Part shown: positions 1 to 64,000 of the stretch, one piece after another
How positions within the stretch are numbered: the first letter of the stretch is position 1
Layout of the letters: every line of letters starts with the position of its first letter
NCBI RefSeq assembly: GCF_037042905.1
Contig: NC_087251.1
Coordinates: forward strand, 35,590,001 to 35,654,000
Reading direction: 5' to 3'
DNA from: Lytechinus pictus
Lineage: Eukaryota
Length of the DNA stretch: 64,000 nt
Made by a program: the position numbers and the translations under genes
The notes under the pieces: generated by a model
Database searches by the model: none
Told to the model about the DNA's origin: nothing
Seen by the model: the letters and a program-made list of their open reading frames with translations, nothing else

Positions 1-1331
1 CCCCCAAACGTGCCCAACATACTGCATTAGAAGGTGTCTGGTAGGGAGGCAGTCTCATATCTGACGGGAGCTCGCTTCTAAGCGTTTGAAATTGTATCAC
101 TTTACTTTGACCTTTCAAAGTGTTTTTCATATCTTTATTCATGAATAAGAGAAAGTGAGGTAGGTGCTCTCTTTCCATGTGAAATGTTTTCGAGGCATTC
201 TGATGCATATGGTAATCTAAGTTCGCTATTAATTTTTGTTCAGACAAAATAGCTCCTTCCTTTCAAAAGTAATGCGGGCAAATTGAGAACTATATCTGCT
301 TCAAAATGTTATTTGTTTTTAAGATTTATTTGTGGGATATTTCGTTCCATTACCTAAATTTACTAAGCAGTTATGAGCACTTTGCTTCATAATTTACGAG
401 ATGTGTAATAAGACTTGCTAGGTTTAAATTTTGCCAAAACTCATTTATGCCTAGAAGTTGATTCAAGAAAACATAGATGTTCCGGAAATTAACAAGTCCT
501 ATGTAATTTAACATTGGTAAACTGAAATAAAAGCTAAAGGTTGTGATTTCAAGTTACTGTCATTATGAAAACCTTTGATTCAGTCAATATACATTTGAAT
601 ATTATTGGGGACGTTTTCTGCTTAGCAACACACGGGCAAAAGACTTCGTTCCAAAGCAAACTTTGCATGCTCCGTGGTTCTAATTGTGACTTAAATTGTT
701 AATTAATCTGGAATGATATACTTAATTGGGGGCAAAGAACAAATTCAACATTCTCAAACTTGAATTCTCGAGTCATGCATAATTCTGAATACTGATGTAT
801 GGGCTAATTCATTGTTTGGCCAATTACTAGTACTTCTTTGACTACGGATGAGATTGCTGTAACGCTTGAATGGGACTCTTATTGTATGTGCGTGTTCCCT
901 TAGTGTGAGGAGATTTGGGGTTTCGTCTTGAGCACGCCAAGGCACCGGTTGCCATGGACGCGGCCCAATACAATAGCGACATCTGTAAACTTTTCTGCTG
1001 ACCCCAACCAGTGGGTCGTTTGCCTGCTACCCGATGTGTCGATAGTATACCAGTCTCGTTGTCTGCCCTCTCCTTTTATTTCTTTTTTATTATTCAATAA
1101 TCCATGTACTTTCAAAAACATGCTGCTCGCAGAGCGCATAAGCTTATCTTCATTTCATTACCATAATGAATAATCTCCCCACAAATTTATACATAGTACA
1201 TGTACGTTATATTTGAAGAGAGAAAAAAAATATATATATATGAAGAGAAAAAAGGGCACCGTTGTCTTCCATCATAATGTGTTAGTGTTTTAATCAAAGG
1301 ATATTTACCATACTATTTTGATGTTGTGGAG

Positions 1332-1594
1332 CAGTGGCGTACAGATGGGGGCTTAGGGGCGCTTGCCCCACCCCACCCCATTTTTTCTCGACCAAGAAAA
1401 AAAAAATTCTAAGGAAAGAGAGAAGGGTAAAATATGAAATTATTTTCTTAATTATTATGTAAAAAACTATCAAAAATTTGATTTTTATAATAAAAATGTC
1501 AAAATTTTTGCTCGCTCGCTTGCAACTTTCTATGAAATTTAGCCAAATAAGCCATAATCTAGCCCCCTCAAAATTTTGGCTCATTACGCTACTG
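1332..1594. mobile_element. hAT-like MITE (CAGTGGCGTA family)
   Basis: Termini CAGTGGCGTA...TACGCTACTG; flanks TTGTGGAG / TTGTGAAG give an 8-bp TSD with one mismatch; related sequence at ~3680 and 42100-42286. Confidence 0.7.
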
Positions 1595-4500
1595 TTGTGA
1601 AGCCCTAATTTTGAGACCATAATGGTTGTCAACTTGTGATTTGATTTCGCTTTGAAGGCGATGATATATTGTTGACCAACGTTTATTGTGTTTGTTGCCA
1701 TCCCCGGTTCGCATTGTCCGACGGGCCACTCTCCTTGTAAGACATTGATACAATGGCTGGTTGCTTGGTGCAAGGAGATCAATAGGAGTTGCCAGGGTTA
1801 AGGGGGCCGTCACACCTCAACGTTCTATAGCCAGCGTGTGCCCACGTACTGCACGCGTGACCAACCGTTTTCTACTTTAATCCAAATCCTTAAAACACGC
1901 ATTCCGTTCTTTATATCAATTTTCGCATTTTGTTAACTAACTCAAAATATCAAGAATTCAAATCATTTTTATGAAGAAACGTTTGCGTTGTTAACGGAAA
2001 CCATTGTTTTTATATCAAAACGGCCTGCCATTGCCCGGGGCCATTGCCTTCTTACGTCGGCATACGTAAACTGACTAAAACGTTCAGTGTGACAGTCCCC
2101 CTAGTAGCAGTGATCACTGGTCTCTGCTCGGTATAGGCTCTGGTGCTAAAGTCCTTTCACTGAACAAGTCGCATCTCTGTTTGTCAGTGGGAGGTATATA
2201 AACAAGACATGTATCCAATACAACCGAAGTGGCCTTATACTCCCACTCTGTTCTTAGTATCCACTTTGAGAGAAGAAAATGGGGGGAAACAATAATGTTA
2301 ATGAGTTCTAAATATAAGATTGTTAAGTTAGAAACAGTTCGGAGAAAAAGGATGAGTCATAATTTTAATAATAAGATGCTTAGATGGATTCCCGTTTTGT
2401 TTGATATTTTCTAAACGTTGTGATATATATAACGACTTTTTAATTACGAAAATCTAATTCTCCTAGAAAACATTCACGAAGGGAGGCACTGGTCGTTTAA
2501 TATCCTCGTAAAATTTGAAATTTCTTTTATATATTCTTCTATATAAATCATAATTTGATTGATTTCCGTGTGTTTTCTTCAGCCTATCACACCTTTGTGC
2601 CTGTACACTTTTTGTAGAGTGGAGATGTCCCCCCAAAAATAAGGATGACTGGGGAAGAAAAATTATACACAACAGACATTACGTCTATAAGATAACACAT
2701 ATTTATGTAACGTTTCTAATATCCAGTGGTTATTACAACATTATGTTTGTTTATTTAAAGTAAGTTCATTAAAAAAAATGTGTACGGTATTAAACGTGTT
2801 TCCTCTAATAAAGCAGCAGATCTTATCGTTCCAATGCATAACTAATGAAAAATATATATCTTCAGATAATTTGAAAATGATTTTGTATGTTAGGTTCACA
2901 GCTGTGTCGTCATGAGTCACATAATGAAGTTTTTTTTTAAGTCGTGAGCGAGCAAAAATTTAGGCGTTTTTAAAATACTGAAATTCTTATTTTCTGATAG
3001 ATTTGGACATTAAATTCAACAAATTTTGTATGTCATTTCATATTTCGCCTTTTCCCATTGCCTATTTCTTTCTTTTGCTCCTTTTTCTTCTTTTTGTCAT
3101 AGTCTTGGAACTTTTTTGAGGCAGATTCTCCCAAGCACCCCTCCCTCATCTGTAAGCCCGTGGTTCGAAGGAAAGATACATCCATAAACATGAATCAATT
3201 ATAAACATATCATTATGATGAAAGAAGTTAAATGACGATTGCTTTGAAAATGTTTCCATAATATCATCATAAACCAATTTACAATACACACGTTCAGCTA
3301 TATAGAGGCAAGGTGGAAGTGACTGAATTTACATATTTACTTAATACATTGAGCAGACATACAATCCTTTTCACACAGGTATTGTTTGAACTCTGTATCT
3401 ACTGAGGGGTTATGATCGTACCGAGAACATTGTACATCCCGATTCATCTGAGCATTGCTTGTATGCAGCACTCATAATCATAACTCATAAAAGGTTATCT
3501 CGAGTATGTATCTTCTTCCGGAGACTATCTCTGTTTAGCTAACGTCTTTGCCCTTTGTTGCGATAATAACTTATCAAAGCTCACATACCGGTACTATTGC
3601 CATTGTATTTTAGTTGGGCCAGAAAAAATATCGCTATACTATCAACCTCCACTTCCATCCTTGTCTCTACCACCATATTACAGGCGTACAGATGGGGGAT
3701 ATAGAACCAAAAAAAAAAAATTAACGACTACGAAAAAAAAGAAAAAGAAAGGGAATAAACAGAAAAAGGGTGAAATATAATATCATGTGATGACTGTCGG
3801 ATGACTGTAAACATGGTAACGGGCAAACTTTTTGCTCTATAAGCGCATTATTGGGGGTGTACGCGATGCCAGCCTGCAAGAAGGAAAAACAAGTGGGGCT
3901 GGTATGAACGAGGGGTTAGTATTTATCCAGATTTCAACGACCAATGGCAGGCTGAATAAAAATCGCTGATATAAAAATTTAAGTTGAATTATCATGTTTA
4001 TGGAAGCAAGTCATTCATTACTTCGTGGGACATATACTATATACGGGATCCAGAATAGGGGTACAATTTTCAATTTCGCGATTACTGTGCTCTTCAGAAT
4101 GATCTTATGTGTTATTTAACTTTAAATTTCATGTTTAATCATAATTATAATCTGTTATCTCGAGAGTGTGTTAGTTATATTAAATCCCCAGCATGTATCA
4201 TATAGGCTAGATACATGTATATTCATTCTAATGAAATACAGTAGGAATGGTCATAGTCAAGCCAAATGAGCCAATAAATTTGAGGGGCGAATTATGGGGT
4301 AGGCCTATGTGGAAAAGTTTCTGGGAAAAAATCGCTTGCAAGCGGTATGTGGGGGCTTTTTAAGATGAAATTTTAATTTGGTGATATATTTTAACGTAGT
4401 ATTTAACAAATACTATGTCATTTCAACCTCTCCCTTTAATTTCCTTTCTCTTTTTTCCTCCTTTTTTTCTTTTGGAGGGTGTGAAAATGCTGGGGCCAGA

Positions 4501-6785
4501 GCTCCCAAGCCCCCCCCCCCCCTCATCTATAATCCAGTGGCTTCGCCTTAAATGTATACATGTGATAAGGAGGGAGTACATCAGACCAAGGCGTTAATTA
4601 AGCGTTGTCATTTTGGTTGATCCCACCTCTTTCCCTCATTTTACATCAAGCCCCTAATGCCCGATCAAAAGGCAGATCACCCATACTAAATCAGTGACCA
4701 TACACAAAAAATTAACCCTATTAGATTTACAATCAATATCAATTTCAAGCACACGTGCATGATGTAGCCTATAAAACTGGAATATAATTTATTTAACCTT
4801 TATAATCCAACAATAAAGTGATAATTCAACAACAACAACAACAGCAAATTTATAATGTTACCGGGGTAGTGTTCTTGTTTACATATTGATTTGACTACGC
4901 TTCACCAGACTTGACACTTTGATAATGTCATTCTAATGACATTCTAATCGAATCACCAAACAGCTTTGTTTGCTAGACACTTCATGTCGGTGCTATGCAA
5001 GGTAAATCTTCTTTTTTTAAATATGAATTCATATGCACTAAAATCATTCTTTTCTCAGAATCTGTATATTATGTGATCATTTAAAAAAATGACCACCTTC
5101 CCGCCATAATTTTAAACACATCACAAGTGGGTGACACGACATATGCTTCTGCGACATTTCCTCTGCTCTTAATATCTCAGAGGACATAGGGTTAGAGTTA
5201 GGATTGTAAGAGGTTTTTTGTTCAGAATAATGTAAAGATAAGAATTAGGGTTTATTTAGTTTTAGAGGTTAGGTTTTGTTTGACTTAACGTGCAGATTTT
5301 CCATCTGATGAATTGTCGCCGGAGTAACTGTCATGGAATCCTCAAGAGTGCCCCATCTCAATGCCCATCCATGGCATAAGAAACCTGTATGCTAAAAACA
5401 CACCTCGTTGAAAACAAATGTTCTGAATGTTCGGTGTGCATTTATTCATGAGGCAGATCGGATGACGACACCTTTAGACACACTACATGTAGACCTACGT
5501 TTCTCGGCGGGGGGGGGGGGGGGGGGTCTTAAAATGAAAGGTTAACCCGACAGAATAGGCAAGAAGGTGCAATTGCTTGGATATTCTTTAAAGAGTGTTT
5601 AATTCTTTCGACTTCAAATCCCTAACGAATATTTGGTTGAGGAGGATCTTTATTTTTAATAATTTTAGAATCTGCCTTTCATGTGAGTTTTTACCCCGAG
5701 ACTTTATCTCAATTTTTAATGATGTAATATCAGTTACTTCACCTTTTTTCATCTTTCAAATATAAAGATTTTATAAATCTTCTAATCGATCGATAATTTT
5801 CCGATAATGAATCAACTCAGAGTAGAAATGGTAAGTGGAAAGATACAAAGATGTAGTGCGAGTCCAATGTAGGTTTTCTCGGGTCACTTTAAACCAAAGC
5901 CAATTACTAAGTATTTATTCTGATTGGTATAATGTTACATATCTACCCTTTTTTCTGTGTTGCGTTTTAATTACCATTGCCTCAGAAATAGATATCCACA
6001 ATCTATATATTTTCTTGTAGATGTTCAGTTCAATTCCTTCTTTCACAATTTATTTTTTTCCACTCGTTTCCATTGACATTTGTTTTCTTCCAGTCAGAAA
6101 TAACAAGCGCTATAAACTTAAGGGGCTTTAATAATTGCTCAAGCGATCGTTTGCGATCATTTGGTCACAATTATGTTGCACACAATTGCAATGGTTGTAA
6201 GCAGTCACAGCAACAATACATTATTGTGAAAGGGGTCTTATATAGGTATTCGTTATATGTATCGCGGTTATGTAATTTTCATGGCAATTTCGTAAGTCTG
6301 AAATGATAGATACTCGTTATCGTTCGATCACAATGATCATTTCGGGTAAAATTTGTTTTCATTCAGCGGATATGGGGGAGGGGCGCTGCCCTCCTGGAGA
6401 AGTCAATCCAAAATAATGTCGGATCCCCCTCCCCCAGCGTCAAGGGGGTGTGACTGGGGTGACGATTACTATTTTTTGCGGGGTTGCTCCTTTTTGGTCG
6501 CCCCGACTGGTCAGACCTGTTAAACAATTTTTTTTCTCTGAGTAGGCCAACATTATTTTCAGTATTTTCAACAATCGGTGTTCATTACTAAAATAACAAT
6601 ACCGTTTTCAATATTTTTATGGGCTAATTCACTTGTATTTTTTTCATTGCAGTGGATGTAGCAAACTGACCTTGCAACAGACGTGCTCGACCAACAGTAG
6701 TTTCAAGCAAAACCCACATTACCTTTCAGCTTCGAGATATAAACTTATTTCGGCTAAAACATAATACCTCGATTCCAGAAGCAGA

Positions 6786-9700
6786 ATGGCAAATCTGAAA
6801 CAGGTGAATTACGATGCAAGTGAAGACTTTCCTGATTTTACTGGACATCACAGTCTTCTGGCCAAATACTGCACTCAGGACATTTATAAGAAACTCCGTG
6901 ATGTTCAGACACCTTCTGGGTACACAATTGACAGGTCTATCCAAAATGGCGTCGACAATCCAGGTTAGAAGATGATTTTTTTTCCCACTAAAATAATTTG
7001 AGGTATATTTTAGCAATAATGATTTGTTCCCATGATTGGTTCCAATGAGAATCATATCTGACAGAAATGAGCGTTTTAATTTGTGATTATTACACTGATT
7101 AGTATTGTTCTTTTGCCATTATTTCATCAGAACAGTATAGTCATGTCGACTAAACTGAATATGGGCTATCCATCCGTTTTGCATTTTTTGTGTTTTTTAT
7201 ACGGAAAATAAATACTATACTATATCTGCGTTATTTCTATAATTACTACCAGTGTTATAATTATCATTGTGATTATTATTTTAACCGTTATTTCCATTAT
7301 CATTGTCATAATCACCATTATTATTTCCATGATTATTATATATAATAATGGTAGTAATAACTAAGTAATTCTATTCCTGCATATGACCCAGGACGATTAT
7401 AATCGTCTTGGGTCATATGCAGGAATAGAATTACTTCAGCAAAAGGGAGAATGGTTTAAAACATTTAAAGACATAATTACTATTTCGTTGATGGTATATT
7501 AAATAGTATATTCAATATTCAATTTGTGAAAGTTTTGAATTTCATTGTGTTTTATGAATATAATATTATTTTCTCCTCGTGCGATTTGTTTTTCTTTGTA
7601 GATTTCCATGTAGGTATTCTTGCCGGGGATGAAGAATGCTATACAGTATTTGCTGAGCTTTTTGATAAGGTCATCGATGAGTATCACAACGGCTTCAAAA
7701 CAACAGGTAAAAATGTCATAACGATTTTTTACTTATATGCTTTGAAAATAATACATGATTTCACAAAAACACCAATAAAATTTTTGAATAATTCATTTTT
7801 ATTGTTAAATCAAACGATGCCCGAATCCTTGTTAATGGAGGCATAGTCCTCGTATTACAAGAAACTTGTCGATTTTCGCAACTAAATTGCTACTTTGTAT
7901 TTAAAAATATGCTAGATCTCTAAATAGTGCATTGTCCTATTTTATTTTATTTCTGAATAATCGTTGATTTCTAAAAATTTTACATTTAAATTTTGTAAAA
8001 TAAAGACAATTAAAATACACCAGAAGTTTTATCTTCACGTCTTGCAATTGTACTACACATATAGTGAATTTTATCAAAATTTGTTTGTAATGAATGCATT
8101 CAGGTTTTTAGCTGCGGCATGTAAGATGTTAAATAAACCTTGTAATGAATTGAGTTGAAATAAAATAACATGAAAAGGTCCTGTATGGATTAGAATGGAA
8201 TGAAATTAAATGGAATGGCATGGAATGGAATGGAATGACATGAAATGAATCGAAAGAGAATGGAATGAAGTAAATGAAATGGAAATGAAATAAAATGAAA
8301 TGAAACGAAATTCTATGAAATGTTCTCTTTTTCTTTTTGTTCCTCCAGACAACCATAAAACTGATTTGGACCCGTCTAAGCTTGAAGGTGGACAGCTTGA
8401 TGATGACTATGTGGTCAGCTCTCGAATCAGGACCGGTCGTAATATCAGAGGTTTCGCTCTTTCACCTCACATCGCTAGGTGCGAGAGACGCAAGGTCGAA
8501 AAATTAGTTTCAGAAGGTGAGCCAAAACATCGCTTCATCCGTTTCATAAAAAGCAAATAACAATATTTCTTTTCACATCGACGCATTTAGATATGTTTAG
8601 TGTTATTTTAGAACAAATTAAGTTATCGTCTTCCTCAGAAATACAATGAATATACAATTCTTTCTTAGCTTTCGATTAGTTTTCTCATACTCCGATGACT
8701 ATTCTTTTGTTTTGACAATTGCTATACTAATTTTGTGCTTTGGGGGTGATTTTTTTTTCGTGAAATTGCGATAACTCTAGGTGTTTTTCAGATAGGCAAG
8801 TCCTCACAGATTATGCTTATTCTCCACTCCTTGGTTACTCTAGCAATAACCATTATTAATGCTAATTTGAATATTCATTATCTTATTCTTTCATTTTCTT
8901 TTTTCTTGACAGCCCTGTGTTCGTTGTCTGATGAGTTCGAGGGTAAATATTACTCACTATTAACAATGACACCAGAGGACCAACAGCAGTTGATTGATGA
9001 TCACTTCCTGTTTGAGAAACCCGTCTCACGTCACTTCCAGAGCGGTGGTATGGCCAGGGATTTCCCCGATGGGCGTGGCATCTGGTAGGTGTCCAATCCT
9101 CATCGAGGATCGCAGTCGATCCAGATTGAGATGGTGTTTTCGTTCCACGATGCATGATGGATTCGAGAACATACACTGTAAAAACTGTGGTGTTAAAACT
9201 GACACCAGTTGGTGTTAACAGAGGACCACGCCCAGAGGTGTTAAAATTACACCCCAGAGATTGAACATAACACCAAAGAGTGTAAATGTAACAACCAAAT
9301 GTGTTGTAATATCACCTATAGGTGTTAAACTAACACTGTAAATTAAACTGGTGTGTCCTCTATGTACACCGGTTAACACCACAGTTTTTGCTGTGTAGAA
9401 ATGCCCTTCATGACAATGAACAACCAAGGAGTCCTTTTAGGAAATTGGTGAATCATAGCAGCCTTTTCGTCCTGGACTTTTTAACAAACGACATATTTTG
9501 CAATTTTTGTACGCTTCGAAACTTTTCCGAAACTGTTGTTCCGGTTCACCAATATTCGACAAAGACCTCCCAGCTGTTTATTGACATTTGACGGGCATTT
9601 TCAATGCATTTATTGCGTTCTTGAACTTTTCTCTCTTTCGTTCTATAGTCACACCGGCGAAACAGACTCCTAGCCGATCAAAGATATTACGCTTTTTCTA

Positions 9701-12700
9701 ATGGAATATCATCGGTCGGTTTGGAGTCGGTTTCGTTAGTGTAACTGCAGCATAAACTCGACCCTATCTGTGAGGGTGTGTTCAACACTTAATGAAAGCC
9801 CAAAATGACGTCACTTTAACTTTCTGTTTTTATATCACTCTGAACTAATTTATTCATATCTGAAAACGAATCCTAATCAGAATTCCTGTCAATGTGAGAA
9901 ATTATATTTGTTTAAACTGCCATAAATTTGTCATTTTACACCAACTTGTAATATCTAGATATTCATCTGATATGGTTTCTATACAAATTTAGGTTGAATT
10001 TCTTCATAGATTTTAGAAAACTTAGAGTAAATCGTATATGGATTTATATGTACTGAAAAATTACACTAATAAATTTCGATGGGAATTCGATTAATTTTAC
10101 CTCGTTTACAATTACTTGTTCATGAATACTACGAGCATATTTGCGATGGGAAATGCCCGAACAAAGATTATTGTCCGTATTCTAGAATTAATCGCTTTGT
10201 TGTGTTACTATTGCTAGGCACAATTCCAACAAGACGTTTTTGGTTTGGATTAACGAGGAAGATCAAACACGTATCATCTCTATGCAGAAGGGCGGTAATA
10301 TGAAGGCGGTCTTTGAGAGGTTCTGCTCTGGTCTAAGCCAGGTGAGTCGTCCAGCGATTAATCGCTAATATGAAAGAAGAATTCTGATTCGTTCCTAGTC
10401 AGTCTACTGGGCAAAACGCGCATGCAACAATGATCTTGATAGGACATTTCATTTAGTAGCTCTAACCTCTGTGTTACGGGACCCTGATCCTTCTAATTCA
10501 GGGCCCGAACATCGAGTCTCGAAACATTCTCAGATTCTCATTTAAAAAAAGTCATGTTGTGTTATGACATTTTAGATATTTGTATTCGAATATTATCAAG
10601 AAATTTTGAAAGAAATTCATATTGTTATAGGCGAACTTTGAAATATGTGATGACATGGTGTCGGCAAAGTTTTAATTTTGGGCTTTTGATAAGGAAGGTA
10701 TCAAGTTCGTCCTCGTTTCTTGGGTATAATGAGTAATGTTGGAGGGCAAATGTGATCTTTAAAGAAAGTCATAACAGTCGTCAACTTTCTTTAACTATAT
10801 ATTTTTGGATCCATATGCGTTAGGACGAAAGGTTATTCGTTCATATGATTGTTCCTTGAACATCTTTAAAATTGTGCCATCGTTCTGAATAAGGTAGGTC
10901 TATGAATAAATAGTTCTATGAGTAATATTAATGATGTTCTTTATACCGGACATCCTACGATCAGCTCAGGGTTACTGTACGATTGACGGTCAGCGTCGGG
11001 CATTGTACGATCTGCGAATAGCTTCTGTATAACTTTGTCTTTGGGCCACCTTCACACAAGAAATAATAATGTTAAAACAAGAATCGTATCCCGTAGCCAT
11101 CTACGATGTCACATAATCGTAGACTAATCCATCGTACGAAGATCGTAACAATTGTAAACGAAGCATTATTGATGTTCTTTGTACCGTCTCGACTGTTCTT
11201 CATACTCTAGGTTGAGGGTAAGATCAAGGAACAAGGGAAGGAGTTCATGTGGAACGAACATCTTGGATTCATTCTGACCTGTCCTACAAACCTCGGTACT
11301 GGTGTCCGATGCAGTGTTCACGTAAGGATTCCAAACCTTGCCAAGGATGAGAGGTGCAAGGCCATCATGGGAGCTCTACGTCTACAAATGCGTGGCACAA
11401 GTAAGTCACCAAATGTATCAAGGATACATTTTTTAATAATAATCTGTATTGAACATTTCGTTTATGCTTTTTTTATTTTTTACGGGTATAAGGGTAAAGT
11501 GAAAAGCTTGAGTTTCCCACGTTTCCGATCAGACATATGAATCATAATCCCCTTTTTTGTCAGATTTGAGGATTCTGGTGATGAACTGTCCTTCCGCCAC
11601 ATCTGTTCATTCATAGTCAACTTATCGATACTTTATAAAAACTTAGGAGTGTTTCATCAACATTTGAATTTGACAAGTTGTCTGATCTGACAATTTGCTT
11701 AGGTTGTTATATCGCACATTTCTTATTGCAACTATCAGATAAAAATACCCGACTAGTCCTTTTATGAAATGTTCCCCGGATTTATCTTTGTTGTGGATCA
11801 TCAAGATATTTCAAAATCTTTATAAGAGTTCCTCGCAGTGAACCAAATTTCTTCTCCAACAATATTCAAGAAGGTAGATTTCTAACATAGCGTGTCCCTT
11901 TTTCTTTGAACACATCCAGGTGGTGAGTTCACCGAGGGTGTTGGAGGCGTCTACGACATCTCCAACCTGGACAGACTGGGAACATCCGAAGTCCAACAGG
12001 TTCAGTGTGTGATCGATGGTGTCACTACCATTATCAACATGGAGAAGAAGTTGGAGAAAGGGGAGCCCATCGATGATCTTCTACCAGGGTGAGGAACTCC
12101 ACAGTTTTCTCTTAATGGTCGAAGGGAAGCCCAACTTTGGGAACCGTTGCATGGAAGTTACCAACATGGTAACTTTGTTATCCAATGGTAACTTGCATGG
12201 AATCCTTGATTTTGATTGGCTTTTGTTCAGCGTTACCATGGTCGTTACCACTGGATTGCAAAGTTACCATAATGGTAGCGTTTATGCCACGGTGTCCAGA
12301 TTGCAAGTCCTTCTGAAGAATTATGAGAAGTCGAAGAAGCTAAATAACTAAATAAGCATAATATTAGTTTAACATAAAGGAATCTTAATCATTGACATCG
12401 TTTGTAAAAGTTACTCGCAATCGACCCCCTATATTCTAACTTAAAAAGATATCCATCTTTTCCAATTGACATGGGCCGTGAAACGAATTTGAAGTGAGGG
12501 AACTGAACCAAAAATGGGGCGGGAATTTATTTGATAAAATCCCTAATTGTTGAATTTTGAATTTTTGAATTTCAGAAACACTGAGAAGGTTAAGGAGGAG
12601 CAAGAGCAAGCAGCGAAGAAAGCGGCAGAAGAGAAAGCTGCGGCAGCCAAGCCCGCCACCAGCGAAGGCGCTGCATCAAGTGAAGAGAAACCAAAGAAGA

Positions 12701-12726
12701 AATCATCGACGTGTACCGTGTTGTAA
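6786..12726 (+). CDS. AK: Arginine kinase, echinoderm (creatine-kinase-derived) type; long form 418 aa with C-terminal CAAX, possible short form 369 aa ending at 12092
   Basis: Exons 6786-6963, 7602-7706, 8349-8516, 8913-9084, 10218-10341, 11211-11400, 11920-12088, 12576-12726; all GT-AG and in phase. Phosphagen kinase motifs [51 protein letters not shown]. The short specificity loop (DNPDFHVG), Tyr in DEYHNG and N-terminus MANLKQ match the echinoderm AK pattern as recalled. A 5' UTR acceptor lies at 6652. Confidence 0.93.
7363..7436. repeat. 74-bp loopless palindrome in an AK intron
   Basis: Arms 7363-7399 and 7400-7436 are reverse complements except one G/T position. Confidence 0.9.
8190..8312. 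repeat. Degenerate (GGAAT/GAAAT)n pentamer microsatellite
   Basis: Seen directly, just upstream of the acceptor at 8348. Confidence 0.85.
9174..9395. mobile_element. MITE with CAC...GTG termini and TA flanks
   Basis: CACTGTAAAAACTGTGGTGTTAA ... TTAACACCACAGTTTTTGCTGTG, with TA on both sides and internal GGTGTTAA/AACACC subrepeats. Confidence 0.75.
9644..9751. mobile_element. Short palindromic MITE; related copy at ~13382-13490
   Basis: AGTCACACCGGCGAAACAGACTCC...GGAGTCGGTTTCGTTAGTGTAACT is an imperfect inverted repeat; a similar element lies 3' of AK. Confidence 0.55.
12135..12298. mobile_element. Degenerate palindromic MITE in the last AK intron
   Basis: TGGGAACCGTTGCAT ... ATGCCACGGTGTCCA imperfect TIR with GTTACCA/TGGTAAC subrepeats. 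Confidence 0.5.
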
Positions 12727-15700
12727 TATATGGAATTTAAAAAATATGCAGGTGGACAAAGTCTTGACTTGATAAAGAGAGGAATTACGCTAATAAGTTC
12801 TTTGACACAATTGCAAGCTAAGAAAATGAAAGCAAGTTATTTTCATGGATAATGAATGTCATTCATGTTTTCAAATGAAGTTTAAACATGTGGTTTGTTA
12901 CTGACAAGATGATATAAATCATGTGATGATCTAGAACTATAATGAATTAATATTATGTTTAATAATTGTTTGATAAATATTACGAGTTCCATCTGTATTC
13001 CTACTGATTTAATTAAATAATTCTGATTGAATTGAATTAATAGATTTAATCAATTTAGGTTATTTTCTTTAAAAAAAAGTTAATATTTCTCTCAATTTTC
13101 ATGATCATGTTGTGATTATTGCTAAAAATATCCTTTGAATTCATAAGTTACCAAAATGAAATGAATAATGTAAAAGTCCTTTGGTAAATATCTACCAGAT
13201 TTGAGCAGATGTTTATAATTTCATTGGTCAAACTAAATTGATGGAATACCAATATAAAATTTCCTGAAATCTTTAACCTTGAATTTGATTCATGCCATGA
13301 AGGAAAAAAATTGTTTTTGCGTAAACTCAACGGAATATGTTGCTTATTTTGTACAGCTTACGTTCATACAGAGTATGTTTGGCTACAGTCACACCAATGA
13401 AACCGACTCCAGTCCGATCAAAGCTATTATGTCAATTCGAATTGTATCGTCAGTAGGATTTGAGTCGCATTCGTTGGTGTGAACGTAACTTCACTGACTG
13501 AGCGTTGATGACACTATGCGTGAGGAATGCTGACTGATCGATGAAGTTAGATCTGTAATTATATTTTGAATAGCACATGACGCCAGTTTCATGGTCTATA
13601 TATTTTTATGTAGAGATGACATGATGAACAAATGTACATTGAGTTGCATGGTATATGGTATTATGGATCTGTACAAGTTTAATTTGGCTTAAATTTATGA
13701 AAAACATGGGGAGCGTTTCACCAACGGATTTCTCAGTTTTTTTCCAAAGGTTAGCGTAGTAATAGTCAAGATCTGACAACTTCTGAGACGACACCAGTTT
13801 GTGAAACGCTCCCCAATTCTATTTTTGTGTGTGTACTAAATTACACAGTATTGTATGGGTATATCCGTCCAACGTTTTCACAGTGTATTATACTTTTACG
13901 TGATATTTTCTTTGTAAATATTATATGGTATGCTTAGAATATTCAGATATTGTTTGATCTTCCACTAAATCTAAGTGAAGGGGTGCTTTGGTTTTATATA
14001 CTTTTTTGTGTTTCCAAAACCCCTTTCGTTGTATAAGAGCACGAGACATGACTGTGTTACATTCTTCATGACAACTGCCACGGCCTAAGTCTCTTTAATG
14101 ATCTCTGGCAATTTTCCCTATCATATTAAGGAATAGTCAACTCTTATCAGAATGTATGAAAAAAGTATGACATTCTAGCAATCAGAGATAAGACTGTAAT
14201 ATATATTTATATATCTCCCCTTAGCATATGGAATGGACAAATTAATTCCATGAACTTCCTTTATGATTACACTAGACGAGCATCAAATTAACCTGAACTG
14301 CCAGTAATGTGTAGACAAAAGTAAATTTTGCGCATGGTGCCGCCATTCATTGGGTTCTCGGGAGATGGGGCAACTTTCCCCGTTCCTACTTTACTCTGGG
14401 GTTCTTGGGGAGGGGGAAATATAGACCACATGTCCTTGTCAAGAGACAACTCACCAAAGCGAGAGGGAGAGAAAGAGAGGGGGAAAAGTGGTCACCCCAC
14501 GCTCCCGATTAGGCTCCTCCATGCAGCGGCTTTCCAATGCGCAGATAACCTTCAAGAAGACCGGTACATTCGTACAATATGCTGTTTAAAATTCTCTTTG
14601 AATTTGAAACGTATCTTTATTTTTTCGTCTAAGATTGGACAGTTTTTTTCTCTGTTTAACAGTGACGCTTTGTGATTATTTCAGAACCAATGTCTGTGGA
14701 ATTTGACAATAATAAAACGTCATGCACCTACGTACTGAAAATGCATCTTGTGTTCATTTTGTGAGGGTGCATATACGTGAGAGTGTGTGTTTTATATTAG
14801 TACAAAAAATCGTATTCATTTTAGTAAACTTTGACTGATGGCAAATTGCCCTCAATAAACATGCGTTTCTGTGTTTGAGATTTAGACCTATAGAATCTGA
14901 GCATTTTAAATACATTTTATATATTGTGAAAATCAATAATGCGAGCGCGAAGCACGCATATATTTGATATTCTGATATTTCTTTCAGGAAAAAAATGACA
15001 ATTTAATCATGAATTCATGAAAATGTTATCTTATTTATTGATCTAAAAAGCCTAATGAGAGCGCGAAATTTGTGGACATTAAGGCCTAAAAAATGGACAT
15101 TATTTTTAAGCACTTTTGTAATTATGAAAAGGATGCATGGTTTCATATATTATTAACAATTAACGCGAGTGGAAATCGCGAGCCGAAATTTTCGATAAAT
15201 TCATGAAAATAGGAAGTTAAGTAGTTTGTTACAAAATTACTCACCAAAGAAAATGCGAGCGCGCAGCGCTATAGCTGGTTTTGACAATCAAACCTGAAAA
15301 GGGTTATTTTGAGAACTTCATGGAATACATGAAGAGAATATAGTTACTTGAAAATGTTGATACTCAAACAATAAAATGTACATTTTACAGAGCACTTTTT
15401 GAAAATCAATTTGTTAATAAAAGGAATAATGAAAGCTCGATGTCAGAGCTGAAATATGTTTCGTATATTGCCTTCAAAACTTGTTATTTTAAACCCCATA
15501 CCAGCCTATGCGAGCACGAAGCGCGAGCGAAAATTTATTGTGACATAAAAGATTTTTTTAAATTTTCCAAGTCTTTCCCTCACATTATTTTATTTACTCT
15601 TCCTCTTCTTTTTTTCTCCTCTCTTTTCCCTTCTTTTTTTTTTTTTTTTTTTTTTTGTCTTTCTTTCCCCCGTTTTCCTTTTTCTTTGCTCCGCCAATAA

Positions 15701-16562
15701 GGGTGGCCCCTCGGGCCCCCTGGATCCACCTATGTCCTTGATGGTTTGTGTGAGAGTGCTTCCTGACTGTCTAAAGTTAAATTCAACCTTGTTCATAATG
15801 TGTAAGTGAGGGAATCTTTTTTTTCCAAGAATCGGAGGTGAAAGTGTGAAGTAAATTGGTGGTAGAATTTTATGGCTGTTAAAAAAAAATTACTAAGACT
15901 TTGTAAATTTCAAGACTGCCATTCGGTAAGTAAATCATGACAAGCGGGGAGAACTTTCCCAAAGGATGTGTCCTTAATAATGTTGTACTTCACAAGGACC
16001 TATTTCCGGCCTTCTCTCTAATTCTTAAGAATCTGTGGGAGGAAAATATTATACAAAAAATTAATTATATAAAAATCAATGAACTACAGCATTTCATTTA
16101 TTATGAAGCTGCTGCGATGAAAAAAATCAAGAGCGCTTGGTTCCCAAATACGTCATCAATTTTGAGTGGCTCTCTGAATCGCATTATCCGCATATTTTGA
16201 GAACATTATAAAATTTCTATAAATTGTACAGATAATGTAAACCATTTTAGTTTAACCTGGCTATCATAATAAACTAGAGTAAACTTTAGACTATGGTTAA
16301 TTAAAACTGCTATCAGAATACGGGCCCTTGTGGTCAACGCGGTCGCGGGCGGCGCCCATGACCGTTTTTAATGCAAGCGCGTGCATTGTTACGTCACTCC
16401 CAAATGCGCTCATACGTTATCAGCTAACTGTTATAATCAACGCGTTGCTACCAACTAACCACATTTTTTTCAAGCTTCTCATCGATCGGAACAAACGTTG
16501 AGTTCAGCATGTAAATTCGCAAGAAAATCAAGTGAATAAAGCTGATTTACCGGATTTCGACC

Positions 16563-18912
16563 ATGGAACTTGGAAAATTCTTCGTGCTGGTTTTGGTCTG
16601 CATTTTGCTCGTTTCGGGCAATGCAGACGCCAAATTCAAACGCGGAGAAATCTCTACCGAAGAGGTGAGTTGCAAGAGGATGAGGGAGGAGAGAAGGGGA
16701 GGGGCCTGGGGGAAATATGTACAAGGTGGCCATTTCTGATGAATGTCTAAACAATTGAGAAACCGCATACATTCGTAATTCCGAAGCTTCGTTATTCCGA
16801 AGGTTCGGATATTCCGAAGGTTCGTTATTCCGAAGGTTCATATTTCCGAAGGTTCGTAATTCCGAAGGTTCGTTAGTCCGAAAACGAAATGATTAACGAA
16901 CCTTATTTCGTTTTCGGACTAACGAACCTTATTTCGTTTTCGGATTAACGAACCTTCGGAACAACGAACCTTATTTCGTTTTCGGATTAACGAACCTTCG
17001 GAACAACGAACCTTATTTCGTTTTCGGATTATCGAACCTTCGGAATAACGAATCTTCGGAATAACGCCACAAAAGTTCGGATTAACGAACCCTTTTACGT
17101 TTCCGGATTAACGAACATCGAGGCAAAGGCAATTTACGTGTTTCGGAATTACGAACTTTCGGAATAAAGAACCTTCAGAATTACGAAGTGTAACCTGAGA
17201 AACAATGCAATCTGCTTTGGTTTTATTTCGCAAAATATCTACGTAAAAAGGCAGATTATGATTGTAAACAATGTAAAAGAAATATCATAAAATTCTTGAA
17301 ATTTCTTACATGTAAGGATATGCAACAACTGGATCCGGCCTTTATCGTAATAATGGTGTGCCGTCCTCTCTTTGCAAAAGAGACAAAATCCTAGTAATAA
17401 TTAACATATTTAGAGTTTCATTTGCTACCGGGTTTTCTCTACCTTCCCCAAAAATGGCCTTTGCAAGCTCATGGTCAATTAAGGGTTTTTAAAAAAATCA
17501 CAACACTTAATCTGTAATTGAGTATTATCTCAGAATGATTCATATTATAGAATAAATGAGTATGATATGGCTTTTTCCAATAAAGAGTCTGTGAAAATAT
17601 TGTTTTAAGTTATACCGTATAATGGTATCTGCAAAAGCATTGCAGAATGTTCAAACTTATAGATTTTACGAATATAACCGAGTTTAATGCACTGGAAAAA
17701 CTGGCAAGAAAAAAAGGTTATAAAAATTGCTCTTTTTTTGGAATTTCGGATACTAGTAATACTTACCTGCTTGCCTACTTACCGTACAAAGGAAAATATC
17801 CAAAACTGTGTTGAAAATCACATAAAAGAATTGAAGAAAAACAAGAAAAGCGAATCCCTAGTGATGATTAAGATGAATTAAAGTGAATTGACAAACATAA
17901 TACTGTCATATGGTGCACACATGGCTGTACGCACAAAAATTATCATGGGTATACGGGGCGGGCAAGACGCGTAGAAATTTCCAAAGAAACTCGAAAGCGA
18001 CGGAGCAAACGACCGAGCTTTTCTTGGGGGCGTTTTGGCATTTTCGAAAGTGAAATTTATGAAAATTATGAGTAAAAAATGTAGATTTTTTTTTATTTTC
18101 AAGCTGCTCCATGCCCCCCCCCCCCCCCTGCGTACGGCCACGGATGCACAGCTGAGAAAAGATCCAATAGACTGAAGAGCCCCATGATTACTGCATGTAC
18201 TCGTTATTAGAACAATCTATGGCAGGGAATTGTTTCTCACTAAAAATTCCCTGATTGTAAGCCTGCACTAAACCAGGCTCAGTCCTTCTCCTTTTCTTGA
18301 AAGCTTGGCTTAAACATATTTCCAAAACTATACTTGTGACACAAAACGTCCTAAAGCCGTTCCTGATTAATTCCTCGCAAGTTATCGATTTCAATAAATG
18401 AACATTTTCTTCAAAGAAAATATATATTACTGGATACAGAACCTGATTTTTAATGTTCTCTTCCATAGGACATGGCCTTCCTCGGGAATTTTTATTTCCA
18501 AAACAGGGAGGACAACGTCCTTAACTACACCATTAGATACCCTGCTGTAAGTAATCGACATACTTGATCTCATGTTTCTTAAGGATGTACTTCCGATTAT
18601 TCTGAAAGTTGAGATAGCTTGAATAATATTATTGTCACATTTTATATTATTGAACACTGCACATCTGAGTTCAAACCGCAAATATCATTTTTGTTTAATC
18701 TTAATTGTAAGAAAAACTTAATTGATATTTGTAAAGTTAATGTAACATTTTGTCATATTTTTACTTCTTCATTTTTAGGACAATAATCATCTGTACGTTC
18801 GAAAAATAAATTGGAACATCGGCATTATAAAATCAGTCGATGAACGGTTATTTTCCATAATATGTTATTATTAATGTTGTTTATTATACATGTACAGGGC
18901 CTTTATATACTG

Positions 18913-18958
<46 letters not shown>

Positions 18959-20531
18959 ATAACGATTAAGAATGCAGCGTGTTGGATAAAAAAGGAACAA
19001 AATCTACACCTGGACGAGGTTTTTGCATTTAGCTCCGACAAATTTTATTCAAATGAATTCAAAATTTTCGACGTAAGACGTCTTCTTCTTCTTCAGGGTT
19101 TCACGCACTACGAACAATGTTTATATGTATAATAAAATGCATTTTCTGTAGGACCAATGCTGCTATCGACTCGTCATATTCGATGAAAGTTCTGGACAGT
19201 GGGGAAGCATACGACCGAACGAAGATAGACTGGTAATCAAGCATTGTTTTTTTTATTCATTTATTTACCAAACACTAAAATCCTTATCTTTTTTATTGAT
19301 ATGACATTTAAAATGTGGGTGCGATCATTAAATTAAATATTTCGGTAATGATCCCAAAATATCAGTTTGTGTTTATTTTTTCTTCTTATCTCATTTCATT
19401 GTATAGAAACCGCGAAAATGATCACGCATATTTAACTTATTTACGCTTTATGTTTACTTTAAAAATAATAAGAGCATGCCAAAGTTTTAAGGAAACAGTT
19501 AAACCTCCAGCGGATTGCAGCAGGTTGCCAGACTTAATGCCGTATTTTTAAGTTATATTTCTGACTACTTGCTAAAAGACCTTCAATCATAAAATTCTTA
19601 GTACTACCTATGACAGTTTAATAACTGTATGTACAAATCCAAACTGAGTCTTTTGTATTTTGTGCTATATCAACTTTGAAATTTGCCCAAGAAAATACAT
19701 TTTCCTGGTGAAAAATAAGTGTCATTTTTAAACAGTTTATCACCTTTTTCATTACCTAAAGACCTGTCGGAGTAAACTTGATCGTGTAAAGGATCTGGAC
19801 TACAAAATCAAATTGACTGGCCTTGATCCTACTTGTCACGTGATCACTGATGACAAAGGTTTCAAAGTAAGTAGTGTTATAAAGGTAGATATAGGTGGAA
19901 GAAGTAGTAGTGGGCACATGAGAGTAATCGCAAAGCATGTCGGACAGACGTAAGTAAAGATCACGTGACTTTATTTATTAAAATAATTCATTAAAAATAG
20001 ACAAAATGTTTGTATATCAAAATATAAATGATAGAAACAATGTCATGCTCATACTCTTTCATAATTAAGGCCTTTGGGGAGGCTAGACTGCAATTTTGTA
20101 TTTCCTAATTATTATTACCCACAATGCAGTTCGGGTTTTTCTGGCAATGAACTGGCCGAAATTATGGTTAGTCTTATTTCAGGCCATTTAACTTTTGATT
20201 GAGCTGGACAAGTATCCGATTAACATATGAAGTCTTAATGTACTGGTAATTGTGACTAATGCAAGTGAATTAAAGCAAAATCTATCGTGGTATTGATTTT
20301 TGATGATTTTTTGATGAGCTATGATTTAACACGTGAGTGAATGGGGGTCTGTAATACTCATGTGAGCCCTAGTGGGAGTAGTAGAGGTAGTAGTAGAAGT
20401 AGTAGTATAGTTGTAGTAGAAGTAGTAATTCTAGTATTAGTAGTAGTAGTAGTAGTATTAGTAGCAGTAGTAGTAGTAATAGTATAGTAGATGTATTTGT
20501 AGTAGTAGTAGTAGTAGTAGCAGCAGCAGTA

Positions 20532-20564
<33 letters not shown>

Positions 20565-20587
20565 ATGTAGAAGTAGTAGTAGAAGTA

Positions 20588-20620
<33 letters not shown>

Positions 20621-23600
20621 ATTCTGAATTTATACATTCCCAATGCTTGTCTAAAGACAGCCATGTCTTCTATCTTTTTGTTCAGTGGCTTGTTTGTCAA
20701 GATACCATCACCTTCGAATCCCGACAGCGACCACAGAACTACTTCGTAACGTTGGCAAATTGTAGGAGTAATAGAAAGGGTTTAAGGAACGTCTCATACA
20801 TCTTGCATATGACCAATGGGAAAAATGGTCTGATGAAAGAATTTGCGGAAAATCAAAAATGTGAGATTTGTCAATATTTTTATATTATTTATCTAAGACG
20901 TACAATTGTGCCTCAAAATTGGATACAAAATTTAAGAAAAATATAATTAATGAATAAAAGTATAGCATTTATAATCAGTTGAACTTAGTAATCATGGAAG
21001 CTTAATTTTTTGAGGGCCCCGATCGAGGTTTAATATTGGATGAGAAAAAATAGTTATCGATAAAAGGAGAATAACTTATTTATTGACTATATTCAATTCA
21101 TGCAATTTTCGAGCGTTATACTGATAGTTTGGTTAGCTAATTGATATATTGATTGATTGATTGATTGTTTTGCTTGATTTACTTACTGATTGATTGGTTG
21201 GTTGATTGATTGATTTATTTTTTTTATTGAGTGAGTGAGTGAGGGTGTGTGTGGGTGTGTATGCGGGTGGGTGAGGGTGTGTGTGTAAGTGAGTAAATGT
21301 TTGGACTATTGTGAGTGATCGATCGATTAAAGTATCAATTAAGTTTTTAAAAAGTTCCTCATTTAACGAAGTACAAATATCATTATTGTTTCTTTTAGTC
21401 TTAATGGAGACTGACTTGGCCTTCTTTCTTGGATACGTGGCGATGACTATCGTGGCTACTCGATTTAGATGTAAGTTTATTATCACTCATAAATTCCAAT
21501 TTATATCATGTCCCTTTTTTAGAGTAGATATTTTAAAATCTTACAATTGTGAAAGGCATTTGTCTATTTTTTAATGTCAACATTTATCTTTCCTAAATGG
21601 AAAATATCTTATCTATTTTGAGGGAGGATATGCACAATCAGACTCTGGTATGAATTAAACCTATACTTTCACTTATTATTATGTGATTTCATTCTTATTC
21701 TAGACGTCTTGTCGCTGAGGAAACTACTGCACCTAACCTATCGGCTATTCTACAGCAGTCTGTTCTTCAAGACAGTGTGTCTTCTACTCCTAAACATCGA
21801 TTTATCGAGGTTTGCCCGGACCGGACTTGAAATGACTAAGATGCAAGACGCTGGTAATTGTATAGCTAAAAGAGAAAACGGCAATCTTTACTAAAACTTG
21901 TAATAAATTAAATATTCTAAATTTATCCATGTATTCATCGGTACTGCTGTCTTCAAATTAATAAATAAACAAGTAAATAAATAAATAAATAAAAACATGT
22001 AAAGAATAATGATGAGGTTTTTACGCAATGAAAACTTCTCATCGAAAAGTAATTTATTAATTGAAATGATTTATATCTGTATTGTTTTTAGCTGAGGTTT
22101 TCTCGTGGCTGTCTACGGTTTTCTTTGTGTGTGTTCTGCTGATTGTGTCAAAGGGGTTCTCTATTACCAGGTAAGTACTACCTCACACAATGTCAAGATA
22201 AATTAATGTAAATAAGCTCATACATGATAGACACGTTAATCAAGTGGTTCAAATTTGGATGTTTCTTTCCAATATTAAGAAATGAAGTTTTAAGTTTGCA
22301 ACCTAAAAGAAACAATGACATCACCATTTGTGGTGTCATCTTACACATTGGTGTAAAAAGATATCCCCTTTATTGTTATCATTTGCATCCGGACATTCAA
22401 ATGAACAATTTTTACATCTTATAAGGGTGTGAATTCGTATCTTACATGGCTTATCGCTGCAACCTGTGTTAAAAACTTCATCATAAAGGTGCGTATTTTG
22501 TTTGATAGCCAATTTGAGCAAACCCTTGTGCTATTTCATTGAGTTCAACTTTGAAACTTTGAACACACATTAATTCGTCCTGAAGGAAATTAATGAGCTT
22601 TGATACTTGCAGCATGGTTTACATCAATTACTTGTTGCCATGTCTGATAAGCCTCTGACATGCTATTAGTTGTCGAGAGCAACGCTTGTCTGAAAAGTAC
22701 ATGGACACAATTAAATGTTGGTAAACATGTCAAATGAAGGTGGTGACGGTGATGTTGATGAAGATGGAATTGTTGATGGTCTTGATGATGATGATGATGG
22801 TGATGATCGTGATCATCATCGTGATGATGAAAAGGAAGACAACAATATCACGTTTCCTTCCTACAGAGCTCAGATAAGCCTACCTGGAACAGTGAAGACA
22901 ATAGTGTTTGGTGCTATCTACTTGACATTCTACACTATCGTCTTCTTTGACCAACGTGTGCTCCTTGACCCCCAAGACATCATTACCAGTACGACGTCAC
23001 TATCAGCAAGCGGTTTGATTGGCCTTAAGTTTACTGGTAAGAGAGTGTTTAGTTATATCAAGAAGGTGAAAAGACCAGCAGAATTGTGAGACCACAGTAA
23101 TCTTTTGAAAATTGATAGCACTGATTAGATCAGCTCATTCAAATCCTTGATTTTTTTTCGCTGAGAAGCACTATCTGTTTTATGCCAGAGAAAGCGTGTT
23201 GAAGTATATATATTATCATTATCCACTCCTATTACTAATATGATAATCCCAAAATGTTGTGTCGTAATCAACAACGGCATAATAATCATATTTTGGCTGT
23301 TGGTATACACAAAATATAATCTCTCTCTCTTTCCTTTCATTTATTAGGGGCCATCATATTCGTATACGGCTGTATGGTAACGATCAAGAACCACCCAAGA
23401 AAGGTGCCCTTCTATTTACCATTCGCTATCTTCTTTAGTGTTTGGTTTGTAGCTGAGCCTACCTATCGACTTTTATCCTTGTACGTCTACCCAGTTCTGA
23501 AAAGGTATGTATTCTTATTTTCATATATCCATCACATAAACAGGAACTTATCAGAATGAAATTAATCTGCTTAGAAACACATACAGCAAAATAATCTTCC

Positions 23601-25790
23601 GTTTACATTAGAAACTGGTGGATTTCAAACCAACACGAGAATTTGCCCACTCAAAATATCGAAAAAGATTTTATTTTCCTTGAAATATATAAAATATTAT
23701 ATATAAAATAATGATGCACTCGAAAAGATCAACTTAATCGAAGAGTTATATCATGTTAGTAAGTACAACAAGAGGCACACTTTTGAATATTTACCTCTTT
23801 GGGCTTGCTTACTTTCGAATGCAAGATATAGGCCTTATGTATTTTCCTTTGATTAAAAAGTAGATAACAATGATACTAATAATAGTAATAATAATAATAA
23901 TGATAGCTGGATTTATAAAGCGCTTTTTGCCTGAGGATACAAAGCGCTGCTATCATTACCCAGGCTTTAGCTGTGCTGCCATATTATAGGCGCTAGATAT
24001 ATTCGAAAGCAAGTGTGTATACTAACTATTGATATGTGAGGTAGAGCTCAGGGGATCTTCCTTCCACTTTTTCACAACTCCCATACATGTATATATATAC
24101 ATATATATATATATAGGAATTTTCCTCCCCTCTGGTCTACCAATGGTTTCGCGCCTCGATCACAGGCGGCTGTGAACTTGATACATTTCAATTTAATTTG
24201 TATATATATACCTAACCCTTATGGTCCTGACACACACACAAAATATATACAATGCACAAAATTATTTTAAAAAGGAGTAACGAAATATTAGGTTTTATTT
24301 TCCACAATCACATAACATGGGTGAAATGAGTCTTGAGTATGCAAATAAAACCTGACCCAAAATTATTCTAGTTTATCACAAGTTTACATGAATCATACTT
24401 CTTTCTCTTTTTAGTCCAAATATCTGGAATGGGATCGACCTGGCTTTGTCTTTTGCTGGACACGCCTATTTCCTGTATTTAACGCGACCGGACCGTCTTA
24501 ATAAACGGTTCCCTTTCCATCTGCGTGCAGGCAAGGTATAAAAGGCGATTGCATCATTTTTCTTTTAAATATACATATTTATTTTTTATGTGTCTATTTA
24601 TTTATATTTTTATTTTATTATATTTATTCTTTTTTTTTCTATTTTCATTTTTCTTGGGGTATTTCATGTTCTGCTTTTCCCATTAACATCGTGTATCTAC
24701 AATTTTCGAAAATATGTGTTGTGGTTACATTGCCATGAAAGACATTTAGGAAATTATCTTAGACTTTACTCAAAGAAATATTATGTTGAAATCATCATTT
24801 AATTTCTGCTGTAAGGAAAAATCGTAATAATAAAAAAGCAATTATGGGAGTTTATATTTGGATCATTTGTGGCTTATTTTTTCTTTAGGTTTCTTTCCGT
24901 GATATCGATGAGAACGTAGAAGATCTCTATACTCCATCGAATGACTTCTATTCAGTTTTCCAAACTGGGAAGAAACAGGATACCAGAACTGGAACGACAC
25001 TGACTATCCCTGAAGAACCCCATCACTTTGAAACACCTGTGGTAAGTATTTATAATTCCTTATACTTTTTCATTATTAACAAGTTTGATAATAATATGAC
25101 TAAAAATTGATTAAATCTAACCATCATCATGGTCATGTGGATAATGTCTTTCTAAGTAAACAAAAAATATATATTGGAACATGATAGCTCATTTAACCAA
25201 TTTGAAAAAAAAAATATTGATAGGGGCAAATTAGGGAGGATTACCCAATGTTCAATCAATGGCAAACAGAAATTATTGAGAGTGTTGTTTAAAATTTCAT
25301 TTTCTTCTAAATTAAGATGCCTTTCAACGCACCTTCGGAAGAGTGCCTGGCTGTTCTTCCTCGACCATCCTCATCTGAGATACCAACCGTGTCTGCTACT
25401 GTCGACCTATCGTACCGAACACCCTCACCGGTTATACAAACGGTATCTGGTACTGTCCAGACACAGGCACCTACAACGCCCTCGGTATTTGTTCCCATGC
25501 CTTCGGTAGTGACTAAGCAGTCATTTAAGATCACCCCTGCTGGGTCACCAAGCTGTAAGCTACGCATGAAACAAATTCCTGAGAAAGACCGGGCGGCTTT
25601 TGGGATTTCTACGGTAGGTTGAAAAGAGTTCTTGATCTGAAGTATTATTAAAAGAAATTACTTGTTTATTTTCTACAAGATTTACATCTGTCATCCAGTC
25701 ACCCATAAGTCTGCCCAGAATTCCCAGTTATTAGGTTTCTTAATATAAATATATATGATGATACATAGTCATAATACCACCCCCCCCCCC

Positions 25791-25821
<31 letters not shown>

Positions 25822-28800
25822 GTCTTAAACATTATAGTAAGCTATTTCAATATCAAAATATTAAAGCAATTTCAATATTTCATACGCCTAGACATATTTC
25901 AATATTTTTTTTTAATCAAAGTTTGCTACGATTAGACCGATATTGAACGGTTCGTTTAGTGTAATTCAGAATTATTTTCATTTAACATCAATGTTTACTT
26001 TGTATGGATTGATGATATTATATTTTAAACAGCTAAATACCTTGATAGTCCACTGTAGTAAAACAACATAAAGCTTTGTTTTAATCAATTTATACTTACC
26101 CCATGCCTGGCTGAACCAAGAATGAGAAGTGACTCGTTTTCCTCCACACTATTTCTATTACTTATCTTCTTTGATACAGGCTTCTGTTCCTAGGGGAGGG
26201 TTCTCTGTATTCTGTGTCCAGAAACAACCGGTAAATACCTTTAAGATGTCTAATTCAATATAAGCGATGGAAACTTTTTTGAAGGGGATGGGTTAACTTT
26301 GATTTTCTCAAGCTAAAATCGTGGAAACAAATTGCTCATTGGTGTAGCAGATATTACATTTTTTTCAAAGTAATTAAATGCCCCGAAGCGTACTTGCATT
26401 ATTTCAATTCCTTGGAATTTACATCTTTATGAAACAAAAGAGCCATCTAATGAAGATGTTAACCTCGTGTATTTATTTACAGGACACTGGAACTTCTCCT
26501 GTATCTGATTCCATCACAACGGAACACAAGGGAACATCACAACCCGATGAAAAGGTATTGGTTAGTACTAATCTTATAGTATCTTTTACCTTTAACTATT
26601 GATGTAAAAAAACACGATAATGGTGTCTGCCTTATTGAAGAGTTCTGCATAATGATGGTTATAATAATAATAATAAATGGGTTCGTACATGAATATCGCT
26701 CAAATCTTTCAAACCTGTCGAGACAACGGGCTAGCTTTTCAAGGGTACCTCACCTTGGTCGAGTTTGGCAAACGTATAGAGTGGTAATATTTTCTCCTCG
26801 ATCTTAAAGTGTGTGTTTCCAAGTATTTATTTGGTAGATAGGAGGGAGATTGCATCTAAATGTAAAGCGGCCTTCCACAACGTCACAGATACATAAAGTA
26901 TTGCATGCACGATTAAAACATGATCATATTTTCTTAATATTGTATAAATATTAATCATTAACCGGGAATTGTCACAAACTTACCTTTACGATCAAGAATA
27001 CTGTTTTCAAAGAATGCAGTTTTCAAAGATTGCATTCAAATGAAAGTTATTGATATATTTTCATAAATTTAACTTAAACCTTTATTTTTCTTATCTCAAA
27101 GCTTGTTGCTCCAAAAGGAGGATTTTCCATCTTCTCCGTGAACAAGCAACCGGTAAGTATATCAGAATGTAAGACCTTAGTTAATATGAGATGGATTTGG
27201 AATCTAGATAATGGAAACTGTTATCACTGATTAAAAGAATTTGAAATTTCTCTTCTGATTTGTAAATATAATTCTGAAACTTGTTTGACCTTAACTTACC
27301 CAAACAGATTGAGCATCAAAAAAATATACTCTCATGCTCAACGATTCCTTTTACATACTTATTACAATGTAAGGCACTTTTCTTCATTTTATTTAATCAG
27401 GACACCCTGCCTTCTCCCAAGAACTCTGGCATAGATGTAACAGATCACACGCAGAAGAACAATTCTGTGAATAAGGTATGTGAAACAAAACCCAAAATGC
27501 ACATTATATACCAAATAACCATATTTAAATTTTCTTTGAGTTTCATTAAATGTGTTTGAATCGAAGTAAAAGGATTTGAATATCTTAAATTTTGTACAAT
27601 TTCCAGTTTTAGTTTCAGTTTTATGAATGATACATCAGAAGGTTATTTCATCCATTAACATCATAATCATGATGTTAAAACTGTTAAAAATGAGAGATAT
27701 ATTTTTGCATATAAATCAAGTTGATTTTTTATGATCGAGATATATATATTTACAATATTCAACTTATTTGTTGCAACAGGATCAACCCAGTGGTAACAAT
27801 GGCTACAGCTTCCTGCCACGGATCACACCATCCATTGAATCCACTGTGTCATCTTCTCCTAAGACCATCAAAGGATCCGGATCTGATGTCCAACTGACCA
27901 ACTGTCCTCTGGAGAGTCCACCAGCGACATGCAAACCCTATCAAGAGCCTTTGAAGACCAAGGCCCCTTGGGATTCTGTGTCTGATGGAAAGGTACACAA
28001 GACCAGAGTCGCTGAGAATCTGAAACAGATCGTTATCAGTCCAGAAGCTGACTCTAACATGGACAAGGACGCTGATGAATCCGGATGTTTTACGAGCCTA
28101 AGCCAGGTCAACGGCGGCACGTCTAAAGTGAAGCTCATTCACGTTCGTCCAGCTCCAGATGCTAACTTGCCGATTACGACCACTGGAGATTCCACATCTG
28201 ATACTGCAGTTACTAAGATCCAAAGCCAGAATAACAGTAGCACTCCAAATGTGAGGGTCATTCAAGTAAGACCGGCCAACGACCCTTACTTTAAGATCGC
28301 TACTACCAGGGAATCTAGACCTTCTGACCTGGCTTGCAGGAATGGGAGTTCAACTAAGGCATGCAACAACACCGTGACCAGCGCACGCCTCATCACCGTG
28401 AAACCAGTGCAAGAGCCCCTGCAAACCAAGGTCAATGATGTATCTGCTACAGGAGTCCAGAAGATCCTTGATGCTACGAACGCGGCTGTTACGGGAATTA
28501 AATCTACTTCCACTGAGATCACAGTCTCCAAGCCAACGCCACCTTCCGTTGCAACGAATGACGTGCTCCCGATCAAGAACCTCGGACCTCTTGTCGACCC
28601 ACTGAAGTGGCAGTACCCAGTTCCTCCTCCTAAGATCCAGAACTGGACCACCGAGCCACTAGAGCTGTCAAAGAGCCCTCTCCCCAGCAGCGGACAAGGA
28701 GAAGTATCTCTGAAAAATCTCTTCGATCTGAGCCATAGACATCCAACCTGTCCTGAAGAATCAGATACTGTTTCCAGATCTCAAAACCTCGATGTTGTTC

Positions 28801-31800
28801 CCGCGGCAAATGGAGGAGATTTTTCCAAGGTGACCTATGATTTTCTTTGAAATGTTAAGCTTTTTTCCCCCCTCATATAACCTTTCATACTATTAACTAA
28901 AACTACTTACCTGGCTTAAATGATTCCGCGGACTTCTCTTTTACTTGAAAATAAATATGCATCTAGAGTCTTTTTTTAAAGAATCTTTGAACGTAGTAGT
29001 TTATGTTTTTGTTCTTATAACTTCTATCTAGCCTTCCAAAAAGACCCGGAAGGAGCCTTCTAACAGACGATTTCCAAAATCAACCAACCCGGGAATGACT
29101 CCAGACACATCTTCTGATATCCAACAAACGGTAATTGATGATAATAATATGATAACTTTGTATAGTGCAGCTGCTATATAGATATACTCTACTGCGCTGT
29201 ATTTACTCCAATTGCTTATACTATACGTACTAAAAATTATGATCTACTTAACGAATTTTTAATTTCTTTCTTTAGTGATATGTGCTGACCCAATAAAAAA
29301 AAAATTTCGTCATTCTTTTATTGCAAATGAAAATGATAACGAAAATACATTAATGAATAAGAATAAGTGTTATTAAAACCTTGAATTTGATCAAAATGGT
29401 GTCAAATGATCGTATATTACCAAAGAAAAAATAGAAGTGCACTTATTACATGCACCACACAAATCAGTATTTAGGAAAAATCTTACTTCTACCACTTTGG
29501 TTTTTTTTAATAGTTTATCATCTTTTTCAAAAACCACGATCTCAGTCTCATTTTTGTCTCACCTGCGAAGCAGAGTGAGACTATAGGCGCCGCTTTACCG
29601 ACGGCGGCGGCGGCGTCAACACCAAATCTTAACCGAAGGTTAAGTTTTTGAAATGACAGCATAACTTAAAAAGTATATGAACCTAGTTCATGAAACTTGG
29701 CCATAAGGTTAATCAAGTATTACTGAACATCCTGCTTGAGTTTCACGTCACATGACCAAGATCAAAGGTCATTTAGGGTCAATGAACTTTGGCCAAATTG
29801 GGGGTATCTGTTGAATTACCATCATAACTTTGAAAGTTTATGGATCTGATTCATATAACTTGGACATAAGATAGTCCGGGTTATAATTGAGCAAGGTGCC
29901 ACACGGAAAAGTAGAAATTTTTATATAATGCTTCTAAACCAGTTTTTTACGCTGAATATGAATATATGAGGTAATCAGGCTGTATCCTGAAGATTAACCT
30001 GTGAGGGCGCTTTTTTCAAAATGGCCGCCAAACTTTCAGAACATTTGAATTTTCATACATAGATTTTGACATAAACATTACATTGCCACAAAAGTAGTGT
30101 CATATGAAAGACAAAAAAATTCCACCAATTTGGTACTATTTATCGGGGATAAGTAGGTCATTTGACTGAGATTTTAAGTCGAAAACTGCATTTTTTGTCA
30201 TTTTTTCCAAAAATTGAAAATTTTGGAAATACATGATTTTACATAATTCTAAGAAATATAAATCAATTACCTTGAAATGCTCCAGAAAACTTTATTGATT
30301 TACTATTATTATGTGGATAAAATTCCAACTCTGTATCATTCTCTTTAGCAAATTTATGAGGTATCAAACTTGAATAATCAAATTTCAGAAATGTCGCTTT
30401 TTTTGTATGCATTTCCGTAGACTAATACGTATAACATGTATGATGTTTAATTAAAAACTAAATGCAATTATTTACACTTTTTAACCACTTGGAGAGTCAA
30501 GAGTAGGCGTTTCTCTATCAGCTAAAAAAAGATGTGGGCACATCGAGGCCTACCCGCGGCCCTCTCGGGGGTGGGTGTCAAAGTCACAGCCCCCCCCCCC
30601 CCTCACCCTGGCCCCATGGGTGGGGCAAGTTGAGCCATTTGACATCTTTGAAAGGTGATAGTGACTTTTAGTGTCGAGGTAGAATGTTATACATGGGTTA
30701 AAAAAATGTTTCCCAAGAATGAATCTTTAAGGCAGAGTACTTATTTCTACGAGATTTTGAATCATAAGATCTAACATGAAAAAAGAAAAAAAAATGGTTC
30801 AACTAACCCCGCCTTCCCCTACGCTTTGTTCTACCAGCTACATCTAAAGAAGAGGCAAATCGAAGCCTACCCTTCTCGGGGGATAGGGGGTGTGGAAGTC
30901 ACCTTCCCTCTCATTGCCAATTTATTTGAAAATTCACCTTTTTGGACCCAACATTGAAGCAAAAAAGCGTTTGTGCTTTGCACATCGATTCCTAGCTCTC
31001 TCAGGGGCTAAGTCACGTACCACCCCCCCTCCCCCTTATATCATGTATATTGCCTGTTAATTGGAAATTTCACCATTTTGGTTCACACATTGAGGCATAA
31101 GAGCGCTTCTACTATATAATGCAGCCAATTTTATTTTCTTGCAATGACTTGGAGAGGAAAGGGTATCATTTACATATAATAATAATATGTCCATTTATAT
31201 AGCGCAGTTACTATGTGCATATACTCAACTGCGCTTTGATACTTGGTATCATATTATTACCCCGGCTGTAACTGAGCCGCCATATTAATAGGCGCTCAAG
31301 CGTTCAAGGAATAAATCCTACTGAGTACCCATTCACATCAGCTAGGTCGAGTGCAGCATAATGTGGACAAATTTCTTGCCGAAGGAAATTACGCCATGGG
31401 TGGGATTCGAACCTATGACCCTCTGTTTCAAAGCCACAACGCTCCACCATAATATTATAAAGAAGCTCTCGTACATCGAAACCTAGTCCCCAAAGGGGCT
31501 GTCTAAGTCACCCTCCCCCCTCTATATCATGTCTATTGCCTATTTAGTGGAAATTTCAACATTTTGGATCGCCCATTGAAGCAAAAGGGCGTTTCTTCTA
31601 TATAGTACAGCCAATTCTATTTTCTTGCAATAACTTGGAGAGGAAAGAGTAGGCTTTGCTTTATCAGCTTCATACTATAAAGAAGTGTTTGCATATCAAA
31701 GCCTATCCCCTTCAGGGGGCTGTAGAATTTACCCCATCAATTTTTGGTATTTGGATATTTATTGGAAAAGTCACCATTTTGGAGCCCCCATTGAGGCAAA

Positions 31801-34246
31801 CAAAGGCGTGTCAGATATATAGTTCTGCCACTTTTACTGCTTTGAAAACACTTAGAGAGTAAAGAATAGACTTTGCTCAATATAAAAAGTGCTGGGAAAT
31901 AAAAGCCTACCCACTTCAGGGGGCTGTTGAAATCACACCATCCCTTTTGCATTATTGCTTACTTATTGGAAATTCACCATTTTGGAACCCCCCCCCCCCC
32001 CCCATTGAGGCAAAAAGGCGGTTCTGATATATAAGTTCTGTAACTATTACTGTCTTGAAACTACTTGGAGAGGAAAGAGTATGCTTTCCTCACTTCTTTA
32101 GATGGAGCTGGTAGAATTTTCAAATAAACTGGCAATATGATGATATAAGCAAAGAGGGGTGACTTCCACAGCCCCCCCCCCCCCCCCGAGAGGGGTAGGC
32201 TTCGATGTGCCACTTCTTTAAATGGAGCTGGTAGAACAAAGCCTACTCTTTCCTCTCCAAGTGGTTTCAAAGCAATTAATTAAAGTGGCTGTAGTGTATA
32301 GCAGAAATGCCGTTTGCCTCAATGGGTGCTCCAAAAGATAGTGATTTTTCCGATAAATAGGCAATAAACAACATGATATAGCCATGGGCGGGGGGGTTGA
32401 CTTTGACACCCCCTGAGGGTAAGGCTTTGATGTGCCAACATTTTTTGTTATTTAGCTGATAGAGAAAAGCCTACTCGAAACTCTCCAAGTGGTTGAAAAG
32501 CATAGATAATTGCATTTAGTTTTAAACTATACATTATACATGTTATACGTAATAGTCTACGGAAAATTTGAGTTGAGCCATTTTTTTTTTCATGTTAGAT
32601 CTTATGATTCATAATCTCGTAGAAATAAGTACTTTGCCTTTAAGTTTCATTCTTGGGAAACATTTTTTTCAAGTTTAACCATGTAGAACATTCTACCTCG
32701 ACACTAAAAGTCACTATCACCTTTCAAAGATGTCAAATGGCTCAACTTGCCCCACCCATGGGGGCGGGGGGCTGTGACTTTGACACCCCCCCCCCCCCGA
32801 GAGGGGTAGGCCTTGATGTGCCAACATCTTTTTTAGCTGATAGAAAAACGCCTACTCTTGACTCTCCAAGTGGTTAGAATTAAAGCGTAGATAATTGCAT
32901 TTAGTTTTTAATTAAACATCATACATGTTATACGTATTACTCTACGGAAATGCATACCAAAAGCGACATTTCTGAAATTTGATTATCCAAGTTTGATACC
33001 TTATAAATTTGCTAAAAAGAATGATACAGAGTTAGCATTTTATCCACATAATAATAGTTTTCTGGAACATTTCAAGGTAATTGGTTGATTTTTCTTAGAA
33101 TTATGTAAAATTATGTTCAATTTTTTGGAAAAAATGACAAAAATGCAGTCAAAATCTCAGTCAAGTTACCTACTTATCCCCTATAAATAGTACCAAATTG
33201 TAGGAAATGTATTTGTCTTTCATATGACACTACTTTTGTGGCAATTGAATGTTTATGTCAAAATCTATGTATGAAAATTCAAATGTTCTGAAAATTTGGC
33301 GGCCCCATTTTGAAAAAAGCGCCCTCACAGGTTAATCTTCAGGATACAGCCTGGTTACCTCATATATTCATATTCAGCGTAAAAAAAACTGGTCTAGAAG
33401 CACTATATGAATATTTCTACTTTTCCGTGTGGCACCTTGCTCAATTATAACCCGGACTAAGAGTAATCAGGTATCACTGAACATCCTGTGCGAATTTCAG
33501 GTCACATGACCAACGTCAAAGGTCAATGAACTTTGGCCATAATGGGGGTATCTGTTGAATTACCATTATAACTTAGAAAGTTTATGAATCTGATTCTTGA
33601 AACTTGGACATAAGAGTAATCAAGTATCTTTGAACATTCTGTCCGAGTTTCAGGTCACATGACCAAGGTCAAAGTTCATTTAAGGTCAATGAACTTTGGC
33701 CATGTTGGGAGTATTTGTTGAATTACCATCATATCCGTGTAAGTGTATTGGTCTAGTTCATAAAACGTCAACATAAAAATTATCAAGTATCACTGAACAT
33801 CTCATGCGAGTTTCAGGTCACATGACCAAAGTCAAAGGTCATTTAAGGTCATTGAACTGTGGCCAATTTAGAGATAATTATTAGATTGCTGTCATAAATT
33901 TCAAAGTCTTTAGATATAGTGTATAAAATGTGGATATAGGGGTAATCAAGTATCACTGACAAGTTTTAGGTCACATGATCAAGGTCAAATATAAATGAAC
34001 GTAGTATTGTATCATATGAATGGTGTTTTTTGTGAATAATTATTTTATAGTAGTTTTCAAAGTCAGCACTGCTGCTATATTGAATCGCGTGATGCAGGTG
34101 AGACCACCAGAGGCATTCCACTTGTTTGTATTTCTTTTCATCTTTCTTTTCTTCAGGCTATGGATCTGAAAACAAAGAAGAAGCTCCTCAAACGTTTCCT
34201 AAAGCTCGCTCGCAGGCACAAGAACAAGCCTGCGAAGGCGGACTAG
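16563..34246 (+). CDS. TMEM145: TMEM145-like (GPR180/TMEM145, GOST family) protein: signal peptide, luminal domain, 7TM, long low-complexity tail; about 1075 aa
   Basis: Exons 16563-16664, 18469-18546, 19152-19232, 19762-19866, 20686-20860, 21399-21470, 21704-21853, 22092-22170, 22867-23036, 23348-23504, 24415-24535, 24889-25041, 25317-25613, 26180-26230, 26483-26554, 27102-27152, 27401-27475, 27780-28829, 29032-29130, 34157-34246 join in one frame (3228 nt). Segments AKFKRGEISTEEDMAFL, HMTNG, LMETD, RKLLHLTYRLF, SKGFSITRAQIS, HPRKVPFYLPF and LTRPDRLNKRFPFHLR are colinear with TMEM145 as recalled. May be a divergent paralog; tail exons are less certain than the core. Confidence 0.85.
16764..17195. 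mobile_element. Foldback-type MITE made of ~15-bp TTCCGAAGGTTCG subrepeats in two opposed arms
   Basis: Left arm (TTCCGAAGGTTCG)n, right arm (CGAACCTTCGGAA)n; exact 8-bp TSD TGAGAAAC at 16756-16763 and 17196-17203. Confidence 0.85.
20378..20620. repeat. (AGT)n microsatellite
   Basis: Seen directly. Confidence 0.95.
29872..33459. mobile_element. Non-autonomous Academ-like DNA transposon, 3588 bp, ~0.9 kb TIRs
   Basis: TAGTCCGGGTTATAATTGAGCAAGGTGCCACACGGAAAAGTAG and its exact reverse complement form the ends; 3-bp TSD AGA; removal restores the host unit CATAAGAGTAATC. TAG...CTA ends with a 3-4 bp TSD are the Academ hallmark. No transposase ORF. Confidence 0.8.
31175..31446 (-). mobile_element. 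tRNA-derived SINE inside the Academ-like element
   Basis: Minus strand has B box GGTTCGAATCC, a central core, and a 3' GCGCTATATAAAT...(ATT)n tail; related fragments at ~23885-23995, ~26700-26765 and ~29140-29200. Confidence 0.7.
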
Positions 34247-36046
34247 GAACTAACAGATCACTCCAACCATACGTCAACGATTTCAAAGCAAACCGGATAC
34301 TTTTGGGCCATAAACACACCTTCAATTTACTTGGACCATTCTCCAATCATAAACAACGGGATATACCATCGAATCACGAAATAAAGTAGCATAATGATTG
34401 TAATAACAATTATGTCAAGCTATACTCGGAAACTGAAACCAACATCGAAATTATAATACGTTTTATTAACGGAATTTGAGATACAATTGGTTTGATGATT
34501 TAAGAAAAGCACTTAATATGCACCAGACCAAGGATAGAAACCGCTAACTTAAGCAAATAGGAGGCATTATTCTAATCACATGCAGAAGACACTGTATTGA
34601 ACTTATGCTGTATTTTATAGAACTCATTGACAAAAAATATAATTATTATTATTTATAGTAACTTGGGTATTCTTGCTACTGTACCTCGAAAAGAATTGGT
34701 CATAAAATATGACAAATGCTGAAGCTTTTAACACTAATATCTACCCAGCAAATTGATTCAATAAAGTATTTGAATAAAGAAACTATTGAAAATGAAATAT
34801 GTAGAACTTACTGAAATTAGGAAATTATCAACGAAATTTCATTTTGAAACCTACGCATACATTACAAAATACAGTTTTATAATACTATATTATCATGATT
34901 ATTATGCAGATTATACGATGCATTAATGTATAAAACAATTAAAATGCCATGTCATTTTGTAATTTTCATTCTTGATAAAGATGTGTGCAGTTTCCCCGCT
35001 ATGTTTGTGAGGTCTGTTGCACTCTTATTTCTGAGGAGTCAAATTTAACTTGGTATGGTGCCAGGTGAAAGTCGAATCTGTTTCGGGTTAAATGACTCGT
35101 TGAGTCGTTTCCGAGTTACTTTGATTCAGAATCGAGTGATATTTCAGCCGATGCCACGCCATACTGGGTCAAATTCTTTCAAAATATCGGTCCTTTAACT
35201 GGCACCATTATTCATGTTCTTAGTCAAATTTGATTCTGCAGAAAATAAGAGAATGTCTGGTGTCTCCAGCAATCCTTGACTCCCCTCCCCTTCAACACTC
35301 TATACCCTCTTTTGTCTTGTCTTGACGTGATTATGAAAGAGATTTTAAAAAAAAAGACTTAACCTCATATCAAATGGAATTTCCAACGGTTGGTTTTGAT
35401 TTTTGAACAAGCTACAGCCCATACCCTCACATTTATTCAGCGCTTAATGCAAAATAATGATTCTAAGCGGTGCACAATAGAAGAATAATCTGATATAGGC
35501 AAGCATGTGAGCACAAAGATTTTGATAATGCTGATTTCAACCTTTTGGTTGTGTAAAATATTTGAATTCTTTCTTCAAAATAAACTAGGAATTGAATTGA
35601 ATTGAATTGAACGCCTCGCTGATCTCGACGAGACACCGTCTTTTTGTTTAAAGGTAAACCATGGCGGTAGCAATGGTGAACCCGACTTTGGGAATTCCCA
35701 CTTCCTACTATACCATACCAGTGCGAGGATCAACACATTCGCGCCATTTTTAGACGCCATTTTCGAGTCGTAAATTATCGGAGAATCATTTCCTTCTTCA
35801 TCAGAACGGTTGTCTTTTCGCGTGTCTAAGACTTTATATATGATTCTGATTCGGGAATCTGATATAATAATGACGATGTGGTTTCTGTTTAAGACCATCT
35901 TTCATTTAAAATTGGATTTGTGGATACATTGAGCACGCTCACACTAATACGAGGTTAGTATTACTTTTGCTGGTCAGTGCCAGATTCATACAGACCAATT
36001 TGACAGTGATCGGCAGTCTCTTGATGTAGATGGCAGACCGGGATCT

Positions 36047-36109
36047 ATCTAGTCTTGAGGACGCAATGATGATGAATTTTTAAATATCATTGCGTCCTCA
36101 AGACTAGAT
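36047..36109. repeat. Perfect 24-bp stem with 15-nt loop
   Basis: ATCTAGTCTTGAGGACGCAATGAT ... ATCATTGCGTCCTCAAGACTAGAT. Confidence 0.9.
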
Positions 36110-36646
36110 CTATCAATCAATCACAAAAGTAAGTTATTAAGGGATTATATAGATCATTATTTTCATTCTACAATAATTATTTAGAGGGTTGCACACACTA
36201 TATTTATTTTTTTAGTGGATCCCTCCATTTTCTCAGATCTTTATGTTTATGATAACTTGCTTTTGTATAATACTTTGTTTTACTTCTGGGAAAATATAAT
36301 ATACTGTATCTACCCCTTTTTATATTGTTTGTATAAGTTGCATTTACAAATGTCATTGTAATTATATACGACCATTTTATATTGTTCTGTTGAAAATGAA
36401 ATTAAAAAAAATGAATTCGAATATATCTCGCTCCTAGCTTGAGAATAACATTTAAAATTATACATTTTCAACAGATTTAACACTGGCGTATACCTGACGG
36501 GACAGGAGTCTGCTAAAGCCCCCCCCCCCCCCCCCCCCACAAACACACACACAACAAACACAAATTTTGTTTTAATTTTTGCCACCGTCGTTTTTTTTCC
36601 TCTTTACCCGTCCTCACGAGGTTCTTTTTCCAGGTACGCCAAGGTA

Positions 36647-36947
36647 CCGGTGTGTTGGCTCAGTTGGTAGAGCGTCCGTCTCACAACCGGGAGGTCGGGG
36701 GTTCAAACCCCGGCCGCGTCAGACCAAAAGACGTTAAAAGATGGGAGTTGCTGCTACCCTGTTTGGCGTTCAACGATTAAAGGGATAGAGCCTCGTCGAT
36801 CTGGCGCTGCACAGCGGCTGCCGGGCCCACGATCAATTGGGCAAAGCAAATTTTCGGAGTATTTCATTTCATGTCTATTTCGAACAATAAAAAAAAAAAA
36901 AAATAAAAAAAAAAAAAAAATATGGAATATGGATATGGAATATGGAA
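36647..36947 (+). mobile_element. Full-length tRNA-derived SINE (Meta-SINE-like core)
   Basis: A box TGGCTCAGTTGG, B box GGTTCAAACC, core GTCAGACCAAAAGACGTTAAAAGATGG...GCTACCCTGTTTGGCGTTCAACGATTAAAGGG, then a poly(A) tract and (ATATGG)n tail. Confidence 0.85.
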
Positions 36948-37969
36948 CTATTTTTTTAGGATATTCGTGATAATGATATTCGTTTGCCTGTAAAATAATG
37001 ACATTTTTAAAATATCCGTCGTAATTCCACAAAATAGTTATAGGCACAATACATCTTCAATGAATCACAATATGTTACATTGACAACAATTCCGCAATTA
37101 CAAGGATGAATCAAACCTTGTTAAACGTTTTCATGAGGAAAGAAATTAAGATATTTCATATAATAATAGTCTAGACTAAATTAAAGTGAGTGACAACATC
37201 GTCTCTCCATTTGCATATCATTGTGATTGAGTTGTGTATTTAACTATAAATTGTTGTGTGAAAAAGAAGTTTATGTTATAATTTCATTATTTTTAAAACT
37301 GATATCGATTTAGATGAACTTTTCAGCAAAATGCATTGAGTTTCTCTTCAAATCATCTTTTGGCTTGGGTGAACTTGACAACTACAGATTGATACCCATT
37401 TTTTTTGTCCACAAAACCATCCTCTTTTGTTGTAGACCCAATCTATCTCGGGATGGTTGAAGGTAGAATTTGGCAGAATTTTTTTATTCTCTATAAATAG
37501 ATGTACGAAGTCTGCAAAATAGGCTCTCCATAATTTGTTATATGTGACTTGATTTGCATTACTATTTTGTCAAAACTATTAAAGGTTTATTCTGGTATTT
37601 AATCTAAACATTAGGGTCATTGTATACCTTTCAAATATTTTATAGTCATCAGTACGTCTTATGATATCTATGTGCCCTTATTATGATTGTGTGGGCGCGG
37701 TTCTAGAATAAAATTTTTGGTGGGGCTTGGGAAATTTTCGATGTTGGTTTATTCAGTACATTGAAAATGGCCTATCGTGGGCAGCACTATCCTGATCTGA
37801 CCAAGCCGCTAGTCCCCGCCCCAGCCCCCAAAACTCTAATATTATGCGACGGAGCGTATCGACCGAGCAAAAAAATCACAATTTTGAAATGCTTGAGCAT
37901 GTTGAGAACGTTTTTCATAACCATTTCATCTACTTGTGTAACACCCATCAGGCCGTGAGTGCTGTTATA

Positions 37970-38749
37970 CAGTGCGTCCCACAAAAAACGAAACCGAGAT
38001 TTATCGACGATTTATCACAACTTAATCACAAAAACAATAGACAAATGACCTACCATTGTAAAGCTTAGAATCTTCTCTTTCATCTAAAATTACTTAGATT
38101 ATTTCTCATTCACGCATGAGTGAGCAAAAACAATTTGAAGAGGGGATACCAAAAAGTCATTTGGCGGGCTGTATCTGGGATTCAAAAAGAAAACCACATT
38201 TTTAAAAAGTTCAAAATCAGTTCTTTAATTTGATAACTCAATTACAGAAAATGGTCAAGAAATAACAAAGTTCGGGTCATTTGAAATAAGGCTTGAATTT
38301 CAATAATTTCATAAAATTAAGAGGTTCTACAGGCTAGCTTACTAACTCACTTGACACTCCGTTTTGTTGACGATCAGCCATGCATACATTTTTTTGTTAA
38401 CCATGCGATAGCTTTTGTGGGAAAACGGTGAAAACATATTTATTTGATAAAATTATGGAAATACAAGCATTGTTTCGAGGGAACATAACTTTTTTACTTC
38501 TTGACAATTTTTTGTGATTAAGGTATCAAATAAAAGAGCAGATATTGAACTTTTTAGGCAAGTGAATTTCTTTTTGAAGTTCAGATTCCCCCCCCCCCCT
38601 TGCCAAATGAGTTTTTTGGTATCCTTTCTTCAATTGATTTTGCTCACTCATGCGTGAATGAGGAATAATATATTGTCTATATTGTATTTGTTATTAAGCT
38701 ATGATAAGTCATCGCTTAATCTCGGTTTCGTTTTTTCTGGGACACACTG
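37970..38749. mobile_element. Tc1/mariner-type MITE, 780 bp, almost fully palindromic
   Basis: TA|CAGTGCGTCCCACAAAAAACGAAACCGAGATT ... AATCTCGGTTTCGTTTTTTCTGGGACACACTG|TA; inverted similarity continues several hundred bp inward. Confidence 0.85.
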
Positions 38750-38785
38750 TATACGTTGACACTGGCGTACATAATTAAATAAAAA

Positions 38786-41700
38786 ACTAGATTTTAATTC
38801 GTCATGCGGACGAATTAGGTGGTCTGTCATGATTTTTCATTCATTGTCGGCTAATGTTGTATAAAATGAATCCCGGGAATGAATCATTCAGATATGATTG
38901 ATAATCTTGATCATAGACATCAAAGGAATAAATTTTGACCATTGCTAAATGTGATTATAAATGTAGTGATGACAATCGTGATGATTATAATGATGGTGGT
39001 GATAATGCAATATGTTAAATACGAAATAAAGTTAGGAGCACGTAAAATGCCGGCTTAAAAACTCTCCAAAAATCTCAGACGATTTTACCGAAATTGGCTT
39101 TCCAAAATTGCGCAATGAAAGGCGCCTTAATTTTCACAGCAGCTAATTTTTAATCGACAGTTTGATGTTTTTTATGCAAATTCTTGTTAAAAATTCTTTG
39201 TACTTTGAGCATTTTTTTTTTAATTTCACCCACTGACATTTCACAATGTCAGTGGGTATTAATTTCACAGAATACTTGAAAATTCATAGGTGATACTTTT
39301 TAAAAGCTAAAATATCTTAAATATTTTTGTTCAAATTTTCTGCTACATTTCAATAGATTTTAATGAGAAGTTTCATAATGCTATAATTTCACAGCATTCA
39401 CCTCAAAACTCATGAGTGATGTATTTGATAAAAGAACCAGATTTTTTTGTAAATGTTTGCCAAATTTCTGAAAATTGTTAAACATTTCAAATAATATTTT
39501 CCGTCAAAAATTTTCAATATCCATTTATTAATTGTGTATGACTTTGACATTTACTTGAAAATTCTTTCTTGATGATTTTTACTGAAAAAAAGTCAGGTAA
39601 AAGATTCAAATACTGGCAATTTTCCCGCAAAATTTCGGGAACATGTGTAATTAACTAAATTGCACAATTTTTTCATTTCACAGAAGGTACCTGAAAATTT
39701 GTTATATGTTATATTAAGTAAAAATGAACAAACAGAAAAAAATCCAGGAATTTCCGCAAAATGTCCGGAATGAAAATTTTCAACCCAATAGCGTTTAAAT
39801 ATTGCAGCGTTTACTAAAAAATACATAAATGATGTTTTACAATGTTAAAATTGCCCCTTAAAAAGTTCCGGCAAAATTACAAAAATTGTCCTACATAAAA
39901 AAATGCAAGGCAAGTGGGCTTGAAATTTTCAGGAAGACTGTACAATTGGTTAATAAAACATTTCTCTAAAGAATTTCTCAAAAATTACGTCCAGAAAAAA
40001 TTTGCAAAAATTTAAACACATCATAACACATTGATGCTGTGGTCAAAAGTCAAAATTATTCCCACGTTATTTGTAGAGAATTGTCTTCACTATACGATAT
40101 CAAAATTTGGAAGAAAACTGACCAGTAAAAACGAAGATACGGTCAAGTCATTGACGTTTGTTGCGGAAATATGTAATTTTCACTAATAACTTAAAATTGA
40201 CGTAATTACAAAATCTCCAAATGAAATATTGAATATATAAAAGAGTGAGAAAAAATTTGGGGTCAACGGACTCCCTGAAGAGCTACAGTGAATTTTATAT
40301 AGGCATATTTTAGCCCATTTACGCGCGCGTAATGCAAATTTGAATGGACGCGCATTCCCGTATTATTGGTCGTAAGAGGCTGAATGAGGTATCAAATTAA
40401 TCAGAAGATAATGAACAATGGAAAGACATGAAAGAAATGATGACTCGAAGATGCATAACGATGGTAGGTGCAAGAACGCGCACGCATACCTGTGCGCGCG
40501 CAAATTCTTGACATGCTCAAAATGACCAGAAACGTACCCAAACTTGACCACGGTCGATTTGGGGAAATTTAAAATTTTGACGCGCGCGTACGTGCGCGTC
40601 GTGACCTTTGCATGACCTCTGATGATATGTCCTGATGACCTGTCACCTGAACTTGATATGATGCAAATATGGATGATTTTTGATGATTAGTTGCGATGAT
40701 ATGATCAATCATTTAATTTTACAAAATGGCGCCTAGATGACGTCATCATGATTTGATAACCTTGAAAAGTTTCCATTCCCATGTCCATAATGATGCCCAT
40801 ACATGACATGAAAATCAAGGAAATTGACATGCCCGATTTTGAGATAGAGGTGGACAAAGATTTGGCAATAAAAATAAAGAAAATTCTGACGAATATAATA
40901 GGTGATCTGTCATCTTAATGACAGACCACCTAAAAGGGACCAAAAAAAAAAAAAAAAAAAAAAAAGGGGGTCCAGCGAGGTTTGAACCACCGAACCCTGG
41001 TATACCAGTCAGGTGTGTTATCCAGTCGGCCACAGTGTGTTCGACAAGCACAGAGAGCAAAATAGGAAACATATTGTCAACTTGACATTGAATGTACATT
41101 CTTGCAATTCCAAATTGGCATGATGACAAAACTCTACAAATTCTAGTTTTGAGAATAGTACAAGCTTTAAAATGAAACAGTGGAGATATTGTCTAAAGGA
41201 TACATTCTAAGCTAAAACATATTGAAAATTTGGCGAGAACAGACCAAGATTTACGGAATTAAAATCAATTTAAATGACTGTGGTGACATCATGAAACAGA
41301 AAACACTTGTTCTTAGTTCCGACGCCATTTTGATGACGTCACGATGTAATTAAGAGTCAAATGTGGCATGAAATCATATCTCCTATTCATACTCTATTCG
41401 AATATGAAAAGAAAAATTGGGGTCAACGGACTCCCTGAAGAGCTACAGTGAATTTTATATAGGCATATTTTAGCCCATTTACGCGCGCGTAATGCAAATT
41501 TGAATGGACGCGCATTCCCGTATTATTGGTCGTTAGAGGCTGAATGAGGTATCAAATTAATCAGAAGATAATGAACAATGGAAAGACATGAAAGAAATGA
41601 TGACTCGAAGATGCATAACGATGGTAGGTGCAAGAACGCGCACGCATACCTGTGCGCGCGCAAATTCTTGACATGCTCAAAATGACCAGAAACGTACCCA

Positions 41701-42093
41701 AACTTGACCACGGTCGATTTGGGGAAATTTAAAATTTTGACGCGCGCGTACGTGCGCGTCGTGACCTTTGCATGACCTCTGATGATATGTCCTGATGACC
41801 TGTCACCTGAACTTGATATGATGCAAATATGGATGATTTTTGATGATTAGTTGCGATGATATGATCAATCATTTAATTTTACAAAATGGCGCCTAGATGA
41901 CGTCATCATGATTTGATAACCTTGAAAAGTTTCCATTCCCATGTCCATAATGATGCCCATACATGACATGAAAATCAAGGAAATTGACATGCCCGATTTT
42001 GAGATAGAGGTGGACAAAGATTTGGCAATAAAAATAAAGAAAATTCTGACGAATATAATAGGTGATCTGTCATCTTAATGACAGACCACCTAA
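38786..42093 (-). mobile_element. Helentron/DINE-1-like rolling-circle element with a duplicated 5' part, inserted into a CAGTGGCGTA-type MITE (38760-42286)
   Basis: Minus-strand 3' end CTAGT preceded by hairpin AATTCGTC-ATGCG-GACGAATT; subterminal IR TTAGGTGGTCTGTCAT / ATGACAGACCACCTAA with 5' hairpin; A-rich flanks; MITE ends on either side. Confidence 0.7.
40257..42093. repeat. 677-bp near-identical direct repeat (40257-40933 and 41417-42093)
   Basis: Offset 1160 bp; only one substitution noticed (CGTAAGAGG vs CGTTAGAGG); two near-identical 62-aa ORFs appear in the track. Confidence 0.95.
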
Positions 42094-42959
42094 TAAAAAT
42101 CGCACGACCAAGAAAAAAAAGAGAAGGGTGAAATATATTATTTTATGAATATTATGTCAAAATCTGTCACAAATATTTGATTTTTGTAATAAAAATTACA
42201 AAATTTTTGCTCGCTCGCTTCGCTCTCTTGCAACTTTTCCCGATACGCCATATCGAACCCCCTCAATTTTTTCCCATTACGCCACTGCAAGTATGTGTGG
42301 GCATGTGATTTTACTTAACGATATCAAAGGGGACAATAAAGAAGGGGGCTTCCAAGCGTTTCATATACTATACTCATACGAGTGAAAAAAATTATAATTT
42401 TAAGGGCAATATTTTCAAATTTGAGAGACCTTTAAACGTAATATAAGCATGATAAGGTATAATAGAATACGACAATGGATGAAGTTTTTAATATCAATGG
42501 TACGTACCAACCCCCTTGAAGAAATTGTTATTAGGGAATTTGATGACCGAGGGAAGATTTTCGAAGTGAAGTCAAGCATCTGGAGTAATTAATTATGAAC
42601 TTCCAAAAATGTAAATCTACAAAATGTTTAAATTCCTGAATGGAATAAGCAACATGCGAAAAGGCTGCAAAAGAATATAATTTAGTCTACACAATAGAGT
42701 ATTGCATAGAATAGAGTAAAATCACTCTACTTGAAACAGAGGCGTCGAACCTGGGGGCAGGGCGATCGCCCCTATAGATATTGGGGGACAAACATATTGA
42801 TTTGCTCCCCCAATTATTTTGACAACTTGAAAATTTTGTAGTATTTTGATGCAAAAACATGTTTGAAAAAGCATCATAAAGCACTATCAAACCATTATAC
42901 TTGATATTAAAATACTATTAAACATAGTCGAAACCTGCGAAGTTTCACAGATAAATTAT

Positions 42960-43194
42960 TGTTCCAGACCTCCTTTCGCAAAAGAAAAGGCACACGCGAA
43001 GGCGGACTAGGAACAAACAGATCGCTTCATATTTATTATATATATTGACAAACAAACCGGATACTTTGGGGTTATATACAGATCTTCAATTGACTTGATT
43101 ATACAACTGTAAACAACGTGGTATACCTTCGAATCATAAAATACAGTAGCATATTAGCAAAATGATTGTAATTGTACATTTATGTCAAGCTAAT
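42960..43194 (+). pseudogene. Degenerate duplicate of the TMEM145-like last exon and proximal 3' UTR
   Basis: GCGAAGGCGGACTAGGAAC.AACAGATC, CAAACCGGATACTTT, TAAACAACG, TATACC.TCGAATCA and TTATGTCAAGCTA are shared in order with 34232-34422. Confidence 0.8.
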
Positions 43195-43310
43195 CAGGGC
43201 CAAGGGAACAAGTTTTTTCAGTGGGGGTGTTGAGATCTCTCCTCAAAGGTGGGGGGCACACAATTGAGTTTTCCATCGTTCTTTTATACACACACTCAAA
43301 TATATATATA

Positions 43311-43365
<55 letters not shown>

Positions 43366-45867
43366 GGGCAGATAGCTCTGGGGAACCTTGATTTAAAGGG
43401 ATTGTTTCACTTTGTGAGCAATTTAAAAAATTATCATATTGCTTTTTGAAAATGGTATGAACATTTGACTAACAGCTCAAAAATACCCATGTGAAAGTTT
43501 GGGATCATAACATGTTCGGGAAGTGTTTTTAAAAACTGAAAATCTGAGGCAATGTTTGAAGAGAAAAATGCACTTCTCGACGGTTGATTCATGATTCTGT
43601 TTCCAATTTAAATCGATATTATATAGCGCCACCTTGTGATGTATGCAAGAAAGTAGGCGGAGCTTACCACGGGGAATTTCGCTTCTTGCATGATCTGTGG
43701 GCGAAGTTAGTGTGTTTTGGGTTTTTCTGTGTCTCCGCTCGATGTGTGCGATAAGCGATCGATGCGTGTGCGTTGCTTATTGCCTGTGTGATCAAAGCAA
43801 TGTCTTTGGATCAAAGGATGTAGCTGTGTATACGTGTGTGTCGTTTGTGCATAACATTGCATTGGGGATATCATACATGGACGGACCTACTAGGTCCATG
43901 ATCATACTGTCGAACTGTGTCGAACTCGTGAATGTCCATTCCTTTTTTGGGCTGTACATTTGAATATGCTACATGTATGCTTCATAATGAACTTTGTAGA
44001 CTTATAGACCATGGGATTTTGATGAATTTATATTTTGGCGACGTAAATTAGTAGCAAATAAAACGACAACAACGGAAAAGAACGCGACAAACCGGGGCTA
44101 CAAATACAATCTCAGATCTACAGTGTAGAGTAGTAGTAGTTTTTTTTGTGGATCATGGGGGGATGGAGCGTGATTATCCAGAAGCTATATTGTGCCCCCC
44201 CCCCAAAAAAAAAAAAATTCACCTCTGTTCTTTTCTTTAGTTTACCTTTGCATGCACTACAAGATATCCTTGTGGTTGTTGATAATTCTCTTTTACCTGG
44301 TCACGATATAGCAAATGTCCGTCGACTGGTTCGAGAAGAGAATGCAATATAGCTCCATGTAATGTAATTTCATGGAGCTGTAATATGTATCCAAACTCCA
44401 CTCTCAGTGGTCATGCAGGCCTTCGTGTGTCATGTGCATGTTTACATGCACGGGGCAGGGAAGTGTTATAGCTGGGTAGGAACTCGCAATAAAGGCAGTG
44501 ACCTCTCCTTCTCCCCCCCCCCCCCCCCTGGCATGGAAACTTTACCATCCACCATCGTGGTTTTTGTGTGTGTGTGTGTTTTTACGTTCTCCACGAGCTC
44601 CCCCAACAAAGATATTCCCATCCCATCAAAATATTCGGTAGGCCTATCTTCACGTAAGATGCTTATGAGAAACTCCCGGGGAGAAACTATATGATCAACA
44701 TGATCAACGTATTGCCCCCCCCCCCCTCCGATCGATCGGGGCCTATCCGTTTTGGACTTTATTTTGGAACGTGGTAGATAGGGTAGTTGCAAACCCAAAA
44801 CATCTCAACTCCTAGACCCCGGACTATCATGACTATTAGACCTACAAATTATTATCCATAAACTTTGTTGGTTTTGTGTATTTGATTTGAATGGTTTTTT
44901 GTAAGGGGTAGGAATCGTATTTAATTTTATCCATGATTGGGGTCAATAATTCTTTCAGTTTCTCCGCCATATAATCCGCTCATGACATCTTTCAAATCAT
45001 ATCACTTTTCTTTTACATTTTACATTTCTTTTCTGCTCTTTTCTTCTCTTCTGCTTCCCCTCGCTCCTCCTTCCGTAAATTCTTTACAGTAAAAAAGAAG
45101 TCTGATTTTTTTTACACAACCCTGATTACTATATGAACCTTACGTGAAAATAGTGTTTTGTGTCGCCAAAATTGTTAGCTCGCGCTTCGCGCTCGCATCA
45201 TTCAGACTGTTCCATTGCAAGTTTCTTACGTGTTGGGCAGCGCTTTTAAAATATTCACTTTTATGTCAGTAAATTTAGTTCGCGCTACAAACAGCTTGTT
45301 CTTTATTGTTTTACAACGTCCAGTCATGATCGAGTATATAACTTCGGGTAGGGCGAAAAATTAAATCACATCGGATCTGCTTTATCTTCTGAATATTGAT
45401 GCCTTTGGATGTTAGAAGATCCCACAGAGCGAAGACGGCTGAATTGGGGGGGGGGGGGTCTCGGGGGCAATTTTGAAGAAATCAATTTGGTCATATTTTG
45501 GAAAATTTGGACCAGTCGCCGCAAAAATATATTGTTGAGCATGATATACCCTTCGTATTCATTATTACAAGAAGTCCAAAAGGAATGTCCAGTTTTTATG
45601 TCTACATGTATTGTATTGTCTTTCGCGCTTGCAATGATTGTTTATCGAGGTACATATAATTTGATATTTACATTAAAAAAAAACCTGCTTAGAATGTCCA
45701 GTTGTCGGGCCATAATAATATTCAGCTCGCGCTATTCGCTCGCATTGTTTCATTTAATATCCACCATGTCCACAGTGGCGTATCTATACAAACGAGGCCC
45801 GGGCAAGTGCTAAAATTGCACCCCTTTCAAAATATAGGTCTATTGTGTATATACTCTGCACTCGACC

Positions 45868-48800
45868 AGTAGTAGTAGTAGTATTTATTTCCGTATTAAA
45901 AGCACAATTATATACAATAAAATACGGTGGATAGCCCACATTCAGCGTGACTGGCACAGTAGCGCTGGTCTTCCGTGGGGTCCATAACATTTAACATTAA
46001 CGTATAATTTAGACACAAATAAACCACATTAGATTAACAGATGTACAGAAGAAAAATGAAAATGTAAATATCAACAGTAAACATATTAAGATTTAAAAAA
46101 AAAAAAAAAAAAAAAAAAATTAAGGGGCGCAAACCTAACAGGGAATGGGGGGGGGTACCGGAGTCCATGTGCTACAGATCAACAATCTTAGATTTGAAAA
46201 TATTAATACTAGGGGATGATTTGATGTGAAGAGGAAGGGAATTATAAGCCATGGCGCTTTTATACTTGAAGGATCTTTTGAGGTAATTTGTTCTTGGTTT
46301 TGGTAATTTAAATTTGGTTCCGAAACGGGAGGGATACGTATGTGATACTAACTCAAATTCATTTCTTAAATATTTTGGAGATAGATTATTCATGATCTTA
46401 TACATGAGAATAAGGGAATGATCGTTTCTTCTTTTGTCCAACAATTGCCAATTTAGTGTATCATGCATTTCCAAAATAGATATATGAGATTCGGGTTTAA
46501 TTTGGAGTATAATACGACCTGCTCTGTTTTGCAGTTTTTGAAGGCGGTCTGTGTATTTCCTAAAGGATGCATCGTAAACAACATCACCATAATCAAAGTA
46601 GGGGAGGATCAATGAACTATATATTAATTTCAGGATCGATTCACTTAAGGATCGCCGCAATCTTCCCAGAAAGCCGACTAATTGACCTATTTTTTGCAAC
46701 ATGTTGTCTATATGCAAGTTAAAATTCAAATAATCATCAACTATGATGCCTAGGTATTTGACATGATGAACTTGTTCTAATGGGGTATTATTTAAGGAAA
46801 CATGAAGGACATTTTGTTTAGAAATCATATTCTTGCTTCCGATGAGCATACAGACCGTTTTTTGACAGTTAACACTTAACTTATTCTGGCACATCCATTG
46901 GTACATATTTTCTAAATCTGAGTTTAGGGCCTCGTTGATTCTATCTATGGAGGGGTGTGAAAAATACAAAACGGTGTCATCCGCATACAATTGGATATGA
47001 CATGTATTAATACATTTCACTAGATCATTGACATATAATATAAAGAGCAGTGGCCCCAGGAGTGATCCCTGGGGCACACCGCAGTTAATAACTGATTCAT
47101 AAGAGAGTTCCGAATTGATAAGAGTCCTACAAACCCGGTTTGACATGTAACTTCGAAACCATAAGGATGGTGTGCCAGAAATACCTAAGTTATTCATTTT
47201 TTTCAAAAGAATATCACAGTTCACGGTGTCGAATGCTTTTTTTAAATCGACGAAGACGGCCCCAATGTAATGTTTAAGATCGATTGAGTGAAACCAGTCA
47301 TTGGTTACCTTTAGGAGAGTGGTAATGGTTGAGTGCCTTGGCCGAAAACCGGATTGGGCAGGTGTCAGAATATCATTATTTCGCAAAAAATCTAAAACTT
47401 GCCGTTGGACAACCCTTTCCAGTATTTTAGATACGCAGGGCAAAATTGAGATGGGCCTATAATTCGAAGGAGAATTTTTATCGCCACCTTTGTGAATTGG
47501 GATAATCTTAGCTTGTTTCCATTGTTGCGGAAATATACCGCTTGACAAAGATAAATTAATCAACTTAGCAATACTCATTGATATCTCCATAGAGCATGCC
47601 TTCAAGACAAAGACAGATATCTTATCAACACCGACAGACTTAGTGTTTTTAAGATTTCTTATGATTTTCAAAACATCATGTTCGTTCACCTGAGTGAATG
47701 CAAAAGTCTCATTTGTATAATTACCATCTTCTGTATGGAGGTTCATATCGGGTATTTCACTGGCTAATTGTCTCCCTACATTTGCAAAGTAAGTGTTGAA
47801 TAGGTTAGCAGTTTCAGTATTACAATCCGAATTAGACGAAACTGTGAGATTTTCACGTTTTTTATTCGGAATAATGGACTTTAAGGTTTTCCAAGTCTGT
47901 TTTGGGTTTACCTTAAGATTTGTAAATTTATCAGAGTAATACCGTTTCTTTGATTTCCTTACTTCATTTGTTACCTTATTTCGTAATATTCTGTACTCGC
48001 ACATAAGTTTATCATCTTTCAGTTTGCAAGCTTTTCTTTTAAGTTTGTCACGTTTTTTCATGAGTTTACAAATATTTGCATTCATCCAAGGAGAACCCTT
48101 TGTACTTATTCTTTTTGAACGATTTGGCATGTGTTTGTCAACAACTTGTAAAAACATATTTTGCCATAAATCGACAGCATCATCAACTGAATTACATTGA
48201 TCTATACTTTCCCAATTCTGGTTACGAATATCATTTCTAAAGTCATCAATATTGAGCTTGCTGCAACTTCTGAAAGTGATAAATTTTGGCTGAGCACAAA
48301 TCTTAGAGTTCCAGGTCAGGAAGCTAATCGAATGGTCACTCATTCCGTTATGAATTACACCATGATTCACTAAGTTTTTGGTGTTGTTTGTTAATAGGTG
48401 ATCAATCAATGTAGCAGAAAGATTAGTGATTCTTGTTGCTTCTTTGGTATTAACTTGGACCAGAGAATAAACATTATTTATATCAATATATTTCTTGGTC
48501 ATGCTTGATAAGGGTTTAGCTAGGATATCACAGTTTACGTCACCTGCTATAACTATATCACAATTCATTGTGTCAATAATGCTTAGAAATCTTTCATACA
48601 AATTAAAGATTCCAATATCTGAGGATGGTGGTCTATACCAAGTTGATACGATGAGAGGTTTTGAAAACTTGAGATAAATCTTAATAACAAGTGCTTCTAA
48701 ATCATCAAGGAATTCGTGAATCATTTTTTCAAAATGTAATGAATTGTGGAGATAAATGGCTACTCCACCACCCTGTCGAACTCTGTCTTTACGAACCAAA

Positions 48801-49320
48801 TTGTAATCGTCAATCATAATTTCTTTATCATAGATAGATTCATCTATTTTGGTTTAATTAATTGCGAATACCTGAACCTTGTTAGTCTTAACAAATGTTC
48901 TCACTTCTTCAATGTGTCTTAGTAGGCTGTTAACATTTAAATGGGCGATCTTAAGGCCATTACCACGTAATTCTTGGTAGTATAAACCATGAATACAAGC
49001 AATGTTTCGGTGGGTAGTATTTGTACTGACATTAACTGACTCTGGAATAGTGATATTTTCCGATTCATTATAGAAGGGCATGTCCTTAAAAATACAAATG
49101 TTGCATTGCCAACCGAAAAAGTTCTCTGACTTGTCATTGTAGATCTCTTCAGGAATACCAGCACAAATGATATGTAGCCATTGATTGCATTTGGTACACT
49201 TCAGTCCCTTCTGATTGTTCTTAACCGGTTTCATACAACAGGCACATGCTTTCATATAATCTTTCATATATTCTCAAGGAAAATACATGTATGTTCATCC
49301 ACGTTGGAATGACCCATGCA
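45868..49320 (-). mobile_element. CR1/L2-group non-LTR retrotransposon (PHD-APE-RT), near full length
   Basis: ORF with APE and RT motifs; 3' UTR with stem-loop-like GGACCCCACGGAAGACCAG...TGTGGGCTATCC, then AATAAA and a (TAC)n tail ending at ~45868. Confidence 0.92.
46172..49267 (-). pseudogene. LINE ORF2 (PHD finger, AP endonuclease, reverse transcriptase) with one in-frame stop at 48854-48856
   Basis: PHD CACC..CTKC.QWLH..C...WQCNIC; APE motifs HLNVNSL, YRPP, GDVN, LIDH, SDH; RT motifs YRPISIL, QSGFR, DLKKAFD, GVPQGS, YADD, YLG. ORFs 48854-49267 and 46172-48817 share a frame (AIN*TKIDESIYDKEIMIDDY). Confidence 0.92.
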
Positions 49321-49600
49321 GCATCCGTAAAAATCCGTAAGAATCCGTAAGAATCCGTAAAAATCCGTAAGAATCCGTAAGAATCCGAAAAAATCCGTAA
49401 TAATCCGTAAAAATCCGTAAAAATCCGTAAAGATCCGTAAGAATCCGTAAAAATCCGTAAGAATCCGTAAAAATCCGTAAGAATCCGTAAGAATCCGTAA
49501 GAATCCGTAAAAATCCGTAAGGATCCGTAAGAATCCATAAGGATCCGTAAAAATCCGTAAGGATCCGTAAAAATCCGTAAAAATCCTTAAGAATCCGTAA
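49321..49600. repeat. Decamer tandem array (GAATCCGTAA/AAATCCGTAA)n
   Basis: About 28 units immediately 5' of the LINE ORF. Confidence 0.95.
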
Positions 49601-49708
49601 AATTATGTGAGTAATCGAAGTCCTTTCGCGCGCGTTTCATGATTACGTATTATTACAAGGTTGAACGTTAATTTTCTTCATTTCCCAACAAATAATCATC
49701 GAGTCAAC

Positions 49709-50882
49709 ATGAATACGTTGGATATGCCCAACCGTTACGCTTGTTCACGATGCGATAAAACCTTTAGTAGGAGGTACGATATGCAAAGGCATGAACAAAA
49801 CGAGCATGATACTGGACAAGAAACGAGTGAAGATGAAGACTCCGACCCATCCTCTCAAATGCAAAGAGTTGAAGAATCCAACGATGATTCTGAAACGAGC
49901 GTATCAGAAAGCGATGGACACGAATCGTCAATGACAGCAAACATGGAAGAAACTGAAGCCCGGGGGGGGGGCACTCGACCACAAAAGTGGTGGGGGTGTG
50001 CCGCGGGCGAGACAAAAAACGGGGGCCTTGGAGCGGGCTTATTGTAAAAAGGAGGGTCCTCGGAACGGGCTTCGGAACTACAAATGTTTGTGAAAACGGG
50101 GGTCCTTGGAACGGGTCGCCTGCGTGCGAGTGCGTATACATCTCTATGGAACGTGCATGCAGCTGGGCTACGGCACGACTGCCGGGCGCGCTAGCGCAGA
50201 GGCGATGGTTAGACAGCGAGTTGCGGCCGCTTTTCACCAAAATTGCGACCGGAACGGCGTAACGGAAAATATGCGAAGCCCTGGAGCGGAATTTTGTTCT
50301 TCTTTTTTCTCGAGAAGAAGAAAATGCTATGCTTTGGAGCGGCTTTCTTTGTTCTTTTTCTCAATAAGACAAAAATGCTATGCCTCGGAACGGAAATTTG
50401 AGTGTAAAAATGGGGGTCCCCTCCGCGGCACATACCCACTATGCATTATATACTGAGTGCCCCCCCCCCCCCCGGGAACTGAAGACAACCTCGCTTATCG
50501 CGGATGGTTAGAGCAAGCCATGACGGCCACCAAGGACTTGAGAGACGAAAAATATCAGAAATACATCTCAGAAGGAATGGAAGAAGAAGACGCTAAAGCA
50601 AAGGCTCACGTGAAACTAATGTGGGCAGTCAAACGCATCTTTTTCGATCTTTACTCTCAGTTCTTGCAGCAGAACGTGTACCACGAAGACGCTGACATCA
50701 ATCGTGAAATCGTGTCCGATCTCTCGGAAAGATTAGAGAATGGCATGGAATTCCGGAAAGCCGTACAGAGAGTGTTAGCCAGGCATGGTTCACAATTCGA
50801 TGGTTTATTCCAGTATCGAGGTGACGATGACGATGATGATGGTGGAGAAGAAACGGAGGGTGAAGATGGAGTCTACAACTAA
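49709..50882 (+). pseudogene. Intronless C2H2 zinc finger / acidic / helical-domain gene (215 aa when reconstructed), disrupted by a MITE; probably Polinton/Maverick cargo
   Basis: YACSRCDKTFSRRYDMQRHEQNEH finger; deleting 49959-50484 joins ...MEETE to DNLAYRGWLEQAM... in frame to the stop at 50880-50882. Confidence 0.8.
49959..50476. mobile_element. 518-bp MITE with CCCGGGG(n)CACTC TIRs and 8-bp TSD
   Basis: TSD AACTGAAG at 49951-49958 and 50477-50484; a second copy of the right end lies at ~60660-60857. Confidence 0.92.
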
Positions 50883-51584
50883 AGGCACAAACATCAGCTT
50901 GTCGAATAATAATAATCCAAGAAAACGCCGTCAACATAAATGACAGTTTGAACATTATTCTGTTCATATTTTCTGAATGCCATCCATAGACATGTGTTAC
51001 AATCCATTAAGTTAAGCGAAGAAATAGAAAAACGAGAACTTCACTTTAATGTTAACAATGAACAGTTAACAATTAGTTTGTTATTACAACATAATTTGAG
51101 AACATAACTTACATTATTTTACCTTTGTATCAAAATCTGCTGTTTATACACTATCTGAACCTATCTACATTGAAATGGAATAGAATAAATGATAAGAATA
51201 AAGAATCATCCTTGACTGTATAGTGTTTCATGTTATCACCATCTGTACTGCGGATGAATGAAGTTGATTTAAAGGAGTCATATCTACTGGTTTTAATATA
51301 CTTCTTGCGAGTCAGAGAGCCGGGCAGGTCGTGTGAGTTAAAATGAAAAGTATGGAAGTATGAACAAAACAGTATGAAAAAGTCAGAGAGTTTTGATGGG
51401 TAAAAGTCTGGAAGGAGTAGAGCTTGAGATGTCACTATTATCATGATTATAATCACACGTTGGATTACCAATAATTGTTGAAATAAGAGGCAGAGAGAGA
51501 GTCGGCTTTCACCTTTCCAATAGGATATCCCAAGTTCAATCACGCGAGTTGGCCGTGCATGGGGCGATCGATTCGTGAACCGCG

Positions 51585-52364
51585 AGGCACTTGACATATC
51601 TGCTGGTAGGCGGAGAAAGATAACTTTTCACTTTTTAACTGTATAGAAATCATACGTCTATTTTGCGCATCGTATCCTATACGTGACGATTGCGCCACGG
51701 TGGTGCAATACCGGGTAAAGGGTAATTCCCTGGGATGACATCACGGTGCTTATGTAGCAGGTGACGTCATGCGAGGCGGTTGACATATCCGCTGGTAGGC
51801 GGAGAAAGATCACTTTTTCAATAGGAAACTGTGCAGAAATCATATGTCTGTTTTGTGCATCGTATCATATGCTAAAAATACCCGTGCACGTTGCTGCATC
51901 GTGCGATAAGGTCGACCGGAAGTCATCCATACGCGGCAATGACGCAACGGTGGTGCAATACCGACGGTGCATTAAGGGTAATTCCCTGGGATGACATGAC
52001 GGTGGTTGCATACCGGGTAAAGGGTAATTCCCTGGGATATGACATCACGGTGCTTGCGTAGCTGCGTCGTAATACCATTTCATGGCTGACCGGAAGTCTG
52101 GGTCAGGCCGTCCGGGTCAAATGTCATGTGGTCAAAGGCTGACGGGGTCAAAGGGCACGGCTGATCGGGCTAAAGGTCATGACCGGGTCAAAGGGCGTGG
52201 ATGACCGGGTCAAAGGGCATGGGTCAAAAGGTCATGGGTCAAAGGTCACGGCTGACCGGGTCAAAGGGCATGGGGTCAAAGGTCATGGCTGACCGGGTCA
52301 AAGGTCATGACCGGGTCAAAGGTCAAGTAGGTGTGAGGTGTATAAGGTCTATCCTATAACTACT
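51585..52364. mobile_element. Probable Polinton/Maverick terminal repeat region (single end)
   Basis: Internal direct repeats and a GGGTCAAAGGTCA array, then an abrupt end in ...CCTATAACTACT (5'-AGTAGTTATAGG on the minus strand), matching the AGTAGT terminus of Polintons. No partner end or core genes in the window. Confidence 0.55.
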
Positions 52365-53550
52365 TTTAGTCCATTAGATATTCTTTGCTGCAACTTATTT
52401 CACTATAAGGGAGACATATCATTCACACTGGTATGAAAAAATGAAACAATTTTGATTCCATGTATAACATAAGAAAAAGGATAGTGGGGATGTGACATCA
52501 TCAACCCACTTAATTAATATTCATGACGACATGCATATCACCGTTTTCACAAAATATTGCTAAACTTTATAATGAAATAACTTAACTATTTGTTATAAGT
52601 TTTTGATAAAATTTGTTTATTTTGATAAAATGTATTTGATATAAATATTTTCAGTACCCCCCCCCCCAAAAAAAAAAAACACACAAGATAAGTATCTGAA
52701 TAAACATGCGTGCGCGTGTTTAGATTTAGACCTAGTATCTGGGCATTCTAAATACAAATACATTTTTTATTATAAAAAAATAATAATGCGGGTGCGAAGC
52801 GCGAGCAGAAAATATTTGATATATCCGATCTTAAAAAGGGGAATTTAAACACTATTTCAAGTACTGTGTCGGAAAATTCTGAATTCGTTACATTTATGTC
52901 ATCATACCTGCCAGATTTCGAGGAGGTGCTGCCTATGGGAAATAACACACGCAGCACTCCCAAAGACCTCCGCCATGGGGCAGGGCGAAAAAGCCTGTGA
53001 AACTTGATTTCTATACTGTCTGACTTGTAATTGTTAATACACAACTTGGGCGTACTCTTGATTCGACATAAAACCTGGAAGTTTCAAGTCCAACCACAGC
53101 CATGTCCCTTCCTGCCTGCTATCGAGTAGTATGTATGGTTATCCCATAGGGCTATTATAGCTCCATGGTTATCCCATATCGCGCGCGACCACGTCTTTAA
53201 GATCGGAGTGCCGGAGCTTGATTGAGTCGCGTTATAGGAGGGATATATGTTATTGGAATATGTGAAAGACAGTAGTAAATGATTTGTGATTGTGGGATGT
53301 GATGTACATTATAACATACATGTATTTTTTAAAAAAATACAGGGGGAACCTGATTTCGTGGGGGTGCTGCCTATGGAAAATAATACACGCAGCACCCCCA
53401 GGAAAATTTCTGGGGGTGCTTCCCAGGTCCATGAAGCTAATTTATATAGGTCTTAATCATGGAATTTGAAAAACAGTTGATTTGGTAATTAAAGAAAAAC
53501 ACTTAATATTTAACAGATCATGGATATATATTATAGACCACTAACTTAAG

Positions 53551-53964
53551 CCAGTTCGTAGTTCCTTTCTGCGCATGATCAAAAGATTCTACGCATGATC
53601 AGAGGAAGGTCATTTGTACTAAAGTGACATGGTGGTTTTAAATCTAATGAGATAAGCACCAACTTTGATGTCTTGATTATTCATATATTCTTTTGAATTG
53701 TGGTTTTCATTTACATCCACAAAAAAGAACAATGCGTCCACGAACGACTGGTATTTCACAGTTTGCCAAGTACATTATGCAACATGCTAAGATATGCATT
53801 CAAAGTAGGAATGCAACAAATACCTTCATAAAGTGTTCATTGGTGTGCTATTCTAGTCACCTAGTCTATTCAATTTCTTCATTCTGCTATGTAAGGCAAG
53901 CTTACGTAATATCTTATTTTGAAATCTGCCTATCGAAATTGTCCATGAAGTAACTACGAACTGG
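53551..53964. mobile_element. MITE
   Basis: TIR CCAGTTCGTAGTT / AACTACGAACTGG; interrupts the duplicated 3' UTR-like sequence. Confidence 0.7.
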
Positions 53965-54492
53965 TCTATAGGAGGCACTGAATTTATAAAAAACGTTGGA
54001 TGTCCAATCTAATTGATTGGAGGCTTTATTCTAATCGCATGCAGAAAATTGTATAAAATGATATTTCAGAGCATAGGAAGACACTGTATATTGATTCTAT
54101 GTCACGTCATATTTTGGTAAATGAAATTTGTTACCAAAAGTGCACCTATGCCTGACGGGAGTTTTTGTTACCAGTTTTATGTGAAGTTATAACATAATGT
54201 GCCTGCACATTTTGAATAATATGCACATTTTGGTAACGTAGCATTAAAAAAAAAATTGACTGTTATTATGGAGAAAAGGTTGATAATTATGGTATTGGAC
54301 TAGAGACAAATATATAAAAAAATCGAGTGCATTGGGCACTGCGTTTTCATAGTAACGACGTAAAAAAATGAAGGAAATTTTAATGTCATTACATTATCTC
54401 GCTATCCGGCATGGTTGTTTTTCGTTGGTTAGAATGAAACCTCGATTCGTCAGGGGTAGTATTTGTCTGCGTGTGTGTGTGGGGGTACACAC

Positions 54493-55480
54493 TTGGTCCA
54501 ACTGACAGTTGTCCAATACCGACTTGCTCCAATACAAATTTGGTCCAACTCCCACTCGGTCTAATGACCGTTACTGTGGGCAGGACAGGTTTCGGACATT
54601 AAATTTGAGTTATATCTGCATGACCCGTCGCTTAACTCTTCTATTTAAAAAAAAAAATACAAAGCAAAAAAAAATACATGTATATCTTAGATTTCTCCTC
54701 TTGTTTTTCCCCTCCCCCCCCCCTTTTTTTTTTTGTTCAGAGTTATCCAATGAATGTAATCAGATATTGAATTGTTCATTTTTTTAATCATTTTTTTTAC
54801 TAGGGGTGTTTTTATGACTCTGATATTGAAATATAGACCAATGAAATTGGCAGAGTAATGTTCATTTATTATTTTTGAGGAGCTGTATTTTTGGGGTTTT
54901 GTTTTGATTTAGATTACGTTTTTTTTTTCATAAGTATTTGTTTATCGATCTCTATCACTACCTTTCTCTATCTCTCTCTTTCTCTCTTGAACAAGGTGTC
55001 AGTTAATTTGGACATGTAATAAATAGTATTTCTGTTTGTAATCAATTAAATTGTAACCTTTTTTGTCCTTATCATATTTTGTTTTGCGTCTTGTTTTGTT
55101 TGTTTGTTTTTTGCATTTGAAACAAATATGTAATTTAATGAAATAAAATAAATTTTCAAACTTCAGATCTGAAGAGAAAGTTATTGTACATTGTATATCT
55201 GATAGTAGGAAAGTCAATAATGTTCACAAAAGGGGTGAATGTGTGTAGGGGTATATGAAAGGCAAGAGCTGAGGGACGTGTACACCTGTTATTACCACGT
55301 GGTTGCATAGATTTATACACATTAGACCAAATGGGCAATGGACCAAGTGGGTATTAGATCAACTGTCATTTGTACCAATTTTGGCATTGGACAAACTGTT
55401 AATTTATTGGACCAAGTGGGTATTGGACCAAATGGATATCGGACCAAACGACATTCGACCAAACGGCTATTGGACGAAAT
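54493..55480. mobile_element. Degenerate foldback MITE with TTGGTCCAA / TTGGACCAA subrepeat arms
   Basis: Opposed subrepeat clusters at 54493-54565 and 55322-55480. Confidence 0.55.
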
Positions 55481-56536
55481 TACATGACCTCCTAACAATG
55501 AATGAGTACAGACAACTGAGCGAATGATCCCATTAACAAAATGTGCCGTCAATGTTCTGCAATTATCAAAACATAGTTTCGGCACATTTTGGTAAATTGC
55601 CAAAATGTGCAATTTACCAAAAAGTGCCGTGACAGTCGTCATTCGCTACAACCACAATGAAAACGCCTCGCTGATCTCGTCTTTTTGTTAAAAGGTGAAC
55701 CATGACGGTAGCACTGGTGAACCCTTCTTTTGGAATCCCCACTTCCTACCTGTTCGTACCATACCAACACAGAACCATTCTTTTGTTGTAGGCTTTATTT
55801 GCATTTCAATTTGGCTAAAACTATTGCAGTCGTATACTGTATTACAATCTAAATATTATGTACATTGTAGACCTTTCCAATATTTTATATTCATGAGTAC
55901 GCCTTATATTATCCATTTGCCCCAGGGGCGGATCCAGGATTTTCAAAGGGGGGGGCACATTTTCCCGAGGAAAAATTTGACATTTCGTCCACGAAAAAGT
56001 TTGACAAGCAAAAAAAAAGATTTCTTCACTTTCAAAAGGGGCGGGCACTTCTGTTTTAATGGCATTTTTACATTACAAATTTTGATTTTGCCTTTCAAAG
56101 GGGGGGGGGGCACGGGTCGGCACTCAAAAGGTTCTGATTTTATCTCTTTTTTTTTATTACCCCCCCCCCCCCCCCACCCATCCGAAACATGGATCGCCGC
56201 CCCTGGCAGTGAACAAGATGAATATTCATTTCAAATTGAATTTCCGGTATTCCAAGAACAGTTGTAAAACGGAAAGTTTATAATCTAAGAGTGGTTGAAC
56301 TGCAAATTAAACATAGGGTCCTACCAAACTAAGTGAATTTATATATAAGGAACCTCGATATAAGAAGCAGGGGACAGAATGGGAAAGATGATAATCATGT
56401 ATAGGGTCGGGAGAAAGTTAAAACGGGAACTAATGAGAAAGAAATAGCGTTGGAGAGAATAAATAAATTATTTTTTTAGGTTTTCATACACCCCATTTTC
56501 AAGCAACCTCTCTCTCTTTGTTTGTTCGTTACACAG

Positions 56537-58368
56537 ATGGGAAGGAAAAGAAATCGGAAGAAGTCGGGACGGGCGTCTGACCCACAGCCTCCATCCAAGG
56601 AGACAAGTGTACCTCATTCATCTCATTCACCTGATCCTACGCCCCCTTCAGATGCAGCTCCATCAGGTATTCGAACTTCCGAAAGAGGGTCAGAGCCTGA
56701 CTTTGACGGGGTATAAATGTGTCTGAAAATTTCGACAAGCAACACATTTCGTACCCAAACAAATTGACAAGCAAAAAAAGATAAATGAATAAAGGTCATC
56801 GCTCATTATTTTTTACGGGGTGCAGCTGCATACCCCCCCCCCCCCCCACATCCACGCCTTGAAGGTTCAGAACGACATAACTGTAATTCAGATAATCACA
56901 TGCCTCTCATTTAAAGTCTGCTTCCCACATCAACATCAAAGTGGTTTTAATAAAAATGGAAAATCGATCTAGTTCAAACAGTGTCAGTTGTGGGAACGAT
57001 CTAAAATGTGTTCGAACGGAATTTAATGCAATCAAAGTATTTATGAAAAAAGTGCTTAATTCTGGTGCAGTGCTGAAAAAAATGACAAAACAAGCACGAC
57101 ATTCTAGACAGGTGTCGGATCTTTTCCCGACATCTGAAAACAGAGACTTCTTCCGTTACAGTGACGAAAACTACGATGCATTTTAGCCTTATCACCATTT
57201 ACTTGAACTAGATATATAGCTCGCTGAGAAAGGTGTGTTACATTGACATGATTATAGGGTTGAACTAAAAATACGAGGCATCTGTAACCTGGACTATCGT
57301 ACTTGGATTATTTGTATCACTAATTTTGTCTAATTAACCCATCAACATGTCATGGTTTTATTAACTTTTTTGTCTTGCAGATGAATCGCCCACGATCGTG
57401 GTTGATGGGAAGACTTTAATTTTTAAGAACATTGTGACAATCAATATTAGCGATGTAAACACATTTCATGTTGGAGACGTTTTTCACCATGACCATACTC
57501 ATGTGGAACATGGCGGAACTACAATATTCGAGGGTGAGATCGTGTTTTTTTTCTTTTGATGGAGATTAGACCTATCATTAGTTATGTGTTTATGGAATCT
57601 AGCAGATGTATTAGGCTCTTTACATAGCTCATATCGATATCTCGATCTGTCCCTCTCTTTCCCTTTCCCTATACTATTTCCCATCTTTCTCTCTCTTTTT
57701 TTTCTCTCTTATTCTGGACAGGGAGGACAATACTTTTTTCACAGTACTTTTCTCAGCAAGATCGTGCACTATGTTTACATAATGTTTACATCTGTGCCCT
57801 TGTTTGCATACTGCTATACTTGCCTTTATAAAATCATATATATAGTTTGTCATTTTTCCAGTGAGAGACAGACAAATTTACGTATTCTATAAATTCAGAT
57901 AAGCATCTTGATTATTCAAAATCAAGAATCGTTTCTCCTTTTTTTTAGAAATGGAAGTGGAAGCAGGCATCGAGCCTTTACCAGATTCTGCTACAACGGG
58001 AGAGGTTGATGCTGATGCTACTCCTGAAGCTGATGAACTCCTGCAGATAGTTTTCGCGAATCGCAACAATGTGGAAAAATGGAAAGAGAACAGAGACCTT
58101 TGCGCCAAATTAATGTCCCTCTTTGAACAACAAGGTGCCCTTCTCAGTAAGGCTCAGTTTGACTCCATTCATTTCTTCGTTCGTATCATGGTTGGGCCAA
58201 ACAAGGATGCCTTCATTCAAGCCTGTACAGACCGTAACAGCACCTTATTCCAAGGCTTGACAAGTCTCCTAGTAACTCCAGAACTCGAAGAAGCTGCTGG
58301 AATAAGAATAAGACTAAGATTGGCCGTCAAAGACACACCAGCAAAAGATGTCTTGTCGGCACCAAAAG
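56537..58368 (+). CDS. N-terminal exons of an uncharacterised protein: basic/Pro-Ser-rich start, RHIM-like motif, TRADD-N-like domain; continues downstream
   Basis: Exons 56537-56666, 57381-57533 and 57949-58368 have strong pyrimidine-tract acceptors, GT donors and consistent phase 1, with no stop. A possible further phase-1 exon at 62325-62387 is weaker. Domain labels are pattern-based only. Confidence 0.72.
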
Positions 58369-58719
58369 GTACCTTAGCTTGATACAAAATAATTTATTAT
58401 TCTCATAAGCCTGTATTTTAAGAAGCCACAGAGCTTCCCTCTTTAACACTTTTTCTGATGCACCCTTGCAATGTTCATAAATACTATGCTACAAGAAGAA
58501 TAATATACCTGAAGGCAACAAAAAATAATCGATGACATTATGATAATGTGATTACTTACTCATTTTGAACTTCTCCTTGTAAGCATGGGGTATATTATAC
58601 AATTTAGGCGCCGCTTAAAAAATTGTACACTGATATAATATTAGCAAAAGTAAAGGAAAGACTATCCCCCAGCAAAGCACAATCATATCATCTTTTACTA
58701 CCCTTTTCCCAACAACTTC

Positions 58720-59340
58720 GCCGGTTTAAAATAATCAGCAGTGCGCTGCCTGCATATAACTGGCGCCAATTAAGAATAATCAGCACCACCTAAATCTAAA
58801 TCGGCGCCGGACAAGAATAATCACCGCCATTTGGTTATAAATCGGCGCCAGACAAGAAAAATCGACGCTGCTTGAGTTCTTAACCGGCGCCGATCAAGGA
58901 TAATCAGCGCCACCTAAATCTAAATCGGCGCCCGACAAGAATAATCAGCGACATCTGGTTATGAATCGGCGCTGCCAGAGTCTTAACCGGCGCCGATCAA
59001 GAATAATCGGCTCCACCTAAATCTAAATCGGCGCCGGACAAGAATAATCAGCACCACCTGGTTAAAAATCGGCGCCAGTCAAGAATAATCGGCGCCAGTC
59101 GATTATGAATTGCCTCTGCCTGAATCTTACGTGACGTCGGTAAAAATAATCAGCACTACTTGTTCTAAATCAGCGCCGGTCAAGACAAATCGGCGCTGCC
59201 TTTGTCTTAACAGGCGCCACCTAAATTTAAATCGGCGCCGGTCAAGAATAATCGCCGGTAGAATAATGAAGAAGGGCCTATTGCCAACCAAATCTAGATC
59301 GGCGCCGGTCAAGAATGATCAGCGACACCTGGTTATACAT
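58720..59340. repeat. Degenerate ~40-bp tandem repeat (AAATCGGCGCCGGACAAGAATAATCAGCGCCACCT)
   Basis: Recurring GGCGCC / CAAGAATAATC units. Confidence 0.85.
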
Positions 59341-59924
59341 TTTATTGTTGAATGGTCATAACAAAGCCTCGCATGCCCTTACATAGTGGACTGGGGCGGG
59401 GGAGTTGCACAAAGATGTCATGAAATCTTTAATTTGTTATTTAAACAATTTCAAAATCATACAAAAGCGTAGAGCAAATCCTTTAATTTTTATCTTATTT
59501 TCCAATGCTTTAATAAAAAAAAAGGTCAGTCACTTTTCTTCTTTACACATTCCACATTGTGCCACCTCTATGGCCTTTAGTGTAATACAGCTACTATAGT
59601 GTTTTATGAAGATGATTCGATATTTAGTCCAAAACTTTGCTAAAACCCGTTGCTATTACCGGGAGTGTATGATTACGCAACCAGACGTATATTCGTTAGA
59701 CCTTAAACCACTAAATATCATTTTCAATGTATCGTCCCACCAATAAAAGTATTGGGGGGGGGGCAAACATCGTTTTGCCCCCCCCCCCCCCCCAATAATT
59801 CCGCATGTGCAAAAATAAAATAAGATGGTAATGTTACACAGAAATCAGCAAGCGAGATTGAGCTACACAACCCGTTCTTTATTTAAAATCGTGCTCAAAT
59901 TGTCAGCTTTTCAGATTGGAATAT

Positions 59925-62900
59925 AAATATTTTCAGCTCGCGCTTCGCGCTCGCATCATTTCTGTAGCAAAACCCCATACTTTTCATGATTAAATAGGTG
60001 AATAGAATGTTCCGTTTTCAGTTATAAACCTCAAAAGAACTCCCGCTTCGATTTGCAATAATCGTTTGTTGGATATAAGCTTGTTCTTTATTAAAAACGT
60101 CCATTAAACTGTCATTTTTTTCAGATCGAAATATCAAAATTTTAAGCGCGCGCTTCGCGCTCGCATCTATTCTCTTTTTTAGATACCCATCTTAATCATT
60201 GGTACCAAAAATGCTAAGAATATCAAGCTTTCTGGTCAGAATATAAAGAAATTTCAGATCGCCCTCGGCACTCGCATTATCTGTGTAGTGAGATATGTAT
60301 TCTCCTCATGAGTTACTACAAACAGTCTTTAAAAGGCACCTTTTTCCTGTTTTCAGGTCAGTGTACTAAAAAATTTCAAATTCCCGATCAGTTGTTGTGA
60401 AAACACATTTTTTCCTTAACATTTCATGAAAACTATGAAAAATGTGCAAATGTGAGATGTGCACCAAGTACTTTTATTACACTTGTAAAAAAAATAATAA
60501 TCGCCCCATTGAGCAGCTCGGTCCGTTTACTCTATCGTTTTTATTTTTTTTTCAAAAATATGTTTGAGTCTTGCCCCCCCCCCCACCCCCCCCCCCCCGG
60601 AAATATTATCTGCGTGTGGTCATGCAAAATGGAATGACTGGAAATCCTACATTTTGAAAAGAGCATTTTCTTTTATTTCTTTCTTCTTTTCTCTCGATAA
60701 GAAGAAAATGCTATGCTTCGGAGCGGCTTTCTTAGTTCTTTTTCTCAATAAGATGAAAATGCTATGCCCTGGAACGGAAATTTGAGTGTAAAAATGGGGG
60801 TCCCCTCCGCGGCACATACCCACTATGCATTATATACTGAGTGCCCCCCCCCCCCGGTGCATAGGTCTAATGAAAAAAAATGTAAAAATAATCCTCCGTG
60901 CCTTAAGTTTCATGAGTCATGTGAGTCGGGTAGATAAGTCAGTTTTTTTAAGGTCATGGCCAGTAGCGTACCGTGACTCGGAGGAGACAAAGCATTGGGG
61001 GGGGGCAAAGCATTGTTCACAGACAATGCAGTGCCCCCCCCCCCCCAGTGCTTTGTCTCCTGCGGTTCACGGTACGCTACTGGTCATGGCTGTACACAGT
61101 GGGGGCAGTCGCTCCCCCTCCCCCCCCAAAAAAAAAATTTTGAAAACTCACATTTTCACTGCAGATTTTCAAAAAATTCACAAAAATTATGCTCAAAGTC
61201 CATTATTTTTTCTTAACAAATAATAAGCTTGGTAGCTTCGCTCCCTCACTTTTGAGATTTTTTCCAAAAGGTTTACGCGTGCTGCCCCCCCCCCCCCCCA
61301 CCCCAGCGAAAAAGTTCTGCATACGGCCATGTTTCGCTCCGCCGCCCCTGGCTCATGCCGAGGCATGGCGTCCGTCGTAATTTAATCTGTTTGTTTAAAA
61401 ATGAACTAGGTGTGGGCTTCAAGCCTTCTACACAAACTTTGAACCTCAAAAAATATGCTAATTTATGCGCATTTTTTCATAATTCACAAACACTGCTTAT
61501 CTATGATTTCTTGACCGATTTTGATTTTTTTCCCATCTGGGACAGACATGTCCCACGACAGATTTCTATTCTTTCTTTATTTCATTTTTATCTTCTGCAG
61601 CCTTGCAGTGTTCTTAAGTGCTTCTCTTGTTTTTTTTTTCTTTTTGCTTTTCCTTCCTTAAAATTTACATTCGCTCATGTCATTGTACCTTCATTTCATG
61701 TTTCTTTTCATCCCTTTAATTTTTTTTCCTTTTATCCATCCCCGTTCCTTTTTGTGTTATTTCTCACATATTCATATATTCCTATTTCCTTTCCATCTTT
61801 CCTTCCTTTTCCTTTCTTTTCTTGTTTTCCTGTTTTCTTTTTCATTTCTTTTCCAATTTCATTATTTCCCTCCTCTCCTTTCAATGTTTGAATATACATA
61901 TATATATACAGTATATATATATATATATATGTAACAATGGAGGGGGAACTTATGCATTCTTAAGATTTCAATTTCTACCACTTGAACCACTAGCGTACCT
62001 AAGGGGGGGGGGCAGGGGGGCAGACTGCCCCCCCCCCCTGACGAGTTACAAGCAAAAAAAAAGAAGCGAAAAGGGAAAGAAAAAAGAAAAGAGGAAAAAG
62101 GAAAGAGAAAAAAGGGGGAAGGGGAAAAAGAGTTTAAGAGAAAGGGGGAAACAAAAACTGGACTGCGGACTGTCGGAAAAAATATAAACTGTCGGGCACA
62201 CGGGGCTGTTCCAACTGATTCGGTTTTTTAGTTCCACCATCTTTGTTGGTAAATGTCAATTAAACTGTACACTTTTATCGGTATATTGTGATTTTTACGC
62301 AATGCGACTTTTAGAGCTCTCTAGTACCGATAGTGAGGACGGACTGGTCTGACCAGGGACAGGAAAAAGGTAGAGAACAACTTTTAGGTAATGTAATTAT
62401 AACAATAAAAATTTCGCTCGCGCTTTGCGCTCGCATCAATTTTTTTAGTTGGATATTTAAGATAAATGTCTAGTTTTTAGGTTAAAATATCAAAAAATTT
62501 CAGCTCGCACTTCGCGCTCGCGTCAATTGATTAGTTAAAAACCAATTTGTTCACCGTTACAAAAAGTGCTTAGGCCGGAATATCAAAATTTTTAGCTCGC
62601 GCTTCGTGCTCACATATAACTGTTTAGGTATATCCATCCTGTTCATAGTTAAATGAAGTGTTTAGAATGTCCGGTTTTCAGGTCGGAATATAAAGAATAA
62701 AAAATATATCATTAGAAACCAATTTGTTCACGGTTATAAAAATTGCTTAGAATATCATGTTCTTAGGTCGGAATACAAAATAAGTGTCAGCTCGAGCTTC
62801 GCACTCGCATAAAATTCCATCCTGTTCATAATTAAATGAAGTGATCAGAATGTAAAGTTCTCAGGTCGCTTCGCGCTCACACCAATTAATTGTTTTTAAC

Positions 62901-63312
62901 TACCATCTTGTTCATAGTTCCAAAAAAAAGGGTGCTTAGAATGTCCACTTTTCAGGGGGGAATATCTCAAATTTTCAGCTCGCTCTTCGCGCTCGTATCA
63001 ATTTATTATTCAGTTAGAAACCAATTTGTTCATGGTTACTAAAAGTGCTTAGAATATCAAGTTCTTAAGTCGGAATATCAAAAGTTTTAGTTCACACTTC
63101 GCGCCCGCACGACTGTTTAGATACCCATCCTGTAAAACTGCTTAGAATGTCTAGTGTCCAGTTAGGAATATCAAAATTTTTAGCTCGCGCTTCGCGCTCG
63201 CATAATTAATTAAGTAATATACCCATCACCATTCAGAATTAAGTGCACAAAATGTATCATTTTAGGTCTAAATTTTTAGAAAAAAATTCAGCTCGCGCTT
63301 CGCGCTCGCAAT
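59925..63312. repeat. Clusters of the dispersed repeat with core TTTCAGCTCGCGCTTCGCGCTCGCAT (59925-60290, 62410-63312)
   Basis: The same core occurs at ~45170-45750 and in reverse at ~14935-15530 and ~52790. Confidence 0.8.
60660..60857. mobile_element. Right-end fragment of the CCCGGG-TIR MITE family
   Basis: Nearly identical to 50290-50475. Confidence 0.85.
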
Positions 63313-64000
63313 TACTATTTTTATATTATTATTTTTAACCGATTTCAATGTCAAATACCTCTTTTATAATGTCTCCAAATGAGCAGATGGGAACATAATG
63401 TAAACACCTTCAAAGGGGAATAAAAGAAGTATTTTAGTATAAAAATTGTAATTACCACTTGATAGAAATATATCGATCACGATCCAATACATATCATTTC
63501 TGGAATGATATACAAAAAAAAGAATTAATTTTGACAATAAAGTGCAATCGCCCGATAGCAAATATCAGAAGTAGCAAGATCCCAACAGTTTTTGGGGCAC
63601 CCCCTGGGTAACATTTCCCACCTTCAGTGCCACTGCCAGACCTACACATCCAAACGTGTATGGGAGGGAGGGGGTGGGCTGCAAAATGCAGGGCAACGAG
63701 GAACTGCGAGGTGACCAAATATCATCGTGTATTGGTAATTTTATGACCGAATGTATAATTTCTGCACGTTTCACATCATGTAAAAAGGCTAAATAATAAT
63801 TGAAAAAAAAATGTTTGCTCGCTTCGAATTTGAGCAATTATTATTATTATCATTATTATTATTATTATTAAAATATTATTATTATTATCATTATCATTAT
63901 TTATTACTATTTGACAGAATTTAAAACAAATCAATTTAACTCTTCAGTTCCAATGATAAAAATATTTGTTAAAGTAACAAAAAAATTAGACACTGGATGA

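What the first reader, a model, noticed from the sequence alone, without database searches (positions are those of the whole stretch)
12576..12726. Arginine kinase carries an extra terminal exon ending in a K-Ras-like polybasic CAAX box
Seen: donor GG|GTGAGG (12088) to acceptor TTTCAG (12575) adds [50 protein letters not shown]; this exon is absent from the ORF track. Known: CaaL is a geranylgeranyltransferase-I signal, and an adjacent lysine cluster directs proteins to anionic membranes; typical AKs end at the preceding DDLLP-like sequence. Inference: a membrane-tethered ATP-buffering enzyme held on a helical E/K/A spacer (cortex, cilia or muscle membrane). I recall a prenylation signal being reported in a crinoid AK, so this may be a little-studied echinoderm feature rather than wholly new.
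Basis: partly seen in the sequence, partly recalled or inferred. Interest (0 to 1): 0.75.

Follow-up and report, generated by a model that had tools for sequence, protein, structure and literature searches.

The report
Echinoderm arginine kinase with lipid-anchor tail
A sea urchin energy-buffering enzyme really does carry an extra last exon that encodes a lipid-anchor signal; the signal was already reported in a feather star, but it turns out to be shared by all five echinoderm classes, with starfish and brittle stars apparently making anchored and free forms from one gene.

Summary
Observation confirmed. An eight-exon gene encodes a 418-aa creatine-kinase-type (dimeric) arginine kinase, identical to RefSeq XP_054758355.1, which already includes the tail. 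The 12088-12576 junction is in spliced contigs of two runs from two studies, at the depth of the upstream junctions, so the tail is the main form. It is the counterpart of the prenylation-signal tail published for feather-star AK1 (Chouno 2015; title and sequence seen, text not). New here: the tail occurs in named species of all five echinoderm classes; KK at -9/-8 and Cys at -4 are invariant in 26 of 26 distinct tails while the spacer is free. Crinoids, urchins and sea cucumbers also have a tail-less paralogue; starfish and a brittle star have long and short isoforms of one gene, and one pair differs only at the junction residue (K versus N), as read-through of the phase-2 donor predicts. Best reading: geranylgeranyl anchor tethering ATP regeneration to a membrane (0.7); prenylation and location are untested. 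'K-Ras-like' overstates the basic patch (net +2), and the helix is not conserved. New member of a known kind.

The parts
6786..6963 (+). coding exon 1 (start codon; N-terminal domain); transcript contigs extend upstream past 6743
   Evidence: PF02807
7602..7706 (+). coding exon 2 (guanidino-specificity region of echinoderm AK type)
8349..8516 (+). coding exon 3
8913..9084 (+). coding exon 4 (its phase-2 donor also reads as a stop if unspliced: control)
10218..10341 (+). coding exon 5 (NEED motif)
11211..11400 (+). coding exon 6 (active-site Cys273)
11920..12088 (+). coding exon 7, end of the catalytic core; donor splits codon 369
12089..12575 (+). intron 7, phase 2, GT..AG; unspliced reading stops at TGA 12090-12092 (369 aa); no AATAAA/ATTAAA inside; holds a dispersed repeat near 12170-12260
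12576..12726 (+). terminal coding exon 8: the tail (the finding)
12580..12645 (+). predicted E/K/A/Q helix, residues 371-392
   Evidence: block pLDDT 87, 78
12646..12687 (+). predicted disordered spacer, residues 393-406
   Evidence: pLDDT below 50 from 394
12688..12711 (+). lysine patch K407-K411 and Ser/Ser/Thr 412-414
12712..12726 (+). CaaL box CTVL (Cys415) and stop
12727..15450 (+). 3' UTR; shown to 14032, end near 15450 is an extrapolation from contig length and AATAAA at 15370/15416
   Evidence: (X15 record 9 has 1419 more letters beyond 14032)

Best explanation
The gene is the tail-bearing (AK1-type) echinoderm arginine kinase. Shown: exon 8 is spliced on as the main form and adds a low-complexity spacer, a lysine patch and a CaaL box. 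Inferred from established CaaX biochemistry: GGTase-I adds geranylgeranyl to Cys415, the last three residues are removed and the Cys methylated; the lipid plus the lysines hold the enzyme on the cytosolic face of a membrane. As the enzyme family is dimeric, two anchors per dimer would make up for the weak basic patch (inferred). The spacer keeps the catalytic core off the bilayer, where it regenerates ATP from phosphoarginine next to membrane ATP consumers, as membrane-bound creatine kinase does. A soluble pool comes from a tail-less paralogue in urchins, sea cucumbers and crinoids, and from a short isoform of the same gene in starfish and brittle stars. Which membrane is not known; plasma membrane/cortex and cortical vesicles are the leading candidates.
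For: Junction depth equals upstream junction depth in two runs of two studies. Protein identical (0 of 418 differences) to XP_054758355.1. Best fold match is the dimeric echinoderm AK 3JU5, 72% identity. 32 of 67 full-length echinoderm-type AKs fetched end in Cys-x-x-x, against 5 of 290 other phosphagen kinases of 340 aa or more; among 26 distinct tails Cys -4 and KK -9/-8 are 26 of 26, terminal Leu 25 of 26 (Ile 1), while tail length runs 29-66 aa with no conserved spacer: selection acts on the anchor motif only. GGTase-I targets CaaL/I/M, X being the main determinant and polar a1 tolerated. C-terminal prenylation tags were tested in sea urchin embryos and worked in most species. The tail-bearing S. 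purpuratus orthologue XP_786080.3 (P0082) is listed, with 2 peptides, in a cortical-vesicle membrane spot. Lipid anchoring of phosphagen kinases has precedent: myristoylated T. brucei AK3 and sea urchin flagellar CK.
Against: No direct evidence of prenylation or of location. The basic patch is weak here (net +2; range +1 to +4 across tails). Starfish tails have Ala or Thr at a2 (6 of 26), which is non-canonical and may block cleavage and methylation. The cortical-vesicle identification is 2 peptides in a spot dominated by ATP synthase beta, in a preparation where about half the hits were metabolic, typically mitochondrial, enzymes, so it is weak. Raw RNA reads gave no listed read across the junction; the supporting runs are assembled contigs whose RNA status is not on record, although they skip all seven introns.
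Confidence: 0.7

Rival explanations
1. The protein is prenylated, but the lipid serves as a trafficking handle (for example a PDE6-delta-type carrier delivering it into cilia) or a protein-binding handle rather than a steady anchor at the cortex.
For: Lipidated cargo import into cilia by PDE6-delta/Unc119 is established, and a myristoylated AK uses it in T. brucei (passages). Urchin embryos are ciliated and use AK (own knowledge).
Against: No cilium-specific motif tested or seen; the conserved KK next to Cys fits plain membrane binding; the only proteomic hint is from unfertilised-egg vesicles.
Confidence: 0.14
2. The box is farnesylated (or takes either lipid) and, with only a weak basic patch, the enzyme cycles between cytosol and endomembranes.
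For: Some CaaX sequences take both lipids, and an upstream basic region favours dual specificity (passage and a reference title). Net charge only +2.
Against: Terminal Leu/Ile in 26 of 26 tails over all five classes is what selection for GGTase-I would leave.
Confidence: 0.11
3. The tail is not prenylated; the Cys is palmitoylated or unmodified and the end is a protein-binding (for example PDZ-type) motif.
For: Non-canonical a2 residues in starfish; Asp at a1 in the brittle star.
Against: Cys fixed exactly four residues from the end with a hydrophobic last residue in every tail; GGTase-I is broader at a1/a2 than the consensus.
Confidence: 0.04
4. The exon is a chance or rarely used piece and the protein normally ends at the stop that overlaps the donor (369 aa).
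For: Unspliced reading gives a complete core with a clean stop; a 204-nt intronic contig at depth 3.5 exists in X1.
Against: Junction at full depth; the unique half of the intron has depth 4 (X1) and 0 (X15), like pieces of other introns at 3-9; no poly(A) hexamer in the intron; the stop is a by-product of any phase-2 GTRAG donor (2 of 2 phase-2 introns here); phylum-wide conservation. Contigs drop rare forms, so a minor short form is not excluded.
Confidence: 0.01

Closest known systems
Tropiometra arginine kinase 1 (BAS02800.1; Chouno et al. 2015, PMID 25964010; title only seen)
   Same: CK-type echinoderm AK, 70% identical over the full length, about 50-residue tail starting at the same residue, same KK-S-S-T-C-x-x-L end; accompanied by a tail-less AK2.
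   Different: Spacer sequence unrelated; class Echinoidea rather than Crinoidea. One-to-one orthology is likely but not firmly resolved by the core tree.
Dimeric arginine kinase of Stichopus/Apostichopus japonicus (KARG_STIJA, PDB 3JU5/3JU6)
   Same: Best fold match, 72% identity, TM 0.9 over the target; same specificity-loop type.
   Different: No tail; belongs with the tail-less paralogues. The same species has a separate tail-bearing gene (P0117).
Rap1B/Rho-type polybasic + CaaL anchors, and K-Ras4B
   Same: Basic residues, then Ser/Thr, then CaaX; Rap1B ends in Leu, is a GGTase-I substrate and has phosphorylated serines before its Cys.
   Different: Fewer basic residues than K-Ras4B's six lysines; attached to a metabolic enzyme through a 40-residue spacer; no sequence homology claimed.
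Myristoylated phosphagen kinases: sea urchin flagellar CK, Trypanosoma brucei AK3
   Same: Lipid-anchored ATP-regenerating kinases.
   Different: N-terminal myristoyl anchor, other kinase lineages, flagellar location shown.
CaaX / CaaX-less isoform pairs by alternative 3' processing (annelid lamins, abstract; lamin A/C and secreted/membrane IgM, recalled)
   Same: One gene gives an anchored and a free product, as the starfish and brittle-star AK pairs appear to.
   Different: Unrelated proteins; in the window's own gene no short form was detected.

Membership tests
ATP:guanido phosphotransferases | PF02807 + PF00217 domains, NEED motif, active-site Cys and Arg set | tested here: met
   (E 4.5e-28, 2.3e-74); E221/D223, C273, R120/R122/R282/R310 invariant
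CK-derived echinoderm arginine kinases | falls in the echinoderm AK clade apart from CKs | tested here: met
   40-row clade at 100/100 on core-only tree
CK-derived echinoderm arginine kinases | short specificity loop and GTSGEFT flexible loop as in Stichopus AK | tested here: met
   alignment; fold match
CK-derived echinoderm arginine kinases | arginine as substrate; dimer | not testable with these tools
   inferred from relatives
AK1-type (tail-bearing) echinoderm AK | C-terminal extension beginning at the last core residue and ending in basic + CaaX | tested here: met
AK1-type (tail-bearing) echinoderm AK | tail-bearing genes form one clade | tested here: inconclusive
   backbone open; one side of a branch with support 61, crinoid+holothurian+urchin tail genes 92 (quick tree); tail-less clade not rejected, p-AU 0.27
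GGTase-I substrates (CaaL) | Cys fourth from the end, aliphatic a2, terminal Leu | tested here: met
   CTVL against consensus
GGTase-I substrates (CaaL) | actual geranylgeranylation and membrane binding | not testable with these tools
   needs bench work
K-Ras4B-type anchor | run of six contiguous lysines | tested here: not met
   4 Lys in 5 residues, net +2 against six in K-Ras4B
K-Ras4B-type anchor | farnesyl-directing last residue (Met, recalled) | tested here: not met
   last residue Leu

The most novel reading that the evidence does not exclude
The anchor exon was gained once, at the base of the echinoderms, by turning the enzyme's old last codon plus stop codon into a phase-2 splice donor. 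Since then every class has kept both a membrane-anchored and a soluble arginine kinase, three classes by linked paralogues and the starfish/brittle-star line by a splice-versus-read-through switch at that donor; the conserved Ser/Thr between the lysines and the Cys may act as a phosphorylation switch. Separate phosphagen-kinase lineages have reached basic CaaX ends independently (P0243, P0248, P0258, perhaps P0185), so prenyl tethering of ATP buffers would be a recurring, unrecognised design.
Probability: 0.4. Interest if true: 0.55.

Novelty: new member of a known kind. Interest (0 to 1): 0.36.

Why it matters
Local ATP regeneration at membranes is a long-standing idea that is hard to test because most phosphagen kinases bind membranes loosely. 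Here the anchor is a single removable exon with a one-residue null (Cys415) in a tractable embryo model, with a natural soluble paralogue as control. It extends a one-species report to a whole phylum. It is not a new kind of system: the protein is in RefSeq with its tail and the signal was named in 2015.

Tried and rejected
No whole genome is held for the window, so the paralogue's position and other species' intron DNA could not be read. The Chouno 2015 paper is not held. No holder was on record as RNA ('no RNA holder listed'); raw runs X19 and X20 were too shallow on this gene to show the junction. The idea that the stop overlapping the donor is a special design in this urchin was rejected: it follows from any phase-2 GTRAG donor and no short form was seen. 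No tail-less paralogue lies in the window: tblastn with P0220 hit only the same seven core exons. The high depth at 12089-12331 is a dispersed repeat with loose ends, not intron retention. An elephant-shark CK ending in CNVL (P0185) found no relative with that tail (1 of 48 candidates, itself), so it was not used as evidence of a deuterostome-wide feature. The core trees could not resolve the order of duplications. Literature searches for a functional study or a phylum-wide survey (open-access library only; one guessed gene id matched nothing) found only the 2015 title. An AK clone induced about twofold by lithium could not be assigned to either paralogue. Earlier scan findings: none by sequence or words. 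No complex prediction was run. Supplements of the papers were not opened; those of PMC6958363 could bear on soluble versus membrane AK.

Full report
Observation. Exon 7 ends at 12088, GT begins at 12089, the acceptor AG ends at 12575, and the phase-2 splice yields the quoted 50-residue tail with its stop at 12724-12726. My first trial of exon coordinates was off by one; the corrected model has eight coding exons, seven GT..AG introns, 418 residues and one stop. Of 1198 stop-to-stop frames of 30 aa or more in the window, 2 end in a CaaX-like pattern and only this one also has three or more basic residues before the Cys.

Expression. I laid 4 of the 21 listed runs on 6743-14032. Contigs of X1 and X15 (two studies; RNA status not on record, but they skip all seven introns) carry the 487-nt skip at depth 597 and 158.3, equal to the upstream junctions (597-636 and 158-160). 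In X1 only 28 letters lie on the short side and the next listed contig starts at 12616 with depth 427; in X15 one 3360-nt contig joins exons 6, 7, 8 and the 3' UTR, with 1419 letters beyond 14032, which would end near the AATAAA sites at 15370/15416 if colinear (the far part looks repeat-rich). The unique half of intron 7 has depth 4 and 0. The raw RNA runs X19 and X20 hold 0-3 reads per upstream junction and none listed for this one; X20 has depth 0.94 over exon 8, X19 has 0. So the tail is the main form where the gene is well expressed; a rare short form is not excluded.

Identity. The spliced protein equals XP_054758355.1, named 'arginine kinase-like [Lytechinus pictus]', at 418 of 418 residues: the exon is already annotated. 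Pfam finds both phosphagen-kinase domains and nothing in the tail. The AlphaFold2 model (58-row alignment, mean pLDDT 82.9) matches the dimeric echinoderm AK 3JU5 best (72% identity), then creatine kinases; the tail is a helix at 371-392 followed by disorder. A core-only tree of 50 proteins puts it in the echinoderm AK clade (100/100), apart from CKs.

Distribution of the tail. Tail-bearing proteins came from 14 named species: crinoids (Tropiometra AK1, Antedon, Anneissia), urchins (S. purpuratus, two Lytechinus, two Diadema), a sea cucumber (A. japonicus), starfish (two Asterias, Patiria, Acanthaster) and a brittle star (Amphiura). Of 387 proteins fetched, 70 carry the echinoderm-AK loop motif; 3 partial ones were dropped; 32 of the 67 full-length end in Cys-x-x-x, against 5 of 290 other proteins of 340 aa or more. 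These are not independent counts, since close relatives and isoforms are included. Among the 26 distinct tails, Cys at -4 and KK at -9/-8 are in 26, the last residue is Leu in 25 and Ile in 1, position -7 is Ser or Thr in 26, and length runs from 29 to 66 with no conserved spacer. The helix-forming E/K/A composition is seen in urchins and partly crinoids; sea cucumber spacers are Pro-rich and starfish spacers short and Asn/Thr-rich.

Soluble counterparts. Crinoids, urchins and sea cucumbers have a second, tail-less gene ending at the junction position, mostly in Lys or Gln. For starfish and Amphiura I found no separate paralogue among the hits (these searches are not exhaustive) but long and short isoforms: of 7 pairs compared, 6 are identical over the whole short form and one (P0061/P0110) differs only at its last residue, Lys in the short and Asn in the long form. 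I had predicted this pattern beforehand: with a phase-2 junction the two forms share two bases of that codon and the short form takes its third from the G of the donor, followed by TAA or TGA. It proves a phase-2 junction at that codon; read-through of the donor is the simplest cause, but an alternative tiny exon is not excluded without genomic DNA, and the Amphiura short form ends ten residues further on. Hemichordate and brittle-star cytosolic CKs end in Pro-Lys at this same position, so the donor plausibly arose from the old last codon and stop (inference). In the window the same overlap exists (stop at 12090-12092) but is trivial, as the other phase-2 intron does the same. The trees do not settle whether tail genes are one clade (support 61; tail-less clade not rejected, p-AU 0.27).

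Mechanism. CaaL/I/M is the GGTase-I consensus, the last residue is the main determinant, polar a1 is tolerated and aliphatic a2 leads to cleavage and methylation (passages of PMC7958859 and PMC11152559). CTVL meets this. The basic patch is modest (4 Lys, net +2), closer to Rap1B-type ends than to the six lysines of K-Ras4B; a dimer would carry two anchors (inference). Rap1B serines just before the Cys are phosphorylated and alter prenylation and location, so the conserved Ser/Thr here may be a switch (untested). Membrane-bound CK feeds ion pumps and other ATPases (passages of PMC3080659), which is the likely role by analogy. The one experimental hint is the tail-bearing S. purpuratus protein in a cortical-vesicle membrane spot, with 2 peptides beside ATP synthase beta, in a preparation rich in metabolic enzymes (passages of PMC6958363): weak.

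What is known. Chouno et al. 2015 reported the first prenylation signal in a metazoan phosphagen kinase, in feather-star AK; I saw only the title in the reference list of PMC6429109 and the deposited AK1 and AK2 sequences, so that paper may already mention urchin or other orthologues. Myristoylated AK3 of T. brucei (preprint passages) and urchin flagellar CK are functional analogues; CaaX and CaaX-less lamin isoforms are a splicing analogue (abstract of PMC10125929). Passages only were read for PMC11492440, PMC1929154 and PMC12633465. Eight searches of the open-access library gave no functional study or phylum-wide survey; subscription journals are mostly missing.

Verdict. Real, well supported, and a new member of a known kind. 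What this check adds is the five-class distribution, the sharply defined motif, the paralogue-versus-isoform split and a probable origin of the exon. Interest 0.36.

Noticed in passing
P0243, P0248, P0258 (representative library): 3 of 147 newly listed distant phosphagen kinases (two- and three-domain, about 39-45% identical, unnamed) end in basic residues plus a CaaX box (CTLL, CSIM, CVVI): likely independent gains of a prenyl signal.
   Followed up: partly
P0185 (UniRef A0A4W3JIZ4, Callorhinchus milii): A vertebrate cytosolic CK model with a 20-residue extension ending in CNVL; no other cluster with this tail was found, so it may be a gene-model artefact or a cartilaginous-fish isoform.
   Followed up: partly
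P0090, P0091, P0104, P0157, P0222, P0236: Several echinoderm AK/CK isoforms have N-terminal extensions: an Arg/Ser-rich, presequence-like one in Asterias rubens that occurs with or without the CaaX tail, and a Met-Gly start resembling a myristoylation site in an Amphiura CK isoform.
   Followed up: no
window 46172-49273, minus strand: Non-LTR retrotransposon-like element: 893-aa frame with reverse transcriptase (RVT_1, E 5e-39) preceded by a PHD-finger frame.
   Followed up: partly
window 49643-50882, plus strand: A C2H2 zinc-finger frame followed by an acidic helical frame with no Pfam hit, next to a short tandem array at about 49220-49640.
   Followed up: no
window 9173-9415, 9700-9750, 10388-10630, 11660-11700, 12170-12260, 13304-13546: Dispersed repeats in the AK introns and 3' UTR that collect reads from other loci; some show strand-switch joints, as small inverted-repeat elements would.
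   Followed up: no
window 27735-28850 and 57912-58382, plus strand: Long open frames (371 aa Ser/Thr/Pro-rich; 156 aa) with no Pfam hit, probably exons of neighbouring genes.
   Followed up: no
window 12603-12616: In run X1 the listed transcript contigs appear to break just after the junction and depth drops from 597 to 427, possibly an allele in the spacer.
   Followed up: no

Follow-up and report, generated by a model that had tools for sequence, protein, structure and literature searches.

TRADD-N domains adopt an RRM-like two-layer alpha+beta sandwich, whose antiparallel sheet has four strands and whose two helices are kinked, and carry a 'uS' motif, a tiny residue followed by serine, in the turn between strands beta2 and beta3 (PMC8195603). 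The classic TRADD clade is placed in vertebrates only and the sea urchin domains in a DEDD2 clade (Kaur et al., PMC8195603). For Strongylocentrotus purpuratus, XP_011679352.1 (P0015 in our analysis) is listed as TRADDN-DEDD2+Death, XP_788029.4 (P0012) as TRADDN-DEDD2+RNA-receptor helicase+RIG-I_C-RD and XP_011671465.1 (P0014) as TRADDN-DEDD2+SAM (Kaur et al., 2021, PMC8195603, fig4-data1). Within the portion of the supplement covered here, TRADDN-DEDD2, SAM, STAND and TPRs also stand together in single proteins, XP_003727489.1 of S. purpuratus and XP_022081709.1 of Acanthaster planci (PMC8195603). Both the TRADD-N assignment of the family and the TRADD-N+SAM+STAND architecture are already catalogued by Kaur et al. 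(2021). SAMD9 is named 0 times in the main text of that paper, and the portions of its main text and supplement file 4 covered here hold no mention of RHIM (PMC8195603). As for the SAMD9 family, the part of Mekhedov et al. (2017, PMC5445408) covered here describes invertebrate N-termini with Death-superfamily domains, not TRADD-N, and the SAM domain is said there to be limited to vertebrates.

The locus described here lies in a stretch of 64,000 nucleotides from Lytechinus pictus, which we call the window. Its features are the following:

56537..56666, forward strand: coding exon 1, 130 nt, with the ATG at 56537 right behind an AG acceptor and a phase-1 end
57381..57533, forward strand: coding exon 2, 153 nt, phase 1-1, with AG at 57379-80 and GT at 57534-35
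57461..57481, forward strand: heptad T-F-H-V-G-D-V ('FHVG' core), which recurs in the paralog and in S. purpuratus
57949..58368, forward strand: coding exon 3, 420 nt, phase 1-1, with AG at 57947-48 and GT at 58369-70
58164..58166, forward strand: codon for Ser72 in the exon-3 peptide, the serine of the beta2-beta3 turn
58369..64000, forward strand: intron 3, which runs 87 bases beyond the window end

The sequences and coordinates of the exons given in the original prediction were confirmed at their AG/GT borders and by an agreeing in-frame translation. Because the exons measure 130, 153 and 420 nt, all junctions are in phase 1, which makes exons 2 and 3 symmetric (1-1), as had been proposed for the individual modules. 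The product of exon 1 begins with a basic leader (MGRKRNRKKSGR) and continues as low-complexity sequence rich in S and P, exon 2 translates in frame to ESPTIVVDGKTLIFKNIVTINISDVNTFHVGDVFHHDHTHVEHGGTTIFE and the translation of exon 3 includes GALLSKAQFDSIHFFVRI...RIRLRLAV. N-myristoylation of the MG start was rejected on consensus rules because of the basic residue at position 3. For the exon joins we relied on gene models of NCBI together with splice-site logic: those between exons 1, 2 and 3 agree with P0004, the NCBI model of a paralog 140 kb downstream, and that from exon 3 to exon 4 is the join in P0005, the NCBI model of the window gene itself (1,539 aa, named SAMD9-like), to which donor GT and phase fit exactly. 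The paralog has an extra 5-codon 5' exon (MVVGK) ahead of exon 1, and no counterpart was found for it in the window. P0005 starts inside exon 3 and continues in C7:35654084-35658304 and 35658909-35659067 with 98-100% identity; exon 4, the 4.2 kb main exon encoding SAM and the SAMD9 body, starts at the window-equivalent position 64088, 88 bases beyond the window. As judged from the sequence, exons 1-3 do not make up a gene of their own but extend a SAMD9-like STAND NTPase by 234 residues at its N-terminus, and the spliced protein would have about 1,688 residues. The notion of an 'uncharacterised gene' had to be dropped, since the exons form the N-terminus of an annotated SAMD9-like gene whose architecture is on record in the Kaur et al. 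(2021) supplement. Exons 1-3 in turn correct the annotation of this gene: as the NCBI model begins inside exon 3, leader and beta-rich segment are missing from it and only half of TRADD-N is retained.

Beyond the extension, residues 231-1426 of P0005 matched the solved human SAMD9 with an E-value of 2.5e-74 across the AlbA-to-OB body with its P-loop NTPase and TPRs, and the SAM domain matched that of SARM1 (E 0.0023). Following the gene past the window, as had been advised, revealed SAM, STAND NTPase and TPRs, and the predicted innate-immune type of protein is borne out. The domain order is most probably leader, a beta-prone and His-rich segment of ~45 residues, TRADD-N (DEDD2 clade), SAM and the SAMD9 body, the latter made up of a nucleic-acid-binding region, the P-loop NTPase, TPRs and a C-terminal region. 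A SAM-like domain precedes the homologous body in human SAMD9 and SAMD9L (antiviral STAND-like NTPases) as it does in the urchin protein; vertebrate SAMD9 and SAMD9L begin with this SAM domain, whereas the urchin protein adds ~234 residues including TRADD-N ahead of it.

Exon 3 comprises strand beta1 (EVEAGIEP), an acidic linker and the remainder of what is, by sequence comparison and structural modelling, a DEDD2-clade TRADD-N domain. A family alignment of nine sequences was compared by hhalign with an ORF of the same genome that scores 52.4 bits on Pfam TRADD-like_N (PF20694), which gave a probability of 77% and an E-value of 2.1e-5 over 69 columns; in a re-run the score was 34.2 versus a maximum of 18.4 among 200 shuffles. 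As the template is a single sequence, this support is moderate. AF2 modelling of exon 3 from the 9-sequence alignment (mean pLDDT 66.6, moderate) predicted b(2-9)-a(25-35)-a(41-60)-b(63-71)-b(74-81)-a-a-a-b(120-127), an RRM-like arrangement with broken helices, and the core of the paralog model has a pLDDT of 75-90. Ser72 lies between model strands 63-71 and 74-81, is invariant in all nine aligned sequences and corresponds, in alignment, to the GS serine of an established TRADD-like_N domain; the residue ahead of it is tiny (Gly) in only two of the nine and D, K or R in the others. Among 48,161 chains, the solved TRADD-N 1f2h_A ranked 3 with the paralog model (Z 6.2, rmsd 4.2, 106 aligned) and 15 with the exon-3 model (Z 4.9, rmsd 4.4, 104 aligned), Z-scores that are tied with IS200-type transposases and unrelated RRM-like folds and that, being below 8, may reflect a common arrangement. 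The top structural matches were all ferredoxin/RRM-like. In a protein-language-model search, the top matches (0.93) were clusters with PF20694 TRADD-like_N. Together with the listing by Kaur et al., these data uphold the TRADD-N-like nature originally suggested for exon 3.

PF09034, PF13820 and PF20694 gave nothing with the exon-3 peptide at E ≤ 10 and, used in genome scans, no match at the window locus; Pfam as a whole gave no family for any of the three exon peptides at E ≤ 10 and no TRADD-N family for P0007, P0011 and P0014 at E ≤ 1. The combined Pfam and structure check that had been recommended was thus divided in its outcome, with exon 3 RRM-like in AF2 and no Pfam match to either RHIM or TRADD-like N. 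Neither phmmer nor profile searching of the PDB sequences brought up TRADD; the best profile match, a synthetic protein (E 8.6e-4), was treated as spurious. Foldseek against the PDB had no match at E ≤ 0.001 and pointed only to ferredoxin-like folds of a generic kind. When JGI metagenomes were scanned with the family alignment, 128 pattern stretches matched, and 0 of them were relatives. A two-copy complex prediction for P0004 residues 49-245 scored 0.00 against a mark of 0.32, in a run that left the alignment unused and with an uncertain partner fold, and it counts neither for nor against such a complex.

Three S. purpuratus proteins in the Kaur et al. listing align with exon 3 at 48-56% identity, and in that species this TRADD-N subfamily forms the front of three kinds of protein, one SAMD9-like, one a RIG-I-like helicase and one small with a Death domain at its end. 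P0013 matched RIG-I_C (E 2.2e-40) and P0007 matched Death (E 0.013, profile positions 4-81 of 86), the C-terminus of P0007 having 112 further matching places in the genome of the window. The presence of one echinoid TRADD-N subfamily on SAMD9-like, RIG-I-like and Death-domain proteins points to an output route common to two virus-sensor families. P0007/P0015 share with vertebrate TRADD the order TRADD-N then Death, and the solved TRADD-N of the latter is among the top structural matches of the urchin models; unlike vertebrate TRADD, the urchin domains fall into the DEDD2 clade, and Pfam TRADD_N does not match the window gene. Compared with the catalogued TRADDN-DEDD2+SAM+STAND+TPRs proteins of echinoderms, the window gene has the same domain family and architecture and differs in that it comes from Lytechinus and belongs to a tandem pair of paralogs. 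As the architecture had already been catalogued, the general lesson is small, and the HVG segment of exon 2 is the sole undescribed part.

Exon 2 encodes a beta-prone segment and then a His-rich tail (HHDHTHVEH), and its last residues enter strand beta1 of TRADD-N; as beta1 comprises residues 98-109 in the paralog model, it spans the junction of exons 2 and 3. In this model, the pLDDT is below 50 for residues 1-9 and 44-95 and for most of the remainder up to residue 95, exon 2 being a low-confidence region, which agrees with the 'otherwise disordered' surroundings described originally. Exon 2 exists in 2 genome copies only, both in SAMD9-like paralogs, and for this reason its interpretation as a repeat or transposon fragment was rejected. 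Directly upstream of the heptad there is an imperfect copy, T-I-N-I-S-D-V. The paralog has the heptad unchanged (TFHVGDV), and S. purpuratus P0007/P0015 (TRADD-N+Death) has it as TLHVGNV, likewise ahead of TRADD-N, so that T-[FL]-H-V-G-[DN]-V is found in all three proteins modelled upstream of this domain (window gene, P0004 and P0007/P0015). The flanks of the heptad in P0007/P0015 have diverged from Lytechinus, and the exon-2 equivalent of P0007 is shorter, without the His-rich tail and without N/D at position -7. Retention of the heptad in both Lytechinus and Strongylocentrotus despite altered flanks suggests some constraint, on three sequences only. Within the paralog pair, exon 2 shows a dN/dS of 0.90 (13 nonsynonymous and 4 synonymous differences, concentrated upstream of the heptad) versus ~0.5 for exon 3, and exon identity equals intron identity at 88.9%. 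The proposed check for FHVG conservation accordingly succeeded in the paralog, found TLHVGNV in S. purpuratus and met with a dN/dS that speaks against it. In the 812-Mb genome, the heptad pattern occurred in 10 places versus 3 with a reversed control; these are the two paralogs, 7 stop-ridden frames and 1 retrotransposon RT and, given the nature of the 8 non-paralog places, the genome has no partner gene with the heptad.

We favor, with a probability of roughly 80%, the reading that exons 1-3 encode the signalling head at the N-terminus of a SAMD9-like STAND NTPase of a sea urchin and carry a DEDD2-clade TRADD-N domain, as alignments and predicted folds suggest. TRADD-N would represent the output or adaptor module of the SAMD9-like sensor, in a role that may parallel that of the CARDs of RIG-I in cytosolic sensors. 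Upon activation and oligomerization, the sensor might signal through TRADD-N to Death-domain or TRAF-type downstream partners, and the symmetric phase-1 exons could have let the TRADD-N module shuffle between sensor genes. The same exons might instead encode a separate short protein of leader, motif and TRADD-N that ends in intron 3 and acts as a free adaptor or decoy, replacing the long form or beside it. Such a product would be compatible with P0004, which has 268 aa and ends by read-through beyond the exon-3 donor into intron 3, with the stop that the equivalent read-through of the window gene meets after 5 codons (ORF 57912-58382) and with the distance of 13 kb to the large exon of the paralog. 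We regard it as unlikely, as exon 3 is spliced to exon 4 in P0005, the model of the window gene, donor GT and phase are exact, and S. purpuratus and Acanthaster have the entire TRADDN-DEDD2+SAM+STAND+TPRs series in a single protein within the covered portion of the Kaur et al. supplement.

Within the signalling head, the nature of the exon-2 segment is the point on which readings differ. The core tetrad of the cRHIM in Imd is LHFG, and the original prediction saw a similar functional amyloid here. In this reading, an activated SAMD9-like protein would nucleate cross-beta structure via I-x-D-x3-F-H-V-G, with itself or with a partner bearing the same motif, as in RIPK1/RIPK3 or PGRP-LC/Imd. Like the RHIMs of RIPK1, RIPK3, ZBP1 and TRIF and the cRHIMs of PGRP-LC/LE and Imd, the segment is short and beta-prone, with a hydrophobic-polar-hydrophobic-Gly end, and belongs to an innate-immune protein. 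It sits in a low-confidence region that AF2 leaves undocked from the globular domain of the paralog model, and both the retention of the heptad in three of three proteins amid diverged flanks and the upstream position of the paralog differences would suit this idea. The definition of the cRHIM is itself loose, a ~25-residue motif with predicted beta structure in interacting pathway members, as far as the covered part of the source goes; the segment here is beta-prone and modelled with low confidence, and its motif is shared by TRADD-N proteins only. A location N-terminal to the adaptor domain of a STAND NTPase further resembles the short motifs of fungal and bacterial NLRs (HET-s/NWD2, BASS) in the part of the review covered here (PMC13506858); those motifs are found also on a separate effector, while no second carrier was found in the urchin genome. 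Against an amyloid stands the tetrad: the RHIM core is (V/I)-Q-(V/I/L/C)-G in the covered part of the same review (PMC13506858), and FHVG misses two of these four positions, P0007 having LHVG. The Pfam RHIM profile (PF12721) did not match the exon-2 peptide at E ≤ 10, its genome scan gave 4 weak matches (E 1.5-7.7), 0 of them above the cut-off and 0 at the window locus, and a language-model search with the peptide gave no usable match. The RHIM-like spacing of INISDVNTFHVG is indeed visible in the sequence; the pattern was picked after the fact, went unrecognised by model-based tests and would occur by chance ~0.5 times in six frames of 64 kb (a rough estimate from typical residue frequencies). 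Furthermore, RIPK1-type RHIM proteins are reported absent from echinoderms in the covered part of PMC12119088, P0007 departs from the pattern at position -7, the paralog dN/dS and intron-like identity weigh against the idea and no partner gene carries the heptad. Its conservation is thin, and we consider a RHIM/cRHIM-like amyloid role possible but quite unlikely.

Most likely, the exon-2 segment adds to the TRADD-N module an extension or linker that is lineage-specific. We see an even chance that it has no autonomous function at all, being a fast-evolving linker or beta-extension whose C-terminal end starts beta1, and that the RHIM likeness is due to chance. Its junction-spanning strand, its dN/dS above that of exon 3, its shortening in P0007, the lack of a family match by Pfam or language model and a tetrad that alone is often expected by chance (rough estimate) all argue for such a linker, whereas the persistence of the heptad through the flank changes, seen in three sequences only, argues for constraint. 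It is very doubtful that T-[FL]-H-V-G-[DN]-V is a new non-canonical amyloid or prion-like motif of echinoids, by which SAMD9-like and perhaps RIG-I-like sensors template the TRADD-N+Death adaptor. If true, Metazoa would have their own equivalent of fungal NWD2/HET-S and bacterial BASS, in a phylum reported, in the sources as far as covered, to be without RIPK1-type RHIM.

Outside the coding exons, intron 3 contains 41/103-bp tandem repeats at 58772-59253.

The three-exon structure observed in the window (C7:35590001-35654000) was confirmed, and conceptual translations agree with the peptides given in the original prediction.

56537-56666, plus strand: exon 1, 130 nt, ATG directly 3' of an AG, GT donor at 56667
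57381-57533, plus strand: exon 2, 153 nt, AG at 57379-80, GT at 57534-35
57949-58368, plus strand: exon 3, 420 nt, AG at 57947-48, GT at 58369-70

These lengths place all junctions of exons 1-3 in phase 1, which makes exons 2 and 3 symmetric, as had been proposed. The exon-4 acceptor (...ttttaacag followed by AATATTCT) lies 88 bases beyond the window end. Joining the phase-1 G of 58368 to exon 4 yields ...SAPK-EYSPVPFK, identical to P0005, the NCBI model of this gene. Residues 85-1491 of P0005 map to a single open exon (C7:35654084-35658304) and its tail maps to C7:35658909-35659067. The exon joins are based on splice-site logic and two NCBI models (P0005 and P0004), and the predicted product would have about 1,688 residues, the first 234 derived from exons 1-3. 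Intron 3 carries a tandem array (window 58772-59253) with periods of 41 bp and 103 bp (units AATCGGCGCC...AAGAATAATCAGC; 3.7-4.9 copies, 71-87% matches).

A search with the exon-3 peptide returned two database proteins, P0005 and P0004, both source-named Lytechinus pictus. P0005, a 'sterile alpha motif domain-containing protein 9-like' protein of 1,539 aa, starts at a Met within exon 3 and is 100% identical across the shared part. Pfam recognised little in the P0005 body; residues 231-1426 match the solved human SAMD9 at E 2.5e-74, which makes the body a true SAMD9 homolog. The earlier proposal of an innate-immune protein is thereby borne out, and the comparisons show the predicted product to belong to the SAMD9 family of STAND NTPases, extended by a TRADD-N head. 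Ahead of the SAMD9 body, a SAM-like stretch (exon 4, from C7:35654088) matches the SARM1 SAM domain at E 0.0023. In this the urchin protein differs from the account in a passage of Mekhedov et al., 2017 (PMC5445408), where SAM is confined to vertebrate SAMD9s; the supplement of Kaur et al. (PMC8195603) likewise annotates SAM in echinoderm members.

P0004, an 'uncharacterized' protein of 268 aa that is 80% identical to the exon-3 peptide, is encoded by a paralog 140 kb downstream. In its model the equivalents of exons 1-3 are joined, and the reading frame then runs on into the following intron.

C7:35785642: paralog exon 2 (genome mapping)
C7:35786200: paralog exon 3 (genome mapping)
C7:35799687-35803733: paralog large exon, 71% identical

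Mapping to the 812-Mb genome also located two additional, more distant SAMD9-like genes on contig 4. In the paralog, a short 5' exon (C7:35782106) supplies MVVGK ahead of the MG... exon. No homolog of this exon was found in the window copy, where homology ends near 55414, so the two genes may differ in promoter or first exon. Where the first TRADD-N helix begins, a 12-nt in-frame deletion has cost the window gene (window 57951-58368) four residues (PRIL); they are kept by the paralog (C7:35786200-35786628) and all three S. purpuratus relatives.

That exon 3 encodes a TRADD-N-like domain had been inferred from the sequence pattern, and the inference was right: fold, profile link, structure comparison, language-model features and published assignment converge independently. 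According to Kaur et al., 2021 (PMC8195603), TRADD-N folds as an RRM-like sandwich whose helices are kinked, and its beta2-beta3 turn holds a conserved 'uS' motif. Pfam gave no match for this domain, either in exon 3 or in its relatives. AF2, run on a 9-sequence alignment, predicted the order beta1-alpha-alpha-beta2-beta3-alpha-alpha-alpha-beta4 with a mean pLDDT of 66.6; the domain core of the paralog model reached 75-90. Ser72 of the exon-3 peptide is invariant in all nine sequences and located exactly in the beta2-beta3 turn, and the residue ahead of it is Gly in just two of them. Scanning the Lytechinus genome with Pfam TRADD-like_N (PF20694) gave three places above cut-off, the best being a 52.4-bit ORF on contig 8. 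hhalign aligned the family with this ORF over 69 columns (probability 77%, E 2.1e-5) and paired Ser72 with the GS serine of its TRADD-like_N domain; on re-running, the real score was 34.2 vs a maximum of 18.4 (mean 11.7) among 200 template shuffles. Among 48,161 chains, the solved TRADD-N (1f2h_A) ranked 3 for the paralog model (Z 6.2, rmsd 4.2, 106 residues) and 15 for the exon-3 model (Z 4.9, rmsd 4.4, 104 residues). Because 1f2h_A tied with other RRM-like folds and stayed under Z 8, this comparison of models is consistent with TRADD-N, not decisive; Foldseek gave weak ferredoxin-like matches only. In language-model features the exon-3 peptide adjoins PF20694 clusters (score 0.93, 15 of 30 matches), with TRADD and DEDD clusters ranking lower. 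On contig 8, a 131-aa open frame with a bona fide TRADD-like_N (52.4 bits) occurs in two identical copies (C8:31877362-31877754 and C8:35279356-35279745), 3.4 Mb apart on opposite strands.

The exon-3 domain belongs to a small family. Searched exhaustively by phmmer with P0004, 1.84 billion representatives yielded six proteins at E<=0.001, query included, and two word-indexed profile searches found four each, three of them new (P0011, P0012, P0013). All named members are from S. purpuratus:

P0006/P0014: exon-3-type domain, SAM and the start of the SAMD9 body
P0007/P0015/P0016: exon-3-type domain and C-terminal Death domain
P0012/P0013: exon-3-type domain and RIG-I-like helicase (RIG-I_C E 2.2e-40)

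The Pfam Death match in the second group (E 0.013) is under the cut-off yet covers profile positions 4-81 of 86, and the C-terminus of this group matches 112 further places in the Lytechinus genome. The exon-3 domain itself was found in the two SAMD9-like paralogs only (812 Mb searched). Kaur et al. (fig4-data1, PMC8195603) list XP_011679352.1 (P0015) as TRADDN-DEDD2+Death, XP_788029.4 (P0012) as TRADDN-DEDD2+RNA-receptor helicase+RIG-I_C-RD and XP_011671465.1 (P0014) as TRADDN-DEDD2+SAM. Assignment and architecture are already on record in that supplement, so the window gene adds a new member to an architecture that has been catalogued; the main text of that paper nowhere names SAMD9. In a related urchin, a RIG-I-like helicase and a Death-domain protein carry this TRADD-N subfamily too. 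We infer that TRADD-N would serve as an output or adaptor module coupling SAMD9-like and RIG-I-like sensors to a common downstream route. Such a route might run through homotypic binding of the TRADD-N+Death protein or, by analogy with vertebrate TRADD (PMC8195603), through a TRAF-type MATH domain.

The original prediction also read the exon-2 segment as a RHIM/cRHIM-like amyloid motif around FHVG, a reading that went unsupported and that we consider improbable. PMC13506858 defines RHIMs as amyloidogenic segments of 18-20 residues whose tetrad reads (V/I)-Q-(V/I/L/C)-G; FHVG deviates from this in two of its four residues. Pfam RHIM gave no match to the exon-2 peptide at E<=10 and four sub-threshold matches in the whole Lytechinus genome, none at the window locus, and a language-model search with the peptide returned nothing usable. 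RIPK1-type proteins with a RHIM are reported missing from echinoderms in a passage of PMC12119088. An amyloid-templating pair would need a second carrier of the heptad T-F-H-V-G-D-V, and a pattern search of the Lytechinus genome found none: the back-translated pattern occurred at 10 places vs 3 for the reversed control, and outside the two paralogs seven lie in stop-ridden frames and one in a retrotransposon reverse transcriptase. Exon 2 also shows a dN/dS of 0.90 between the paralogs (13 nonsynonymous vs 4 synonymous changes), with 0.5 for exon 3. The two genes are a recent duplication, with identities of 88.9% in exon 2 and 97.6%, 89.2% and 83.3% in introns 1-3; conservation between them therefore carries no weight.

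The heptad itself nevertheless recurs, which counts in favour of the amyloid reading. Under the general pattern T-[FL]-H-V-G-[DN]-V it stands ahead of TRADD-N in S. purpuratus P0007/P0015 as well (SKTLTVRHGYTLHVGNV), with flanks and His-rich tail that differ from Lytechinus; the Lytechinus genes carry the unit twice (TINISDV then TFHVGDV). All three family proteins whose models extend beyond the TRADD-N exon on its upstream side contain it, the four other named models starting at the exon-3 opening Met. Since cRHIMs are acknowledged in the literature as loosely conserved, sequence alone leaves room for a cRHIM. The low-confidence AF2 region of the paralog (residues 44-95, pLDDT <50, undocked) weighs neither for nor against the amyloid motif. 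The conserved HVG segment is an undescribed part of the gene. In the exon-2 tail (window 57482-57510), His is concentrated in the stretch HHDHTHVEH (six of 15 residues if the FHVG His is counted), which both Lytechinus paralogs have and S. purpuratus P0007 lacks; it could be a putative metal- or pH-sensitive element.

For the TRADD-N head, symmetric phase-1 exons would allow module transfer between genes, and Kaur et al. (PMC8195603) proposed retrotransposon-aided fusion for the DEDD2 clade. The window contains further open frames:

46172-49273, minus strand: non-LTR retrotransposon (LINE) ORF, 893 aa, RVT_1 match at E 5e-39
49643-50882, plus strand: a pair of open frames, 134 and 141 aa
27735-28850, plus strand: 371-aa open frame, S/T/P-rich, no Pfam match

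Ahead of the RVT_1 frame is one of 139 aa that encodes a PHD finger (E 8.7e-7). This element is located 7 kb upstream of the SAMD9-like gene, which with regard to retrotransposon-aided fusion is a coincidence worth noting and no more. The 134-aa frame encodes a single C2H2 zinc finger (E 7.7e-5) and ends in an acidic tail, and the 141-aa frame had no family match; the two may represent exons of a different gene or pieces of a mobile element. The 371-aa frame could be one large exon belonging to a gene further upstream.
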